Part shown: piece after piece, positions 1 through 64,000 of the stretch | How the letters are laid out: every line of letters starts with the position of its first letter | Position numbering within the stretch: position 1 is the first letter of the stretch | Position numbers and translations under genes: made by a program | Assembly: GCA_963726245.1 (NCBI GenBank) | Contig: CAVSBT010000017.1 | Span: forward strand, 32,001 to 96,000 | Direction: 5' to 3' | DNA: 64,000 nt | Source: an uncultured Chloroflexia bacterium | Lineage (GTDB): Bacteria; Chloroflexota; Dehalococcoidia; DSTF01; JALHUB01 | The notes under the pieces: model-generated | Database searches by the model: none | What the model was told of the DNA's origin: nothing | Seen by the model: the letters and a program-made list of their open reading frames with translations, nothing else

Positions 1-1
1 G

Positions 2-604
2 GGCCGCCACCAGTTGGAGAACGCCGCCACGGCCGTCCTGGCCCTGGAGTGCCTGGCCGACCACGGCCTCGCGATCCCGGAGGCGGCCCTGCGCCGCGGC
101 CTGCAGGAGGTGCGCTGGCCGGCGCGACTGGAGATTGTCCGCCGCCGGCCCCTGGTGGTCCTGGACGGCGCCCACAACGTCGATTCCGTGCGGCGCCTCT
201 GCCAGGCCCTGGAGGAGTACGTGTCCTACTCGCGGGCCATCGTCGTGGCGGGCTTCTCCGCCGACAAAGACTTCGGCGCCATCGCCGCCGAGCTGGAGCG
301 GCTGCCCCGCCTGGCCCAGGTGATCGCCACGCGCTCGCCTCACCCGCGGGCCGCGCCCGCAGACGCGGTGGCGGCGGCCTTCCGGGAGCGTGGGATCGAG
401 ACGAGCCGGGAGGATGACGTGCCGGCAGCCCTGGAGGCCGCCCTGAGCCTGGCGTCGCCCGACGACATGGTCTGCGTCATGGGCTCTCTGTTCGTGGCCG
501 CCGAGGCGCGGCGGCACATCCTGGGCCTGGAGACGGACCCGGCGTTGCCGCCGGCCGGTCTCGCCTCCGCCTCCGGCAGCAGGCGGGGCGCAGGGACGGC
601 GTAG
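2..604 (+). CDS. folC: Folylpolyglutamate synthase/dihydrofolate synthase, C-terminal part (runs off window start)
   Basis: GRHQLENAATA, WPARLE, VVLDGAHN and VMGSLFVA motifs typical of FolC. Confidence 0.9.
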   Translation, partial: GRHQLENAATAVLALECLADHGLAIPEAALRRGLQEVRWPARLEIVRRRPLVVLDGAHNVDSVRRLCQALEEYVSYSRAIVVAGFSADKDFGAIAAELERLPRLAQVIATRSPHPRAAPADAVAAAFRERGIETSREDDVPAALEAALSLASPDDMVCVMGSLFVAAEARRHILGLETDPALPPAGLASASGSRRGAGTA

Positions 605-638
605 GGCCGGCTTCACGGGGAAGGAGGCGTCGAGAGCG

Positions 639-1897
639 ATGGGCCCCACCAACAGCCGCTGCAGGGTAGTGATCACCGGCATGGGCGCCATCACGCCGCT
701 GGGCCTCACCGTAGAGGAGTTCTGGCAGGGCTGCGTCGAGGGGCGGTCCGGCGCCGGGCCCATCACGCTGATCGACTCGACGAACTACCCCGTCCAGATC
801 GCCTGCGAGGTGAAGGGCTTCGATCCGCTCAACTACATGGACCGCCACGAGGCGCGTCGCATGGCCCGCTTCAGCCAGATGGCTGTTGCCGCCGCGCGCC
901 AGGCTCTGGAGGACGCCGGCCTGCGGCTGGAGAAGGAGGACACGACCCGCATCGGCGTTCTCATCGGCAACGGCAACGGCGGTCTCCCGAACACGGAGGA
1001 GGCGGTCCGCACTCTCGTCGAGAAGGGGGGCATGCGCGTCGACCCCTTCTTCGTAGTCAAGATGCTCCCCAATATGGCAGCCTCCCAGATCGCCCTTCAG
1101 TTCGGAGTGAGCGGCTACAACAACACTGTCACCACGGCCTGCGCCGCCGGCACGCAGGCCATGGGCGACGCTGTCGAACGGCTGCGCCACGGCCGCGCGG
1201 AGGTGATGCTGGCAGGAGGGACCGAGGCCGGCATCTGTGAGCTGGGGCTCTCTGCCTTCTCAGTGATGCGAGTCCTCTCCACCCGAAACGACGAGCCGAC
1301 GAAGGCCAGCCGCCCCTTCGATGCGCAGCGCGACGGCTTCGTCTGCGGCGAGGGCGCCGCCGTCTTCGTGATGGAGACGCCTGGAGCACGCGCGGCGGCG
1401 CGACGCCCGCATCCTGGCCGAGCTGGCGGGCTACGGCGCCTCCGCCGACGCCTACCACCTGGTGGCGCCCTGTCCTGACGGCAACGGCGCTGCCCGCGCC
1501 ATGCGCGGGGCCCTCAAGGACGCCGGCGTCGCGCCCGAGGAGGTGGACTACATCAACGCGCACGGCACCTCGACAGTCCTGAACGACGCCGTGGAGACGC
1601 GGGCCATCAAAGCCGTCTTCGGCGAGCTTCGCCCATCGCGTGCCCGTCAGCTCCACCAAGTCCATGGTCGGTCACGGCCTGGCGGCCTCGGGCGCCATCG
1701 AGTCGGTGGCCTGCGTCAAGACCCTCCAGACCGGGATCATCCATCCCACCATCAACTACGAGTTCCCGGACCCGCAGTGCGACCTGGACTACGTCCCGAA
1801 CCAGGCCCGCACGGCCGATGTGCGGGTGATCCTGAAGAACAGCTTCGGGTTCGGAGGCCAGAACGCCTGCCTGGTCCTCCGGCGATTCGAGGAGTAG
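639..1897 (+). CDS. fabF: 3-oxoacyl-ACP synthase II (two apparent indels)
   Basis: [20 protein letters not shown] catalytic Cys, [29 protein letters not shown] across ORFs 639-1478, 1462-, 1640-1897. Confidence 0.92.
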
Positions 1898-1898
1898 C

Positions 1899-2883
1899 GT
1901 GCACCTTCTGGTCGTCGGCGGGGCCGGCTACATCGGCAGCGTGACGGTGGCGGAAGCCCTGGCCGCCGGGCACCGGGTCACCGTCTACGATAGCCTCGTC
2001 ACGGGCCACCGCGCCGCCATCAGCCCCGGCGCCGCGCTTCGTCCAGGGCGACATCTGCGGACGCCGCCGGCCTGGACCGCCTGCTGGCCGAGGGTCGCCC
2101 CGACGGCGTCGTCTACTACGGGGGCTTCATCGCCGCTGGCGAGTCGATGGAGAAGCCGGGCCTCTACTTCGCCATCAACATCTCCGGCGTCATCACCCTT
2201 CTGAACGCGATGGTCGACCACGGCGTGCGCCGCTTTGTGTTCAGCTCCAGCGCCGCCATCTACGGCGACCCGGAGACGCTGCCCATACCCGAGGATGCGG
2301 CCATCACGCCCCACGAACCCCTACGCGGAGACCAAGGTGGTCGTGGAGCGCCTCCTGGCCTGGTACGACTCCCTGTGCGGCCTGCGCTCCGTCTCCCTGC
2401 GCTACTTCAACGCCGCCGGCGCCAGCGAGACTCTGGGCGAGGACCACCGGCCGGAGACGCACCTCATCCCGACGGTCCTCCAGGTGGCCCTGGGCCGCCT
2501 GCCCGCCCTGGACCTCTACGGCACGGACTACCCGACGCCCGACGGCACCTGCGTCCGCGACTACGTGCACGTGCTGGACCTGGCGCGGGCCCACCTGCTG
2601 GCCCTGGCGCGACACTGCGCACGACGGGAGCGCCGCCTACAACCTGGGCAACGGCCGCGGCTTCTCCAACCGTCAGGTCATCGAGGCGGCGCGGCGTGTC
2701 ACCGGCCATCCGATTCCGGTGCGGGAGCGCCCTCGGCGCCCCGGCGACCCCGTATCCCTCATCGCCAGCAGCGAGAAGGCGCATCGTGAGCTGGGGTGGG
2801 AGCCTCAGTTCCCCCACCTGGAGGACATAATCGAAAGCGCCTGGCACTGGCGCCAGGCGCACCCCGAAGGCTATCCAGAGTAG
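1899..2883 (+). CDS. galE: UDP-glucose 4-epimerase (several indels)
   Basis: [24 protein letters not shown] (YxxxK), [36 protein letters not shown]. Confidence 0.92.
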
Positions 2884-2941
2884 CCGGGCGCTGGCAGAAG
2901 CTGGTTCCGGGTCTGCTGGGAGGCCCCCTTGCGGCAGACCC

Positions 2942-3002
2942 GTCATTCTGAGCGCAGCGAAGAATCTGACCCAGCGAGACCCCTCGCTTCGCTCAGGGTG
3001 AC
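2942..3002. repeat. REP/MITE-like imperfect palindrome between convergent genes
   Basis: gtcattctgagcgcagcga ... tcgcttcgctcagggtgac inverted arms. Confidence 0.7.
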
Positions 3003-3030
3003 GTAACGGCGGCGTTTGTCAGCAGACGGT

Positions 3031-3756
3031 CTAGCTCTGGGGACGCTTGGGGAGGCGGCTGAAGCGCAGTCGCAGCAGGCCGCGTATGTCCTCCGATACC
3101 GTGCTGGCGATCTTCACGCGCGTGTCGGCATCCTCCACCCAGCGCACGGGGACTTCCTTGATGCGGTAGCCGCCCTTTTCGGCCAGGATCAGGAGCTCCG
3201 TGTCGAAGAACCACTCCTCGTTTTTGATCAGGGGCACCAGCTCCCGCGCCGCCTGACGGCTGATCGCCTTGAAGCCGCACTGGGCGTCGGAGAAGCGGGT
3301 GAAGTGGATGGCCTTGATGATCAGGTTGTAGATCCGAGAGATGGTATCACGCCGGAAGGAGCGGGTGGTGTGCGCGCCCCGCGCCAGGCGTGAGCCGATC
3401 GCCACGTCGTAGCCGCCGACGGCGATGGCGTCCACCAGCGGCGGTAGCGCCGAGAGGTCCGTGGAGAGGTCCACGTCCATGTAGGTGAGGACATCGGCGT
3501 CGCTGCCCAGCCAGGCGGCCCGCAGAGCCCTGCCGCGGCCTTTCAGCGGCAGGTGAACGACGGCTACCTCTCCTGGGTACTGCTCGGCCAGTCCCTGGGC
3601 CACGGCTAGGGTTCCGTCGGTGGAGGCGTTGTCGGCGACGACGATCCGCCAGGTGTGGGGCAGGCTGTCCCGCAGGAAGGCCCGCAGTGTTTCCACGCTG
3701 CCGACCAGCACGTGCTCTTCGTTGTAGACCGGGATGACGACGTCGACGCTGGCCAA
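3031..3756 (-). CDS. GT2 glycosyltransferase (polyprenol-phosphate glycosyltransferase-like)
   Basis: VVIPVYNE, DNASTDGT, YMDVDLS (DxD), DAQCGFK, WFFDTELL. Confidence 0.88.
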   Translation of the reverse strand: MASVDVVIPVYNEEHVLVGSVETLRAFLRDSLPHTWRIVVADNASTDGTLAVAQGLAEQYPGEVAVVHLPLKGRGRALRAAWLGSDADVLTYMDVDLSTDLSALPPLVDAIAVGGYDVAIGSRLARGAHTTRSFRRDTISRIYNLIIKAIHFTRFSDAQCGFKAISRQAARELVPLIKNEEWFFDTELLILAEKGGYRIKEVPVRWVEDADTRVKIASTVSEDIRGLLRLRFSRLPKRPQS

Positions 3757-3855
3757 GGCTGTGCTCTACTTTCTGGACACCGGCGGCGCCCGGGACGAAG
3801 GAGGAGTGGACGTCCGGGCGCCGAATAGGGAGTGGCCTTCCCCCGGTATCGACTG

Positions 3856-4914
3856 CTATTCGGTTGTGCTGAGCGCATCCTCCAGCGTGCGCGCCAGGCT
3901 CAAGGGGTCGCTGGAGACGACGCTGGCGGCGTACAGCTCCATCGCGCCGAAGTCGGCGGTGCGGCTCAGCGGGTCGCCCCTGTCCACAATGCGCACCATC
4001 ACCGGGAAGCCCTCCCAGCTCTCCTCGGTGGGCGCCAGGGGCGGCGTGTAGATGACCAGGTTGAATGACGTGACGCCCAGCCGGTCACGGAGGCAGGTCA
4101 GGACGTCGTAGATGGTGTCCTTGAGGCCGTCGGAGAGCGATGGCGCCATCAGGATCACCTCGTTCTCCTTGACGGGAGCGAGACTGGCGAGCACGCGGAC
4201 GCCGTCGCGCTCGAAGCCGCAGCCGACGTAGCTGTGCACCTTGTACAGGTCCTCGAAGTAGTTGCTGCGGTAGTTGGCCTGGTAGAAGAGGGCCGAACGG
4301 CGCAGGTGCTCGATGGCGGCGTAGTGCATGTCGTGGCCCAGCATGACCTGCGCGTGGCCGTGGATGAGGGAGGCCCCCGCCCGCCACAGACAGTTCCAGA
4401 GGAAGAGGTAGTACTTGGCCGCCGGGTCGCTGCGCTGCGCCAGCTCAGCCCACCGGCTTCCGGTGTCGATGTAGTCGTGGAGCATCTCTCGGTCGAAGCG
4501 CAGAGGGTGGCGCTCCTGGAACACGATGAGAGCATGCCAGCCGTCGAACTTGGCGATGTTGCTGGCCGTGAGGCAGTAGCGTCCCTCCACCCGCCCGAAG
4601 GTGTCCTCCGGTGTGCCCTCTTGCGGCGAGGCCAGTGGGTCGTGGTTGCCGCGGGCCAGCTCGGCTTCCAGGTCCAGGCCGGGGGCCGTCCAGTGCGGCC
4701 GGTGAGAGCGGAGCCAGTTGAAGAGGACCCCCTGGAGGGTGACCAGGTTGGTCACCTTGACGATCTTCTGGACCAGGGTCGCCTCTACCCGCCCGAAGTG
4801 CTGCTGGATCCAGGGCAGCATGGACTCCGGCGGCACCAGCCGCCCGTAGGTCACCCCCACGTGGAATAGACGCTCGAATAGCGTTCTCTCGGCCTGAGGA
4901 AGGTTAGCTACCAC
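3856..4914 (-). CDS. GalT/HIT-superfamily nucleotidyltransferase-like protein
   Basis: WNCLWRAGASLIHGHAQ matches GalT-type AGASxxHxHxQ motif; true start probably near 4950. Confidence 0.6.
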   Translation of the reverse strand: MVANLPQAERTLFERLFHVGVTYGRLVPPESMLPWIQQHFGRVEATLVQKIVKVTNLVTLQGVLFNWLRSHRPHWTAPGLDLEAELARGNHDPLASPQEGTPEDTFGRVEGRYCLTASNIAKFDGWHALIVFQERHPLRFDREMLHDYIDTGSRWAELAQRSDPAAKYYLFLWNCLWRAGASLIHGHAQVMLGHDMHYAAIEHLRRSALFYQANYRSNYFEDLYKVHSYVGCGFERDGVRVLASLAPVKENEVILMAPSLSDGLKDTIYDVLTCLRDRLGVTSFNLVIYTPPLAPTEESWEGFPVMVRIVDRGDPLSRTADFGAMELYAASVVSSDPLSLARTLEDALSTTE

Positions 4915-5033
4915 TTCGTCCAGATCAACGATTCTCGACTTCGGATGCCATTGCCATGTCTGTACCCCGCCTTGCCATCGGCCTGTCCGCCGGTCCTCCC
5001 TGCCAGCCAGACGGCCAGCCCACCAGGATGGGC

Positions 5034-6588
5034 CTAGTGTCTGAAGTGTCTCATCCCTGTAAATACCATGGCCATGCCATGGTCGTCTGCAACTTTGATC
5101 GCTTCCTCGTCGCGGATCGAGCCGCCGGGCTGGATGATAGCCGTGACGCCTCCCTCGGCGGCCAGCTCCACGCCGTCGGGGAAGGGGAAGAAGGCGTCCG
5201 AGGCCAGCACGGTGCCGCGCGAACGCTCGCCGGCGATGCGCAGGGCCAGGTGCACGCTCGTCACACGGTTCGGCTGGCCCGCGCCCATGCCCACCAGCGC
5301 CTGGTCCTTGACCAGCACTATGGCGTTGGACTTCACGTGCTTGACGGCTCGCCAGGCGAAGCGCAGGTCGCGCAGCTCTCCGGCCGTGGGCTCGCGCTTC
5401 GTGACGGTTCTCAGACTCAGCTCGCTTTCGGGCGCTCGGTCCTCGTCCTGCAAGAGCGCGCCGCCCGACACCTGCCGGTACTGCAGCGCGGCCGCGGACG
5501 TGCCGCCCGTCACCTGGAGCACCCGCAGGTTGCGCTTCTTCTGCAGCAGGGCGAGCGCCTCCTCCTCGTAGCCGGGCGCTACCACCACCTCATAGAAGGT
5601 GCTGCTCATCTCGCGGGCCATCTCCGCCGAAAGGGGCCGGTTGACGGCCACGATGCCGCCGTAGGCCGAGACCGGGTCGCCGGCCAGGGCCCGCCGATAG
5701 GCCTCCGCCTGGTCGGGCTGACTGGCCAGGCCGCAAGGATTGGTGTGCTTCACTACGGCCACCGTGCCCTCCTCGAAGTCAGAGACGGCATGCCAGGCCG
5801 CGTCGGCGTCGACGATGTTGTTGTAGGAGATCTCCTTGCCGTGAAGCTGCTTCGCGCCCGCGATGCCGCCTGACCGGCCGGGCAGCGACTGGTCGATGTA
5901 GAGAGCGGCCTTTTGATGCGGGTTTTCGCCATACCTAAGATTCAAACGCATTCGGAGCCCGATTGTTATGGCCTCCGGCAGCGTTTGGCCCGTTTCCGGC
6001 GATTCTTCACTTTTCTCCCGCGTGCGGAGATAGCCGGCGATGGCGGTATCGTAGAGGGCCACGTGCTGGAAGGCCTTCTGGGCCAGCCGCCGCCGCTCCT
6101 CGAAGGCGACAGCGCCCGCGCGCAGCGAGTCGAGGAGCGGGTCGTAGTCCTCCGGGTCCACCACGACCAGCACGTGGGGGAAGTTCTTGGCGGCCGCCCG
6201 CAGGAGCGTCGGCCCGCCGATGTCGATGTTCTCCAGGGCGTCTTCCAGGCTCGCGTTGGCCCTGGACACCGTCTCCACGAAGGGGTAGAGGTTGCAGACC
6301 ACCAGGTCGATGGTGCGGAGGCCGTGGCTGCGCCAGCTCTTCCATGTGCTCCGGCCGGTCGCGGCGGGCCAGGATGCCGCCGTGCACGCCGGGGTGCAGC
6401 GTCTTCACGCGTCCGTCCAGGATCTCGGGGAAGCCGGTGAGGTCGGAGAGGCTGCAGACGCGGATGCCGGCCGAGGCGAGCGCGGAGTGGGTGCCGCCGG
6501 TGCTGTACACTTCTGCGCCCAGCTCGACCAGGCCGCGGGCGAACTCCACCAGACCCTTCTTGTCAGAAACGCTGAGAATAGCTCGCAT
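5034..6588 (-). CDS. purH: Bifunctional AICAR transformylase/IMP cyclohydrolase (one indel near 6320)
   Basis: [62 protein letters not shown]. Confidence 0.95.
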
Positions 6589-6750
6589 AGCCTAATCCTT
6601 GATGAAACGGCATTCTGTCCCCAAGTGCCGAATGTACTGATCGCGGGTTACAAAGAGCCTGAGCAGTGTGGGGCTTACGGTGGGATGGGGAATGGGTTTC
6701 CTCCGGGGGCGGGGTTGGCTGACGGCGCGCCACTCGCCATCGCAGGTCAG

Positions 6751-6779
6751 ACAATAACGGGTTGGAGGGTTGGTGTAAA
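6751..6779 (-). promoter_or_regulatory. Candidate sigma70 promoter for purH
   Basis: TTTACA-17 nt-TATTGT on the minus strand, about 160 nt upstream of the purH ATG. Confidence 0.45.
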
Positions 6780-6859
6780 GTCGCTAGCGTTGCGTCAGTT
6801 GGTGTTCAGGGGGAGCAAGAACACAAGTGGCTCACTGAGCCGGCCGGTGCTGGCCCATC

Positions 6860-7918
6860 CTAGCTTAGGATCACAGCCTCTGCCCGCTCCCGTCGCACCA
6901 CACGCCCCACGGCCTTCGCCTCCGGCAGCGACGCCTGCACGGCCGCCGCGCCCTCCTGGGAGCAGGCCAGGACCATGCCCAGCCCCATGTTGAACACGCG
7001 GTACATCTCGTCGTCGCTGATGCCGCCGGTCTTCTGGATCAGCTCGAAGATGGGCGGCACGCGCCACGAGCCTTTGTCGAACCGCGCCGCCAGACCCTCC
7101 GGCATGATGCGGGCCACGTTGCCGGGGATGCCGCCTCCGGTTATGTGGGCCAAGCCCTTGACGTGACTCAGAAGCGGACTCATCTCGGGGTAGTAGCAGC
7201 GGTGAGGGATGAGCAGCACCTCGCCCAGGGTGACGCCCAGGCCGGGGTAGTAGCGGTCGAGGACCTGCCTCTGGCGGACCGTATCGCCGCCCTTACCGAT
7301 GTCGAAGACCTGCCGCACCAGCGAGTAGCCGTTCGTGTGGAGGCCGCTGGAGGGCAGGCCCAGCAGCACGTCGCCCTCTTCGATGCGGGAGACGTCGATG
7401 ATGCGGTCGCGCTCCACGACGCCGACGATGAAGCCCGCCAAGTCGAAGTCGCCGGGGGCATAGAGGTCGGGCATGTCGGCGGTCTCGCCGCCGATGAGCG
7501 CGCAGTCGGCGGCGCGGCAGGCGGAGACCAGCCCGCGCACCAGCGCCACCTTCTCTTCGTCGCCCAGGTCGCTGCTCGCCAGGTAGTCGAGGAAGAAGAG
7601 GGGCTCGGCGCCGGCGGTGAGGATGTCGTTGACGCAGTGGTTGACGAGGTCGACGCCGACTGTGTCGTAGCGGCCCAGGAGGGCGGCCAGCTTCAGCTTG
7701 GTGCCCACGCCGTCGGCGCTGGCCACCAGCACCGGCTCTCGATACCGGCCGAGGCGAAAGAGGCCGGCGAAGGGCCCGACGCCGGCCAGAACCTCGGGCC
7801 GGCCGGCGCTCCGCACCAGCTCCTTGATCCGGCCCACCAGCCGCTCCGCGGCGTCGATGTCGACGCCGGCCGCCGCGTAGGTGGAGCGCTCTTCACTGCT
7901 GTTGTCCAAGGGGTTCAC
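6860..7918 (-). CDS. purM: Phosphoribosylformylglycinamidine cyclo-ligase (AIR synthetase)
   Basis: YAAAGVDI, DGVGTKL, GAEPLFFLDY, IGGETA, SSGLHTNGYSL, HITGGG, VFNMGLG. Confidence 0.96.
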   Translation of the reverse strand: MNPLDNSSEERSTYAAAGVDIDAAERLVGRIKELVRSAGRPEVLAGVGPFAGLFRLGRYREPVLVASADGVGTKLKLAALLGRYDTVGVDLVNHCVNDILTAGAEPLFFLDYLASSDLGDEEKVALVRGLVSACRAADCALIGGETADMPDLYAPGDFDLAGFIVGVVERDRIIDVSRIEEGDVLLGLPSSGLHTNGYSLVRQVFDIGKGGDTVRQRQVLDRYYPGLGVTLGEVLLIPHRCYYPEMSPLLSHVKGLAHITGGGIPGNVARIMPEGLAARFDKGSWRVPPIFELIQKTGGISDDEMYRVFNMGLGMVLACSQEGAAAVQASLPEAKAVGRVVRRERAEAVILS

Positions 7919-7969
7919 CAGCGGCAGGGGAGCTGAGGAGTCACGCTGGACGGCGGTCCTTCGCCAATC

Positions 7970-9490
7970 CTACGCCGGGTCTTTGCGTAGCGCCGGCGTT
8001 GGCGCCAGCTCCGGCCACTCGGTGTCGTGCCGGTCGCGGGCGCCCAGGGCCGGTTCCAGGGCCAGCTTGTCCATCTGAATAGGCACCGACATCGGGTATT
8101 CGCCGTTGAAGCAGGCCATGCAGAAGCTCCCGCGTCCGGACGGCTGCGCGCCGGGCTGGTCTCCGTTTGCCTCTGGCTTGGGCTGGCTCACGGCCTTGAC
8201 CAGTCCCTCCTCGCTCAGGTAGCCGAGGCTGTCCGCCCCGATGTGGCGCCGGATTTCGTCCACCGTCTTGTGGGAGGCGATGAGCTCCCAGCGGCTGGCC
8301 ATGTCCACCCCGAAGAAGCAGGGATGAGTGATGGGCGGCGCCGTGATGCGCATGTGGACCTCGCGGGCGCCGGCCCGCCGCAGCATCTCCACCACCCGCG
8401 GCGTCGTCGTCCCCCGCACGATGCTGTCGTCCACCACCACCACGCGGCGGCCCTCCAGCACCTCGCGCAGGGGGTTGAACTTCAGGTGCACGCCCATGTC
8501 GCGGATGCGCTGGTCGGGCATGATGAACGTGCGGCCGACGTAGCGGTTCTTGACCAGCCCCTCGACGAAGGGGATGCGCGATTCCTGGGCGTAGCCTACG
8601 GCCGCCGCTGTCGCCGAATCGGGCACCCCGATGACGACGTCGGCTTCGACGGGGTGCTCGCGGGCGAGCTGGGCGCCCATGGCCATGCGCACCGAGTAGA
8701 GCAGCTTGCCCCGCATGACGCTGTCCGGGCGGGCAAAGTAGATGTACTCGAAGATGCAGAAGGCTTCGCGCGGGCTTCCCATGGCCTGGTAGAGCTGTGG
8801 ACGCCATCGCTGTCGATGAACGAGGGCCTCGCCGGGCTCGACCTCCCGCACGAAGGTGGCGCCCAGGTGGTCGAGGGCGCACGTCTCCGAGGCCACCGCC
8901 CAGCCGCCGTTGAGGCGTCCCAGGCAAAGGGGCCGCACCCCCAACGGATCGCGGGCTGCCATGAGGCAGGTGGGCGTCAAGACCACCAGGCAGTAGGCCC
9001 CGCGCAGCCGGCGCATCAGGTAGGCGAAGCGCTCCTGCCAGTCGCTGCCGGGGGCGGTCGCCAGCGCTCTGGCGATCACCTCGGAGTCGGTGGCGGTCAC
9101 AAACTGCTGCCCCTGCTCCTCGAGGTCGGCCCGCACGGTGTCGGCGTTGACGACGTTCCCGTTGTGACCGAGGGCGAGCGGCCCGTTTGGGCCGTCGACC
9201 TGGATGGGCTGGGCGTTCTGGATGCGGCTGGAGCCGGTGGTGGAGTAGCGCGTGTGGCCGATGGCGATGCTGCCGGGGAGATAGCCGAGGTCCTCTTCGT
9301 CGAAGACCTGGGCCACGAGGCCCATGCCGGTGCGCAGGTGGATCTCGCGGCCGTCGGCTGTGGCTATGCCGGCGCTCTCCTGGCCGCGGTGCTGTAGTGC
9401 GTAAAGGCCAAAAAAAGTAATCCTGGCAACATCTTCTCCAGGCGCATAGACACCGAAGATGCCGCAGGATTCGCGGGGGCCTGAATGCAA
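7970..9490 (-). CDS. purF: Amidophosphoribosyltransferase
   Basis: CGIFG, LQHRGQESAGI, GHTRYSTTG, CIFEYIYFARPDS, VDDSIVRGTT. Confidence 0.96.
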   Translation of the reverse strand: MHSGPRESCGIFGVYAPGEDVARITFFGLYALQHRGQESAGIATADGREIHLRTGMGLVAQVFDEEDLGYLPGSIAIGHTRYSTTGSSRIQNAQPIQVDGPNGPLALGHNGNVVNADTVRADLEEQGQQFVTATDSEVIARALATAPGSDWQERFAYLMRRLRGAYCLVVLTPTCLMAARDPLGVRPLCLGRLNGGWAVASETCALDHLGATFVREVEPGEALVHRQRWRPQLYQAMGSPREAFCIFEYIYFARPDSVMRGKLLYSVRMAMGAQLAREHPVEADVVIGVPDSATAAAVGYAQESRIPFVEGLVKNRYVGRTFIMPDQRIRDMGVHLKFNPLREVLEGRRVVVVDDSIVRGTTTPRVVEMLRRAGAREVHMRITAPPITHPCFFGVDMASRWELIASHKTVDEIRRHIGADSLGYLSEEGLVKAVSQPKPEANGDQPGAQPSGRGSFCMACFNGEYPMSVPIQMDKLALEPALGARDRHDTEWPELAPTPALRKDPA

Positions 9491-9780
9491 TATTCTCTCC
9501 TGCCCAGAAGCAGCCCCAACTGCGGGCAGGGAGGCCGGTCCTTCGGCGGGCAGGGCAGATGCCCTGTCTAGGGTCCTCTCCCTGGCGGCCGCCAGGCCCT
9601 CCTCCGCGCCGCACCCTGGCAGCCAGATTGTATCATCCGGCCACGAGGCCGGTCAAACGCGAGCCCTGGTGCCGCCGTAGGCGTCGAGCCGATTGACGCT
9701 GCCTGGGATGCCCCATAGAATTTGGGCTTGACGGCCCCGAACTGTCGGGGCCTATCCATACGAGCTGACAGGAGCAACCG

Positions 9781-12498
9781 ATGACCAGCGAGGCCGGCCC
9801 TCGCGGCGACATCCCCAAGGCCTACGACCCGCGGGCCGTGGAGGAGCGGCTGTACCGCTTCTGGGAGGAGCGCGGCCACTTCACGCCCCGCATAGACCCG
9901 CAGGGACGGCCCTTCACCATCATCATGCCGCCGCCCAACCTGACGGGCGAGCTGCACCTCGGCCACGCCCTGGAAGACACCATCACCGACATCCTCATCC
10001 GCTGGCACCGCATGCAGGGCGATCCCACCCTGTGGCTGCCCGGCATCGACCACGCCGCCATCGCTGTCCACGTGGTGGTGGAGAAGGAGCTGGCCAGGGA
10101 GGGCCTCACCCGCCACGAGATGGGCCGCGAACGCTTCCTGGAGCGCGTGTGGGACTTCGTGAACCGCAACCGCCGGCGCATCTTCGACCAGCACAAGCGG
10201 CTCGGCGCCTCGGCCGACTGGACCCGGGAGCGCTTCACGATGGATGAGGGCTCCCAGCGGGCCGTCCGCACCACCTTCCGCAGGCTCTACGACCAGGGCC
10301 TCATCTACCGGGGCGAGCGCATCATCAACTGGTGCCCGCGCTGCCAGACCGTCCTCTCGGACCTGGAGGTGGAGCACCACGAGCAGCAGGGCCACCTCTG
10401 GTACGTGCGCTATCCCCTTCTGAGCGGCGACGGCTCCCCGGAGGAGGGCCAGTACATCACCATCGCCACGACGCGGCCCGAGACGATAGTGGCCGACACC
10501 GGCATCGCCGTGCACCCCGGCGACGAGCGCTACGAGGCGCTGGTGGGGCGCCGCGCCCTCCTGCCCATCATCGGCCGTGCCATGCCCATCGTGGCCGACG
10601 AGGTGATCGACCCGGCGTTCGGCACCGGCGCCCTCAAGGTGACGCCCGGCCACGACCCCGTCGACTTCGACATCGGGCAGCGCCACGGCCTGCCCATCGT
10701 CAGCGCCATCGCACCGGATGCCACCATGAACGAGGAAGCCGGCCCCTACAAGGGCATGGACCGCGACGAGTGCCGGCGGGCCATCGTGCGCGACCTGGAG
10801 GAGCAGGGCTACCTGGTGAAGACGGAGCCCTACGTCCACTCCGTCGGCCACTGCTACCGCTGCGACAGCGTCGTGGAGCCGCTGGTCAGTCTCCAGTGGT
10901 TCATGCGCATGGAGCCCAGGCGGACTCGCCCGACCGGCCATCGAGGCGGTGAAGGACGGCCGCATCCGCTTCGTGCCGGAGCGCTTCGTGAAGGTCTACC
11001 TGAACTGGATGGAGAACATCCGCGACTGGTGCGTCTCGCGCCAGCTCTGGTGGGGCCATCGCATCCCCGTCTGGTACTGCGCCGACTGCGGCGAGCCAGA
11101 CGCTGCCCCTTCTGCCTGACGCGGGCGATCCCCTGGCGGACCCGACTAGCTGTCAGCACTGCGGGTCCGGCCGCATCGAACAGGACCCGGACACGCTCGA
11201 CACCTGGTTCTCTTCCGCCCTCTGGCCTCACTCCACGCTGGGCTGGCCTGACGACACCGAGGACCTTCGCTACTTCTATCCCACCTCCGTCATGCAGATG
11301 GGGTACGAGATCCTCTTCTTCTGGGGCGCCCGCATGATCATGACGGGGCTCTACAACATGGGCCAGGTCCCGTTTCACACCGTCTACATACATGGCCTCA
11401 TCCGCGACGACGAGGGTCGCAAGATGAGCAAGACGATAGGCAACGTGGTGGACCCGGTCGGGCTCGTCGAGCGCTACGGCGCCGATGCCCTGCGCTACGC
11501 CCTGGCCACGGGCTGCAGCCCCGGCAACGACATGCGCATCTCAGATCAGAAGCTGGAGGCCGGACGCAACTTCGCCAACAAGCTCTGGAACGCCGCCCGC
11601 TTCGTGCTCACCAACCTCGACGGCGCCGGGCTCGAGCGCCCTTCCCTCGACCGGCGGCAGGAGATGCCCCTGGAGGACCGCTGGATCATGTCGCGCCTCC
11701 AGCGGGTGGCGGCAGGCACCGGCCAGCTCCTGGAGCGCTTCGAGCTGGGCGAGGCGGGCCGGCAGCTCCACGACTTCCTCTGGGGCGAGTACTGCGACTG
11801 GTACGTGGAGATGGCCAAGGTGCGGCTACGGGAGGGCGACTCCTCGCCGCTGCCGGTGCTGGTTCACGTGCTGGACAGCAGCCTCCGCCTCCTGCACCCC
11901 TACATGCCCTACGTGACGGAGGAGATTCTGGCAGGCCCTGTCCGGCCACCTGCCGGACCGCGACGCCGAGGCCCTCATCGTGGCGCGCTTCCCGCAGCCC
12001 GACGCGGCCTGGTACGACGACGAGGCGGAGGCGCAGGCCGAGGCCGTCATCGAGGTGGTGCGCGCTATCCGCAACATCCGCTCCGAGCGACGGGTGGAGC
12101 CGGCCCGCTTCGTCGAGGCCCACGTCCAGGCGCCGCGCCTGCGCGCCGCCCTGGAGGCCAGCCGTCCCCTCATCGCCACGCTGGCCCGAGCCGAGCCCCT
12201 GCACATCGTCGGCGAGGAGGCGCGCCTGCCGAGCGAGAACGTGGCGACCGCCGTCCTGGCCGAGGGCCGCGTGGCCCTGCCCCTGGCCGGGCTCTTCGAC
12301 CTGGAGGCGGAGCGCAGCCGCCTCTCCCGCCAGATCAGCGAGCTGGAGGGCGAGGTGGGCCGCCTGGAGTCGCGTCTGGCCGACGAGCGCTTCCGCACCC
12401 GCGCGCCCGCCGCCGTCGTGCGACAGGAGGAGGAGCGGCTGGCCTCAGCCCGCTCCCGCCTGGAGGGCCTGCGCGCCCGCCTGAGCGAGCTGGGGAAG
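9781..12498 (+). CDS. valS: Valine--tRNA ligase (several indels; stop not resolved)
   Basis: [13 protein letters not shown] (HIGH), [32 protein letters not shown]-terminal coiled coil ending RARLSELG. Confidence 0.95.
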
Positions 12499-12513
12499 GC
12501 CCGATGCCTCGAA

Positions 12514-15500
12514 TCAGCCAATAGGCCACTTCGGGATTGCCGCGTCGATCTCCGCCATGAGCCGCATGGTCTCATTGATGGCGACGACCATCTTCTCGTA
12601 GTGCTCGAGGTCCTCGTTGGAGAGCGTGCGGCGCGCGACGATCCTTCAGCCACTTCTGGCAGGGCTGGTAGCCGCCGACCCAGAACTCCCACACGCTCGC
12701 TGCGGTACGCCCTCGAAGTACTGTCCGCGAACGCCCGCCGTTGGGTTGCCCTTGTTGATGTAGACGCGGCCCGACCTCGACCGGCTTGCCGTCCTCCGGG
12801 CTTGGCTCGCCCGGCGCGACGTAGCGGGGGAAGCCGGGGTCCACGATGTTCGGGCCGGCGTACGGGGTAGCGGGTGATCGACTTCGCCAGCGTTGGCGAC
12901 TCCAACAGATGCAGCCCGACAAGCTCGCGCCCCTTCTCGACCAGTGTCCGGAAGAGGTCCAGGTTTGACGTGAGTGGGATACGCGGGAAGTCCGCCTTCA
13001 AGAACTGCGCGTAGCGGGTGCGATAGGTGGGCGAGTGCAGGACGGCGTAGATGTAGTGGAAGACGTCCTCCGGGCCGAAGGTGGCCTTGAGGTCGCCCTG
13101 TACCTTCTGAGACGAAGGTGAGACCGATACGTCCGGCGATGTCGTGCGACGAACTTCGGCTCGAAGTTGGGGCGGCGTCCATCCCTGCCCTCGGCCAGGG
13201 GGAGGCCGTAGGGAGCGCAGCCTGAGTGTCGACAGCCCCTTGGAGGCGGCGGGTACAAGTAGAGGGGGAAGACGAAACCATTGTTCAAGGTCTTCGGAGA
13301 CATGCAGCATGACTTCGGTGACTCGCCGGGTAACCTGACGCATGCCGGAATGTCTCGCCCTCGGTCAAACGAGTAGGTGACGAGTGCAAGGTTATTGCCC
13401 TGAAGCAGGTGTTGCATGACTCTCAGGCGGCGGTGCACAGCGACGTTCGAGTTGAAGACTGTCCATCGAACAATCAAGTGGCCGATAGAGAACCTGGCAG
13501 CAATTCGTTGCATCGCAGCCGCCGGATGCGCATTTCCTTCTTTGCGCGGCTCGTAGTTCCACTGAGACTGACGTGCAAAGTGCGAAGCAGCTTGACGGGC
13601 TTCGGCTTCGGTGCCCGTGGCGAGCAATGCCTCGCACTTTCGCGATTGCCTCTTCTCTAGTCCAACGAGATCGCAAACTGATCGTGAGTAGTGACGATTC
13701 CAGGCGCGGGGTCGCCGTTCTGGTTCATGACGCTTGTGGAATGCTACAGCCTTGTCAGTACTCCTCGAACAGGGACGTGTCCTGCGGGACGAAAAGATCC
13801 CGTCGGGGTTCCATGCGGGAAAGGTGGCCCACTTGGTAGGTCGATACGTCGGTATCGATGGAGCGCCAGCGTATTTGTTTTCACGCGAGCCCCACGAATC
13901 TCGCAGTGATGGACCGGCGGCGATATCCGCGCTTTGCCGGCTCCTTAACGAAGATGACCGATGGCCACCCCCTGCTGAATGTCGAAGACGTTCTGGTCTA
14001 GCTGAGCCGTCCGGGCAGCGCTCCTTCTTCTTGGAGTTGCCGTGCAGGTCGAGGACGTAGATGTCGTTGAAGGCGTTGCATCAACTGCTGGCGCATCCCT
14101 CGGAAAGTGGGGTTGTCGAGGTAGCTGTGGTTGGTGATGAAGGCCAGGATGCCGGCACCCGGTCCGCTCGATCCGCCACTGGCCCAAGCGGATGAACTTG
14201 ACGTAGTCGTCCTGGAGCCACTTCGGTTGCGCTGCCCAGCGGCTTGCCGTCCACTCGGTAGTAGTCCCGTCTGTAGTCCATCGATGCAAGGCTGACGCCG
14301 TCGATCCAGGTCGCCCTTGTTGGCCGAGTGGCCGGAGTAAGGCGGATTGCCCAGGACCACCATGATCGGCAGGTCGCGTTTGATCTCGGCGGCGGCGTTG
14401 GCCTCGTCGGCGATGAACCGGCGCGCCGAGCAGCAGGCTCGGCCTGCTTCGAGCGGCCTCCTCCAGAGTGTTCGTCAGGTAGACGCCCAGCCGGTCGTCG
14501 CCGGCGAAGTCGTAGGCCCAGTCCTTGCGCTGCCCCTCCGGCAGGTCCTGGCCCGCCAGTTGCATGCCGAGCTTGAGGTGCGCCACGGCGTAGGGGGCCA
14601 TCAGCAGCTCGAAGCCGAAGAGCCGCGGCAGGAGGTGCTCGCGCACGTAGCCCGACCACATACCCGCGTTGCCCTGCTTGCATGAACTGCGTCGCGGATC
14701 GAGGTCGACGACCGGCGTAGAGGAAGGTGCCGGTGCCGCAGGCCGGGTCGAGGATCAGGACGCGGGGGACGGTCTCCTGTCGCGTTCCTTGCCGTCCTCG
14801 TCGATGGCGCTCGTAGGTCACCGTGCCGGTGTCGGCCAGGCCGTCGGCGCAGGCCGAAGCGCGTCTTGAGCAGGTGGTCGACGGAGCGGACGATGTACGA
14901 CACGACGGGCTCGGGCGTGAAGTAGACGCCGCGCGCTCTCGCGCAGCTTGGGGTCGTAGGCGGCGAGAAAGGTCTCGTAGAAGTGGACGATCGGGTCCTC
15001 TCTGCCGCGTGCGCTTGCCGAACTCGGCGAGCACCGCCGTCCATGTCCGTGCTCGGTCGAGCAGCTGCGCCAGGTCGTCGACGAAGCCGACGATAGGGCT
15101 CATCGTCAAGGTCGGGGCCGGTGATCTGTGTCGAAGAGCTTGCGCAGGAACGGGTTGGTCTTCGGAATAGTCGCGGCGGCGTCCTGACGCCGGAAGCGGG
15201 CCGGGCCGTTGTGGTTCACCCGCGCTGCGAACAGCCCGTACGCTATCGTCTGCGAGAACATGTCCGCAAAGGCTTCGTGCAGGAGAGATCGGGGATGAGG
15301 ACTTCGGCGAATGCCTCGTGCAGGCCGCGCAACGTGGCCGACGCCGTCTTGTTCTGAAACGCTTGCACGAGTGATGTCGCGGATGAGGTGCGTTAGCCGT
15401 GCCAGGCGCTCGGCAAGCTCCTTGGGCTTAGAGATAGGCTGAGGCTTGTGGTCGAGGAAGCCGCGCAGGAGCGCCTCGGCCGCTTGGGCACCGTTCTTCT

Positions 15501-15908
15501 CAAGAACCAGATCTTGCTTGACTGTCTACACTCGCCAGACGCGCAATCATCCGCCGCTCGCCGTCCACATACCAACGGAACTCCAGGTAGTCGGTGAGGA
15601 TCAGATTCGGCAGACCCTTTGCGGTAGCGCTTGAGCTGCTCGCTCTTCTCGATGGACGCGAGCGGCGCGCCCACGTCCTTGGCCTCGATGTGGCCGATGG
15701 TGAGCGGGCCGTGCGCGGTGTTGCGGGAGACTACGTAGTCTGGCGCTCCGCACTCGACGTGCTTCGGCTCGTTGGTGGCTGTGACGCCGCTTGCCAGCGC
15801 CTCTACTAGCGCCTTCAAGGCGGGCCGGTGTGTGTGTTCGGTGTCGTCGCCGCGGGCCAGCGCCTTTGCGATGTCGGCGCGATACTGGGACAGTGGAGAA
15901 ACCGGCAC
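12514..15908 (-). CDS. Fused Type IIG/ISP-like restriction-modification enzyme: N-terminal nuclease, N6-adenine MTase, C-terminal specificity domain (heavily frameshifted)
   Basis: APDY...HIEAKD (PD-(D/E)XK-like), GVYFTPEPVVSYIV, ILDPACGTGTFL, GNPPY, YIYAVLHSPTYRTRYAQFLKADFPRIP, VWEFWVGGYQ. Confidence 0.8.
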
Positions 15909-16046
15909 GGTGCCTCCCCTCTTGCGCTGGGATTATAGCGTGTCCGCGCCGTGGGCGTCGACATGGACGCTCTGCATGCCTATGGCCCGGTGAAAACCAG
16001 GCCGGCTATGTCGAGCGCGGCGAAGTGCCCGGTGTCGTCACGCTGG

Positions 16047-16682
16047 TCAGCGGGCGCGGATGAAGGCGAAGTTCTTGTGGCGCGTGGGGATGGCCTCAAC
16101 GTCGCTGAAGCCGGCGTCCTTCAGCATCGGCGCCAGCTTGTCGACGATGCTCTCGCCGCGCGAGTGGCCGAAGATCGACAGTAGATGGCCGAGGGGGGAG
16201 TGGCTGTGCGCGGCGAAGTCCATCGCCATGAAGCGGCCGCCGGGCTTGAGGACACGCCGTATCTCGGCGAGCCCCGTGCGCTTGAGGTCATCGGGCAGGT
16301 GGTGCAGCATGAGGCTGCTGGTCACGAGGTCGAACGTCGCATCAGGGAACGGGATCGCCTCGATCAGGGCGACCTGGAAATCGATATCGGAGCCGGCCTT
16401 CGCCGCCTTCTCCTTGGCGACTTCGATCATCTCAGGGGAGGCGTCGATGCCGTGCACCTCGCCCGTTCCCACGCTGGACTTGAGGGCGAGGGCGAGCGTG
16501 CCGGTGCCGCAGCCGACGTCGAGCACCTTCTCGCCGGGCGCCGGCGCGGCCAGCTCAATGAGCTTCTCCCGGACCGCTTTGATCCGCCCGAACGAGATGA
16601 CTCTGCCGAAAAGGTCGTACCAGCGCGCCCAGTGGATGACGCGGCCTGCCGTGTGCGGGGCGTCAGCGGTCTTGTGGTGCAT
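16047..16682 (-). CDS. Class I SAM-dependent methyltransferase (UbiE-like)
   Basis: VLDVGCGTG, PFPDATFDLV, EIRRVLKPGG. Confidence 0.88.
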   Translation of the reverse strand: MHHKTADAPHTAGRVIHWARWYDLFGRVISFGRIKAVREKLIELAAPAPGEKVLDVGCGTGTLALALKSSVGTGEVHGIDASPEMIEVAKEKAAKAGSDIDFQVALIEAIPFPDATFDLVTSSLMLHHLPDDLKRTGLAEIRRVLKPGGRFMAMDFAAHSHSPLGHLLSIFGHSRGESIVDKLAPMLKDAGFSDVEAIPTRHKNFAFIRAR

Positions 16683-16699
16683 TCTCGAATCTCTCTCCC

Positions 16700-18064
16700 C
16701 TACCCCGCGCAGAAGATCGAGCAGTCGGGGCCGTGGATGCGCTCCGCCTCGGCGATGGCCTCCTCGACGGTCGCGGTGGGGGTGAAGCCGACGTGCCGCG
16801 GCACCGCCGGGTCCTCGGCGCCCGCCACGAAGACGCGACCGGCGTGTCGCAGGCGCTTCAGGGGGTGCGTGGCCAGGATGCCGTGGACGGGGTGGAAGGC
16901 GTAGCCCCGCCGGTACAGCTCGATGTAGTCACTTCGCGTGGCGAACTCGCCCAGGAAGCGCTCGCTGATCTCGTCGGGGTCCAGGGATTCGGTCAGCACC
17001 CGGTCCCACACCTCCGGGTACGAGGGGTGGTGCTCCATGTCCCACTGCTCGGGACAGGGCGTGGTGAGGATCACCGAGCACCCCGGCTTCCCCAGCGCCT
17101 CGATGTAGCCGCCCAGGTAGCCCAGGCCCGATGAGAGCAGCGTCAGGATGGGGTTCATTTTGGAGAAGGTGGCGTAGGGGCTCCAGTTGGGCACGCCGTA
17201 GATGATGACGTCGGCCCGCTCGGCGGCCGTCCGGCGCGGCGGGTTCTGGGCGGCCTGCACCTCCAGGGCGCGCGCCCGCGTCTCCGAGACGGTGCCGGCC
17301 CAGATGTGCGCTATCGTCATCGCGTCGGCCAGCAGCGTCTCCACCTTGAAGATGCGCCGACCGATGGACCTCTCCAGGTGCTCGCCCATCTCGTCGAAGA
17401 CGCCGTGCATGCGGTTGCCCCGCACCGACATCGACATGCCGTCCGGGGTGTGCGTCCAGCGGATGGAGCGCCAGGTGGAGAGCCCCACGCAGACCGACTT
17501 CCAGCCGCCGCTGAAGCCCAGCATGACGCCGGCGTTGACGTAGACCGTCAGGTCTGAGTCGGCGACCAGGCGGTGCACCTCCACGTCGTAGCCGCTGGCC
17601 GTCGTGCCGAGGTAGACCAGGTTCTCCGCGTCCTCGGCGTCGTGGCAGGCGAGCCGCGGCCCGAAGCGCTGGACCAGCTCCTCGCCCAGGATGCTCGACA
17701 GCTCTTCGCGCGTCCACTTGCGGTGGAGGGCGTTGGCGCAGACCAGGTTGACGTTCTCCTCCGGGACGCCGGCCTCCGCCAGCTCGGCGAGGATGGCCTC
17801 GATGACCAGGCGGCGGACCGGCCCGAAGGAGGGTATCGTCGGGTCGTCGAAGGCGATGAGCACGCGGGCGCCCGGGCGCACCAGCTCTCGGACGCGCGGC
17901 ATGCCCAGCGGCTTCGCCAGGGCGGCCAGGACGGCCTCCGACTGGTCCGCGACCGGCTGGAGGCCGCTGGCCAGCCCGCGAGAGGGGAAGCGCGTCCGGT
18001 CCGGCAGGCTGACCTCGACGGTGGTGTCGCCGTAGGGGAGGGTTCTCTTGATCATCGTGCCCAA
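16700..18064 (-). CDS. LarA/lactate racemase-domain protein
   Basis: LIAFDDPT, CANALHRK, CHDAED, GFSGGWKS resemble the LarA N-terminal domain. Confidence 0.7.
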   Translation of the reverse strand: MGTMIKRTLPYGDTTVEVSLPDRTRFPSRGLASGLQPVADQSEAVLAALAKPLGMPRVRELVRPGARVLIAFDDPTIPSFGPVRRLVIEAILAELAEAGVPEENVNLVCANALHRKWTREELSSILGEELVQRFGPRLACHDAEDAENLVYLGTTASGYDVEVHRLVADSDLTVYVNAGVMLGFSGGWKSVCVGLSTWRSIRWTHTPDGMSMSVRGNRMHGVFDEMGEHLERSIGRRIFKVETLLADAMTIAHIWAGTVSETRARALEVQAAQNPPRRTAAERADVIIYGVPNWSPYATFSKMNPILTLLSSGLGYLGGYIEALGKPGCSVILTTPCPEQWDMEHHPSYPEVWDRVLTESLDPDEISERFLGEFATRSDYIELYRRGYAFHPVHGILATHPLKRLRHAGRVFVAGAEDPAVPRHVGFTPTATVEEAIAEAERIHGPDCSIFCAG

Positions 18065-18108
18065 CCCATATCAGACGGTACCACAGCGCGCAAGGGCCGG
18101 TTGGCATG

Positions 18109-18143
18109 GTAGGGGGCGTCCGCCTCTGGACGGACGCCCCTAC
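18109..18143. repeat. GTAG-type REP palindrome
   Basis: gtagggggcgtccg-cctctgga-cggacgcccctac. Confidence 0.7.
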
Positions 18144-18900
18144 TCCGACCCACAGCACCTGGCTCTTGAGGATCTCCCGGGGCATCGCCTCCAGGGCTGT
18201 CCTGACCCGGGCGGGCCACGGGCAGCAGCCGCTTCATCGTCCGGTCCTCCAGCCGCCGCAGGTAGGGGCAGCGCTTGAGGAAGGCGCCCAGCGTGTGGCG
18301 GTCCCCGCCCAGGAAGACGTAGTCCAGCTCCCGCTCGACAGGCCCGAAATGGGCCTGGACCGCCTCGCAGGCCTTGTCGAACATCTCCCGAATCTGCTTC
18401 TCGCGGATGCGGACGAATCGCGTCGCCGACTGGCCCCCGGCCTTGTGCCGGCCCTTAACGAACCTGTGGCCGCTCTTGGAATCGATCAGGCGCTCCCCCT
18501 CGAAGAGGCCGACGGCGTAGCGACCGAGCCGCAGCAGGACGACGCCCACGGTGCGCGGCTCGCTGAGCAGCGCGCGCAGAGGGGAGGTGTCGCATCCGGC
18601 CCGGCAGCCGGCATCGCGGAGGGGGAACGGAGGCAGCACCACCAGCCGGCGGGCGTCGCTCCAAAAGAAGACGGCGCCCGTCTCCGAGTCGAGTTCGCCG
18701 GCCAGGGCGTCGATCTCCTCGAGCCATGCGGCTTGACCGGGGGCAAGGTTGTCGTCGGGCGAGGGCCGTGCCGCCGGCGGCTGGCCCGCCTGCCGGCGAG
18801 GCAGGTACACGGTGAGCCAGTCGCCGGGGGAGGCCTCCAGGTCCGCCAGCAGCGCCTCCAGCCGGCGCCGCGTCAGCTGCTCCCGTCTTGTGATTTCCAC
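18140..18900 (-). CDS. acVLRF1-family (Vms1/aeRF1-like) release factor / peptidyl-tRNA hydrolase; 3' end uncertain because of indels
   Basis: VVLLRLGRYAVGLFEG...VKGRHKAGGQSATRFVRIREKQ...FLGGDR. Confidence 0.8.
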
Positions 18901-19139
18901 GACGGTTCCTCAGCCTCAGCATGCTCGCCTGCAAACACTGCCCATTGTGCCACACAAAGGCGGCGGAAGGGGGTGCAGCCGGGCCAGACAGATGCCGATG
19001 CTTTATCGGGAAAGCGTTAGGGGATTGAGGGCAAGGATGCATGGCTGCTCCCGATAGTGGCAAGAAGGCATTTAGGGTTTCATCAGCTAGTGCAGATGAT
19101 CAGGCGTCAGTTCGGGCCCCAGCGGGCGGAGGGAAGGCG

Positions 19140-19325
19140 ATGATCTGGCTGAAGGGCTGCCCCAAGTGTCATGGAGACATGCACTATGATCCCCTGGTTG
19201 AGGAGTACGTGTGCTTGCAGTGCGGTCTGGCGGTGGAGAGGCCGCCGGAAGAGTCCCTGTCGGAGGCTTTGACCGCCGGCGCGTCGCCGGTCGAGCCACT
19301 GCGCCTCGACCCGAAGAGCCCCTAG
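19140..19325 (+). CDS. Small zinc-ribbon protein (61 aa)
   Basis: GGAGGGAAGG RBS; MIWLKGCPKCHGD...YVCLQCG with two CxxC; followed by a terminator. Confidence 0.75.
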   Translation: MIWLKGCPKCHGDMHYDPLVEEYVCLQCGLAVERPPEESLSEALTAGASPVEPLRLDPKSP

Positions 19326-19346
19326 CACACCCTCCGGGTTGAACGA

Positions 19347-19380
19347 GGGGACCCCGTCCGACAGGACGGGGTCCCCTTTT
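19347..19380 (+). terminator. Intrinsic terminator
   Basis: ggggaccccgtcc-gaca-ggacggggtcccc followed by tttt. Confidence 0.8.
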
Positions 19381-19464
19381 CGCGCACGGAGTTGAAGCTC
19401 CGTCCTTACGCTTGATTTCCCCGCCGTCTGCAGATTTTCCCTCGCCAGGGTCTCCCCGACGCGT

Positions 19465-19476
19465 GAACACGCGTGC
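19465..19476. promoter_or_regulatory. Candidate LexA (GAAC-N4-GTTC type) box, one mismatch
   Basis: GAACacgcGTGC immediately upstream of the nurA-like gene. Confidence 0.3.
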
Positions 19477-19500
19477 TAACATGCCACCAGCGCATGTAAC

Positions 19501-20599
19501 TTGCGCCTGGAGGGCAGCTTGGTAGCTGAGCAGTCACCCCACGTCGATCTCAGGGAGCTGGCCCGGCGATACGACGCCCGGCCCCTGGACGACCGCCCCT
19601 ACGAGCCGCTTCCCTTGGCTGACCAGGCTCTCGACCAGGACGAGGAGGCGCTGAAGGCGCGCCTGCGCCAGCTCTCCTACGAGCTGCCGGCCAGCGAGTG
19701 GCGGCCCATCGCCTGCACAGGGGAGGGCGGCGGGCCCGCCGACGCGCCGCGCCGCTTCATCGACGGCAGCGTCTTCTCCCGCAGCGTGGCCGCTCTCTCC
19801 GTCGAGGGCCGCCGGCGGCCGGCCGTGCTCGCCTGCCTGGGCGCCCTCGGCCTCCACCTGGAGGGAGGACGCCTCGTGCGGCCCCCGGAGGGCTTCCGGC
19901 TGCGCACCGTCCTCTGCCTGCTGAGCAACGGCGTGCCCCAGGAGGACCTGCGCGACGATGGCCGAGGGGCTGGCTTCGCTAGGGATTGATCTGGTCGTCT
20001 CGGAGACGGCGGAGCTGGCCGCCGACTTCGAGGTGCTGCGACGGCGCACCTGGGACCTGGCGAAGGAGCGCATGGAGGAGGCGGAGAAAGAGGTCCTCTT
20101 CGCGGCGCCGGACGTGCCCGCGGTGGTGGACGGCCTGCTGGAGCGGCGGCTGGTCACCGTCGCCTCGCAGGGCATGGCGGCGGTGGGCGTCGTGAAGCGC
20201 CAGATGCGGCGCTACCTGCCCGACTCCCACCTCAACCTGCTCTACGACCTCGCCGCGGGCCAGCGCACGCCCGCCTTCCTTCTCGAGACGGAGCACGCCA
20301 CCGTCGTGAGCTGGTACCTGCGCCTCTCGTCCGCCGACGGGCTGTCCCCCGGCTACGGCATCGTCCGGCTGGCCGTCCCCCAGGACTACCTGGAGCGGCG
20401 CTTCCCGGCGCCCGCAGAGCGCTGGAACCAGCTTTCGGCGCTCTCCGACTGGCTGCGGGCGCTGCGCTGTCGAGAGGGGAGCTACCCCCGGGCCGGCGTC
20501 TCCCTGGAACCGATCGTCCGCGTGGAGGACGAGCTGCACGCCCTGCTGCCGGACATCCGGCAGGTGGCGGCCCGGCTGCAACGGGCCCTGGGCATCTAA
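19501..20599 (+). CDS. nurA: NurA-like nuclease (RNase H fold; one indel near 19960)
   Basis: RFIDGS, VVDGLL, AVGVVK, SWYLRL, GIVRL, LEPIVRVEDEL pattern; directly upstream of a HerA ATPase. Confidence 0.65.
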
Positions 20600-20630
20600 G
20601 GTCCGCCCTACGGCGGACAGGAGGGTGGAG

Positions 20631-22532
20631 ATGGACGAGTCGAAAGACGACGGCCGCCACGACGGCGCCGGCTGAGCCCGCCGAAGCCGGCGAGACTCCC
20701 GCCGGTCTGCGTCCGATAGGCCGGGTGGCGGCGCCGCGGGGCTCCGAGGCGACGACAGAGGCTTTCCACTTCTGGGTCCCCGAGGACCGGCTGGTCGAGA
20801 AGACGCAGCTCGTCCACGTGGAGAGCCCCACCGGAGGCCGGGACGTGCACTTCTACGGCCTGGTGACGGAGGTCTTCCGCCGCTCCCGCCGCAACGACAT
20901 GCTGGAGGAGTCGGACCGCTTCGACGGCCGGCCCGAGGAGCAGGTGCCCCTGGAGAGCCGCGGCGTCACCTACGCCTCCGTCCGCGTGCTGGCCACGGAG
21001 CCGAGCGTCTTCACGCCGCCGCGCGAGGAGAGCGTGGTCTACCCGGCGGGCGAGCCGGAGGCCCGCATCGCCTACGGCGTGGGCGACATGGAGAAGCCCG
21101 TGGTCGTCGGCCTGGTGCGCAACGGCGGCGAGGCCGACGCCGGGCCCGCCTACGTGGACCTGGACTACCTGCTCGGCGCCAAGGGTGGGCACCTGAACGT
21201 GGCCGGCATCGCCGGCGTGGGCACCAAGTCCAGCTTCCTGACCATCGCCCTCAGCCAGGTGCTGCGCTACTGCCGCCGCCACGCCGAGGAGCACCCGGAG
21301 GACCCGGAGAAGCCGCAGGTGCGCGCCGTCATCCTCAACGTCAAGGGCTTTGACCTCTTCTGGCTCGACCACTGGTCGAGGGCCTTCAGCGAGGAGGACC
21401 GGCGGATGTGGGAGGCCATGGGCTGGGGCGAGCCCTCGCCCATGGACGTGCTCGCCTTCTTCGCCCCTCAGCAGCCCGGCAGCGACGAGCTGGCGGCGCC
21501 CGTGGGACGGAGCGGCGTCCGCCCCTATAGCTGGTCGCTGGAGGACGTCATCCGCGACAACCTCTTCACCTACCTCTTCAGCGACAGCGACCGCGAGGAC
21601 GACAACTTCGCCCTCCTCCTGGCCGACATGGAGCGGCTCCTGGCCCGCGAGTGGCGCCAGAACGACGGCACGCCCATGCGCGAGCTGCGCCGCGACGCCC
21701 CGGCCCGCACCTTCCAGGAGCTCTTCGACTGGTTCGAGCACGGCCTGGCCCGCGGCGAGGGCCGCGAAGGCGATGAGCCCCCGCGCCGGTCGGACCTCAC
21801 CTTCGAACGGCTCCAGACGGTGCACCACGCGGGCACGCTGCGCCGCTTCTACCGCCGCCTGCGGCGCATCGTCTACGAGAGCGCCGGCATCTTCCGCATG
21901 GAGGGCGGCGGCAGCCATCCCCTGGACATCAGCGCCCTGGAGTCGGGTCGGCCCATCGTGGTGGACATCCAGAGCCTGCCCGACCGTCACCTCCAGCGCT
22001 TCGTCGTGGCGGCGCTCCTGAAGCAGGCCGTGGAGCAGCAGACCGGCGCCCGGCGCCCTGCCCGGCATGCACTACCTCTTCGTCCTCGACGAGCTCAACC
22101 GCTTCGCCCCCAAGGGTCACACCGACCCCATCACCCAGCTCATCGAGACGGTGGCGGCGGAGCTGCGCTCGCGGGGGGTGATCCTCCTGGGGGCGCAGCA
22201 GCAGGCCTCGCTGGTCTCGCCGCGGGTGGTGGAGAACGCCTCGGTGCGCGTCCTGGGGCGCACCGGCGGCCACGAGCTGCGACAGGACGTCTTCAGCTTC
22301 CTGCCGGAGGAGCTGCGCGACTACGTGGAGCAGCTCGGCGCCAGCGACAAGGTGCTGCACCTGCCCAGCTTCCGCCAGCCCATGCACGTGCGCGTTCCCC
22401 GGCCGCCCTGGGCCATGCGCAGGCAGGAAGCCTCCACCGAGCCGCCGGAGCTTCTGCGGGAGCGGGGCGCGGTCGCCGTGCCGCAGCCCCGTCCGCCGCC
22501 TGCCGTCGCGTCCCTACGACGAGCTGCCCTGA
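20631..22532 (+). CDS. herA: HerA-like ATPase/DNA translocase (indels)
   Basis: N-terminal HAS-barrel-like region, divergent Walker A HLNVAGIAGVGTKS, ILNVKG, Walker B FVLDELNRFAP, ELRSRGVILLGAQQ. Confidence 0.8.
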
Positions 22533-22533
22533 G

Positions 22534-23801
22534 ATGCGCCTGCTACATACGAGCGACTGGCACCTGGGCGCCCGCCTCGGCAACCAGGACCGCCTGCCCG
22601 ACCAGCTCGAGCGGCTGGAGGAGATCTGCCGCTACCTGGACGAGAACGAGGTGGACGTGCTCCTGGTGGCGGGCGACGTCTTCGACGAGCACCGCTCGGA
22701 GGCGCTGGCCCGCATCATCGCCCGACTGGCCCGGCTGCTCAAGCCCCGCATCGAGGCCGGCATGTGGGCGGTGTTCATCGCCGGCAACCACGACCGCGAG
22801 CACGTCTTCCCTCTCATCCGGGGCCTTCAAGACCTGCTGACGGCCGAAAGCAGCCTGCCTGCCGGACAGGCGGGCCCGCGGGTCGTCTTCGCCGAGCGGC
22901 CGGCGCTGGTGCCGGTCACCGCCCGGTCGGGCGAGCAGGTGCAGCTCATGCTCCTGCCCTACCCAACGCCCACCCGCTACGAGCTGCCCGACGAACGGCT
23001 GGCCCAGCCCTGACGCCAAGCGGCAGAAGCTGGCCGATGCCCTGCGGGAGCGCATCGGCGGGCTAGCCCAGGAGGCCCGCCTGACGCCCGGCGTGCCGGT
23101 CGTCCTCTGCGGCCACTTCCTGGTGCGCGGCGTGCGCGAGGGCTTCTACCAGCTCAGCGAGCAGGAGGACGTGCCCGTCGAGCCCGCCGACCTGCCCTCG
23201 TACGCCTACATCGCCCTGGGCCACATCCACAAGCCGCAGACGGTGGGCGCGCCCCACATCCGCTACTGCGGCAGCCTGGAGCGCATGGACCGCGGCGAGG
23301 CGGACGACCGCAAGATGGTCCTGCTCGCCGACGTGGGCCGCTCGGGCCTGCGCGACGTGGTGGAGCTGCCCCTCAACGCTACCCCCTTCGCCCACGTGAC
23401 GGCAGCCAGTGAAGACGACCTGGAGCGGGCGGCGAGGGAGCTGTCGGAGCCGGAACGGACGCTGGTCTCGCTGACCCTGGACCTCTCGCGCCGACGAGCC
23501 GGTGGGGCCCCTCCTGGCCCGCGCCCGCGCCCTCTTCCCGCGGCTCTGGGCGCCGCCCGAGATCCGGCTCGCGGAGACGGCCGCTCCCCCGGCGCCGCGC
23601 GCCATCGACCGGCGCGACGTGGCGGGCACGGTGCGGTCATATCTGCAGGAGGCTCTGGCGGGCGACGCCGACCGCGACGAGCTGCTGCGGCTGGCCGAGG
23701 AGCTGCTCGCCGACCTGCCTGTCGGACAGGCGGGGCCCATAGGGGCGGTTCGCGAACCGCCCCTACCCAGCCGAGCCGAGACCGTCCGGGAGACGCCATG
23801 A
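22534..23801 (+). CDS. sbcD: Mre11/SbcD nuclease (indels)
   Basis: MRLLHTSDWHLG, LVAGDVFD, IAGNHD, LCGHF, YIALGHIHKPQ, RYCGS. Confidence 0.9.
22853..22875. repeat. In-frame palindromic repeat in sbcD (encodes LPAGQAG)
   Basis: gcctgcctgccggacaggcgggc; related copies at 23714-23734 and 18785-18805. Confidence 0.65.
23740..23766. repeat. REP palindrome inside the sbcD 3' end
   Basis: taggggcggttcgcgaaccgcccctac, identical to the intergenic copy at 29679-29705. Confidence 0.8.
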
Positions 23802-26800
23802 TCCCCGTCCGGGTGCAGGTCCGCAACTTCCTCACCTACGGCGAGGCCGACGACGGCGGCCCCATCGAGTTCGACTTCGAGGGGTCGCGGCTCTGGAGCA
23901 TCTCCGGCAACAACGGCTCCGGCAAGAGCGCCGTCTTCGACGCCATCACCTACGCCCTCTTCGGCCGCCACCGGGGCGGCGCCACCGGCGACGGCCGCCT
24001 GATCCGCAAAGGCGCCCGCCAGTGCGAGGCCACCTTCGAGTTCCAGGCCAACGGCCACCTCTACCGCGTCCGGCGCACGGTGGCCCGGCGGCACGGGAAA
24101 GCGACAGCAGGAGGCCAAGGAACGCCAGGCCGCCCGCTTCGACCCCGACAGCGGCGAGTGGGTGCCGGTGCCGGCCACCGACTCCGATGCCGCCCTGGGG
24201 CGCTGGGTCCAGGAGCTGCTGGGCCTCGGCTACGACACCTTCGTCACCTCTGTCCTCCTGCGCCAGGGAGAGAGCGACCGCTTCATCACCGCCGGCAACG
24301 CCGAGCGCTTCGACATCCTCCGGCAACTGCTGGGCCTCCAGGCCTACCAGCAGCTCGAGGAGCGCGCCCGTGCCCGCGCCCGCGAGGCCCGAGCGTCCGC
24401 CGAGGCCCTGGACCGGCACCTGGCCGCCACCCCGGCCTTCGACCCGGCCGACCTGGAAGCGGCGGAGGCCGCGCTGGCGGCGTCGGAGGCGGGCCTGCGC
24501 GACTCTCAAGCCGCCTGCACGCAGGCCCAGGCCGTCTTGAGCGACGCCCGCGCCTTCGCCGAGCTGGCCGCGCACATCGAGGAGTGCCGGCGCCGGCTGG
24601 CGGAGGTCGAGAGCCTCCTGGCCGACGCCGAAGGCATCCGAGCCCGCTACCAGGAGTGGCAGGACATCGAGGCGGCCGTCCCCGCCCTGGAGGGGGCGCT
24701 CCGGGAGCTGCGGGCGGCCGCCGTCGCCGAGGCAGAGGCGGAGGAGGCGCGACGGGCCGCCCTCGCCGTCGACCTGGGGGCGCTGGAGGAGGCGGCGCAG
24801 CTCGCGAACGCGGCGGCGGAGGACGCCGAGCGGGCCGTCGGCGTCGCTGACGAGAGCCTGAACGCCTGCCGCCAATCGCTGGCGGCGCTCCAGCCCGCCC
24901 TGCGCGGCATCGACGAGCTGGCGCAGGCCCGCGGCCAGGCCGAACGGCTGAGGGCCGACATCGATGGGCTGTCGCGCGAGCTGGAGTCGATGCCCGCCGT
25001 GCGCGAGCAGCACGAGCGGCTGTCCGCCATCGCCCGGGGATTGCCCGCCCTCGAGGCGCTGGTCGCCGCCCGCAGGGGCCTGGAAGAGGCGGAGGCCGCC
25101 GCCGCCGAGGCCGGCTCTCTGGACGGCCGGCGGCAGGAGGTGGAGCGCCTCGCCCACGAGGTGAGCGCCGCCGAGACGCGCACCCGCCAGGCGGAGCGAC
25201 GCCTTCGGGCGGCCGACCAGCAGCTGGCGCGGGCGGAGGCAGCGCTCGAGCAGGCCCGCGGGCAGCTAGCCGCCCGCCAGGAGGCCCGCGACGAGGCCGT
25301 GTGCTCCCGCTGCGGACAGCCCGTCGACCCGGAGCACATCGCGCGGGAGCTGCGGGACGCCGAGGCGGCGGTCGCTGAGGCCGGCGAGCGCGTCGCCGAA
25401 GCCCAGGCCGGCCACGAGCAGGCGCACGGCGAGGAGGAGGCGGCTCGAGAGGCGCTGGCGGCGTCGCAGGCGGCGGAGCAGGAGGCCCGTGACCGCCTGC
25501 GAGAGGCGGAGCGGCGCGCCGAGCAGGCGGCCCAGGCCCGCTCGCGCCTCGACGAAGCCGTGGCCGCGGCCTCGGACCTGCCGGAAGAGCTGCGGCGCGT
25601 CGCCGCCGGGGCACCGCCGGCGGAGGCCGAACGGGCGCTGGCCGATGCCCGCGCGCAGGCGTCGGCGCTCCCCCAGGCCACCGCCGATCTGAACCGGCTG
25701 CTGGGGCTGAAGGGGCAGGCAGAGGCCCTGGGCAAGGCCCTGCAAGAGCAGCAGGAGCGCATCGCCGAGCTGGCGGCGCGCTATCCGCCCCAGGCGGAGC
25801 AGCAGGTCCGGGCCGAAGCCGAGCGGCTGCGTACCGAGGAGCCCCGGCTCGAGGCCGCGGCCGCGGCAGGCGCGCCGGGGCTGGAAGGAGGCCCGCGACT
25901 CGGCGGAGGCGGCCCGAGGACGGCTGGAGGAAGGCCGCCTGCGCCGCCAGCAGCTCGAGGGCGACGCCGCCCGCCTCGGGCAGGGGGCTTCGGGTTTGCG
26001 CTCCCAGGCCGCCGTCCGCCTCCAGCCGGTTCGTGAGGACTGGCGCACGCGGGCGCTGGCGCTGGACGGCGCGCTCCTGACGGAGCTGCTGCGCCGCCGC
26101 GACGAGCTGGCCGGCGTCGACGAGCAGCACCAGGCGCTGGCGCGGGCCGACGAAGAGCGGCGCGAGCAGGAGGCCCGCCGTCGTGAGCTGGACCGCAGCG
26201 TGAGCCGCATCCCCCAGGAGCACCGCCTGCCCGTCGTCGAGGCGGAGCGGGCCCTGGAGGAGAGGACGGCCGACATGCAGGCCCGCCAGTCGGAGCGCGA
26301 TGAGGCCTTTCGTCGCGTCCAGGCGCTGGAGCACGCCCGCGAGCAACGACAGCGGTTCGAGGGCGCCCTGCGGGAGGCGCAGCGGCTGCGCGTCCGCTTC
26401 GGGCGGCTGGCCGAGCTACTGGGTCGCGGCGGCCTCCAGGCCCGCCTGGTGGACGAGGCCCTGGAGGGCATCACATACCTGGCCAACGAGACCCTGGCCC
26501 GCGTCTCCGGCGGGCAGCTCCGGCTTCAGTTGTCGCGGGAGAGCCGCCGGGCGGCTGGCCAGGCCGACGCCCGAAGCAACGAGGAGATCGTAATCCGTGC
26601 CCGCGACCTCGCCTCCGCCGACGAGCCGCTGGACACGCAGTTCCTCTCGGGCAGCCAGAGGTTCCGCACCTCCGTGGCCATCGCCGCCGCCATCGGCCAG
26701 TACGTGGCCGGCTCTCAGGGGAGCGCCATCCGCTCGCTGATCATCGACGAGGGCTTCGGGAGCCTGGATGCGCAGGGCAGACAGGAGATGGTCGAGGAGC

Positions 26801-26937
26801 TGCGGAACCTGTCGCAGTTCATGGACCGCATCATCGTCGTCAGCCACCAGGAGGACTTCCAGGACCGCACGCTCTTCCCGACGGGCTTCATCCTGCGCAA
26901 GGAGGGCCAGCGCAGCACCGTCGAGCGGTTCGTGTAG
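23798..26937 (+). CDS. sbcC: Rad50/SbcC SMC-like ATPase (indels)
   Basis: ATGA overlap with sbcD; Walker A GNNGSGKS, Q-loop LLRQGE, coiled coil with zinc hook CSRC, signature LSGSQ, Walker B IIDEGFGSLD, IIVVSHQ. Confidence 0.92.
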
Positions 26938-26995
26938 GGCTGGGAGCGGTGGAGTCTGTCGCCAAACTTTTCCTAACATTTTCTGTCCAAAGGGC

Positions 26996-27023
26996 TTGAC
27001 AAAGCTCACAAGGGAAGTAGAAT
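26996..27023 (+). promoter_or_regulatory. Strong sigma70-type promoter
   Basis: TTGACA-16 nt-TAGAAT in an AT-richer patch. Confidence 0.7.
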
Positions 27024-27029
27024 ACAGGC

Positions 27030-27490
27030 GAAGGATAACCAGTTGTCGATTTCGCGTTACTGGTATCCCGCATCGATTAGCCGGTCTTAGTTATCACGAA
27101 TCCTCGTTCACTTTTGTCGCTTCGAACAAAGAGTGTTGGGGGCGGCCGACAAGCGAGGAATCATGGCAAGGGCCAGGGGAACCAGAACCGCCTTGGACAG
27201 GAGATCTCTGAGGACTCCCATTCAGGAGGACTCGGCGTCCGTCGCCGCAGGCGGGGAACTGAGCCACCAGCCAATGGAGGGCGGCGTGGACGTCAGTCGG
27301 GACCGGGCCTGCGGTGTGTGACGGGCGATCGGAAAACGGGGACGGGGGTACCCCGCCGGGCGGCTGGCCAGGATTGCCAGTCCTGCCCCGCGGGCCCGGT
27401 CGATAGTCAATCGCTGGGGCAGCGCAGCAACTGACCCCTACAAGCAATAGCCCCTGACGCCTTGTGGCGATTCAAGGGCCGCCCCCTCAC
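27030..27490 (+). ncRNA. Candidate large structured non-coding RNA of unknown class
   Basis: Follows the promoter; several stems (27033-27068, 27096-27165, 27236-27327, 27356-27399 and two near 27416-27478) and a perfect 10-bp long-range pairing 27138-27147/27477-27486; G-U pairs favour the + strand. Confidence 0.5.
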
Positions 27491-27528
27491 TAGTGGCGCG
27501 CACACCCTTCCCTCTGAAGTGTGCGTCC

Positions 27529-27604
27529 TGGCGCGCCCGGAGGGATTCGAACCCCCGACCCTCGGTTCCGAAGACCGATGCTCTATCCGCTGAGCTACGA
27601 GCGC
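27529..27604 (-). tRNA. tRNA-Arg (anticodon UCG)
   Basis: GCGCTCG acceptor stem, anticodon arm TCGGT-CT TCG GA-ACCGA, GGTTCGAATCC T-loop, encoded CCA. Confidence 0.95.
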
Positions 27605-27701
27605 GCCCCATCGCTGCGCAGACGGGCGTCTCGCTGCGCCCGCCCATCTCGCGCCAGTCTATCATAGCCCCTCGAACGCCTACAACGAGCCGGGCGCCTC
27701 A

Positions 27702-27746
27702 TTGACATATGAGATGCTTTAGCGCATACTTTGCAGGTAAAGCATC
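27702..27746 (+). promoter_or_regulatory. Sigma70 promoter overlapped by a 9-bp inverted repeat (candidate operator)
   Basis: TTGACA-17 nt-CATACT; GATGCTTTA (27713-27721) / TAAAGCATC (27738-27746). Confidence 0.6.
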
Positions 27747-27769
27747 GCACATCTGAGGGGAGGGGAACC

Positions 27770-27880
27770 ATGGCTATCATCGACGCAATGGACGTACGAC
27801 TGGAGTACATCGCCTACCTGGAAGGGGACGACCTGGAGGACGTCGCCTACGAGGAGGCTCTATTCTTTTACGAGTGGTGA
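27770..27880 (+). CDS. Small acidic protein, 36 aa (not in the ORF track)
   Basis: Own promoter, GGGAGGGG RBS, MAIIDAMDVRLEYIAYLEGDDLEDVAYEEALFFYEW*, followed by a hairpin. Confidence 0.6.
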   Translation: MAIIDAMDVRLEYIAYLEGDDLEDVAYEEALFFYEW

Positions 27881-28015
27881 GCCGGCAGACCCCGGCCGGG
27901 GTCGCTTTGAGCACCGGTTCATCGCGCTCACAGAACGAGTCTGTGAGTAATGGGGTCACAACTGTAGCCGGCGGGCAGCCGCCGGCAGAGACATGAAACG
28001 CAAGGGAGGGAGTCC

Positions 28016-28327
28016 ATGCGATTCTTAGTAAAGGTCTCCATACCGACAGAGGCGGGCAACAAGGCAGTACGAGACGGCACTCTAGCCGAGAAGCTGGGCC
28101 GCATCCTCAACGAATTGAAGCCGGAAGCCGCCTACTTTGCCGAGGTTGACGGCGAGAGGTGCGGCTTCATTTTCGTTGACGTGCCGGATGTCTCGAAGAT
28201 CCCCTTCGTCGCGGAACCGTTTTTCCTGGCGCTGAACGCGAGGGTCGAGTTCCACCCGGCGATGATGCCGGACGACCTGCGAAAGGCGGGGCCCGACATG
28301 GAGAAGGCCGCTAAGACGTACGGCTAG
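28016..28327 (+). CDS. Conserved hypothetical protein (small alpha/beta, DUF3303/GYD-like)
   Basis: GGAGG RBS; KPEAAYF...GERCGFIFVD...AEPFFLALNARVEFHPAM. Confidence 0.7.
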   Translation: MRFLVKVSIPTEAGNKAVRDGTLAEKLGRILNELKPEAAYFAEVDGERCGFIFVDVPDVSKIPFVAEPFFLALNARVEFHPAMMPDDLRKAGPDMEKAAKTYG

Positions 28328-29043
28328 CTCCCGGTCCTTGCTACCAGCTCTCGCCCTGTGGCGCACACGTCGAGCAGGCAGCAGCCGGCGCAGCGCGGGC
28401 GTGCCCGGCAGGTCTCCTTGCAGTGGAGGACGATAGCGGCGTGGTAGCGCCGGTACAGCTCGCGGCCCTCCGGCAGGCGCTCCTCAAACCACCGCTGCCA
28501 CGTTTCGTAGCGGTTCCCCTCTGGGCCGAGGCCCAGGCGCCGGAACAGGCGTACCGTGTAGGCATCGACGACGAAGACGGGCCGGTGGGCGGCGTGCAAG
28601 AGGACGGCGTCCGCCGTCTCCCGCCCGATGCCGTGAGTGCCCAGCAGAGCGGCCCTTAGCTGGTCCGTTGGGAGGGCGAACAGGCCCTCCGCGCCGCCGT
28701 GCCGCTCGACCAGGGCTGCGAAGGCTTTCAGACGCCTCGCCTTCTGAAGAGACATGCCCGCCGGTCGCACCAGCTCGGCGAGCTCCTCCTCAGGCAGCGA
28801 CACGATTGCCCGGTGCGAGAATGCGCCGGCCTCGCGCAGGCGCGTCAGCGCCTTTTCCACGTTGGCCCAGGCGGTGTGCTGGACAAGGACGGCGCCGGTG
28901 CACACCTCGAACCAATCGCTATCGGCGCGCCAGTGCCAGCCATCGACGTGACACGCCTCTTCGAGGCGCCGGTAGATCTCGAGAAGGGCCTGGGATGTGG
29001 CGGAAGGCGCCGTCACGGCTCTGGCGGCGCCTCGGTGGCCCAC
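28324..29043 (-). CDS. Endonuclease III-related HhH-GPD protein with [4Fe-4S] motif
   Basis: GAVLVQHTAWANVE, HGIGRETADAVLL, VVDAYT, CRARPRCAGCCLLDVC. Confidence 0.85.
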   Translation of the reverse strand: MGHRGAARAVTAPSATSQALLEIYRRLEEACHVDGWHWRADSDWFEVCTGAVLVQHTAWANVEKALTRLREAGAFSHRAIVSLPEEELAELVRPAGMSLQKARRLKAFAALVERHGGAEGLFALPTDQLRAALLGTHGIGRETADAVLLHAAHRPVFVVDAYTVRLFRRLGLGPEGNRYETWQRWFEERLPEGRELYRRYHAAIVLHCKETCRARPRCAGCCLLDVCATGRELVARTGS

Positions 29044-29546
29044 TGCGGCAGGCGGGCGTCGGGGACGCTGTCGTACTGGGGAAGGTAGGGCTTGATATCG
29101 AGGATCGGCGTCCCGTCGAGGGCGTCCAGCCCGCGTACGCGCAGGATGTTGCGTCGACGGCGGAGGAGCGGCACCACCGCCACGCCGATGGGGTTCGGAC
29201 GGCGCGGACTGCGGGTGGCCAGAACGCCCTGGAGGGGGTAACGGGCGTCGCCGCGCGGGTGGACATGGGCCCAGTCCTTCTCATTCTCCGGCACCCGCTG
29301 CATGTAGAAGACCACGACGAGGTGTGAGTAGGAATCGATACCGTCCAGGACCGGCTCCAGGTCCTGGCGCAGGATGATGTCGGAGCGCACGTCCTGCCAG
29401 CCGCTCATGCGCGGCTCGCGGATACCGTTGCGCACCACCGCGATGGGTCGCAGGGTCACCGGCTCACGGGGCACGACCCCTCGCTCGAAGATCCGCCGGA
29501 CCCAGTCCACGACTCCCACGGGCGACTCCTTACCGCGCGAGATCAC
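29013..29546 (-). CDS. tsaA: tRNA (N6-threonylcarbamoyladenosine37-N6)-methyltransferase TrmO/TsaA
   Basis: GVLATRSPRRPNPIG, GLDALDGTPILDIKPY. Confidence 0.9.
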   Translation of the reverse strand: MISRGKESPVGVVDWVRRIFERGVVPREPVTLRPIAVVRNGIREPRMSGWQDVRSDIILRQDLEPVLDGIDSYSHLVVVFYMQRVPENEKDWAHVHPRGDARYPLQGVLATRSPRRPNPIGVAVVPLLRRRRNILRVRGLDALDGTPILDIKPYLPQYDSVPDARLPQWATEAPPEP

Positions 29547-29677
29547 GCGAGCGCGCTCAGCTTAGCACAGCTCGCGAAAGGCGACTAGCCGTGCAGGACT
29601 GCCCGCATCGACGCTGACGGCCTCGAGCAGGCGTGCGATTCTAACGGAAGCAGGGCGATTTCGGGGGAATTGCCCCC

Positions 29678-29705
29678 GTAGGGGCGGTTCGCGAACCGCC
29701 CCTAC
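29678..29705. repeat. GTAG-type REP palindrome
   Basis: Perfect palindrome gtaggggcggttcgcgaaccgcccctac. Confidence 0.8.
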
Positions 29706-29716
29706 ACGTCGACCCC

Positions 29717-30909
29717 TCAGTACGCGGCGCAGGTGACGGAGAGAATAGGGGGCAGAGTTCCCGGGAAGGCGCTGCCAGTGATCGCCGCCGTCGGTGCTGG
29801 CGTACACCTGGCCGTTGCTCGTCCCAACGTAGACGCCTTCTGGATCGAGGCCGTCGGTATCCATGCCTTCGCGGTAGACGCTCTGGTAGTCGTGAGGGCC
29901 GGGCAGGCCGTCGGTGAGCGCCTGCCACGACTTGCCGGAATCGCTTGTGCGGTAGACGGTCAACTGGCCGGGGCACACCCGGAAGTTGTCCCCCTCGTAT
30001 TGCAGCGGAACGACGTATGCGGCGTCCGGCTGTCGGCGTGTGACTGCGATGGGGAAGCCGTGGAAGGAAGGCAGGCCTTCGGTCACGTCCGTCCAGGTTG
30101 CGCCGGCGTCATCCGAGCGGAACACGCCCATGTGCGCCTGGGCCCAGAGGCGGTCGGGGTTCTTGGTGTCCAGGCGCAGCTTGTGCATCTCGTTGATGGC
30201 GAGCGGGTCGATGTCGGCGGGGAGGGCGTCCGGAAACATCGCGCTCAGGCGCTCGATCTCCTTGATCGCGTCAGGCGTCGCCACCACCGCCGTGTGCGAG
30301 AACGTCTCCCACGTCTGCCCGCCGTCGGTGGTGACGTACGAGCCGCCCGAGCTGACGCAAGCATACATGCGGCGGGCGTTCCGGGGTTCGATCTCGATGC
30401 TGTGGAGGCAGGAGTCGCCGCCGCCGCTGCCGGACCAGTCCTTTCGCTGGGGATGCCGGTTCAGGCCATCGACCGGTGCCCACGAGTGACCCCAGTCCTC
30501 GCTACGGAACAGGCCGGCGGGCTGCGTCCCGCAGTAGACCACGCCCGGCTCGCTCTGGTGGCCCGGGCCTCACGCACCAGATGTTGCCGACAGTCAGAGG
30601 CTTGTCCGGCTGCGTCTGCCCCGGCAGCGGCCTCTCTGTCATTTTCATGTCCTGCGGGAAGCCAAGGCCCTCGCTCCGCCAGTCCCACTCCTTCAGGTCT
30701 GTGCTCTTGGCAACCGAGGGTCCCCACGCCCAGTGGTTCGCGGCCATGTAGAAGCGCGGCGGCTGGGTGCGCGTGTCGGCGGCCATGTGGTATATGGACC
30801 AGCCGGGAAGGGCGGGCTCGGATACCTCCCACTTCTGCCGCCTCTCGTCCGAGGAGTAGATGAAGGCGCCTTTGCGCGTGCCGACAAGAAGGTGTACGTG
30901 GCCGGACAT
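29717..30909 (-). CDS. BNR/Asp-box beta-propeller protein (sialidase/glycosyl hydrolase-like; indels)
   Basis: LLVGTRKGAF start; repeated Asp-boxes TDGGQTW, SDDAGATW, SDSGKSW, STDGGDHW. Confidence 0.8.
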
Positions 30910-31041
30910 GTCGGATCCCTCCCGCGTGTAGGGGGCATCCTGCCCCGCTGTCCCTAACGAATATATGTTACCACGTGGGGCATGCGCCCCCATGCTTGGG
31001 GTGGCCAGGGGTATCGTGATTCAGGGGTGGGCAGCGCTCGC

Positions 31042-31837
31042 TCAGAGCCCGATGAGCTTGTCGAGGCCGCGCACCAGCTCGCTGCGGTTCATGACCTCCC
31101 GGACGGCCAGGAGGACGCCCGGGATGAAGGACTCGCGGCCCGTGGAGTCGTGCCGGAGGGAGAGGGTCTGGCCCCTGGCCGCCGAAGATCACCTCCTGGT
31201 GGGCCACCAGCCCCGGCAGCCGCACGCTGTGGATGCTGATGCCGTCCAGGGAGCCGCCGCGGGTGCCGGGCAGCGTCTCCTTCTGGGGCACGTTCTGCTC
31301 GAAGGGGCGGCCGCGGGCGGCCAGCATCTCGCGGGCGGTCGTCAGGGCCGTGCCGGAGGGAGCGTCCACCTTCTGCTCGTGGTGGAGCTCTATCACCTCG
31401 GCGTAGTCGAAGTGGCGGGCGGCGATGCCGGCCAGGTGGATGAGGAGCACGGCGCCGATGGCGAAGTTGGGGGCGAGCACCGCGCCCAGGCCCTTCTGCT
31501 TGCAGGTCGCCTCCAGCTCGCGCACGAAGTCGTCGGGGAGGCCGGTGGTGCCGATGACCAGTCGCGCCCCCGCCTCCAGGGCGGCGCGGGCCACCGACGG
31601 CGCCCACTCCGCGTTCGTGAAGTCGACGACTACGTCGGGCCGGCAGCGGGCGAAGAGCGTCTGCGGATCGCGGTCCAGGGGGATCAGCCCCGATGCGTCC
31701 GGCAGGGAGGCGAACTCCTCCGCCGAGAACTTCTCAAGCAGGCCAACGGGCTCCAGGTCCGGCTCGCGGCAGAGGGCGGCCAGGACCTCCCGGCCCATCT
31801 TGCCCGAGCCGCTGACCACAACGCGAATGGAGGACAT
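31042..31837 (-). CDS. dapB: 4-hydroxy-tetrahydrodipicolinate reductase (indel near the 3' end)
   Basis: GSGKMG, VVVDFT, VIGTTG, APNFAIG, IELHHEQKVDAPSGTA, HSVRLPGLVAHQEVIFG. Confidence 0.95.
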
Positions 31838-31964
31838 GGCAGCCCCCTCCCTCAGATGATAGCGGCATTATAGTCGCTGCGCCTTAGGAGAAGAAGGGTC
31901 CGCTTGGGGTGATCAGCTATGGATGGGCACCGCGACCCCAACCTGGAAGGTTGGGGCATCAGAC

Positions 31965-32042
31965 CCAGACGTAAGGACGAAGCTTTAGCTTCGTCCGAGA
32001 GGCAGCCAAAGGAGGCGGACGGAGCTGAAGCTCCGTCCTTAC
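31965..32042 (+). repeat. 78-bp REP doublet (REPIN/BIME-like), copy 1
   Basis: Two inverted GTAAGGACGGAGCTTNAGCTCCGTCC units; about 71/78 identical to the reverse complement of 34541-34618. Confidence 0.85.
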
Positions 32043-32167
32043 GAGGTGGTCGCGCGTGCTATAAGTGCGCCGGCCACGGCGGGCTGCGCCCTTACGAACC
32101 GGGCGCGAAGTCGCCCTCGCGAATCTGTCGGGGCCTCAAGCCTCCGACCTACGAGACCGACCTTCGG

Positions 32168-32304
32168 TTGACGCCCTGACGTCTTCCTACCTATACTGAC
32201 ATTAAGAGCCTGTGCGCTCGCGCGCGAGCGCTTCCGTTTGTTGCCCTTCGGGGCTTTTTATTGTGTCTGCCGGTGACGGGCCACGGGCAAACCCGCTCAC
32301 AGGC
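32168..32304 (+). promoter_or_regulatory. Promoter and structured leader of the M16 peptidase operon
   Basis: TTGACG-18 nt-TATACT; gcctgtg/cacaggc closing stem; gccc-TTCG-gggc-ttttt hairpin inside the leader. Confidence 0.45.
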
Positions 32305-32326
32305 ATATCAGGGTTGGGGTGAAAGC

Positions 32327-33601
32327 ATGACGCTATCATGGCAGACCGGCGTGCTGGAGAACGGCCTGCAGGTCGTTACTACCCCCCTGCCGACGGCTCA
32401 GTCGGTCAGCGTGAACATCTTCGTGGGCGTCGGCTCCCGGGGCGAGGACCGGCGCCGCAACGGCCTCTCCCACTACCTGGAGCACATGCTCTTCAAGGGC
32501 AGCCGGAAGCGTCCCAGCACCATGGCCATCGCCGAGGCCGTCGAAGGGGCGGGCGGCGTCCTCAATGCCTTCACTATGGAGGAACTCACCTGCTACTGGA
32601 ACCACCTCCCCTACGACCGCCTGGACCTGGCTATGGACGTGCTGGCCGACATGGTGGCCGCCCCGCTCCTGGACGCAGCGGAGATCGACCGCGAGCGCAC
32701 GGTGGTGCAGCAGGAGATCAAGCGCGCCTACGACCAGCCGTCGGCGTGGGCCGGCGAGCTGCTCTCCCGCGCCTCCTACGGCGACCAGCCCATAGGCTGG
32801 CCCGTCGCCGGCACGGAGGAGACGGTCGGAGCCCTTCAGCGCCAGGACTTCCTGGAGCACGTGCAGACTTGGTACGTCCCCAACGACATGGTGCTCAGCG
32901 TCGCCGGCAACACCAACCACGAGCAGGTGATGGAGGCGGCGCGCCGCTACCTGGGCTCCCTGGAGAAGCGGCCCGTTCCCGCCTTCGAGCCTGCACGGCA
33001 CGAGGTGCCCCAGGAGCGGGTGCTGGTGGAGAAGCGTGACATCGCCCAGTCCAACCTGGCTCTCGCCCTGCGCGCCCTCTCCCGCACCGACCCCGACCGA
33101 TACGCCCTCCTGATCCTGAACAGCATCCTCGGCCGGGGCATGAGCTCCCGCCTCTTCAAGGAGGTGCGAGAACGCCGCGGCCTCGCCTACGCCGTCGGCT
33201 CCGGCCTCAGCCGCCACAACGACACCGGCCTCCTCTCGATCTTCGCCGGCGTTAGCCCGGAGAACCTCCACGAGGCGACCCGGGTGATCGTGGACGAGGT
33301 CTTCAGGCTCTGTGAAGAGCCGGTGCCGGAGGAGGAGATGGCCAAAGCGCGGGACTACTCGGTGGGCACCTTCCGCCTCAGCCTCGAGACGCCCATGGCC
33401 CTGGCCCGGCGCGCCGGCGAGAACCTGCTCACGACCGGCGAGATTGAGCCCATCGATGAGGTGGTGGCGAAGCTGGAGGCGGTGAGCGCCGGCGACGTGA
33501 TGAAGGTGGCGCGCCGCCTCTTCCGCCGCGACGGCGTATCGGCGGCGGCGGTGGGCCCCGGCGTCGACCAGGAGGAGCTGGCGGCCCTGCTGGCGGCCTA
33601 G
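32327..33601 (+). CDS. M16 (pitrilysin) family zinc peptidase
   Basis: Inverted zincin HYLEHMLFKG, LNAFT, SSRLFKEVRERRGLAY. Confidence 0.92.
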   Translation: MTLSWQTGVLENGLQVVTTPLPTAQSVSVNIFVGVGSRGEDRRRNGLSHYLEHMLFKGSRKRPSTMAIAEAVEGAGGVLNAFTMEELTCYWNHLPYDRLDLAMDVLADMVAAPLLDAAEIDRERTVVQQEIKRAYDQPSAWAGELLSRASYGDQPIGWPVAGTEETVGALQRQDFLEHVQTWYVPNDMVLSVAGNTNHEQVMEAARRYLGSLEKRPVPAFEPARHEVPQERVLVEKRDIAQSNLALALRALSRTDPDRYALLILNSILGRGMSSRLFKEVRERRGLAYAVGSGLSRHNDTGLLSIFAGVSPENLHEATRVIVDEVFRLCEEPVPEEEMAKARDYSVGTFRLSLETPMALARRAGENLLTTGEIEPIDEVVAKLEAVSAGDVMKVARRLFRRDGVSAAAVGPGVDQEELAALLAA

Positions 33602-33609
33602 GAGCGCCT

Positions 33610-34497
33610 TTGAACCTCTACCGCAGCCTCATCTTCGTGCCCGGCATCCGGGAGAACATGATCGAGAAGGCTCAGGCCCTCGACGCCGACGTTATCGTCC
33701 TCGACCTGGAGGACTCGGTGCCGCCGGCTGAGAAGGAGCAGGCGCGGCAGATCGTGCGCAAAGCCGTCCCTACGCTGGCCGCCCTCGGTCACACCGTGCA
33801 CGTCCGCGTCAACCCCATCGGCAGCGGCCTGACCCGCGATGACCTGGCGGCCGTGGTCTGCCCCGAGCTCTCGGGTCTCGGCCTGCCCAAGGCGGAGTCG
33901 GCCCAGGACGTGCGCGACATCGACGTCCTCATCCGGGAGCAGGAGCTGGAGCACGGCGTGAAGCCGGGCGCGATAGCCTTGATCCCCGCCATCGAGTCGG
34001 CCCGCGGCGTCCTCCGCTGCGAGGAGATCACCCGCGCCTCGACGCGCCTCACCGCCATCGCCCTCGGCGCCGACGACTACACCGCCGACCTCGGCGTGCA
34101 CCGCACCCGCGAGGGCCGCGAGCTGGACTACGCCCGCCAGGTGATGGTGGTCTGCACCCGCGCCGCCGACATCGTGGCGCTGGACAGCCCCTTCGCCGAC
34201 TTCCGGGACGAGGAAGGGCTGGTGCGGGAATCGGAGTGGGTGCGTTCGTTGGGCTTCAAGGGGAAGTACCTCATCCATCCCGGCCAGGTCGGGCCTGTGA
34301 ACCGCGTCTTCCGACCCGGCGAGGAAGAGGTTGCCTACGCCCGCCGTGTCGTGGAGGCCTTCGAGGAAGCGGTTGCTCGGGGCCACGGCGCGGTGCAGGT
34401 GGACGGCCGCATGGTGGACGCGCCGGTGGCCAAACGCGCCCGGGCGCTCATTGCGCTGGCCGAGGCCATCGAAGCCCGGGAGCGGTCCCACCGGTAA
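33610..34497 (+). CDS. CitE/HpcH-family CoA-ester lyase
   Basis: RSLIFVPG, LDLEDSV, VRVN, LPKAES, IESARG, GFKGKYLIHPGQ, DGRMVDAP. Confidence 0.9.
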   Translation: MNLYRSLIFVPGIRENMIEKAQALDADVIVLDLEDSVPPAEKEQARQIVRKAVPTLAALGHTVHVRVNPIGSGLTRDDLAAVVCPELSGLGLPKAESAQDVRDIDVLIREQELEHGVKPGAIALIPAIESARGVLRCEEITRASTRLTAIALGADDYTADLGVHRTREGRELDYARQVMVVCTRAADIVALDSPFADFRDEEGLVRESEWVRSLGFKGKYLIHPGQVGPVNRVFRPGEEEVAYARRVVEAFEEAVARGHGAVQVDGRMVDAPVAKRARALIALAEAIEARERSHR

Positions 34498-34540
34498 GGG
34501 CTTGTCGGAACGCAGCCATCAACGAGATGACTTACTTGCA

Positions 34541-34618
34541 GTAAGGACGGAGCTTCAGCTCCGTCCGTCTCCTTCGGCTGTCTTGCGGACGGAGCTAAAG
34601 CTCCGTCCTTACGTCTGG
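34541..34618 (-). repeat. 78-bp REP doublet, copy 2 (inverted relative to copy 1)
   Basis: gtaaggacggagcttcagctccgtcc...ggacggagctaaagctccgtccttacgtctgg. Confidence 0.85.
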
Positions 34619-34711
34619 CGACCGCCCGTTGCGGCCAATCTGTGCCTGTCTGTGTCCATCTGTGGCTGACGGTCTATCGAACCAGCTATGGAAGGCGCGA
34701 CGCTGCGTGCC

Positions 34712-35566
34712 TCAGCGGGCGCCGAGGTCCGCCGCCCACCAGTCGCCGAAGCTGCTGCTGCTCAGGTAGTAGTAACCGGCTCCGATCTCCCTGTAGGCCG
34801 GGTCCAGAAGGCGGGCCCGGTGGTCGGGATCGGCCAGCCATCCTGCGACAGCCTCCTCCGGGCTTGCGTACCCTGCCGCGACGACCTCCCCAAGGGTAGT
34901 CCAGCCGCCGTAACCGGCTGCCCGCACGCGCGCCGTCATCGTCGACCCGTCTGGAGCCGTGTGACTTAGGCGGCCGGCCTCGGCCATGGCGCAGGCCTGC
35001 CGCTGGGCGGCCTCCATGAGGCTCGGCGCCGGTGAGAGAGGCGCCAGGCCCTCCTCTCGGCGGGCAGCGTTTATCAGCTCGACCACGCGGCTGACGAAGG
35101 CCGCGTTCCCGCTGACGATGACGGGGGACGGAGTCGGGCCGGGCGCCTTCGCCGGCTCAGGCGCAGGAGCCGCCGCCTCCGGTGGAGAAGTGGACGGCTC
35201 AAACGCGGACAGCACCGCCTCTTCCGGAGAAGGGGCCGGCTCTGGGGACGCCGCCGGCAGCTCCTGTGCGGGAACCTCAGCCGGCAGCGATGCAGGCGTG
35301 GGGAGCGGTGGTGCTGGCGTGTCGGCGGCGAGTTTGCCCTTGACGGTAGCGGCCATCGCCGCCGCGCGGGCGTCCGATGATGGCCGCTTAGGCGATTCCG
35401 AGCAGGCGGCAAGGAGAACTGTGCCGGACAGGCAGGCCGCCGCGACGAGAGGGAGGATGATTCTGCGGAGCCAGGCAGACCGGCCTATCTGCCCTCCGCG
35501 ACGGGCCTGACGGGAAAGAGAATCCAGCATCCTGCTGTCGGTTTCTCCAGTCGGTCGCTCCGGCAC
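34712..35566 (-). CDS. CAP/SCP-domain lipoprotein with Pro/Ala-rich linker
   Basis: LLAAC lipobox; LINAARREEGLAPL, LSHTAPDGS, GEVVAAG, HRARLLDPAYREIGAG. Confidence 0.85.
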   Translation of the reverse strand: MPERPTGETDSRMLDSLSRQARRGGQIGRSAWLRRIILPLVAAACLSGTVLLAACSESPKRPSSDARAAAMAATVKGKLAADTPAPPLPTPASLPAEVPAQELPAASPEPAPSPEEAVLSAFEPSTSPPEAAAPAPEPAKAPGPTPSPVIVSGNAAFVSRVVELINAARREEGLAPLSPAPSLMEAAQRQACAMAEAGRLSHTAPDGSTMTARVRAAGYGGWTTLGEVVAAGYASPEEAVAGWLADPDHRARLLDPAYREIGAGYYYLSSSSFGDWWAADLGAR

Positions 35567-35703
35567 CCGACAGTGCCCCTCGCCCGGTCGCAGTTTACAG
35601 GCGAATGGCGCGCACGTAAAGCCAGGTCCTTTGAGGCGGCCGGTCCGGGTAGGGGAAGTCCGCGTAGAGGAAGGCTTCAGCCTTCCACAGAGGCCGTGGA
35701 GGG

Positions 35704-36612
35704 CTAGAGCCCTCCGCTACGCGCATGGCCTTCGGAGGGAGGGCTCGTCCACATTTTGGCAAGGGCGCGGCCGTCCCGCCGCTCGCTCGTCAAGCGTGCG
35801 TCCGTGGCCACGTGGCTCAGGAACCACTGGTAGCGGGCGGGCGAGAGGCCGGCCAGTTGCGACGGGTCATAGAAGAAGAGGGCGAAGGAGTTGGCGTAGT
35901 CCTCCAGGGGGTCTTGGTGAGAGAGGTAGCTCCACACCTTCGGCCCGTCATAGGCGAACCGCAGCTCCGTCTGGTCATGGGCGGCGGCCACCTCGGCATC
36001 GGTGCTGAGGAGCCGCCAGCCGGTGGCCTGCATGAAATCGCGCATCTCCGGCTGGAGGACGACCCAGGCGTAGCGGCCGGCCGGCGTCGATCGCATCTGA
36101 TAGGCGTGGCCCAGCTCATGGAGGACGGTGCGCATCCCCTGGTCAGGGACGAGCACCAACTCGTTGAGGCTGTCGTTGTTGGAGTAGAAGTTGGCGCCGC
36201 TGGGGTAGATGCTCTGGCCGGAGAGGGTGCGTCCGTCCCTGTTGACCAGGATGTTCAGACGGCCGTAGGAAGGGTTGCCCAGGTTGCTGACCACTTGCGG
36301 CGGCAGAAGGGCGAGGGCGTCCATGACCGTCTGAAGGGTCAGCGCATCCCAGGACTGGCCATCGAGGACGATCTCGACGCCGTAACGATCCCGCGCCTCC
36401 GCCTGCAGCGGCAGCGGGTCCCAGGACTGAGTGGCAGGTGCGACTTCGGAGACGTACTGCACGAGCGGCGCTTGCACCGGGCAGGTGGCGGCGACGCCTG
36501 TCACCAGAAGGAGGCAGGACGCCAGGAGCAGCCGTACCGGCAGCCGCCGGCGGGTGGGAGACGGCGACGGCGCCGCCGTCTTCGCAGGCTCTTCGAGCCG
36601 GAAACGTAGCAT
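35704..36612 (-). CDS. Secreted/membrane-anchored putative zinc metalloprotease
   Basis: N-terminal hydrophobic segment, VLHELGH (HExxH), downstream PLEDYANSF. Confidence 0.65.
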   Translation of the reverse strand: MLRFRLEEPAKTAAPSPSPTRRRLPVRLLLASCLLLVTGVAATCPVQAPLVQYVSEVAPATQSWDPLPLQAEARDRYGVEIVLDGQSWDALTLQTVMDALALLPPQVVSNLGNPSYGRLNILVNRDGRTLSGQSIYPSGANFYSNNDSLNELVLVPDQGMRTVLHELGHAYQMRSTPAGRYAWVVLQPEMRDFMQATGWRLLSTDAEVAAAHDQTELRFAYDGPKVWSYLSHQDPLEDYANSFALFFYDPSQLAGLSPARYQWFLSHVATDARLTSERRDGRALAKMWTSPPSEGHARSGGL

Positions 36613-36861
36613 GGCCTCACAAGGCGGTGTACAGGGCGGGGATAACAATAACCGGCAACCTCTGTTGCCGGTTTCACCCTGGCTGGCCCGTGGACGGGCC
36701 CGACCGAAGCCCCGGTGACCATGTTCGGCGCCCTCTGGTGTGGTCCGCCACGAGAATAGGACTGCCTGTGGCGGGGGAGGGCCGCGGGCCTCGGCTTAGC
36801 GCCTCAACAGAAGAACCAGTCTTCTATATGATCTAACTCCGGAAAGGCGCGGATATAACAG

Positions 36862-37394
36862 TTAACCCACATCGCCATGTATCTGACCCAGGTGCCGTAG
36901 CTCCTCCCGCGCCTCGGCGGCGATGCGACGGTGCCGCGCCAGGAGAAGCCGCTTCGTGCGTCTCGATGAGCGCCAGCCGCTGCGGCGAGAGAAGGCCGCT
37001 GGGAGGCCAGCTCGATCACCTCGTCCTCGTCCTCGGTCCAGGCGCGCCCCGACGGGTTCGCCCAAACGTCCAGCGCCAGGTCCAGATACTCGACGCGCCC
37101 CGGCCGCAGCCGCACCTCGTCCACGACGTCGAAACGGTGGGCGATGAGCCCGCCGTCGGGGCCGTGGAGCACGTACAGCAGGTAGTGCCTCCGCGACCAG
37201 AAGAAGCCGTAGGTTCGGCTCCCGGCCGGAAACAGGAAGCCCCCGGCCCGGCGCTCGCCGGGGTGAGGGAAGAGCAGTACGGCGAGGCGCGGGCTCATGT
37301 GCAGAGCGCGGCAAGGGAAGGTCTCCTGGCCTCCTCGCGGGAAGCGCTTGACCTCCAGGACCTCTGAACCTGCGGCCGATTCTGGACGCTTCAT
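36862..37394 (-). CDS. DUF402-like protein (indel)
   Basis: GFFWSRRHY, RFDVVD, VEYLDLALDVW, EDEDE. Confidence 0.65.
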
Positions 37395-37466
37395 GGCTCA
37401 AGTGCTATGCTGCGGCCGCCTCTCGGGCTGGACGCCCGAGCGGCCCGCAGCACAAAGGAGAGCGCC

Positions 37467-38258
37467 ATGCCGGACTTCGAGAACGTCATATATGAGAGGA
37501 ACGGCAGGATCGCCGTCATCACCATCAACCGCCCGCAGCGGATGAACGCCATTGACCCCCAGACGAGCCGCGAGCTCCGCGAGGTCTGGTCCGACTTCCG
37601 GGACGACAACGAGCTCTGGGTGGCGATATTCACCGGCGCCGGCGAGCGCGCCTTCTCGACCGGCCTGGACCTGGTAGCGACGGCCCAGGCGTTCACCAGC
37701 GGCGTCGTGGGCGGGATGCAGTTCGGGGTGCCCTTCGGCGGCATCACCCGCGACTTCGAAGTCTTCAAGCCGACGATCGCCGCGATCAACGGCCACTGCC
37801 TGGCCGGCGGCCTGGAGATGGCCCTCTGCTGCGACATCCGCATCGCCGCCGAGAACGCCACCTTCGGCCTGATGGAGGTGACGCGGGCCATCATCCCCGG
37901 CGCGGGCGGCACCCAGCGTCTGCCGCGGGCCATCGGCCTCCCGAAAGCACTGGAGCTCATCATTACGGGCCGCCGCATCGACGCCCAGGCGGCGCTGGGC
38001 TTTGGCCTGGTGAGCCAGGTGGTGCCCCTGCCGGAGCTCATGTCCAATGCCATGGCTCTGGCCGAGCTGATCTGCCAGAATGGGCCCCTGGCCGTCCGGA
38101 TGGCCAAGGAGGCGGCCTGTCGCGGCTACGAGATGACCCTGGAGCAGGGCCTGGCGGTGGAGGCCAAGCTCTCCGACGAGGTCTGGCGCACAGAGGACGC
38201 CCGCGAGGGGCCCTCGGCCTTCGCCGAGAAACGGAAGCCGCAGTACAAGGGCCGGTGA
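37467..38258 (+). CDS. Enoyl-CoA hydratase/isomerase family protein
   Basis: ITINRPQRMNA, AFSTGLDL, KPTIAAINGHCLAGGLEMAL, PGAGGTQRLPRAIG. Confidence 0.92.
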   Translation: MPDFENVIYERNGRIAVITINRPQRMNAIDPQTSRELREVWSDFRDDNELWVAIFTGAGERAFSTGLDLVATAQAFTSGVVGGMQFGVPFGGITRDFEVFKPTIAAINGHCLAGGLEMALCCDIRIAAENATFGLMEVTRAIIPGAGGTQRLPRAIGLPKALELIITGRRIDAQAALGFGLVSQVVPLPELMSNAMALAELICQNGPLAVRMAKEAACRGYEMTLEQGLAVEAKLSDEVWRTEDAREGPSAFAEKRKPQYKGR

Positions 38259-38301
38259 GCTGGCTGCCCGCCGCAAGGCGGGCCTGCCCGTCTGCCCGGG
38301 C

Positions 38302-38841
38302 CTACCCATCATCGGCGGCACGGCGCACGTTGCCCTGCAGGTCGCTGTGGTAGACGTACTCGCCGCCCCGGGTTCCCAGGACGACACGAAAACCCGGGGT
38401 GATCACCTCGGCGCAGACCTCGTGGTCGCCGGCCGCACCCAGGCAGGCATCCGGCCACTCGACGCGTTCAACTTGCTCCACCGACACCTGGGCCTCGGGC
38501 ACCCCCAGACTGTCCGAAAGCTGGCGCCGGGCCTCATCGAGGGCCAGCGGGCCCCAGGTGAGCCAGCGCCCGCCGGAGCGCGTCAGCACCTCCCACTCCT
38601 TGCCGCCGGAGCGGAGCCGGAACACGTCGACCGCGCCCTCCGGGGTCTCGCCGCTCCCGGCACTCTCCACCTCCGAAGCGGAGAGTGAGCCCAGAGGCCG
38701 GCTGCCCGTGGATCGGTAGGAAGCCCCCTCGAAGACCAGGCCGGCTTTGTCCGTGGGCGTGCCGGACGGGGTCAGGGCGCCGCCGCCGCAGGCAGCGAAC
38801 GGCAGAGCCAGAAGCAACATGAGAAAGACCGACCAGCGCAC
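38302..38841 (-). CDS. Hypothetical lipoprotein
   Basis: FAACGG lipobox; C-terminal VEWPDACLG...CAEVITPGFRV...YVYHSD motif. Confidence 0.7.
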   Translation of the reverse strand: MRWSVFLMLLLALPFAACGGGALTPSGTPTDKAGLVFEGASYRSTGSRPLGSLSASEVESAGSGETPEGAVDVFRLRSGGKEWEVLTRSGGRWLTWGPLALDEARRQLSDSLGVPEAQVSVEQVERVEWPDACLGAAGDHEVCAEVITPGFRVVLGTRGGEYVYHSDLQGNVRRAADDG

Positions 38842-39009
38842 GAGCCGCCTCCGCTGCGGATTTGCCCACCGACCTCATCTTAGACGATTCCGCCGTCGCT
38901 CGTCTCTCGCTGCTTCCCGCCTCGCCTTCGATCTGTTATACTCGCGCCGGACTATTAGAGAAGGAGTGAGCGGCCGCGCGCCCGGCCAGGGTCGGGACGG
39001 CCGTTATTC

Positions 39010-40332
39010 ATGCCGGTCATTGTCGTCATAGGCGGTCAGTGGGGCGACGAGGGCAAGGGGCGCATGGTGGACCTCCTGGCCCGCAACGCCTCCGTGGTGG
39101 TGCGCTACTCGGCGGGGAACAACGCCGGTCACACCGTGGTCACCGACCAGGGTATCTTCCGGCTTCACGTGGTGCCGGCAGGCATCTTCTACCCCGATAA
39201 GGTCTGTCTCATCGGCAACGGCGTTGTCGTCGACCCTCAGGTCCTGCTCGAGGAGATCGAATCTCTGGAGGCGCAGGGGGTCAGCACCAAGAACCTCTTC
39301 GTCAGCGACCGCGCGCACGTCATCATGCCCTACCACCTGCTCATAGACCGGCTGGACGAGGAGCTCCGGGGTCCGGCGGCCATCGGCACCACCCATCGAG
39401 GCGTAGGCCCGGCCTTCGTGGACAAGGTGGGGCGCGTCGGCATCCGCATGACGGACCTCATCCGGCCGGAGGTATTCCGCGAACGGCTGTCGCTCATCCT
39501 CCCTTACAAGAACGCCTTCCTATCGAAGCTCTACGGCGACCGGCCCCTGGAGTTCAAGGAGGTGTTCGAGCCCTACTCCGACTACGGCCGCCGGCTCGCG
39601 CCCTTCGTCCGCGACACGATGGCCATGGTGCAGGAGGCGCTGGACAGGGGCCAGACGGTGCTCCTGGAGGGTGCCCAGGGCAGCCTGCTCGACCTGGACT
39701 CCGGCACCTACGAGTACGTCACCTCCTCCGTGCCCTCCTCGACGGCGGCGGGCGCCGCCATCGGCATCGGCATCGGGCCTACGGCCGTCACGAAGGTGGT
39801 GGGCGTGTACAAGGCCTACAACACCCGCGTCGGGAACGGCCCCATGCCCACGGAGCTGGTGGACGAGAACGGCGAGGTGCTGCCCGAGGGCATCCAAATC
39901 CGGGACCGCGGCAAGGAGCGGGGCTTCGGCGAGTACGGCGCCACCACGGGTCGCCCGCGCCGCTGCGGCTGGTTCGACGCCGTGGCCGCCCGCTACACTG
40001 CCCGCCTCAACGGCCTGAGCGCCGCCCTTCTCACGAGGCTCGACGTGCTGGACTCCTTCAAGTCCCTCAAGATCTGCACCGGCTATCAGATCGACGGGAC
40101 GGCGGTGCAGGGCTTCCCGGCGAGCACGTGGGATCTTGCCCGCTGCGAGCCGATCTACGTCGAGGTGCCGGGGTGGGAGCAGGATACGGCCGCGGCCCGT
40201 CGCTTCGATGACCTGCCGGTGGCCGCTCAGGCCTACGTGCGCCGCATCGAGAGCCTCATCGGTTGCCCCATCGCCATCGTCTCGGTGGGTCCCGAGCGCG
40301 ACCAGGCAATCATCGTCAAGCCCGTCTTCTAG
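39010..40332 (+). CDS. purA: Adenylosuccinate synthetase
   Basis: GGQWGDEGKG, GNNAGHT, LLEGAQG, EYGATTGRPRRCGWFD. Confidence 0.97.
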   Translation: MPVIVVIGGQWGDEGKGRMVDLLARNASVVVRYSAGNNAGHTVVTDQGIFRLHVVPAGIFYPDKVCLIGNGVVVDPQVLLEEIESLEAQGVSTKNLFVSDRAHVIMPYHLLIDRLDEELRGPAAIGTTHRGVGPAFVDKVGRVGIRMTDLIRPEVFRERLSLILPYKNAFLSKLYGDRPLEFKEVFEPYSDYGRRLAPFVRDTMAMVQEALDRGQTVLLEGAQGSLLDLDSGTYEYVTSSVPSSTAAGAAIGIGIGPTAVTKVVGVYKAYNTRVGNGPMPTELVDENGEVLPEGIQIRDRGKERGFGEYGATTGRPRRCGWFDAVAARYTARLNGLSAALLTRLDVLDSFKSLKICTGYQIDGTAVQGFPASTWDLARCEPIYVEVPGWEQDTAAARRFDDLPVAAQAYVRRIESLIGCPIAIVSVGPERDQAIIVKPVF

Positions 40333-40378
40333 ACCTCTTCGCCCCCCAGCGGGCCCGTGGTAGCATGGCCCCGTTGCC

Positions 40379-40921
40379 ATGCCAGCATCTCGCCCTGCCG
40401 CCGGCTCCGGCGGTCCCCTGCCCGACTACCTTACCCCCGGCCTCGACCTGGTCTTCGTGGGCATCAACCCTGGGCGGCGTTCGGCCGCCACGGGGCATCA
40501 CTATGCCGGGCCGGGCAATCACTTCTGGCCCCTGCTGCACCAGTCCGGCCTCGTGCCCGAACCCCTGACCTACGAGGACGACCGGCGGGTCACGGAGTTC
40601 GGTATCGGCCTCACCAACCTGGTGGCCCGCCCTTCGCCCTCCATGGACGACCTCTCGCTGGAGGAGATGCGCGAGGGGGCGGCGCGGCTGCGGGAGAAGA
40701 TCATGCGCTACCAGCCGCGCATCGTCTGCTTCAACGGCAAGCGCATCTTCGAGGTGTTTGCCGGTCGCCGCTGCGACCTCGGCCTCCAGCCGGAGCGGGT
40801 GGGGCGCTCACGCCTCTTCGTCATGCCGTCTACCAGCGCCCGGACGGCCAGCTACCAGCGAGAGGACAAGCTCGCCTACTTCCGCCGGCTCCGTGACCTG
40901 CTTGGGGTGAGGGACGGCTAA
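40379..40921 (+). CDS. mug: G/U mismatch-specific DNA glycosylase
   Basis: LVFVGINPG, GHHYAGPGNHFW, GIGLTNLV, MPSTS. Confidence 0.9.
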   Translation: MPASRPAAGSGGPLPDYLTPGLDLVFVGINPGRRSAATGHHYAGPGNHFWPLLHQSGLVPEPLTYEDDRRVTEFGIGLTNLVARPSPSMDDLSLEEMREGAARLREKIMRYQPRIVCFNGKRIFEVFAGRRCDLGLQPERVGRSRLFVMPSTSARTASYQREDKLAYFRRLRDLLGVRDG

Positions 40922-40989
40922 GGCCGAACCACCCGCGGTCGTTGACTGGGATTCGGGACGGGACTTAGAATTGAGCCCTAGGACTACCC

Positions 40990-42312
40990 ATGCTCGAAGC
41001 GTTGACCCAGAAGCTCCAGTCCGCCTTCCAACGGCTTGGCAGCCACGGCACCATCACCGAGAAGGACCTGGACGAAGCCATGCGGGAGGTGCGCATCGCC
41101 CTCCTGGAGGCTGACGTTAACTTCAAGGTGGTGCGCGAGTTCATCGCCGGCGTCCGTGAGCGCGCCCTGGGCGCCGGCGTCCTGCGCAGCCTCACCGGCC
41201 CGCAGCAGGTCATCGCCGTCGTCCAGGAGCAGCTCGTCCACACCCTGGGCGACAGCCACAGCACCCTGAAGCCGGCGCCTCATCCGCCCACCGTGGTCCT
41301 GCTGGTCGGCCTGAAGGGCTCCGGCAAAACCACGACCGCCGCCAAGCTGGCCCTCCACCTCCGCAAGGGCGGAGGGAAGCCCCTGATGCTGGCCGCCGAC
41401 CCTCATCGGATGGCGGCCGGCGAGCAGCTCCAGGCGCTGGGGCGCCAACTGGGCATCCCCGTCTTCGGCGGCGACGGCGCCAGCGACCCCGGCCGACTGG
41501 CGCGCCAGGCGCTGGACGAAGCGCGTCGCCTTGGCGCGACCTTCCTCGTCGTGGATACGGCCGGGCACATGCAGGTAGACCGCGAGATGCTGGCCGAGAC
41601 GGCGGACTTGCAGCGCCACCTCTCTCCCAGCGAGGTCCTGCTGGTGGTGGACGCGATGACCGGCCAGGAAGCCGTCAACGTCGCCCAGGAGTTCCACCAG
41701 GTCCTCGGCGTGACCGGCTTCATCGTCAGCAAGATGGACGGCGATGCCCGAGGCGGCGCCGCCCTCTCCATTCGGGCCGTCACCGGGCTGCCCATCAAGT
41801 TCATCGGCACCGGCGAGAAGACGGACGCGCTGGAGCCGTTCCACCCCGATCGCTTCGCCTCGCGCATCCTCGGCATGGGCGACGTCCTCAGCCTGGTCGA
41901 GAAGGCGCGCGAGATGGTGACCGAGGAAGAGGCGCAGGCGATGCAGCGCAAGCTGCGAACCGGCTCGCTGGACCTCGAGGACTTCCTCCTTCAGCTCCAG
42001 CGGGTGAGGGACATGGGCCCTCTCAGCCAGGTCCTGGAGATGATCCCCGGCCTGGGCGCCGCCCGCCGCCAACTGGCCGACCAGTCCATCGACGAGTCAC
42101 AGCTCAAGAAGGTGGAGGCCATTGTTCGTTCCATGACGCCGCAGGAGCGGCACAGCCCGCAGATAATCGACGGCAGCCGGCGGCGCCGCATCGCCCGCGG
42201 CAGCGGCACCACGCCCCAGGACGTAAACCAGCTCCTGAATCAGTGGCGGCAGGCCAAGAAGCTCATGGAGTCCATGTCCGGCCGGCGGGACATGGCCCGT
42301 CTTCTCCGCTAG
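40990..42312 (+). CDS. ffh: Signal recognition particle protein
   Basis: ALLEADVN, GLKGSGKTT, DTAG, KMDGDARGG, FHPDRFASRILGMGD, SRRRRIARGSG. Confidence 0.97.
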   Translation: MLEALTQKLQSAFQRLGSHGTITEKDLDEAMREVRIALLEADVNFKVVREFIAGVRERALGAGVLRSLTGPQQVIAVVQEQLVHTLGDSHSTLKPAPHPPTVVLLVGLKGSGKTTTAAKLALHLRKGGGKPLMLAADPHRMAAGEQLQALGRQLGIPVFGGDGASDPGRLARQALDEARRLGATFLVVDTAGHMQVDREMLAETADLQRHLSPSEVLLVVDAMTGQEAVNVAQEFHQVLGVTGFIVSKMDGDARGGAALSIRAVTGLPIKFIGTGEKTDALEPFHPDRFASRILGMGDVLSLVEKAREMVTEEEAQAMQRKLRTGSLDLEDFLLQLQRVRDMGPLSQVLEMIPGLGAARRQLADQSIDESQLKKVEAIVRSMTPQERHSPQIIDGSRRRRIARGSGTTPQDVNQLLNQWRQAKKLMESMSGRRDMARLLR

Positions 42313-42343
42313 ACCCCGACCATCCATCTCTGGAGGTGAGAAC

Positions 42344-42768
42344 TTGCTAAGAATCAGACTGCGGCGGGTGGGAAAGAAGAAGCAGCCCATGTATCGACTG
42401 GTGGTGACCGACGCCAGGGCGCCCCGCGACGGCGCCTTTGTGGAGATCATCGGCCGCTACAATCCGCTGACCGAGCCCGCCACCCTGGAGATCGACAAGG
42501 AGAAAGCCCTGAGCTGGATCAGCCGCGGCGCCCAGCCCTCAGAGGCGGCCGCCAAGCTCCTGGCCCGCCAGGGCATCATCGAGAAGGTCGAGAGGCCCGT
42601 GAAGGCCGAGAAGGCCGTGAAGGCGGAAGGCCGTGAAGGCCGTGAAGGCCGAGAAGGCTGAGAAGGCCGTGAAGCCGCGAAGGCTGAGGAGGCTGAGGAG
42701 GCCCGAGAAGGCCGAGAAGGGCCGAGAAGGCCGAGAAGGCCGAGAAGGCCGAGAAGGCCGCGCCGTAG
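42344..42768 (+). CDS. rpsP: 30S ribosomal protein S16 with low-complexity tail (indels in the repeat)
   Basis: MLRIRLRRVGKKKQPMYRLVVTDARAPRDG...GAQPSE. Confidence 0.95.
42593..42759 (+). repeat. 9-bp tandem repeat (GAAGGCCGA variants) encoding an AEK/AVK/AEE tail
   Basis: Roughly 18 imperfect units read directly from the sequence. Confidence 0.85.
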
Positions 42769-42772
42769 CCTC

Positions 42773-43012
42773 ATGGACAGCATGAAGGAGCTCATCGAGT
42801 ACGTGGCCAGGGCGCTGGTGGACGACCCCGACCAGGTGCGGGTCACCGAGGAACAAGACGGAGACCGCATCGTGCTGCACCTCGAGGTGGCGGAGCCTGA
42901 CATGGGCAAGGTCATCGGCAAGCAGGGCCGTATCGCCCAGGCCATGCGCACCCTCCTGAAAGTGGCCGCCGTCAAGCGAGGCCAGCGTGCCATCCTGGAG
43001 ATCGGAGACTAG
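42773..43012 (+). CDS. khpA: KH-domain RNA-binding protein
   Basis: MKELIEYVARALVDDPD...DMGKVIGKQGRIAQAMR; conserved position after rpsP. Confidence 0.92.
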   Translation: MDSMKELIEYVARALVDDPDQVRVTEEQDGDRIVLHLEVAEPDMGKVIGKQGRIAQAMRTLLKVAAVKRGQRAILEIGD

Positions 43013-43025
43013 CCGGAGGGGGCCT

Positions 43026-43490
43026 GTGGCGACCACGCCGCGCCTCCAGGGCGCCCGCCTATCCATAAGGCAGGCCCGCCCAGGGGACCTGCCCGCGCTG
43101 CGGGAGTTGCTCTCCCTTTGCGGCCTGCCTCTCGACGGCGTGGCCGGCAACATAGACGCCTTCCTGGTGGCATTCGACGAGGGCGGCCTCACGGGCAGCG
43201 TCGGGCTCGAACCCTACGGCGCCGACGGCCTGCTGCGCTCCCTCGCCGTGCGCCCGGACCATCGCGGCAGGGGCCTCGGCGCCCACTTGACGCGTCGAGC
43301 CCTGCAGGAGGCCCGCCGTCTTGGTCTGCGGCGCGTCTTCCTTCTCACCGAGACCGCCTCAGAGTACTTTCCCCGCTTCGAATTCCGGCCTGTCTCCCGG
43401 CAGCAGGCGCCATCCGCCGTGCAGGCGTCGGTCGAGTTCGCCTCCGCCTGCCCGGAGACGGCCATCTGCATGGAACGGCGCCTTGCCTGA
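43026..43490 (+). CDS. GNAT acetyltransferase (ArsN2-like)
   Basis: GLLRSLAVRPDHRGRGLG, FLLTETASEYF, SVEFASACPETAICM. Confidence 0.8.
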   Translation: MATTPRLQGARLSIRQARPGDLPALRELLSLCGLPLDGVAGNIDAFLVAFDEGGLTGSVGLEPYGADGLLRSLAVRPDHRGRGLGAHLTRRALQEARRLGLRRVFLLTETASEYFPRFEFRPVSRQQAPSAVQASVEFASACPETAICMERRLA

Positions 43491-44037
43491 GGGCCCCGCA
43501 CGCCGCTCCCGTGGGGCGCGCCCCAGCGGGGGTTCGCCCCAGACGGGCACCCCAGGTTACGTGGCCGTGGGATGGGTCGCCGGGCCCTTTGGCGTCCGCG
43601 GCGACCTCAAGGTGCAACCACTGACAGACTTCCCTGAGCGCTTCCAGCGCGGGGCCGCCCTCTGGATGCGGAGACGCCGGTGCGAGGTGCAGCGCTCCCG
43701 CTGGGCCCGCGGCTTCGTCTACCTGGGCCTCATCGGCATCGACAGCCGCGAAGCCGCCGAGGAGCTGCGGGGTGCGCTCCTGGAGGTGCCGGAGGCCGAT
43801 CTCACGCCTCTGCCCGAGGGGCAGTACTACCGCTTTCAGGTCATCGGCCTCGAGGTGCGCACGACGGAGGGGCGCTCCCTGGGCCGCGTCGCCGAGATCC
43901 TGTCGACAGGGGCCAACGACGTCTATATCGTGCGCGGCGGCCCGCGGGAGCTGCTCATCCCGGCTATCGAGGACGTGGTGAAAGAGGTGGACATCGAGGG
44001 CGGGCGCCTGGTCGTCGAGCCGCCGGAGGAGCTGTAG
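43483..44037 (+). CDS. rimM: 16S rRNA processing protein RimM
   Basis: VGWVAGPFGVRGDLKV, LPEGQYYRFQVIGLEV, TGANDVYIV, LLIPAIEDVV. Confidence 0.93.
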   Translation: MPEGPARRSRGARPSGGSPQTGTPGYVAVGWVAGPFGVRGDLKVQPLTDFPERFQRGAALWMRRRRCEVQRSRWARGFVYLGLIGIDSREAAEELRGALLEVPEADLTPLPEGQYYRFQVIGLEVRTTEGRSLGRVAEILSTGANDVYIVRGGPRELLIPAIEDVVKEVDIEGGRLVVEPPEEL

Positions 44038-44108
44038 GCCTCGAAGCCGGGATGACCTCGATGTGGAGTACAATCTAGACGTGATCAGAGACGACGAGGG
44101 ATGAACCG

Positions 44109-44351
44109 TTGAGCGCCAAGAAGCAGCGCTGGGTCCGTCTGGCCATCGCCCCCGACCAGCTCACCGCCGAGATGTGGGTCGAGCTGCTGCGTCGCCAGGA
44201 CATCCCGGCCATGATCAGCCCCCAGGACGCCGTCTCCTTCATGGGGCTCTCGGGCATGGCCTGCCAGGTGCTCGTGCCGAGAGAGAACCTCGCCGAGGCG
44301 GCGCTGCTCCTCCAGCAGCGGACGGAGGGCTCCGGCCTCAGCCAGCCCTAA
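44109..44351 (+). CDS. Small DUF2007-like protein
   Basis: AEMWVELLRRQDIPA...VLVPRENLAEAALLL pattern. Confidence 0.6.
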   Translation: MSAKKQRWVRLAIAPDQLTAEMWVELLRRQDIPAMISPQDAVSFMGLSGMACQVLVPRENLAEAALLLQQRTEGSGLSQP

Positions 44352-44460
44352 CCGATATCAGCTTGGCTAATGCCCCGTGTCGCTGTACAGTACGGTCAAC
44401 GGATGGCGGTTTCGGCAAGCATCCGTTAATCCGTTCGGTATCCGTTGACAGACAGGCTGG

Positions 44461-44487
44461 CGGACGGAGCTAAAGCTCCGTCCCTAC
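44461..44487. repeat. Single REP of the GGACGGAGCT family
   Basis: cggacggagctaaagctccgtccctac; a degenerate copy is also at 19386-19409. Confidence 0.75.
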
Positions 44488-44499
44488 AGACGGAGAAGC

Positions 44500-45710
44500 A
44501 TGCCGGCTAGTTCGATGGGTGGCCACGATTCACGGCGCTTGGCCGTCGGCCGGCTCGCCCTCATCGCCCTCGTGCTCGCGGCCGTCCTTCTGGCCGCCTG
44601 CTCCGGCTCCTCCAGCCAGGGGTCGGAGGACGGGGTGAAGGTCCAGCCCTTCGCGACCGCCACCGCCACCACCGGCCGGCGCCCAGCGCGACGCGGACGC
44701 ACGCCCTCGCCCACTCCCCAAGCCCCCAACACCGACGGCGGCCGCGGCCACGGCGACGGCTGAACCGACCGCTGAACCGACAGTCGAAGCAACGCCTACA
44801 TCGTCGTCGCCGCCGCCCACGGCCGAAGCGATGCCCACGCCAGCGCCGGTTCCGGCGGAGCCTACCGACACGCCCGTTCCTCCCCCACCGGCGCCGCCGG
44901 CGTCGACAGGCGTGACCCTGGCGCCGTCGCAGGTGGTCCAGGGCGGCGCTACGGTGGTGGAGGTCGTGGGCGCCTCGGCGGGGACCGCCTCCGCCGACTT
45001 CGCGGGCAGCCAGTATCCGCTCCTCGCGAGCGGGGGCGTCTTCTGGAGCGTCCTGGGCGTGCCCGCCAACCAGCCGCCGGGTGAGTACCCGGTGCTCGTG
45101 ACGCTGGCGACCGCCGACGGCCGCGCTCTCCGCCAGATGCAGGCCAGCCTCACCGTCACCGCCGCCGGCTACCCGGTCGAGGACGTCCAGCTAGACCCGG
45201 CGGTGGCCGCTCTCCTGGACCCGACTTTGATCGTGGAAGAGCTCAACCACCGCGCCGCCATCTACTCCGTCTTCACACCGGAGCGGATGTGGTCGGGGCC
45301 CTTTCTCATGCCCGTGCAGGGGCCGATCAGCGGCGCCTACGGGGCCGGTCGCAGCTACAACGGCGGCCCCGTCACGGACTACCACCATGGCACGGACATC
45401 GCAGCCGAGGAAGGGGACGCCGGTGATCGCTGCCAACACGGGCCGCGTCGCCTTCGCCGGCGACCTGACGGTGCGGGGCCGCAGCGTCATCCTCGACCAC
45501 GGGGCGGGCGTCTTCAGCGCCTACCACCACCTGAGCGAGATAGACGTGGTCGAGGGACAGCTCGTCAACAAGGGGGACCTGATAGGAGCGGTCGGCCAGA
45601 CGGGCCTGGCCGAGGGCCCTCACCTGCACTGGGAGATCGTGGTGCACGGGGTGGAGGTGGACGCCCTCCTCTGGACGCAGGCGGAGTACGGGCCGCTTCT
45701 GCCGGGCTGA
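44500..45710 (+). CDS. M23 family peptidase lipoprotein (indels)
   Basis: LLAAC lipobox, Pro/Thr linker, HHGTD (HxxxD), ILDHGAG, YHHLS, GPHLHWE (HxH). Confidence 0.88.
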
Positions 45711-45725
45711 GCTTACCGTGAGCCC

Positions 45726-45783
45726 GTAGCCGAGGCTTTCCAGCCTCGGCTCGTATGTGGCCAGGCTCGAAAGCCTGGCCTAC
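45726..45783. repeat. REP doublet between convergent genes
   Basis: gtagccgaggctttccagcctcggc ... ggccaggctcgaaagcctggcctac. Confidence 0.7.
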
Positions 45784-46562
45784 GCAGCAACACCTTCCCC
45801 AGCCTCAGAGCCCAGCTCGCCTAGCTCGTAGAGGACGGCGGCGGCGGCAACGATGCCCGCCGTCTCCGAGCGCAGGATACGCCGGCCCAGCGATACCACC
45901 TGCGCCCCGGCCCGGCGGGCCAGGGCCGCCTCGTCGGCGGCGAAGCCTCCCTCCGGCCCGATGAGGACGGCTACCGTAGGGCGCTCCACCGCCTCGAGGG
46001 CGGGCCGCGCCCGTCGGAGGGCGGCGGCGAGGCCCAGGGCCTCCTCTTCCTCCCAGGGCAGAAGGCGCAGGTCCGCGGCCTCCGACAGGGCTTCTTCCAA
46101 ACTCTCGGCGGGCAGGACCTCGGGCAGGACGCAACGCCCGCACTGCTCGGCCGCCTCCCGCACCACGCGACGCCAGCGCTCCGGCCGCCCCGCGCGCTCC
46201 GGCGCCGCCCGCACGACGCTCCGCCGCGACAACAGCGGCACGAAGGCGGCCACACCCAGCTCCGTCCCCTTCTCCAGCACCCAGTCGAACCGCTCGCCCT
46301 TGATGAGCGACTGGTAGAGCAGCAGCCGCACCCGCGGCTCGGGCCGGCCGGGGCGCCGGCCCACCACCGTCCCGGTCACGCGGTGAGACCCGACGGCGTC
46401 CAGCCGCGTCTCGTACTCCAACCCGCTGCCGTCCAGCAGGACGACGCCGGCGCCGGCTTCGAGGCGGAGGACGCGGGACAGCCGGTGCGCCAGGTCGCCC
46501 TCCAGGCGCACCTCGTCGCCGGAGAAGGCGTCGCGGGGAACGAAGAAGCGGTCCGCACTCAT
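45780..46562 (-). CDS. rsmE: 16S rRNA m3U1498 methyltransferase
   Basis: HRLSRVLRL, EKGTELGV, EAAEQCGR, IGPEGGF, SLGRRILRSETA. Confidence 0.95.
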   Translation of the reverse strand: MSADRFFVPRDAFSGDEVRLEGDLAHRLSRVLRLEAGAGVVLLDGSGLEYETRLDAVGSHRVTGTVVGRRPGRPEPRVRLLLYQSLIKGERFDWVLEKGTELGVAAFVPLLSRRSVVRAAPERAGRPERWRRVVREAAEQCGRCVLPEVLPAESLEEALSEAADLRLLPWEEEEALGLAAALRRARPALEAVERPTVAVLIGPEGGFAADEAALARRAGAQVVSLGRRILRSETAGIVAAAAVLYELGELGSEAGEGVAA

Positions 46563-47479
46563 GACGTCGTACAGATCAAGGCGCACCAGCCGTCGCGGTG
46601 GGCCTGGTCGACGACCCTGAGCCCGGCCTTCTCCAGGGCACCGCGGCAGGCTGTCGCTGAGGCGTCGCCGATGCCGCTGGCGACAAGTATCCCTCCCGGC
46701 GCGACGGCACGCGCCAGGGCGGGGGCCATCGCGGTGATGGCGGCGGTGCTGATATTGGCGAGGACCATGTCGAAGCGGAGCGCGTCCGCATCTGGAAGGG
46801 CCGGGGTGGCGCCCACGCTCCCCTCCTGCACTTGCACAAGGCTCTCGACGCCGTTCACGGCCACGTTCCGGCAGGCAACGTCCACCGCCACAAGGTCGAC
46901 ATCGAGGGCGACGACCCGCGTCGCGCCCAGCAGCGCGGCCGCAATCGCCAGGATGCCGGAGCCCGTGCCCACGTCGAGAACCGACAGGGACGCCTCCCGG
47001 CCGGGGCGCAGGCGACTCTCCAGCGCTTCCAGGCAGAGGCGGGTCGTGGCGTGCTGGCCGGTGCCGAAAGCCATGCCCGGGTCGAGCCGGATGACCACCT
47101 CCCCGGCGCGGGGCGCGTAGTCGATCCAGGTGGGGCAGACGACCAGCCGGCGGCCCACCTTCTCGACGCCGAAGAAGCGCTTCCAGGCCTCCGCCCACTG
47201 CTCCTCGCGGCGCCAGCGTGTGCGCAGGGCCGGAGCCAGACCCAGGGCGCCCACCTCTCGCCGGAGGGCGCGTCGACGCTGGTCCAGACCGTCCTGGCGA
47301 GGGAGATAGGCGCGCACCCTTGCTGGCCGCGCGGGGTCCGGGGCGTAGCTCTCTCCCCGTTCGGCGGGCAAGATCGGCTCCTCGATGCTGACGCCGCCGG
47401 GGCAGTGGCGACGCAGCACCTCGGCCGCTGCCTCAGCATCGGCGGCGGGCACCAGGAGCGTGAACTCGAGCCAGTCCAA
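46559..47479 (-). CDS. prmA: Ribosomal protein L11 methyltransferase
   Basis: LDPGMAFGTGQHATT, VLDVGTGSGILAIAA, LANI, ASGI. Confidence 0.95.
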   Translation of the reverse strand: MDWLEFTLLVPAADAEAAAEVLRRHCPGGVSIEEPILPAERGESYAPDPARPARVRAYLPRQDGLDQRRRALRREVGALGLAPALRTRWRREEQWAEAWKRFFGVEKVGRRLVVCPTWIDYAPRAGEVVIRLDPGMAFGTGQHATTRLCLEALESRLRPGREASLSVLDVGTGSGILAIAAALLGATRVVALDVDLVAVDVACRNVAVNGVESLVQVQEGSVGATPALPDADALRFDMVLANISTAAITAMAPALARAVAPGGILVASGIGDASATACRGALEKAGLRVVDQAHRDGWCALICTTS

Positions 47480-47497
47480 GGTAGGATAGAAGACGCC

Positions 47498-48610
47498 CTA
47501 TCCCAGGGCGTCGCGGATCTTCTCCAGGAGGTTCTTCTCCTCCTGGGGTGTGACGTGGCTGCCCAGGGACTCGGCCAGCTTGAGGAGGAGTTGCCTCTGC
47601 TCCTCCGAGAGGTGGCTCGGCGTCACGACCTGCACCCTCACCAGCATGTCGCCTCGACCCGAGCCGCGCAGATGAGGGATGCCGAGCCCCCTCAGGCTGA
47701 AGACCTCGCCGCTCTGGGAGCCGGGAGGGATGTGGAACAGCCTTGAGCCGTTCAGGGTTGGGATCTCCACCTCGTCGCCGAGAGCCGCCTGCGCGAAGTT
47801 GATGGGCAGGTCGTAGATGATGTCGTAGTCGTCGCGGCGGAAGAAGGCGTGCTCCTGCACACGCAGGAGGACATAGAGGTTGCCCCGCGGACCGCCATGG
47901 CGCCCCATCTCGCCTTCGCCGGTAAGGCGAATCTGCGAGCCGCTCTCGACGCCGGGGGGAATGTTTATCTTGAGACGGCGGCTGGCCTTCTCGCGACCGG
48001 CGCCTCGACAGCGGCGGCAGGGCTGCTGGATGATGCGCCCTTCGCCCCCACAGCGGCCGCAGGGCGCCACGTTCACGAACTGGCCGAAGATGCTGCGCTG
48101 CACGCGCCGCACCTCGCCGCTGCCGCCGCAGGAAGGACACTTCTCCACGTCCGTACCGGGCTCGGCGCGCAGGCCCTGGCAGGCCGAGCAGACCTCGGTG
48201 CGCTCGATCTCGATCTCCTTCTCGCAGCCGAAGACGGCCTCCTCGAAGGAGATGATGAGGCCGAGGCGGAGGTCGGCGCCGCGCTCCGGGGCGCGCTGAC
48301 GGGTGGCGCTGGCGCCGAAGAAGGCGTCGAAGATGTCACCGAAGCCGCCGAAGCCGAAGCCGTCGAACCCACGGGCAAAGGCGCCCTCTGCCCCGGCGTG
48401 GCCAAAGCAATCGTAGACCTGCCGCCGCTCCGGGTCGGAGAGGACCTCGTGGGCCTCGTTGATCTCCTTGAATCGCTCTTCGGCTCCGTCCTCCGGGTTG
48501 CGATCGGGGTGATACTGCATGGCCAGCCGCCGGAAGGCGCGTTTGATCTCCGCCTGACTGGCGCCCCGAGTGATGCCGAGAACCTCGTAGTAGTCGCGCT
48601 TGTTCGCCAT
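47498..48610 (-). CDS. dnaJ: Chaperone DnaJ
   Basis: J-domain HPD, G/F region, four CxxCxGxG-type repeats. Confidence 0.97.
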   Translation of the reverse strand: MANKRDYYEVLGITRGASQAEIKRAFRRLAMQYHPDRNPEDGAEERFKEINEAHEVLSDPERRQVYDCFGHAGAEGAFARGFDGFGFGGFGDIFDAFFGASATRQRAPERGADLRLGLIISFEEAVFGCEKEIEIERTEVCSACQGLRAEPGTDVEKCPSCGGSGEVRRVQRSIFGQFVNVAPCGRCGGEGRIIQQPCRRCRGAGREKASRRLKINIPPGVESGSQIRLTGEGEMGRHGGPRGNLYVLLRVQEHAFFRRDDYDIIYDLPINFAQAALGDEVEIPTLNGSRLFHIPPGSQSGEVFSLRGLGIPHLRGSGRGDMLVRVQVVTPSHLSEEQRQLLLKLAESLGSHVTPQEEKNLLEKIRDALG

Positions 48611-48822
48611 AACTCGATCTGAGAGGGGCCTCGCTCCTGGCCCCTCCGACATTGTAGCAAATGGTCGCCCAAACCGCTCTACGTTCGGCGTGGCGGCGTG
48701 CCATTCCTTGGCGTTACGAGTGCGGCCGGACGCATGACCTCAGATGGGTGTGAGGCGGACTTAGCGTCGAAAGGCCGGCTGTGCCACTGGCTCAGCCGGC
48801 CTGCGCGATGCGGGAGGCGTGG

Positions 48823-49008
48823 CTAGCGGGCCTGCTTACGAGCGCGCCGCCGTGCCGCCTTTGCTTGGGCGAGGCGTTTCGCCTCCGACCTTGAGATGAA
48901 GTGGCGCTTCATCTTCGCTTCGCGAAGAATGCCGTCTTTCTGGACGGCCTGCCGGAATCGAGATAGCAGGTGGTCCTGCGATTCGCCTTCTCGAAGCTGG
49001 ACGAACAA
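48823..49008 (-). CDS. rpsU: 30S ribosomal protein S21
   Basis: VQLREGES...LLSRFRQAVQKDGILREAKMKRHF, basic C-terminus. Confidence 0.85.
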   Translation of the reverse strand: MFVQLREGESQDHLLSRFRQAVQKDGILREAKMKRHFISRSEAKRLAQAKAARRRARKQAR

Positions 49009-49071
49009 TGAAACATCGCCTCCTGGTGCGAGCTCCAGGATCTATCGCGGTATGAAAGCGATGTTCGGCCC

Positions 49072-49419
49072 CTACCAGCGGCTACGTGTCGGCGAATGCT
49101 TGGCGAAGCAGTCGCGACAGTAGACCGGGCGGTCACCCCGCGGCTGGAACGGGACCTCAGTCTGCTGTCCGCAGTCGGCGCAGACCGCCGGGTACATCTG
49201 GCGCTCGGACGAGCCGTAGCCGCCGCCGCCGCCCCGGTAGCCGCCGCCTCCCTCGCGCCCGCCGCCCTGGCGTCCGGCCTTGCGGGCCTGACGGCAGGTA
49301 GGACAGCGCTTGGGCTCGTTCTGGAACCCGCGCGATGAGTAGTATTCCTGGTCCTCAGCCGAAAACGTGAACTCGGCTCCACATTCGACGCAGGTAAGGG
49401 ACTTGTCGGTGTAAGCCAC
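49072..49419 (-). CDS. Zinc-ribbon / CxxC-x17-CxxC domain protein
   Basis: DKSLTCVECGAEFTF...EPKRCPTCR, Gly-rich linker, AVCADCG...VPFQPRGDRPVYCRDCF. Confidence 0.9.
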   Translation of the reverse strand: MAYTDKSLTCVECGAEFTFSAEDQEYYSSRGFQNEPKRCPTCRQARKAGRQGGGREGGGGYRGGGGGYGSSERQMYPAVCADCGQQTEVPFQPRGDRPVYCRDCFAKHSPTRSRW

Positions 49420-49616
49420 TCGACGACCTCCTTGAGAGTTATTGGATCCTTGTCGTCGAGTGCCAAGCGAAGTGGGCTTCGCACGGGACTGATGACGAGG
49501 AATCTCCGGCGCGTATTGTCACACAAGATCGCACAGAGCGCAAGATGATCCGGTAGGTTCGACGGCGACTCTCTGCAAGAACGACGGCTTTCCCTTACGG
49601 GAGGCTGGCGCCCGCG

Positions 49617-50111
49617 TCAGCCGCGCCCTTCCTGGTCTAAGCCGTAGGCGCCCCGGAAGAAGAGGAGAGGCCGGCCCTCCCGCAGGACCCCGGCGTCCTC
49701 CACAGCTCCCACGAAGATGGTGTGGTCGCCACCTGGGTAGGCGGCGACGACACGGCAGTCCACGTAGGCCAGGCAGTCGGCCAGAATGGGGGCGCTCGTG
49801 ACGCCACGGCGGTGCGAGAGGCCAGTCAGGTTGTGTTCAGCGTCCACGGCGGGGTCGGCAAAGAGGCGCGAGAGGTGCTCCTGCTCCTCGGAAAGCACGT
49901 TGAGGGCGAAGGCGCCGCTCTCGCTGAGGACGGGGTAGGTATGCGACCGCTTGTTGACGCAGACCAGCACGAGCAGGGGGTCCAGGGAGACAGAGCAGAC
50001 GGAGCTGGCAGTCATGCCGTGCAGCTCGTCGCCGAGGGCTGTCGTCAGGATCGTGACGCCGGTGGCGAAGTGTCCCATCACGCGCCGGAACTGGTACTGG
50101 TCTACTTTCAA
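49617..50111 (-). CDS. Flavin reductase family protein
   Basis: FRRVMGHFATGVT, SVSLDPLLVLVC, GGDHTIFVG, PLLFFRGAY. Confidence 0.92.
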   Translation of the reverse strand: MKVDQYQFRRVMGHFATGVTILTTALGDELHGMTASSVCSVSLDPLLVLVCVNKRSHTYPVLSESGAFALNVLSEEQEHLSRLFADPAVDAEHNLTGLSHRRGVTSAPILADCLAYVDCRVVAAYPGGDHTIFVGAVEDAGVLREGRPLLFFRGAYGLDQEGRG

Positions 50112-50299
50112 CCGATCACGACCCCTGAACTTCTCGTGCGAGGTGAACGACCGCCGGCTGTTTTGTATGGGTACATCTTAGACCAGATCGGCCTTTGCTC
50201 ACAGCGCCGGCAGCGTTCGACAGGGTCCAGATGCTTCCCCTATAATTTGAGGGAGGCCGACGCCCGTGGGCGCCGGCCTGGATCAACAGGAGAGCTGGG

Positions 50300-51601
50300 T
50301 TGACGAATCAAGGGAAGCGTGCCGGCGGCGCGGGACCGAACTGGGAGGCGGCCCTCCTCGAGCAGTCGCTGTCGCGGAGGGCGCAGGCCGCGGGTCCGGC
50401 CTACTGGGGCGCCGGCGCGGGCGCCGCGCCGCCTGTCCCGCCCATCGCTCTCACGGGCGGCGTGCCGGACCCGGCGTCGCTGCCTTTCGACGACCTGGCG
50501 GAGGCGGCGCGGGTCGTGCTGGAGAGGGAGGGCCGACCGGCCCTTGAGTATGGCGGCCCACAGGGCTTCCTGGGCCTGCGCGAGTGGCTGGCGGAGCGCG
50601 TCGGCCGCGCCGATGGCGTCTCGCTGGGTCCGGAGAACATCGCCATCACCAACGGCAGCGCCGGCGCCCTGGCCAACGCCTGCGAGACGTTCCTGGACCC
50701 CGGCGACGTCGTCGTGGCGGAAGCGCCCAGCTACCCGGGCGCAATGCGCGCCATTCGCGCCCAGGGCGCCCGCGTGGAGACCGTGCCGGTCGATGCGGAA
50801 GGCCTGCGGCCCGAAGCCCTCGCCGAGACGGTGGAGGGACTGTCCGGAAGAGGCGCCCGGCCGAAGCTCCTCTACACCATCCCCAACTTCCACAACCCCA
50901 CGGGCGCCACCCTCGGCCTCGAGCGGCGGCGCGCCGTGCTGGAGATAGCGCGTCGACACGGCATCCTCATCGTCGAGGACGATGCCTACGGCGAGATTCG
51001 CTTCGAGGGCGAGAGGGTGCCGTCGTTCTTCGCTCTCTCCGGCGGCGACGGCGTGCTAAGGGTCGGCACGTTCAGCAAGACCCTGGCCACGGGCCTCCGT
51101 GTGGGTTACGTGGCCGCTGCCCAGGAAGCCATCGACTTCCTGCTGCGCATGCGGTTCGACATGGGCACCAGCCCCTGGATACAGCGCCTGGTGGCCGAGT
51201 ACGTCTCACGCGGCCGCCTCGACCGCCACGTGTCGCAGGTGGTCGAGATCTACCGTCGCAAGCGCGACGCGATGGTGGCGGCCCTGGAGGCGTACTGCGC
51301 GCCGTACGTGCGGTGGCGAATCCCGGCGGGCGGCTTCTTCCTCTGGCTGGAGACGGATCGACGGGTGCAGCCGGAAGCGCTGCGCGAGGCAGCCGAGCAG
51401 GAGGGCGTGGCCTACGTCGCCGGCGTCGCCTTCTTTCTGGACGGCAGCGGGAGCCAGTTCATCCGACTCGCCTACAGCTACGTGGCCGAAGAGGAGATAG
51501 AGGAGGCCATCCGCCGCCTGGGCCGGGCCCTTGAGCGTGCCGTGACGGACGCCCCGGCGTCGTCCCGGCCAGGAGTGTCGAAGTCCGGCCCGACTAAGTA
51601 A
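50300..51601 (+). CDS. PLP-dependent aminotransferase class I/II (LysN/ARO8-like)
   Basis: YTIPNFHNPTG, IVEDDAY, GTFSKTLATGLRVG, GGFFLW. Confidence 0.9.
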   Translation: MTNQGKRAGGAGPNWEAALLEQSLSRRAQAAGPAYWGAGAGAAPPVPPIALTGGVPDPASLPFDDLAEAARVVLEREGRPALEYGGPQGFLGLREWLAERVGRADGVSLGPENIAITNGSAGALANACETFLDPGDVVVAEAPSYPGAMRAIRAQGARVETVPVDAEGLRPEALAETVEGLSGRGARPKLLYTIPNFHNPTGATLGLERRRAVLEIARRHGILIVEDDAYGEIRFEGERVPSFFALSGGDGVLRVGTFSKTLATGLRVGYVAAAQEAIDFLLRMRFDMGTSPWIQRLVAEYVSRGRLDRHVSQVVEIYRRKRDAMVAALEAYCAPYVRWRIPAGGFFLWLETDRRVQPEALREAAEQEGVAYVAGVAFFLDGSGSQFIRLAYSYVAEEEIEEAIRRLGRALERAVTDAPASSRPGVSKSGPTK

Positions 51602-51655
51602 CGCCGTACTTGGACTTCGCCTTATCATCCGTGCTCCGCGTAGAATAGGGGCGTC

Positions 51656-52637
51656 ATGCTGTTCAGGCGTCATGTCCGCGTTGCCGCCCTGCTGCTGGCC
51701 GCCGTGGCCGTGCTGGCGGCCGTTGCCTGCTCGTCGAGCAGCGAGGCGCCGGCCCCGCCGACGCCCCAGGCCAGCGTCGTTGCCCCTCAAGAAGGCCTGA
51801 CGCCCGTTCAGTCCGGCTTCGCCGACGCCAACGGCGCCCGCCTCTACTACGAGGTCTACGGCCAGGGCGAGCCCCTACTGCTCATCATGGGCCTGGGCGC
51901 CAACCACCTGGCCTGGTCGGCGCAGGTCCCCGTCTACGCCCGCGAGTTCAAAGTCATCGTCTTCGACAATCGAGGCACCGGGCAGAGCAACTTCCCCCAG
52001 GGCGTCGACTGCACTATCCCTCTGATGGCCGATGACGCCGCCGCCCTACTCGACTTCCTGGGCGTGGACTCGGCGCACGTCTACGGCGTCTCCATGGGAG
52101 GGATGATCGCCCAGGAGATGGCGCTGCGGCATCCTGAGAAGGTGCGTTCGCTCATCCTGGGCGCGACCTCGCCGGGCGGCCCGCACGCGGTTGCCCCCGA
52201 CGCGCAGGGGCTGCGAGCCCTTATCGAACAGGGGACCGTCGTCGATCAGTGCTGTCAGCCCGGCCCTGCTTGAGGTGCTGTTCTCGCCGGCCTACCTGGC
52301 TGCCCACGGGTCGGAGCTCATGCAGACGTTCCAGCGCATGGCCGACTACCCGACGACCTCGCAGGAGGCGTACGCAGCCCAGTTCGGGGCCTCCGCCGCC
52401 CACGACGCCTACGACCGCCTGCCGGACATCGCCGCGCCCACGCTGGTCCTTCACGGGACCGATGATCCGCTTCTGCCTGTCGGCAACGGTCGCATCCTGG
52501 CCGAACGCATCCCGGGCGCGAAGCTGGTTCTCTTCGAAGGCGCCCGGCACGGCTACTTCATAGAGAAGCAGGCCGAGGCCGACGCCGCCGTGCTGGACTT
52601 CTTGAGGGCACACTCTCGGAGCGACGCCGGTTACTGA
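51656..52637 (+). CDS. Alpha/beta hydrolase with lipoprotein signal (one indel)
   Basis: AVAC lipobox, FDNRGTGQS, GVSMGG nucleophile elbow, HGTDD, GARHG. Confidence 0.88.
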
Positions 52638-52790
52638 ACCGGTGCGCGCCGGGATGGTCGCACCTTGTTGAGCCGGAGTTGGGCGGGCGATTAGAATGGT
52701 TGCCGGCAGAGTCCGCCGCTCCAGATGTCCCGCAGGCTGACCGTCGTATCTGGCGGGAAGACCGGGGCACTCGCGCGGCGGCGATAGCAC

Positions 52791-52866
52791 GGGCCCTTAG
52801 CTCAGTTGGCAGAGCGCCGGACTTTTAATCCGGGTGTCCTGGGTTCGAGCCCCAGAGGGCCCACCA
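52791..52866 (+). tRNA. tRNA-Lys (anticodon UUU)
   Basis: GGGCCCT acceptor stem, CCGGA-CT TTT AA-TCCGG, GGTTCGAGCCC, encoded CCA. Confidence 0.97.
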
Positions 52867-52947
52867 AACCGCCTTTTTGAATCTGATTTCGGGGAAGGAG
52901 CGCTTCGTCGGCTGAAAGATAACGACGAAACATACAAAGGAGCTTCA

Positions 52948-54057
52948 ATGATCAAATCGAGACTGTGTGACCTGATCGGGATTAAGTATCCCATCATCCA
53001 GGCAGGGATGGGACCTTTCAGCAACAACAACCTGGGAGTTGCTTCGGCCAACGCCGGCGTCCTGGGGCTGCTTTCCACTAGCGGCGTCTTTGACAAGGAG
53101 ACCCAGCCCTGGATTTACAAAGCCTTTGTAGGCACTGCCGGTGCAGACTACGACGACGACATGCCCACCGTCATGGAAAAGGTGCTGAAACGGACCTACA
53201 ACCTGGTCAAGGACCAGGGCGGCGTTTTCGGCATCAACGTGATGGTCTCGGCGGAGGTCCTCAAATACTCGCACGTCATAATCGACACAGCCATAAGGGT
53301 GCGTGAGGAGAACCCGGACATCAAGAAGCATTTCAAGGTGATCTTCACGTCAGCCGGCGACCCCCTGGGCTGGGAGGACAAGATCAAGGGAGCAGGGTTC
53401 ACCTGGATGCACGTTGTCCCGTCCGTCAAGGCAGCTCTGCGCTGCAAGAAGGCGGGCGTAGACGTTATCGTAGCCTCCGGCCATGAAGGAGGTTTCCACA
53501 CTTCCTGGGAGCCAGTCCACTCTATGGTCCTGCTTCCGGCCGTGGTGGAAACGGTGTCCGACAAGGATACCCTGGTTGTCGGCGCCGGCGGGTTCTCCGA
53601 CGGCAAGACCCTCGCAGCTGCACTGGTCCTGGGCGCAGACGGCGCGCAGATGGGCACGCGGTTCCTGGCCACGCAGGAGAGCGACTTCCACCAGATCTGG
53701 AAGGAAGAAGTTGTGGCTGCTGGCGACAGGGCAACACTCATCGCGCGTGGCATTGTCGGCCCTGCCCGCTGGCTGAAGACGCCCCGCAGCGTTGAACATG
53801 CCGCCAACACCCTCAAGAAATCGCCGGGCGTCTTCCTCGGCACCCCTGATGACTACAGCACGATGGACATGTCCCTGATCCAATACGAGATTGAATCAAT
53901 CAAAGCTACCTTCGAAGGCGACAGGGAAAAGGCGATGATGGCCGCCGGCGAAGTGGCCCAGCGCATCAAGGACATGCCTAAAGTCAACGATATGGTGCAG
54001 GAGATCGTCAAGGAGGCCGAGACCATCCTGAGAAACGTTCCCAAGCTGCTGGCCTAG
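52948..54057 (+). CDS. Nitronate monooxygenase / FabK-like flavoenzyme
   Basis: IKYPIIQAGMG, ASGHEGGFH, VVGAGGFSDG, LGADGAQMGTRFLAT. Confidence 0.88.
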   Translation: MIKSRLCDLIGIKYPIIQAGMGPFSNNNLGVASANAGVLGLLSTSGVFDKETQPWIYKAFVGTAGADYDDDMPTVMEKVLKRTYNLVKDQGGVFGINVMVSAEVLKYSHVIIDTAIRVREENPDIKKHFKVIFTSAGDPLGWEDKIKGAGFTWMHVVPSVKAALRCKKAGVDVIVASGHEGGFHTSWEPVHSMVLLPAVVETVSDKDTLVVGAGGFSDGKTLAAALVLGADGAQMGTRFLATQESDFHQIWKEEVVAAGDRATLIARGIVGPARWLKTPRSVEHAANTLKKSPGVFLGTPDDYSTMDMSLIQYEIESIKATFEGDREKAMMAAGEVAQRIKDMPKVNDMVQEIVKEAETILRNVPKLLA

Positions 54058-54223
54058 CCTGTCAGGCAAGGTTGTCCTGATTGAAAGACAAGACCGCCAT
54101 CGTGAAGCGAGCGTGCGCTGACCGGGGCATCCCCCTCAGCCTCGGCCAGCCCCAATACGCATCCCGCTGCTGAGACGCCGTCCGCCTCTTGCGCCAACGA
54201 GGGGCAGCAGCGATAGTGCTCCC

Positions 54224-54574
54224 GTGGAGAACACACCGATAGGCCCTCGCCGGCCAAGGATTCATCTGGCGCCCACAACGAGGGCTGGACTCTGGGCGGC
54301 ACGGCTGTTGGTTCCGTTCCTAGCGGGCGTAGTTGTCTATATAAGCCTCGCCGCGGCTTATCAGATTATCACAGGAGACGAAGCCTTCGATAACCTGAGG
54401 GTGCCGTTAGTGGGTGTGTTGCTGACGACGGAAGTGGCAGGAGTACTCGCAGGACTAGCGGCGGCTTTCGCCGTCTTCCGTCGCGGCGAACGGTCGGTCC
54501 TAGCGTTTCTTGCGCTCATTGTCTTGGTCTTCACAGCTATCGTCTTTGTGAGTGACTTGGTCAGCCCCGAGTAG
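54224..54574 (+). CDS. Hypothetical membrane protein (about 3 TM)
   Basis: Hydrophobic segments and an RRGERS loop. Confidence 0.6.
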   Translation: MENTPIGPRRPRIHLAPTTRAGLWAARLLVPFLAGVVVYISLAAAYQIITGDEAFDNLRVPLVGVLLTTEVAGVLAGLAAAFAVFRRGERSVLAFLALIVLVFTAIVFVSDLVSPE

Positions 54575-54742
54575 GCCCGCCTCCTCGTTCCGATTGCCGA
54601 CCCTCCCTCCGCCGGCCGGCTGCCATTTCCCCAGCCCTCCGAACCTGCAACCGAGTGCCGTTGACATCACACGCCGGCAGCTTTAGGGTGACCTCGGTCA
54701 TTCTATTCAGTCCCCCTTGAGGCACAGCCCCGGGAGCGTTAC

Positions 54743-55681
54743 ATGAACTGGCGACTGATTGGCTGCAACGTGACACTTGCGCTTGGCATCATCCTGCTCG
54801 CTGCCTGCGGTGGAGAGAAGGAGCGCGAGAAGGCACCGACCACGGCCGGAGGCACCGATACCGTCGAACGGACTGCCAGTCCGGTGGCCGGGGAGGCTGA
54901 CACAGCACCGAGAGAGACCCCCAGCGCGGAGGCGGTGGCAGAGGAGACCGAGGAGCCAGGGCGGCGGGAAGAAACGGTTACTCCGGCGGGTGCCGAGATG
55001 GGCGACTTCAGCCGCATCATCTTACTGCACCACTCCGTTGGCGCCAACCTCATCGCACAAGGAGGCGTGCGCGAGCGCCTCACCGATCTGGGCTACGAGT
55101 TCTACGATCACGGCTACAACGATGATGGGCTGGTCCTGGCCGACGGCACCTCGACCGGCCGCAACTTCGATGTCCCCGACGACAACACCGACCCCGACGG
55201 GCTCGCCGCCATCTTTGCCCAGCCGCTGCACGACCCGCCGGACAACACCTTCAGCCACCTCATGCAGTACGACGTCATCGCTTTCAAGTCCTGCTTCCCA
55301 ACAAGCAACATCCAGAGCGACGAGCAGTTAGCGGACTACAGGTCCTACTACCTGTCGATCCGCGACCGGATGGACCAGTATCCCAACAAGATCTTCATTG
55401 TCGTCACCCAGCCGCCGGAGATACCGAACGATACCGACTCTGAGGCAGCGGCAAGGGCGCGCGCCTTCACCGACTGGCTGGCCTCGGACGAATACCTGAG
55501 CGGCCACCCGAACGTCTTCACTTTCAACTTCTTCGACCTGCTGGCCGACCCATCCGACAACATGCTGCGCGCCGAGTACCGGACCGATGATGCGCACCCC
55601 AACGAAGAGGCCAACCAGACCATCGCCCCTCTCTTCGCGGACTTCGTTGACCAGGCAGTGAGGACTTATGCTGCCCAATAA
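54743..55681 (+). CDS. Hypothetical lipoprotein, possibly SGNH-like fold
   Basis: LLAACGG lipobox; LHHSVG, FKSCF, terminal DAHPN (DxH). Confidence 0.65.
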   Translation: MNWRLIGCNVTLALGIILLAACGGEKEREKAPTTAGGTDTVERTASPVAGEADTAPRETPSAEAVAEETEEPGRREETVTPAGAEMGDFSRIILLHHSVGANLIAQGGVRERLTDLGYEFYDHGYNDDGLVLADGTSTGRNFDVPDDNTDPDGLAAIFAQPLHDPPDNTFSHLMQYDVIAFKSCFPTSNIQSDEQLADYRSYYLSIRDRMDQYPNKIFIVVTQPPEIPNDTDSEAAARARAFTDWLASDEYLSGHPNVFTFNFFDLLADPSDNMLRAEYRTDDAHPNEEANQTIAPLFADFVDQAVRTYAAQ

Positions 55682-55790
55682 CAAGAGGGCCCAGAGGGCC
55701 CGCCAGCGCCAGGGTGACGCGAGTGCTGCCAGCCAGGGCGGGCGAAATCTCTCACGGCCCCCCGGCGGACTCTTGTGTGTCCAACTGTAG

Positions 55791-56581
55791 CTACTCCCCC
55801 CGGAACACGGCGGGCCGCCGCTCTATAGAACGAACGTACACCTTCCTTCGCGTCCTCTGTGTCCATTACCGTTGCCCGGATCTCCGCGATGGCTGCGGCC
55901 GCCGCGGCCTCGCCGACTTCAATGAACCTTCGCGCCGCCATCTTTGTCACCTGGACGCCCAGGGGAGCATTCGCCGCGATCATGCCCGCCAGCTCCATAG
56001 CCCGCTCCACCTGCTGACCGACCGGCACGACCTCCTGGACCAGTCCCATACGGTATGCTTCCGCCGCCCCGAACTCGTCGGCAAGCATCAAGTGGTACAT
56101 CGTGTCGCCCCAGCCAGCTCGCATCAGCCAGCGGAAATGTCCGCCGCCGAACGGCGCGATCCCCCGCCTCGTTTCCATCTGGCAGAAACGCGCGTCCTCG
56201 GAGGCCACCACGATGTCGCCAGCAAGCATCAGCTCGACGCCGATGGTGAACACGATACCCTGCACGGCCGTCACGACCGGCTTGCGGCAGACCTTTCTCA
56301 CCTGGAGGGCGTCTACGTTGTCCGGAGGCTCCTCGTACGCAGTCGCACTTGGCCCGATGAACTTGGGCATGTCGAGGCCGGCGGTGAAATGCTTGCCTTC
56401 CGCGCATATCACTCCCGCCCAGAGTTGCGGGTCCCTGTCGAGAAGCGTCAGCGCCTCGGACAGGTCCAGTATCATCTGAGGCACGAACGCGTTCCGCTTC
56501 GACGGGTTGTCGATAGTGATCTTGAGCACGTGGCCAACCGTCTCATGACGAACCCGCCCCTCGGCATCAACTTGAGTCCAT
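55791..56581 (-). CDS. Crotonase/enoyl-CoA hydratase family protein (indels at both ends)
   Basis: IDNPSKRNAF, HFTAGLD, KPVVTAVQG, ELMLAGDIVVA, ANAPLGVQ. Confidence 0.88.
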
Positions 56582-56792
56582 CGATGTTCCCCCTTCCTTG
56601 CTCCTACTCCACGAGCCAACCACTCCACGCAGCAGGATACACGGGTCTTGCCGATAGATCGACGTGCCTAGGATGTCCCTTGTCGAACTGGCGAGATGTT
56701 GCGGGAGCAGCGCGAGAATGGGTAAACCAAATACGCGGCGGGCCCACTATCGCTGGCCGGCGTCTCGTCCGACCATGTACGTGGAGGGCGAC

Positions 56793-57092
56793 ATGAACCG
56801 GAGAGCAACACACCGCACCGCCGCTGCTGGGCCCATCGACCTGGCAAGAGCGCGAAGGCGTCGAGCCACCGAGACCGGCCTCGGCGAGGCGATGCCACGC
56901 TCGCTGGCGCGACTGGTCGACTCGGTCACGGCCCGCTGGCGCGGCCACGAGCCGGAGATCGCGATCCTGGCGGCGATAACGCTGATGCTGGCTGTCGCAG
57001 CCGTCTTCGCCGGCGCCGACCTACTCTTCACCTTCATGCTGGCAATGGTCGCGGCAATCACCATCTGGTCGCCCTGGCGGCAATCTGAGTAG
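56793..57092 (+). CDS. Hypothetical membrane protein
   Basis: GGAGG RBS; two C-terminal hydrophobic helices. Confidence 0.5.
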   Translation: MNRRATHRTAAAGPIDLARARRRRATETGLGEAMPRSLARLVDSVTARWRGHEPEIAILAAITLMLAVAAVFAGADLLFTFMLAMVAAITIWSPWRQSE

Positions 57093-57101
57093 GGGCCCTG
57101 C

Positions 57102-58912
57102 TCAGCGATAAGAGAAGACCTGCACCCCTGTCGCATCCGCTACCAGTAGCACCCGGCTGCCCGCGGCGGCGACCACGCTGCGCTCCACGCGACGCAGGTC
57201 ACTCGTCGACAGCTCGGGCACGCCGGCATCGGGGTCGAGCCGGCACAGCACCCGCGGCTTCTCGCCCAGCACCGCCTCGAGGCCGGCCAGGAACGGACCG
57301 CTGCCTTCCGGGGCCAGCACCGTCACCGACTTCCGCGGAGCCGACGGCCGGGCGGGAGACTCTTCCTCCGCCCTCCGGTCCTCGCGGAGTATGAACCAGT
57401 AGTAGGGAACGAAGAGCCCGGCCGCGACCAGGGCTCCCATGCTCCACTTGACCTCCGCGAGCAGCGTGAGAGACAGCGTGTCCTTCAGGAACGCGTCCAG
57501 GAGCTCGAACAGCAGGTAGCTGACGTTGCCGAGGAAGGCCAGCGTCCCCACGCCCACAGCGCCGAAGATCAGGATCCGCCGGAACGGGCTGGCCCGCTCT
57601 GCGGCGTCCCCAGCCGCCACGGCGCGCTGCATCGAGAACCAGTAGTAGGTCCAGACCGGCAGACCGAGAACCAGGAGGGTGAGGAAGAGGACGATGCGGT
57701 CTCGCCACCAGTCGGCTGCCCACCAGCATGTCCTGGGTACTGTCGACCGCAACGCCTATGGCTGTCGAGACCAGGACGGTCACGGAAGCTGCCAGCGCCC
57801 CCAGGCCCAGGGCGGCCATGATGTAGGCGTAGGTCTGTCTGGCCGCTCGGAGTTCCCCGACGGGAGATCGCTCCCGCTGGACGGTTTGCCAGTGGTAGAA
57901 CCACAGGCAGAGGCCGATGACAAGCGGCGCAAGCGCGCCGGGAAGGAAGCGGAAGTGGTCGGCGGCCGAAGGCTCGTCCGGGGTGCCGATGAACCACTGC
58001 AGGATCCCGAAGACGACGACCCCCGTGGCGCTGAGCGTCGTGAGCACACCTCCGAGGATGGCCAGCATGTACAGATAGAGCTGCCGGAGGTCGGAGCGCT
58101 TGTCGAGCCGGGCGGCGTACAGCCAGTGGTAGGCCCACAGGGCGGCCCCAACCAGGGCGACCGACAGGCTGTTCTTCATGGCGTCGCCCCAGAGTCCCTG
58201 TTCTCCCCGCAGGAGCGGCAGCGGGTACAACCCCTCGTAGCCCCCCTCAGGATGATGTAGATCGCGAAGCCTGCTCCCGCCGCCAGCATGATCAGGCTGT
58301 AGGCGGAGGTGATGTAGAGGTAGAGACGGCGGACGGTCCACGTTTCCTGCGTGGGCTGTCCCTCCTCGCTCTCGGCCGTCCAGTGGAAGACCCAAGCCGT
58401 GCTCCACACCACCAGCGCGGCCACGGCGTAGCCGCTGAAGGGCTGGGCCCCGAACAGCCAGCGGAGCAACTCCACCGAGGCTTGGGCCACGAGCGCCGCG
58501 GTCACCCCCAGGGTCAGGTAGACGTAGAGCTTTCGCAGGATCGAGCGGCGCTCCGCCGGCTCTTCCTCCAGGAAGCGCTGCACCCTCAGCCGGTGCCAGA
58601 CCCAGATGGGCGTCCAGATCACCGTCAGGGCGACGCCGACGGCCAGTTGCCCGGTCTGCTGTATCAGGACCGGCGGTCCGAACAGCTCATCGAGCATATA
58701 GCGGGCGACGAGAACGACGCCGGCGCCCGCCACCAGCATGTAGACGAAGGTGGCGCCGTAGAAGTACAGGCGCTTCGCCGTGCCGACGCCCCGGTCTACT
58801 TCGGTGGTCGTCTCGAAGGCCTCGCGGCGCCTCCAGGCCATGACCGTGGCTACGATGCCGCCAATGACCGCCAGCGGTATCAGCAGGAGAGCAGGTTATA
58901 GAAGATCCACAT
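57102..58912 (-). CDS. Multi-pass membrane protein with repeated DUF5671-like units (indels)
   Basis: Recurrent W..HW...RRLYLY/RKLYVY/RQLYLY units across ORFs 58176-58841, 57199-58407 and 57102-57752. Confidence 0.7.
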
Positions 58913-58962
58913 CGTACTTCCTCCTCATGTCCGGCAGCTTGACCGGCCGCTTTCCGCGGTCT

Positions 58963-59412
58963 CTAGTACGGTGGGCACCAACAGTCGGGCCCCGTCAGCC
59001 GCCACTGGTCCCCCTCGAGCTTGAGCTGAAAGGTCCGGTCGTAGGAGTACTCGGACGAGCCAAAGGGCGCGTCCCCGTGGTCCACGGTTACCGTGGCCCT
59101 GACGACCGCGCTGTCGTCGTAGCGCTCCGTCTTCTCCAGGGTCACCTGGCCTTCTTCGCTGTACGGCCAGTATTCCCTCCCCACGAAGCTGTCGAGAGAG
59201 CACCTGTTGTGCACGTCGCTGCCGAGATAGCTGTAGGCCTCCGGGTAGTCCTCCCTCTCCAGGGCCTGGAGGTAGCGCTGGACCGCGCCCTCGGGCGAAT
59301 CGGCAGGGAGTAGACGCGCGCCCCCACGGGTGTTGACCACCGCCATAGTGACGGCGGCCACCAGAAGGCCTACCAGGAGGGTCACCCCAACGATGAGCCA
59401 CTTCTTCGCCAT
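58963..59412 (-). CDS. Hypothetical membrane-anchored protein (NTF2/DUF4878-like)
   Basis: N-terminal TM; SPEGAVQRYLQALEREDYPEAYSYL...LKLEGDQWRL. Confidence 0.7.
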   Translation of the reverse strand: MAKKWLIVGVTLLVGLLVAAVTMAVVNTRGGARLLPADSPEGAVQRYLQALEREDYPEAYSYLGSDVHNRCSLDSFVGREYWPYSEEGQVTLEKTERYDDSAVVRATVTVDHGDAPFGSSEYSYDRTFQLKLEGDQWRLTGPDCWCPPY

Positions 59413-59596
59413 ATTGCTGTGCCTCCTTCCGGGTTGTTACACCGGCTCCAGCCTACGGCCCGCGGAAGCGGCTCCAAGGTTCACCGGCCCCAATTCCGAT
59501 GGGTACCTTTGTCAGCCATGGATTGGTGCGAGTGAACCATGGCGGCGCGCGGAGGGGCTGCTAGCCTTAGGGAGCAGACGGAAGAAGGAGGCAATC

Positions 59597-60115
59597 ATGG
59601 CCAGGAACAAGCGAACCTTCAGGGGCTGGTTCTCCTGGCTGAACGACTGGGCCTGGCCGTTCCTGTGGATCCTGCTGATTCCGGCGGTAACCGTACCGTT
59701 GCAGCAGGCTTTGCTGTGGCAGGAGGCTTTGCCAGGCGTTTTCGCGGGCACCAGCAACTGCCAGCGTTCAGGGGAATACTGGGAGGCGTGGGAGTGCCCC
59801 GTTGGAGACGTTTTGCCCACCCTCTTGCCGGGGCTCCTGAACCTGGTGCCGTTCCTCTGGCTGCTGTCGCCTGTGCGCCGCACCCGCTATGCCGCGGCCG
59901 TGGCGGGCACCCTAGGGGCAGTGCGTGTGGTAGTGCCGGCCATCATCTACGTCGCGTCTGGCACCACCGTCGTCGTTGACCCCTTCCTTCCGACGACCTA
60001 TGTGGACCTATCGTTCGAGGCGAGTTGGCTTCTATGGGGCCTGTCACTGGTGGCCACGCTGGTGTTCGCCCGGCTCGGCAGGGATAGCCAGCATGCATCT
60101 CGTCCGAAGGGATAG
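59597..60115 (+). CDS. Hypothetical membrane protein
   Basis: AAGGAGG RBS; about four hydrophobic segments. Confidence 0.6.
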   Translation: MARNKRTFRGWFSWLNDWAWPFLWILLIPAVTVPLQQALLWQEALPGVFAGTSNCQRSGEYWEAWECPVGDVLPTLLPGLLNLVPFLWLLSPVRRTRYAAAVAGTLGAVRVVVPAIIYVASGTTVVVDPFLPTTYVDLSFEASWLLWGLSLVATLVFARLGRDSQHASRPKG

Positions 60116-60191
60116 GCAGCGTGCGCGGTTCCCCCGCGCGACGAGGGTTTGACAATGTGTGCCGCGGCTCGTAGAGTGCTAGCGCTCAATC

Positions 60192-61505
60192 ATGGAAGCC
60201 GCCCGCCCACAGACAGCGAAGCGGCCCGACGCGGGCCGCGCGCCGGCGCCCGAGGCCGGCGCTGACGCCATGGCCGCGGCGCTGCCTTTCCTCTTCGCCA
60301 TCCGCTGGGGCGCCTGGGCCGTGGCCCTGGTCCTGGTCGCCTTCGGCGACCTGCCGGAACAGAACACCGTCCACGAACCGGTCCTGCTGTGGCTGACGGC
60401 CTTCCAGGTGCTGGTCGGGACCCTCTACGTCCCGCTCCTGCGGCCGCGCGTGCGCAGGGCCTTCGGTCGCGGCTGGGGCCCCAACGACGACGTCATCGTC
60501 CTCGGCCTCGTCGACGTGGCAGCCGTTATGGCTGTTCTCTACTTCAGCGGCGGCTGGCGGACGCCCTACTATCACTATGCGGTGGCGTCGCTGATGGTGC
60601 CCGCTTACCTTCTCGGCTGGCGGCGGACAGGCCTGCTCCTGGCCGGCTTCTTCGCTGCCTACTTCGCCATCCTGTCCACCGCCGGCCAGGGCACCGACGG
60701 CCCGTGGCTGCACCAGGACCGGAGCAGTCTGGCCGGCATTGTCATCACGCCTATCCTGGTCGCCGTCGTGGTGCGTTATCTGTCGAGCCTGACCCGCCGG
60801 CTGAGCGAGCAGCGGGAGCAGGCCCGCCGCGCCCTGGAGGAGAACGTGCGCCTTCAGAAGGAGCGGGAGGAGCTGGCGGCCCTGGAAGAACGCAGCCGCA
60901 TCGCCCGCGAAATCCACGACGGCATCGCCCAGTCGATATACATGCTGTCCCTGAATCTGGAGAAGGCGGCGGACGTGGCCAGTGACGACCAGAAGCTGGG
61001 GCCGCGCCTGAAAGGGCTGGTCGCCCTGGCCAAGGAGGCCTTGCTTGAGGTTCGCCACTACATCTTTGACCTCAAGCCGCTCCTTTCGGGAGACGCCGGC
61101 CTCACGAGCACCATAGAGGGCCAGATCCGGGAGTTCAGCGCCGTCTCCGGCCTGCCTGTGCAATTGAAGGTGGAAGGGGAGGAGCGGAAGGTGCCCATCG
61201 CGGTGGGCAGCTCACTCTATCGCATCGTCCAGGAGGCGCTGGCCAACGTCTACCGTCACGCGGACGCCTCGAAGATCGATGTCCGCCTGACGTTCTGCGA
61301 GGACTCGGTGTCGCTGGAGATCAGGGATGACGGCCGCGGCTTTGCCATCGATCCGGCTCAGCCCGCCTCCGCGGGTGGCCGTGGCATCAGCAACATCTAT
61401 CAGCGGACCAGCGAGCTGGGGGGCCAGCTCGACGTGACGAGCGCGCCCGAGAAGGGCACGACGGTGCGGGTGACGTTGCCCGCTGCGAACGAGGGACGAG
61501 CATGA
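60192..61505 (+). CDS. Membrane sensor histidine kinase (HisKA_3)
   Basis: ERSRIAREIHDGIAQ, RIVQEALANV, IRDDGRGF, GTTV. Confidence 0.93.
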   Translation: MEAARPQTAKRPDAGRAPAPEAGADAMAAALPFLFAIRWGAWAVALVLVAFGDLPEQNTVHEPVLLWLTAFQVLVGTLYVPLLRPRVRRAFGRGWGPNDDVIVLGLVDVAAVMAVLYFSGGWRTPYYHYAVASLMVPAYLLGWRRTGLLLAGFFAAYFAILSTAGQGTDGPWLHQDRSSLAGIVITPILVAVVVRYLSSLTRRLSEQREQARRALEENVRLQKEREELAALEERSRIAREIHDGIAQSIYMLSLNLEKAADVASDDQKLGPRLKGLVALAKEALLEVRHYIFDLKPLLSGDAGLTSTIEGQIREFSAVSGLPVQLKVEGEERKVPIAVGSSLYRIVQEALANVYRHADASKIDVRLTFCEDSVSLEIRDDGRGFAIDPAQPASAGGRGISNIYQRTSELGGQLDVTSAPEKGTTVRVTLPAANEGRA

Positions 61506-62182
61506 GCGAACAACCGCAGCCGCTGCGAATCCTTGTCGTCGATGACCATGCCGTTGTGCGGAAGGGCCTGCAGTCCGTTCTGGAGGACGAGGAGGGTCTG
61601 GAGGTGGTCGGCGAGGCCGCCAGCGCCTCCGAGTCGATGACCAAGGCCAGGGTTCTGCGGCCGGACGTGGTTCTCATGGACATCCGTATGGGGGAAGGCG
61701 ACGACGCCAGCGGCATCGATGCCTGCCGCCAGATCCGCAGCGAGCTGCCCGATACCCAGGTCATCATGTTCACCTCGTACGGCCAGAGGGAGGCGGTGCT
61801 GGCATCCATCATGGCCGGGGCGAGGGGCTTTCTGACCAAGAACGTAAGCCATGCGGAGCTCGTGGCGGCGATCCGGGCTGTCGGACAGGGCAAATCCCTG
61901 CTCGATCCCAGCGTCACCCGGGACGTCATCGAGCGCCTGGCCGAGCTCAGCAAGGCGTCCGCCGGGCCCGAGGGCGCCCTCTCGGAACGCGAGAAGGAGG
62001 TCCTCCTCCTCATAGCGCACGGGTGCACCAACAAGGAGATAGCTGCCCGGCTGTTCCTCAGCCCTTACACCGCCCGCAACCACGTGATCCGCATCCTCGA
62101 CAAGCTGGGGCTCTCCCGCCGGTCCGAGGCTGCCGTCCAGGCAGTCAGACTGGGTCTGGTGGAGGAGAGCGACGAGCGCTGA
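61502..62182 (+). CDS. NarL/LuxR-family response regulator
   Basis: VVDDH, VLMDIRM, FLTK, LSEREKEVL...NKEIAARLFLS. Confidence 0.95.
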   Translation: MSEQPQPLRILVVDDHAVVRKGLQSVLEDEEGLEVVGEAASASESMTKARVLRPDVVLMDIRMGEGDDASGIDACRQIRSELPDTQVIMFTSYGQREAVLASIMAGARGFLTKNVSHAELVAAIRAVGQGKSLLDPSVTRDVIERLAELSKASAGPEGALSEREKEVLLLIAHGCTNKEIAARLFLSPYTARNHVIRILDKLGLSRRSEAAVQAVRLGLVEESDER

Positions 62183-62315
62183 GTAGCGCTGCTCCTCAAT
62201 CGCCCTCGCCGCAATCCCTTAATCAGAACTTAGTACTTGGCCGTTATCCTGCCTCTTAGTGGACGCTCTCAGCGACCCTGTGCCTCTCCTTCACATAAAA
62301 GTGTTATCATGAAAG

Positions 62316-62945
62316 GTGATGAGGAAATCAGAACCGACAGCGGAATCACCTTCGCGAGTCCAGCGGCGGCAGAAGCGCAACCGCGCGGCGCTGGTCAAAG
62401 CCGCGCGCCGGCTGTTCGCCCAAAACGGCTTCGAGGCCACAACAATCGCCGACATCGCGGAGGCCGCCGACCTGGGCTTCGGCACCTTCTACCTCTACTT
62501 CACGAACAAGGAGGCGCTCTTGGAGGCCGCTCTCGACGATGGCGTCGCCGAGATTGCGGAGGCGCTCCAGGCGCCGGAGATCGCTGCTATGCCTGCCGAA
62601 GAGGCGCTGGTCACGGTCAGCACACGCTACATCCGGCTCATCCGCTCGCACCGCAGCCTGCTGGCGCTAACCGTGCAGCATCTGCCCAGCCGAGGACCTG
62701 GCGGCCGTCCGCTGGCGGAGCTACTCAATCGGGTATTTGAAGGAATCATTCAGCGCGGTGTGAGTGAGGGGGCTTTCGCCGTCGGCGATGCCCGGGTCGC
62801 CGCCCGGGCGATCGCCGGCATGCACATTCAGTTGTTGTTCTCAGCCGAGAGCGGCTTGGCAGAAGAGCCGCTGCTGCAAACGCTACCGGCGCTGGCGCTC
62901 GGCGGTTTGCGTCACGCGGGAGACGGAAAGAGGCAGGGAGCCTGA
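62316..62945 (+). CDS. TetR-family transcriptional regulator
   Basis: AARRLFAQNGFEATTIADIAEAADLGFGTFYLYFTNKEAL. Confidence 0.93.
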   Translation: MMRKSEPTAESPSRVQRRQKRNRAALVKAARRLFAQNGFEATTIADIAEAADLGFGTFYLYFTNKEALLEAALDDGVAEIAEALQAPEIAAMPAEEALVTVSTRYIRLIRSHRSLLALTVQHLPSRGPGGRPLAELLNRVFEGIIQRGVSEGAFAVGDARVAARAIAGMHIQLLFSAESGLAEEPLLQTLPALALGGLRHAGDGKRQGA

Positions 62946-63081
62946 ATGAGCCACCTGAAGCGCGCTGTCTTAATCAAAACTTAGCATTTGGCCTTTATCC
63001 TGCGCCTTGGCGGGGGAGTATCAGCCAGAATGCGCGCCTGCGAAGGCTGCCGGTCCTCGCCATCCTGAGAGAGGTGAAGCA

Positions 63082-64000
63082 ATGAGTGAGCCGGAGAACG
63101 ACTACGCCGATCTGCTGGACGGCACCGAACACCGCGGGCGCAAGCGGCTGATTGCTCTGGTGGCGCTCGTACTCCTGGTCGTGGGGGGCGCCTACGCCCT
63201 CTGGGCCATGGTGCTGAGCGGCGGAGGCTCGGCGACGGCGGCAGTGCAGACGGCGACGGTGGCGACAGGCTCGATCTCGAAGACGGTGAGCACCACCGGC
63301 ACCGTCGCTGCGCAGTCGACGTCAAGTCTCTCGTTCGAGCAGTCCGGAAAGGTTACGGCCGTCAACGTCAGGCTTGGGCAAGAGGTCAAGCAGGGAGACG
63401 TGCTCGCCGAGGTCGATTCAACGTCGCTCCAGCAGGCCTTGACCACGGCACAGGTGAACCTCTCCGGCGCTCAGACCAAGCTAACCAGCTACTGGAGGGC
63501 AGCACCGCATCTACGCTGGCATCTGCTGACCAGAGCCTGACGCAGGCGCAGATCAGCTACGATGAGGCGGTCCGTGCCCTCCAGGATCTCCAGACCCCCC
63601 TACCGCCAGCGAACAGCTCGCTGCCCAACAGGCGGTGACCTCGGCGCAGGCGCAGCTCGATCAGGCAAAGCTTGCCCTGAGCGATCTGACGGCCGCCCCT
63701 ACCGGCAGCACCAAGCTCACTGCTGAACAGGGGGTGACTTCGGCGCAGGCGCAACTCGACCAGGCCAACCGCGCCCTGAGCGATCTCCAGGCCCCTCCTA
63801 CCGCCAGCGACCAGCTCGCTGCCCAGGGGGCCGTGACCTCGGCGCAGGCGCAGCTCGTTTCGGCGCAGTCCGCGCGTGCGCAGTTGGACTCGACCAGCTC
63901 GGACGCCATTACCGTCGCCGAAGCAGCCGTCACGAAGGCGCAGAATGCGCTGGACAACGCCGAACGCACGGCCTACAACGCCGCCGACAGCCTCAAGTCG
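63082..64000 (+). CDS. HlyD/RND efflux membrane-fusion (adaptor) protein, partial, with indels
   Basis: TM anchor, GSISKTVSTTGTV, SGKVTAVNVRLGQEVKQGDVLA lipoyl-like motif, long coiled coil. Confidence 0.85.
63576..63860 (+). repeat. Three 99-bp (33-aa) tandem repeats in the adaptor coiled coil
   Basis: gccctgagcgatct at 63674 and 63773; gtgac(c/t)tcggcgcaggcgca(g/a)ctcg three times. Confidence 0.85.

Follow-up and report, generated by a model that had tools for sequence, protein, structure and literature searches.

[quoted passage not shown] According to the same source, HerA-NurA has two modes, one of destruction and one of resection; Mre11-Rad50 is proposed as the setter of the mode, and a RecBCD-like protective role is suggested for HerA-NurA. 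RecBCD itself is an end-dependent helicase-nuclease that either destroys linear DNA or makes a recombinogenic tail, and HerA-NurA has been compared with it (PMC3326311). In the bacterium Deinococcus radiodurans, nurA is located directly upstream of herA, and structures of the NurA-HerA complex (PDB 7F6D) and of HerA (also 7WRW/7WRX) have been solved. In vitro the complex produces 3' tails through translocation-coupled 5' digestion, and D53, K201 and R309 of its NurA (DrNurA) are all needed for activity (PMC9960219). According to the same report, knocking out nurA and herA together raises resistance to UV and mitomycin C about 10-fold. In 2015, a link of sbcCD to nurA-herA in this species was still described as an open question (PMC4663267).

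Two further bacterial arrangements are relevant. In Oceanithermus profundus, a member of Deinococcota, nurA-hepA (hepA being herA) is followed by sbcD-sbcC, which the published description treats as a single-genus curiosity explained by sbcCD recruitment (Blesa 2017, PMC5448004). That work also reports UV- and heat-sensitive hepA mutants of T. thermophilus, which indicates a repair role in that species. TdpAB (PDB 8WFD/8WET) is a bacterial HerA/NurA-type pair from a DNA-modification context, described as part of the tdpABC phosphorothioation cluster (PMC12914056).

Here we analyzed a window (the whole stretch of 64,000 nucleotides) from an uncultured Chloroflexia bacterium, in which all four protein families are encoded side by side. 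The features considered below are the following.

12870..15932, reverse strand: Type IIG/ISP restriction-modification gene, split into four or more frame pieces, 3' limit approximate
19519..20599, forward strand: nurA, NurA nuclease of the bacterial type, about 356 aa if read across the break, in two frames
20625..22532, forward strand: herA, hexameric translocase ATPase of the bacterial HerA/HepA type, about 635 aa if read across the breaks
22534..23801, forward strand: sbcD, phosphoesterase of the Mre11 family, about 409 aa if read across the breaks
23798..26937, forward strand: sbcC, ABC ATPase of the Rad50 family, long coiled coil, about 1045 aa if read across the breaks
25302..25313, forward strand: zinc-hook CxxC (CSRC) of Rad50/SbcC, in frame in the window
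27532..27604, reverse strand: tRNA-Arg(TCG)

Gene layout and identities of the encoded proteins

The four genes (positions 19519-26937, forward strand) all run in one direction and are tightly coupled. The nurA gene starts with TTG at 19519, with GGAGG 5 nt upstream, and ends with TAA at 20597-20599; the start at 19501 given by the sequence-only reading is an upstream in-frame TTG. The herA gene starts with GTG at 20625 or ATG at 20631 and stops with TGA at 22530-22532. The sbcD ATG (22534) lies one base past this stop, whereas in D. radiodurans sbcCD is not known to be linked to nurA-herA (PMC4663267, as of 2015), in agreement with the earlier statement that the two pairs are separate in Deinococcus. 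Finally, the sbcD stop (TGA, 23799-23801) overlaps the sbcC ATG (23798) in an ATGA. All of the motifs that we searched for in the window were found, in all four genes. The junctions and motifs thus confirm what the sequence-only reading had proposed, namely four co-directional, tightly coupled genes with intact motifs and a zinc hook. The four gene identities that it had assigned are also correct, as judged from structure, profile and motif evidence.

The two pieces of nurA are 87% and 73% identical (tblastn) to an intact proxy protein (P0121), the AF2 model of which has a pLDDT of 90.7. The top Foldseek matches of this model are DrNurA (7f6d_G, E = 1e-14), TM1739 (1zup, 7.7e-11) and Sulfolobus SsoNurA (2ygk, 1.3e-6). 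The first gene had been taken for nurA with the fold still to be checked, and the predicted structure does have the NurA fold. The likeness to the TdpAB nuclease is weaker than that to DrNurA (8wfd_G, E = 3e-6, TM about 0.43). Identity to DrNurA is low (21%, Foldseek), and the sequence profile (A2) matches 7f6d_H NurA in the C-terminal half only (E = 4.3e-13). Nevertheless, the catalytic D/K/R residues are common to both proteins: D79, K223 and R321 are invariant among 40 NurA sequences, K223 and R321 align with DrNurA K201 and R309 in the profile alignment, and D79 is matched to D53 through its place in motif I and not by alignment. In the window, the motifs FIDGS, VVDGLL, GVVKRQ and YPRAGVS are found at 19756, 20123, 20186 and 20483.

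Intact homologs of HerA are 610-645 aa long and up to 93% identical. The HerA profile (A1) matches D. radiodurans HerA (7f6d_B) with E = 3.8e-67 over profile positions 26-595, that is, the full length. Walker A (GIAGVGTKSS, 21205) and Walker B (FVLDELNRFAP, 22079) align with their counterparts in DrHerA, a deviant Walker A of the form G-x-x-G-V-x-T-K-[ST]-S and a DELN Walker B. Among solved structures, D. radiodurans NurA-HerA is the nearest relative of the two cluster proteins.

With 108.7 bits against a cut-off of 77.65, a full-length SbcD proxy (P0123) qualifies for NCBIfam TIGR00619 (sbcd), and it also matches Pfam Metallophos; the best PDB sequence matches of SbcD are to E. coli SbcD (4lty and 6s6v, about 2e-19). 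Its motifs I-V (DWHLG, GDVFD, GNHD, CGHF and GHIH) are located between 22555 and 23230. The SbcC proxy (P0124) matches Pfam AAA_23 and SbcC_Walker_B, as well as T. maritima Rad50 (3qf7, 2.6e-17) and E. coli SbcC (6s6v_C, 1.9e-13) in PDB. In sbcC we located Walker A (23906), the Q-loop (24258), the signature (26644), Walker B/D-loop (26740) and the H-loop (26836). The zinc hook CSRCG at 25302 lies at about the midpoint of the coiled coil and is kept in the intact proxy. E. coli SbcCD and T. maritima Mre11-Rad50 (6S6V, 3QG5/3QF7) thus have in common with the cluster the phosphoesterase and ABC ATPase motifs, a CxxC-hooked coiled coil and a translationally coupled sbcD-sbcC pair. The cluster differs from these two systems in that its pair is co-inherited with nurA-herA and in that the SbcC proxy scores 152 bits with NCBIfam TIGR00618 (sbcc), under the 478.5-bit cut-off.

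The label 'archaeal-style' given to the operon by the sequence-only reading therefore holds in one respect, the presence of the four protein families in one operon. In other respects it does not: NurA is nearer to DrNurA than to SsoNurA, SbcD is nearer to E. coli SbcD than to archaeal Mre11, and the cluster NurA and HerA escape all Pfam and NCBIfam models, among them those that Pfam has for NurA and HerA. On sequence and structure-model comparison, NurA and HerA are assigned to the bacterial (Deinococcus-type) lineage.

Frame breaks in the deposited sequence

None of the four genes is a single open frame in the window. Comparison with an intact related locus (L001, 90% DNA identity) revealed eight 1-nt insertions: one in nurA (near 19956), three in herA (near 20667, 22054 and 22483), two in sbcD (near 22999 and 23490) and two in sbcC (near 24090 and 25867). 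No frame-breaking deletions, in-frame stops or larger lesions were found in the four genes relative to L001. Eight breaks within 7.4 kb, together with a broken 762-aa ORF in the public record (from a 214-kb contig), might be taken to mean that the frameshifts are real and that the operon is decaying and dead in the source organism. We consider this highly improbable, as every break is a +1 insertion and the gene pieces are 76-94% identical to the intact L001 proteins (tblastn), with the exception of the herA tail, a short 34-residue HSP with 56% identity to the L001 protein. Moreover, GC3 of the cluster genes (0.88-0.93) falls inside the range of other genes, and the same type of break affects other genes of the window. 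The essential valS is in four pieces (frames 1>2>0>1, three breaks) with the same +1 signature, and fabF, purH, an epimerase and a hydrolase are likewise split. Since an essential gene bears the same shifts, the breaks most likely arose in the deposited assembly by error, and the operon itself is most likely intact.

Gene order and co-inheritance across bacteria

Among the 58 related loci with sufficient flanks (1.5 kb or more upstream, 3 kb or more downstream), 51 keep the order nurA-herA-sbcD-sbcC, and they represent about ten phyla. Archaeal gene orders differ from this one. Median intergenic gaps in related loci are 16, 28 and -4 nt for nurA-herA, herA-sbcD and sbcD-sbcC, respectively. Five of the 58 loci have herA without an sbcCD match; three of these keep nurA (L045, L057 and L074) and two do not (L046 and L070). 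As intact homologs of all four genes recur in the same order, the cluster is not a chance arrangement; it is real and is predicted to encode a machine for holding and resecting broken DNA ends. Judging from these loci, the four-gene arrangement is the rule for the whole family, with one copy in the window. The arrangement is not a novelty, as the order is both widespread and already documented in O. profundus, where the SbcD/SbcC homologs are likewise described downstream of hepA (PMC5448004), in a phylum other than that of our cluster.

Phylogenetic analysis partitioned HerA into three clades (A, B and C), each recovered as a single split in both the SbcD tree (support 100, 91 and 92) and the NurA tree (100, 98 and 99). 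Together with the conserved gene order, this argues that the four genes act as a unit. Clade A consists entirely of Chloroflexota, and in the clade of the window (B) phyla are intermixed. Over the whole HerA tree, phylum labels are strongly clustered (16 changes versus 41.7 in shuffles). The family has few members: at E<=1e-30, 243 of 1.84 billion representatives clustered at 50% identity were matched, and among 185,579 species genomes 153 stretches were confirmed, a count based on two strict peptide patterns.

Genomic neighborhood

The Type IIG gene is separated from nurA by three genes, coding for a methyltransferase, a LarA-N protein and acVLRF1. Its pieces match the PADLOC profile REase_MTase_IIG (PDLC03610; E = 3e-26, 1e-24, 2e-20 and 9e-16), covering positions 3-975 of 1096, and Pfam Type_ISP_C also matches. 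On the other side, tRNA-Arg(TCG) (Rfam 68.3 bits, ARAGORN agrees) lies about 600 nt downstream of sbcC. The accessory position near a tRNA to which the earlier reading attached weight is incidental: 11 of the 12 clade-B loci are without any tRNA, the sole one is 7 kb from nurA, and no att-like repeats flanking the cluster were found.

Of 73 loci, 29 have a strong PADLOC match (a single-HMM match with E<=1e-30, not a system-level call) no more than 5 kb away, a raw count without a matched random-gene background. These loci are distributed unevenly: 24/47 in clade C, 5/12 in clade B and 0/14 in clade A. The neighbors include three-gene Wadjet sets (L008, L028, L034 and L042), CRISPR-Cas (L017, L025, L038, L054 and L065), BREX, restriction-modification, a CBASS cyclase, pAgo, Ssp, Dpd and PsyrTA. 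The sister clade has two additions, an ECF sigma factor and, upstream, an IrrE/CapP-like peptidase; the upstream M78 peptidases match PADLOC CapP and PD-Lambda-2_B. The nearest relatives of the window (L001, L002, L007 and L011) have housekeeping neighbors, with acVLRF1 syntenic upstream in L001 and L007, which fits stable vertical inheritance. The operon is little annotated, spread over many phyla of bacteria and often found near anti-phage genes.

Possible role of the cluster

The reading that we favor, with a probability of roughly one half, is that of a self-contained accessory module for RecBCD-like end degradation or resection, formed by an intact operon of two co-inherited known modules. 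SbcCD, the bacterial Mre11-Rad50, would use ATP and its zinc-hooked coiled coils to recognize free or blocked double-stranded DNA ends, which it would then nick and trim. The HerA hexamer would next thread the duplex through its central channel into the NurA dimer, where the strands would be separated and cut. The product would be a long 3' tail for RecA, or the linear DNA would be destroyed completely. Such a module would serve to resect breaks in the chromosome of the cell itself and to degrade linear DNA that is foreign or restriction-cut, and would not be an indispensable core recombination pathway. That SbcCD passes ends on to HerA-NurA, how the outcome is chosen and what the module does in vivo are inferred, with the in vitro cooperation of the four archaeal proteins (PMC3326311) as the functional model. 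RecBCD is a functional analog with no homology to the cluster. Unlike RecBCD, the cluster would combine a ring translocase with a separate end-recognition complex, and no Chi-like switch is known for it.

An accessory rather than core role is suggested by the gain in UV and mitomycin C resistance when D. radiodurans loses both genes (PMC9960219), by the small size and sparse distribution of the family, by the mixing of phyla in the clade of the window, and by the defense neighbors in 29/73 loci, along with the Type IIG gene three genes away in the window. Clade A, with its 0/14 loci, runs counter to this pattern, and so do the housekeeping neighbors of the nearest relatives of the window and the UV and heat sensitivity of T. 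thermophilus hepA mutants (PMC5448004).

The cluster might instead be the main double-strand-break resection machine that replaces RecBCD, AddAB or AdnAB, as in thermophilic archaea, with the defense neighbors being coincidental. The tails made in vitro by the homologous DrNurA-HerA are recombinogenic (PMC9960219), and archaea offer a precedent of the four proteins in one operon (PMC3326311). The housekeeping neighbors and acVLRF1 synteny of the closest relatives, the absence of defense neighbors in clade A and the clustering of phylum labels on the HerA tree point the same way, as do the 66 scanned ORFs of the window, none of which has RecBCD/AddAB domains, although 64 kb tells little in this respect. 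We nevertheless regard this role as rather unlikely, because of the knock-out phenotype, the rare and patchy distribution uncharacteristic of a core pathway, the five loci with herA and no sbcCD match, and the frequent defense neighbors in clades C and B. A dedicated defense role, in which SbcCD would detect invading linear DNA by its free ends and HerA-NurA would break it down, with an insignificant part in chromosomal repair, is plausible from the genomic company, and we consider it unlikely. The 29/73 loci equal the 0.4 'defense score' threshold used to nominate new systems, there over +-10 genes (Millman 2022 preprint). The nature of the neighbors (Wadjet, CRISPR-Cas, BREX, CBASS cyclase and pAgo among them), the nearby Type IIG gene, the resemblance of NurA to the nuclease of TdpAB and the HerA ATPases described in the Sir2-HerA defense system lend it further weight. 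However, that count is without a matched background, the four-gene form has no self/non-self discriminator, and the nearest relatives and clade A lack such company. In addition, the only PADLOC matches of the four proteins are generic SMC-like ones, of SbcC to LmuB and mad3. The defense option of the sequence-only reading is thus backed indirectly, by the neighbors and not by membership of any of the four proteins in a known defense family. The additional genes of the sister clade fit either alternative: for defense, the ECF sigma factor and CapP/IrrE-like protease would switch the system on, and for housekeeping recombination the IrrE-like peptidase could be a DNA-damage switch.

The four-gene cluster and its frame breaks

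The window has ~69% G+C, and its forward strand carries coding signal throughout 19.5–26.9 kb, where the best third-position G+C frame switches repeatedly without stops or starts. We confirmed that this region holds representatives of all four families (NurA, HerA, SbcD and SbcC; genes 1–4) in one co-directional cluster. The genes are as tightly coupled as the sequence-only reading had described, with a single base between herA and sbcD and an ATGA overlap between sbcD and sbcC. The window contains every catalytic motif that we searched for, all of which had been claimed to be intact, and the CSRC hook at 25302 is among them. The nurA gene itself also stands; its start had been put at 19501, and a TTG at 19519 is more likely.

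19519 (+): more likely nurA start, TTG behind GGAGG
20597–20599 (+): nurA stop; herA start 25–31 nt further, preceded by GGAGG
22530–22532 (+): herA stop, TGA, followed by one base
22534 (+): sbcD start, ATG
23798–23801 (+): sbcD/sbcC junction, ATGA

A search with the longest herA piece returned intact homologues of 610–645 aa with at most 93% identity, along with the window's own broken 762-aa ORF, which is on public record from a 214-kb contig. Scanning one genome per species, we obtained 79 related loci (L001–L079). The closest of them, L001, comes from a Dehalococcoidia MAG (HerA identity 95%) and codes for uninterrupted proteins of 356, 635, 409 and 1045 aa, which we took as read-through proxies (P0121–P0124). 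Proxy mapping and direct DNA alignment to L001 (90% identity) revealed eight frame breaks in the cluster, each a single-base insertion: one in gene 1, three in gene 2 and two each in genes 3 and 4. By the same two approaches, no frame-breaking deletion or in-frame stop was found in the cluster.

The essential valS gene (9769–12867) in the same window spans frames 1>2>0>1, and its three shifts, like all eight in the cluster, are +1. Further housekeeping genes are split as well:

447–1941: fabF
1994–2827: epimerase
5037–6591: purH
51644–52634: hydrolase

These observations point to systematic single-base insertion errors in the deposited assembly, at approximately one per kb, which makes 'pseudogene' calls on this contig unsafe. 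Since valS and other housekeeping genes are split likewise, we consider the cluster breaks to be assembly errors rather than gene decay. The eight breaks could be read as marks of a decaying pseudogene cluster; we rejected this explanation as highly improbable, because every break is a +1 insertion and essential genes of the window share such breaks.

The overall G+C of the cluster (0.72–0.78) is higher than that of its flanks; GC3 of the cluster pieces (0.88–0.93) lies inside the range of other genes, so that recent transfer is unsupported by composition. The promoter and terminator scan of 18800–27700 was uninformative: the sole promoter-like site follows sbcC, and terminator-like sites were as frequent as in shuffled sequence. 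A 95-nt 'tRNA-Cys' called by ARAGORN at 20519–20613 (−), within the nurA 3' end, is most likely spurious; at the gathering threshold Rfam gives only tRNA-Arg.

Relationship of the four proteins to known families

Routine annotation overlooks nurA and herA of this cluster. No Pfam family is matched by the window pieces of the two proteins (E ≤ 0.01) or by their intact proxies (E ≤ 1), there is no NCBIfam match either, and the Pfam archaeal-family models NurA (PF09376) and HerA (DUF87/HerA_C) leave them unmatched. In public sources, the NurA homologues are all labeled 'hypothetical protein' and have no Pfam domain, while gene 2 goes under 'ATP-binding protein' or 'HerA-like ATPase'.

Profile comparisons are more informative. 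The gene 2 profile (A1) matches Deinococcus radiodurans HerA (7f6d_B) with E = 3.8e-67 over essentially the full length (profile 26–595, chain 11–603), and both the unusual Walker A (21205) and the DELN Walker B (22079) align with the D. radiodurans protein. The gene 1 profile matches the C-terminal half of D. radiodurans NurA (DrNurA; E = 4.3e-13) and also Thermotoga TM1739. An AlphaFold (AF2) model of gene 1 built from 40 sequences (pLDDT 90.7, pTM 0.88) was compared with known structures by Foldseek, the best matches including DrNurA (7f6d_G, 1e-14, TM 0.57/0.61), TM1739 (1zup, 7.7e-11), Sulfolobus NurA (2ygk, 1.3e-6) and the TdpAB nuclease. Gene 1 is thus predicted to adopt the RNase H-like NurA fold, and its identification as NurA, which would be untenable without that fold, is upheld by the model. 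Residues D79, K223 and R321 are invariant among the 40 sequences and present in the window. K223 and R321 align with DrNurA K201 and R309, and D79 corresponds to D53 by the position of motif I, not by significant alignment. According to PMC9960219, mutation of D53, K201 or R309 abolishes DrNurA nuclease activity. The sequence comparisons place NurA and HerA in the bacterial NurA/HerA lineage, not in the archaeal one.

For SbcD, the five phosphoesterase motifs were located in the window. The protein passes the cut-off of TIGR00619 (sbcd; 108.7 versus 77.65 bits), scores only 26–44 bits with archaeal Mre11 models and has E. coli SbcD as its best PDB matches. SbcC has a split ABC head, a long coiled coil and a CxxC zinc hook. 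It is above the cut-offs of Pfam AAA_23 and SbcC_Walker_B, falls short of the curated TIGR00618 cut-off (152 versus 478.5 bits) and remains ambiguous as to type, bacterial and archaeal Rad50 heads being matched about equally. The Mre11/Rad50 pair, with SbcD bacterial and SbcC ambiguous, therefore does not appear to be of archaeal type.

Accordingly, 'archaeal-style', as the operon had been called, is only half apt. The cluster shares with the archaeal herA/nurA/mre11/rad50 operon the same four families in one co-directional array, but not the archaeal NurA/HerA Pfam families or an archaeal-type Mre11. With the Deinococcus/Thermus-type NurA–HerA it shares the position of nurA directly upstream of herA.

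Distribution and phylogeny

The order nurA-herA-sbcD-sbcC is kept in 51 of the 58 loci that have at least 1.5 kb upstream and at least 3 kb downstream of herA, with median gaps of 16, 28 and −4 nt. Where there is room, nurA lies upstream of herA in 65 of 72 loci (25–31 nt in the window). The exceptions are three loci with nurA and herA and without sbcCD (L045, L057, L074), two without either a nurA or an sbcCD match (L046, L070) and two without detectable NurA (L048, L073).

By record title, Chloroflexota account for 30 of the 79 loci and Planctomycetota for 19, followed by Cyanobacteria (7), Armatimonadota (6), Abditibacteriota, Dormibacterota and Actinomycetota (3 each), Myxococcota and Pseudomonadota-labeled MAGs (2 each), and 'Deltaproteobacteria', Binatia, Acidobacteriota and an unclassified source (1 each). 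The family is small: of 1.84 billion 50%-identity representatives, 243 match at E ≤ 1e-30.

We built the HerA tree from 73 of the 79 loci, leaving out six with a truncated or unresolved HerA ORF. The tree resolves into three well-supported clades. Clade A contains Chloroflexota only; clade B, to which the window's cluster belongs, mixes Chloroflexota, Binatia-like, Actinomycetota and Dormibacterota members; clade C comprises 51 rows. In the FastTree trees of NurA (65 rows) and SbcD (64 rows) each of the three clades is again a single split. The four genes therefore travel together.

In the literature, sbcD and sbcC have been described downstream of hepA, itself in a nurA-hepA duet, in Oceanithermus profundus (Blesa et al. 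2017, PMC5448004), and the connection of sbcCD with HerA–NurA in Deinococcus was left open (Cheng et al. 2015, PMC4663267). Our literature search, which covered papers outside subscription and without their supplements, found none on the cluster's breadth, regulators or defense-island company. The cluster is unannotated, and the conserved four-gene architecture and apparent defense-island association of its family are under-documented.

Genomic neighborhood and putative upstream regulatory genes

In the window, the cluster has housekeeping neighbors on both sides: purH, purM, purF and valS upstream, and tRNA-Arg, a glycosylase, trmO and dapB downstream. Two further genes lie upstream:

12870–15932 (~12.9–15.9 kb, −): Type IIG/ISP restriction-modification gene (PADLOC PDLC03610, Pfam Type_ISP_C)
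18055–18909 (−): acVLRF1 (Actinobacteria/Chloroflexi-type VLRF1 release-factor homolog), divergent, upstream of nurA

The Type IIG gene, three genes from nurA and convergent with valS, is in at least four frame pieces; given the insertion errors of the contig, it is probably intact in reality. Synteny of the upstream acVLRF1 extends to L001 and L007. In L001, sbcC is directly followed by an inserted nitronate monooxygenase gene (8753–9829), which is absent at window 26938–26943; a gene of this family lies 26 kb away in the window (52801–54054).

The cluster's position near a tRNA had been taken as accessory. That proximity is incidental, and a tRNA-integrated island was rejected: the tRNA is not a conserved neighbor, and att-like repeats do not flank the cluster. 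The repeats that were found are all imperfect (61–91% identity), GC-rich and within or overlapping coding sequence.

In 43 clade C loci (within L013–L079), three co-directional genes directly precede nurA. They code for an ECF-type sigma-70 factor, a ~200-aa protein of no named family and an M78 (IrrE/ImmA/CapP-like) peptidase. Examples are:

L018:6652–8782
L025:6912–8871
L074:7210–8908

For the ~200-aa protein, the ESM Atlas gave nothing but clusters named 'hypothetical protein', apart from an HTH lead at 0.88, which was below threshold. The set resembles a switch through which the operon would respond to damage or infection. In clade B, an M78 or HTH-M78 gene directly precedes nurA in L010 (8060–8785) and L012 (7238–8353); the L012 peptidase is fused to HTH and matches PADLOC PD-Lambda-2_B at 1.5e-31. 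An integrase and a type II restriction-modification pair also lie near the L012 cluster. No remnants of the sigma factor, ~200-aa protein or M78 genes were detected in the window (best tblastn E-value 0.25).

Defense genes near the cluster

Against PADLOC-DB 2.0, the NurA, HerA and SbcD proxies have no matches at E ≤ 1e-10, and the nurA and herA window pieces match no family at E ≤ 1. SbcC matches only the SMC-like LmuB (6.7e-33) and mad3, in agreement with the window pieces.

We then compared 428 flank ORFs, lying no more than 5 kb from the cluster in 73 loci, with PADLOC (six more loci had no flank ORF). Generic Ser/Thr kinases (those of L074 and one of L047) and PolA (L018) were dropped, L047 being counted through a SAVED-peptidase match. 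A match at E ≤ 1e-30 occurs in 29 of 73 loci, a raw count of single-model matches without matched background. By clade, such neighbors occur in 0 of 14 loci in A (three of the 14 placed from identity and taxonomy instead of tree position), 5 of 12 in B and 24 of 47 in C (Fisher test: C versus A, p = 0.0004; B versus A, p = 0.012). Many of the matches fall into sets of several genes:

Wadjet: JetA, JetB and JetC in L008, L028, L034 and L042; single Jet matches in L031 and L064
CRISPR-Cas: L017, L025, L037, L038, L054 and L065
Others: BREX, type I and II restriction-modification, CBASS cyclase, pAgo, SspBC, DpdF/QueC, PsyrTA, AbiEii, HEC-01 and PDC-S37

The overall fraction of 0.40 equals the threshold for nominating candidate defense systems in the Millman 2022 preprint, where the span is ±10 genes instead of 5 kb. 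Because it is a raw count of single-model matches without matched background, we treat the fraction as suggestive.

In three loci from Chloroflexota (L028:10106–15555, L034:16153–21563 and L042:15804–21338), JetA, JetB and JetC of a type I Wadjet system begin no more than ~100 nt after sbcC, two systems of the SMC/Rad50 type being repeatedly paired in this way. In L055 (3429–6692), L014 (3741–5489) and L023 (2639–4432), another HerA, of the defense-associated type (PADLOC HerA, ~1e-56 to 1e-60), lies no more than a few kb from the cluster. The L055 copy matches Pfam DUF87 (PF01935) and is preceded by a PF09376-detectable NurA, placing two different NurA/HerA-type modules side by side.

Possible function

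We favor the view, at a probability of about one half, that the cluster is an accessory end-processing module with a dual outcome. SbcCD would find and open DNA ends, HerA–NurA would next process them, and the output could be either repair or destruction. As in the Deinococcus/Thermus-type NurA–HerA, a HerA hexamer is predicted to bind a NurA dimer and to carry out ATP-dependent end resection. D. radiodurans NurA–HerA is described as resecting the 5' strand by translocation and leaving a 3' tail (PMC9960219), and archaeal HerA–NurA as either destroying both strands or resecting one; Mre11–Rad50 was proposed to decide between these modes, and protection of the kind given by RecBCD was suggested as a role (PMC3326311). 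The cluster thus offers a bacterial setting for an old question, raised for D. radiodurans in PMC4663267, of whether SbcCD and HerA–NurA cooperate outside archaea.

For relatives, the in vivo evidence points both ways. Thermus hepA mutants are sensitive to UV and heat and defective in competence and DNA donation (PMC5448004); the D. radiodurans nurA-herA double knock-out shows ~10-fold higher resistance to UV and mitomycin C (PMC9960219). We regard a core recombination pathway as unlikely. The frequent company of Wadjet, CRISPR-Cas, BREX and restriction genes raises the possibility that a nuclease combining Mre11–Rad50 with a ring translocase is used for immunity. The notion of a dedicated defense system, which the sequence-only reading had entertained, gains from the 29 loci with a strong defense neighbor and loses from the failure of any component to match a named system; we rate it as more doubtful still than the core pathway. 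A more far-reaching reading, which we also think rather unlikely, is a previously unrecognized, widely distributed bacterial immune module, in seven-gene (clade C) and four-gene forms, detecting and destroying free-ended DNA such as injected phage genomes, linear plasmids and restriction fragments. In the seven-gene form, the appearance of single-stranded or damaged DNA would lead an ECF sigma factor, a small protein that may be an anti-sigma factor and an M78 protease resembling CapP/IrrE to activate the nuclease machine. The window, with its four genes, would hold the unregulated core, which would act after the neighboring Type IIG restriction enzyme. Overall, the earlier interpretation is partly supported, and the dual-outcome module remains our preferred reading.

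The C-terminal tail of HerA (window ~22490–22529) has the consensus RRLxPRxxxExP after a PPWAMR motif and is conserved in clade B. It could be a partner-binding peptide.

Follow-up and report, generated by a model that had tools for sequence, protein, structure and literature searches.

A candidate regulatory RNA in one Dehalococcoidia family, associated with csrA through its promoter and gene context

Architecture of the locus

The element described here lies in a 64,000-nucleotide stretch of a contig from an uncultured bacterium of the class Dehalococcoidia (phylum Chloroflexota), which we call the window, and occupies the interval bounded on one side by the end of an SbcC-like gene and on the other by a tRNA-Arg gene in convergent orientation (Table 1). 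The initial annotation proposed that a near-consensus + strand promoter fires there into some 460 nt of almost entirely paired RNA. Our promoter scan recovered the same promoter, matching 11 of the 12 consensus positions, and returned two sites over 1.7 kb where 0.2 would be expected. Transcription would start at about 27029-27031. The GGAAGTA stretch before the -10 box is conserved in the promoters of the homologous copies, and every promoter-bearing copy has its promoter directed into the conserved core.

Conservation among the homologues runs from about 26979 to about 27412-27430, and nothing is kept beyond about 27430; matches within the family reach 27420 at most, and the flanks cannot be aligned. 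The proposal of a new large noncoding RNA holds in that the element is a non-coding candidate with homologues and no Rfam family, and gives way in that the conserved unit is shorter than about 460 nt. Two hairpins drawn at its 3' end fall beyond the conserved span. The 10-bp long-range pairing of 27138-27147 with 27477-27486 does exist as an exact complement, with its 3' arm in sequence that the homologues do not share. No terminator-like site was found on the + strand between 26500 and 28200, and no U-run follows domain D3 in the homologues. A transcript from the promoter would be about 380-400 nt long and would combine a variable leader with the conserved core.

Table 1. Features at the locus, in window coordinates
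Feature	Position	Strand	Basis
SbcC-like gene, with SbcC Walker B domain	ORF 25996-26937		Pfam
Sigma-70-type promoter, TTGACA-16-TAGAAT	26996-27023	+	Promoter scan; kept before homologous copies
Leader, ~145 nt	27030-27175	+	Homologous to the leaders of other copies and of a csrA locus (L159)
5' hairpin within the leader	27033-27068	+	Common to the window and the sister genome only
Decayed antisense-promoter relic in the leader	~27095-27140	Opposite-strand site	Comparison with regulator-bearing loci
Conserved core, ~240 nt	27176-27412	+	Alignments; covariance model
Core domain D1, with invariant palindromic GAGATCTCT	27176-27219	+	Covariance model R1; alignments A4 and A5
Purine-rich linker, Shine-Dalgarno-like TCA-GGA-GGA	27220-27233	+	Invariant columns in A4
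Core domain D2, long hairpin with variable tip	27234-27294	+	97.9% of cells paired
Core domain D3	27301-27401	+	Closing stem 96.6% paired; single-sequence folds of 29 copies
3' tail, with weak conservation restricted to some lineages	27402-27430	+	Alignments; terminator scan
3' arm of the 10-bp complement, window-specific, outside the family	27477-27486	+	Unalignable in homologues
tRNA-Arg, anticodon TCG, convergent with the RNA	27529-27604	-	ARAGORN; Rfam, 68.3 bits

Comparison with Rfam 15 (4227 models) assigned the element to no family. At gathering thresholds only two tRNAs pass in the whole window, and at E<=10 the interval 26850-27750 yields the tRNA plus chance-level matches of at most 19.8 bits. 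Three homologous loci (L002, L013 and L011) gave RNase P RNA only, located outside the element. The initial annotation had seen no hallmarks of RNase P RNA, tmRNA or SRP RNA, and these identities can indeed be rejected: the family models match other contigs instead, namely C24 (317.6 bits) and C6 (307.6 bits) for RNase P RNA, C15 (88.7 bits) for tmRNA and C25 (68.3 bits) for SRP RNA.

Homologous copies and the conserved fold

A BLAST search with the region matched 10 of the 17 other genomes of the same family at 69-79% identity, and gave one weak match in another family. R1, a covariance model that we built from the core (243 positions, 59 pairs), identified 19 copies in 11 of the 18 family genomes, the window genome included, with one to three copies per genome. 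No copy was found by R1 in 75 genomes of the other four families of the order, in 149 other genomes sampled from the class or in 150 others sampled from the phylum. The larger searches were run with stricter Infernal filters, and class and phylum were represented by samples; absence therefore means that no copy was found in the genomes searched. A specific motif pattern retrieved a further 16 copies from 15 metagenome contigs and none from viral contigs, and BLAST gave no match in plasmids. A loose pattern scan of genome contigs produced at least 119 matches, only six of which were confirmed by BLAST, and added no lineage. The tallies for the BLAST relatives, the R1 search, the regulator and FliW include one unpublished genome, G045, on which no conclusion rests. 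In all, 31 distinct core sequences were collected, 29 of them full length. Within a genus the copies occupy syntenic sites, and no direct repeats flank the window copy in the manner of an inserted island. The DNA runs that contain the stretch carry the labels sediment, peat, wetland and soil metagenome.

The description of the region as almost entirely paired did not survive comparison with shuffled sequences. The stretch 27026-27495 has folding-energy z-scores of -2.67 (+ strand) and -2.59 (- strand); for the conserved core the values are -1.67 and -1.05, and 10 of 200 shuffles are equally stable. The region is about 69% G+C, so the apparent pairing is mostly compositional, and the folding energy is not clearly in excess of chance. 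The minimum-energy fold of the window sequence comprises the proposed 5' hairpin and a long 3' domain. That hairpin is kept in the sister genome only; hairpins follow the promoter at several other loci, but they are dissimilar and inconsistently predicted.

Support for a fold of the core comes instead from the alignments, which preserve about 96-97% of the proposed pairs; shifted controls preserve 35-51%. In A5, which was fitted to the model and is hence biased towards it, 95.9% of 1686 cells are paired, compared with 37-51% when the partners are slid. The A5 covariation score of 0.165 exceeds that of the shuffles (0.124 +/- 0.004) and is attained by none of the 500. Pairs with two-sided changes are few: 10 in A5 against 7.3 in shuffles, a count that 34 of the 500 shuffles attain. 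In A4, a plain MAFFT alignment, 97.2% of the cells of D2 and of the D3 closing stem are paired, the covariation score is attained by 2 of 500 shuffles, and three pairs show two-sided change against 2.6 in shuffles. Statistical support for the fold is limited because the sequences are close kin and of low diversity. An all-against-all comparison of columns yielded 469 covarying pairs, was swamped by relatedness and was discarded.

Within these limits, a conserved fold of the core, with three domains, is likely. The five helices of D1 are 91-100% paired and scarcely vary. The clear compensatory changes are few and lie in D2, at pair 78-129 (17 copies with UA, 12 with CG) and at pair 71-135, where the window copy has UA and the other 28 have CG. 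D3 consists of a 14-bp closing stem (27301-27314 with 27388-27401), a long helix and a variable junction with two small hairpins. Folded singly, each of the 29 copies forms this same long helix; it persists despite 3' strands that diverge between lineages, and in two lineages the tip hairpins are deleted or replaced. The core also contains several perfect palindromes, of 10, 10 and 8 nt; it is possible that the invariant palindromes GAGATCTC, GGGGTACCCC and CTGGCCAG mediate RNA-RNA pairing between copies.

The strand of the RNA can be read from the pairs themselves. By our own count, 224 of the 1686 paired cells in A5 are G-U, which would be A-C mismatches on the opposite strand, so the folded strand is the one read from the promoter.

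The long interrupted hairpin proposed at 27236-27327 is a different matter. It joins the 5' strand of D2 to a repeat-like segment of D3 and competes with both D2 and the D3 stem. Its cells are 97.9% paired, but it shows no two-sided changes, all 500 shuffles score at least as high, and the two competing helices are slightly better supported. The RNA may adopt this pairing as a second conformation, or the pairing may be a consequence of the internal repeat.

RNA libraries gave no proof of transcription. In a wetland metatranscriptome assembly, a 594-nt contig of a relative spans the equivalents of 27165-27257 and 27338-27401, most of the core. Its depth of 7.4 equals that of an sbcC piece, and DNA carry-over may account for it. 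Three of the four RNA runs gave cover of the tRNA only, or none, and absence elsewhere is uninformative.

The winged-helix regulator and the csrA cassette

At most loci the opposite strand carries a gene for a winged-helix protein of about 104 aa, which begins some 25 nt upstream of the RNA promoter. The protein matches the Pfam models HTH_24 and MarR-like; in NCBIfam it gives a single weak ArsR/SmtB match, below the cut-off. Of the 19 genome copies, 13 have this regulator gene as their divergent neighbour, and it stands beside the RNA in 14 of the 15 metagenome loci. The position of the gene suggests that the regulator might control the RNA.

Comparison of the leaders revealed a second promoter-like site, TTGACT-17-AACAAT or TTGACT-17-AAGAAT, which belongs to the regulator gene, lies inside the RNA leader and is directed towards the RNA promoter. 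On the RNA strand, the complement of this site is seen as two conserved leader motifs, AGTCAAG and ATTGTTCA, 17 nt apart. To judge from these motifs, the leader is probably for the most part a DNA signal. The antisense site is altered where the regulator gene is not adjacent: it is decayed by point changes in the window, where the promoter scan gave no - strand site, deleted in the copy of genome G007 and partly kept in that of the sister genome, G001. The initial annotation had drawn a multibranch domain at 27096-27165, where the homologous leaders carry the antisense promoter, so that domain is a relic of a DNA promoter and not a conserved RNA fold.

Three copies stand apart from the regulator. 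The window copy adjoins tRNA-Arg, the G001 copy a tRNA-Arg-like 3' fragment and the G007 copy an RNase P RNA gene. The divergent arrangement of transcription factor and RNA is thus not seen at the window copy; the regulator gene of this genome is on another contig, adjoining csrA. These three genomes are exactly those in which a regulator gene faces csrA instead. The csrA gene that the regulator faces there (Pfam CsrA, 3.5e-19) has the same promoter, which reads TTGACA-16-TAGAAT in the window genome, and a homologous leader.

This pairing extends across the order. The regulator is present in 50 of 59 order genomes, and in the three other families that we examined csrA is its divergent neighbour at 15 of 17 loci, 11 of the 15 having a promoter of the same type with GAAGTA before the -10 box. 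The order-wide pairing of regulator and csrA, with the same promoter type, argues that the RNA uses a copy of an ancestral csrA promoter cassette, and suggests that the RNA and csrA may be co-regulated. The core itself was not found at the csrA loci: with filters off, R1 gave two weak matches (21.7 and 18 bits) among 22 regulator-csrA loci, both to unrelated G+C-rich hairpins. The motif GCCGATAA upstream of csrA resembles a sigma-28 -10 box. We make no claim for sigma-28, since a search of this genome, which is 83% complete, gave no flagellin.

Possible functions of the element

By a narrow balance, we favour the view that the element is a genuine lineage-restricted noncoding RNA gene, co-controlled with csrA, whose product would be a trans-acting regulatory RNA of the regulator/CsrA circuit. 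The promoter and leader are a copy of the order-wide cassette that lies between the regulator gene and csrA and faces csrA. In the family with the RNA, the core either takes the place of csrA in duplicated regulator cassettes or belongs to an extra promoter-leader-core copy elsewhere in the genome, as it does in the window. The RNA would be transcribed under the same control as csrA and act in trans.

The mechanism that we prefer, though only as a tentative proposal with the chances against it, is that the RNA would be a putative decoy, its GGA motifs serving as binding sites for CsrA, in bacteria in which FliW was not found. No FliW match was obtained in the 18 family genomes or in the 59 order genomes, and csrA was matched in 16 of the 18; the Pfam CsrA model was positive in all four genomes tested with it, including the two earlier misses. 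A review describes small RNA antagonists of CsrA as operating in Gammaproteobacteria, which are without fliW (PMC7652899). In our alignments, the linker and D1 contain invariant GGA motifs; that of the linker (alignment column 58) occurs in every one of the 29 copies, with intermediate predicted accessibility. Eight GGA positions occur in at least 60% of copies, and about four of the eight (columns 1, 29, 58 and 184) are predicted to be accessible, with an unpaired probability of roughly 0.4-0.9. The GGA counts do not support a decoy: the 29 cores average 9.3 motifs, which is no enrichment over the 8.6 of shuffles that preserve dinucleotides. Single copies give p values of 0.2-0.9, and the window alone stands out, with 13 GGA (p 0.02). 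A 4-bp stem that presents the linker GGA is not maintained across copies. The conserved linker resembles a Shine-Dalgarno site, not its complement. It also counts against a decoy that 7 of the 18 family genomes have csrA and no copy of the RNA.

The best placed of the alternatives, which we nevertheless regard as improbable, is that the element acts in cis, as a riboswitch-like or mRNA-stabilising leader or UTR that serves the downstream gene. In one genus a universal stress protein gene (Pfam Usp, 5.3e-33) begins about 30 nt downstream of a promoter-bearing copy, and a second, promoterless copy follows the stop codon of the same gene; three genome copies in all are of this promoterless kind, just 3' of a universal stress protein gene. 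At another type of locus a SHOCT-domain gene begins about 165 nt downstream, but it has its own upstream TATAAT-like box. The copies have no downstream gene in common, the window copy and several others meeting convergent genes or a tRNA, and no known riboswitch model matches.

Somewhat more doubtful still is the idea that the conservation is that of a DNA element without RNA function, either a duplicated regulatory cassette or the scar of an element that moved among stable-RNA genes. It would fit the leader motifs, which are best read as the promoter of the regulator gene, the several perfect palindromes of the core, and the location of the regulator-free copies beside a tRNA gene, a tRNA fragment or an RNase P RNA gene. 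A DNA element would not explain why substitutions preserve pairing through G-U on one strand only, nor why the promoter is always aimed into the core. Syntenic placement within a genus, the lack of viral and plasmid matches and the lack of direct repeats around the window copy likewise speak against this reading.

It is very unlikely that the region is a small-protein mRNA, whether for the 52-aa ORF at 27163-27321 singled out by the initial annotation or for another short ORF. The ATG at 27163 is preceded by GAGGA, and ORFs of 62-117 aa are open on both strands in the window region. That ATG belongs to the window copy alone, the other copies having GTG (3 of 18) or no start codon (15 of 18), and the TCCTC at 27101 that was thought to sequester the ribosome-binding site is likewise specific to the window. 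The alignments contain core indels of 1, 2, 8 and 17 nt, which break the frame; the best frame runs uninterrupted through the core in 5 of 29 copies, and many copies lack any open stretch longer than about 50 codons. No ORF in the region has a Pfam match, in keeping with the earlier impression that no convincing gene is present. We therefore rejected the mRNA alternative, there being no conserved start codon and no frame kept open.

A divergent housekeeping RNA is just as hard to credit, 6S RNA being the sole case left. The 6S model (RF00013) is silent throughout the 83%-complete genome, which leaves room for such an RNA; this silence means little, because no more than 5 of 14 control genomes gave a match to the model. 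The consensus fold consists of three separate domains and shows no rod with a central bubble, the RNA is twice the usual 6S length, and up to three copies occur per genome, yet 7 of the 18 family genomes have none. Least credible of all is the functional link to the sbcCD and nurA-herA end-resection genes that had been suggested from adjacency in the window: an SbcC gene does lie 1.26 kb upstream of the copy in the sister genome, but this genome of the same genus is the only one of the 31 other loci searched with SbcC near the RNA, and the usual neighbour is the winged-helix regulator.

Returning to a regulatory RNA co-controlled with csrA, the closest parallels are the CsrA-sequestering small RNAs of Gammaproteobacteria, CsrB/CsrC and RsmX/Y/Z. 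Like them, the candidate is stand-alone, promoter-driven, structured and of CsrB-like size. Its hosts have CsrA, with FliW undetected, GGA stands in a Shine-Dalgarno-like setting within the unpaired stretch that is best conserved, and it is tied to csrA by a common promoter and regulator context. It differs from them in phylum and in the lack of any sequence or model match, and its binding to CsrA is hypothetical. CsrB has roughly 18-22 GGA motifs, whereas the candidate has about eight conserved positions and no enrichment. In place of two-component control of the GacA/UvrY type, it adjoins a winged-helix regulator.

The gene arrangement recalls a different group of small RNAs, those encoded divergently from their transcription factor, as in OxyR/OxyS, GcvA/GcvB and SgrR/SgrS. 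The candidate and regulator genes are head to head with adjacent promoters at the majority of loci (13 of 19 in genomes, 14 of 15 in metagenomes). In contrast to OxyS, GcvB and SgrS, the candidate is larger, has a more elaborate fold and no intrinsic terminator that we could see, and no Hfq-type features or targets are known for it. The promoter-like site of the regulator also lies inside the leader of the candidate, and the window copy has no adjacent regulator.

Further likenesses are more distant. The initial annotation had pointed to GOLLD, which lies next to tRNAs. With GOLLD, ROOL, OLE, HEARO and the raiA motif the candidate shares a conserved, structured, non-coding character, and some of its copies adjoin tRNA genes; the comparison fails on the absence of an Rfam match, on a core of about 240 nt confined to a single family and on the absence of any phage or mobile-element association. 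As with 6S RNA, which was undetected elsewhere in the genome, it may be an abundant regulatory RNA with its own strong promoter, but it has three domains, is multicopy and is missing from many family members. A new family-restricted regulatory small RNA, wired into a winged-helix-regulator/CsrA circuit, is the most likely description. A limited search of the literature on CsrA and small RNA in Chloroflexi and on noncoding RNA in Dehalococcoidia did not find the candidate, which is no proof of novelty. To our knowledge, very few regulatory RNAs are known in Chloroflexota.

To conclude, two results stand even if the RNA has no decoy role: a new RNA family, for which a covariance model is in working order, and a conserved regulator-csrA cassette with promoter-like sites that face each other. 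If the decoy mechanism were correct, for which the prospects are modest, the candidate would be the first CsrA-antagonising RNA from outside the Proteobacteria. Such a decoy would have evolved in a CsrA-containing lineage without detectable FliW or flagellin, by capture of the csrA promoter-regulator cassette, and the captured cassette would place regulator and decoy under one control. The hosts of the RNA are uncultured bacteria of wetland, peat and sediment, and an RNA that shares its promoter and regulator context with csrA would offer a testable lead on how CsrA is controlled in an order in which no FliW was found.

The regulator-csrA locus

A small winged-helix regulator gene lies head to head with csrA in 15 of the 17 loci examined from other families of the order (including L230-L245), as it does in G000, the genome bin that holds the window. 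In this arrangement csrA has a strong promoter directed towards it, to which is added, in the RNA-bearing family, an opposing promoter-like site within the leader. A motif ending in GCCGATAA, which resembles a sigma-28 -10 box, is conserved 5' of csrA in many genomes of the family, at varying distances (see table). Despite this sigma-28-like motif, flagellin had no match in G000. FliW was found in none of the 59 order genomes searched.

Coordinates of the features discussed
Feature	Location	Details
Regulator gene and csrA	G000 contig C38:47772-48710	head to head; loci L159/L198
GCCGATAA-ending motif	~60 nt upstream of csrA	L198-L200
GCCGATAA-ending motif	120-150 nt upstream of csrA	L164-L175
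SbcC-like ORF	window 23093-24850	Pfam: N-terminal ATPase domain
SbcC-like ORF	window 24162-26036	no Pfam match
SbcC-like ORF	window 25996-26937	Pfam: Walker B domain
REP-like repeats, 29 nt	window 19382-19410, 32015-32043, 34543-34571, 34585-34613	
REP-like repeats, 31 nt	window 23736-23766, 29675-29705	
Second promoter-like site	window 27702-27730	TTGACA-17-CATACT; downstream of the tRNA
tRNA-Cys, 95 nt	window 20519-20613 (-)	ARAGORN call
RNase P RNA gene	G000 contig C24:3331-3695	
RNase P RNA gene	G000 contig C6:20851-21214	
RNase P RNA gene	L011 2023-2425	G007; divergent from the RNA copy
tRNA 3'-half fragment	L013 2690-2735	same place in L006, L007
tRNA 3'-half fragment	L002 1463-1497	
Leader with duplicated module, and universal stress protein gene between two RNA core copies	L013 1343-2640	module ~60 nt, in tandem; also L006, L007, L183

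Other features of the window

The SbcC-like gene (23093-26937) is spread over three reading frames. Such a layout points to frameshifts, to misassembly or to a gene that is broken. Short palindromic repeats of REP-like type also occur in the window and fall into two families. Most copies share 93-100% identity, and the SbcC ATPase domain has a copy immediately ahead of it. Downstream of the tRNA, the second promoter-like site is followed by a ribosome-binding-site-like GGGGAGGGG and then by an ATG at 27772. The tRNA-Cys call was not reported by the Rfam tRNA model at its gathering score; it may be spurious, or the tRNA may be an atypical one.

Stable-RNA genes and the neighbours of the RNA copies

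G000 contains two full-length RNase P RNA genes, scoring 317.6 and 307.6 bits. The estimated contamination of this bin is 6.3%, and it may be a mixture of two strains.

In one genus, a module is tandemly duplicated in the leader of the RNA, and a universal stress protein gene lies between one copy of the RNA core that has a promoter and one that lacks it. Fragments corresponding to tRNA 3' halves (T arm and acceptor end), for which ARAGORN gave no call, adjoin copies of the RNA, and in G007, another genome of the family, the divergent neighbour of the RNA copy is an RNase P RNA gene. The relocated copies, those away from the winged-helix regulator gene, seem to sit beside stable-RNA genes.
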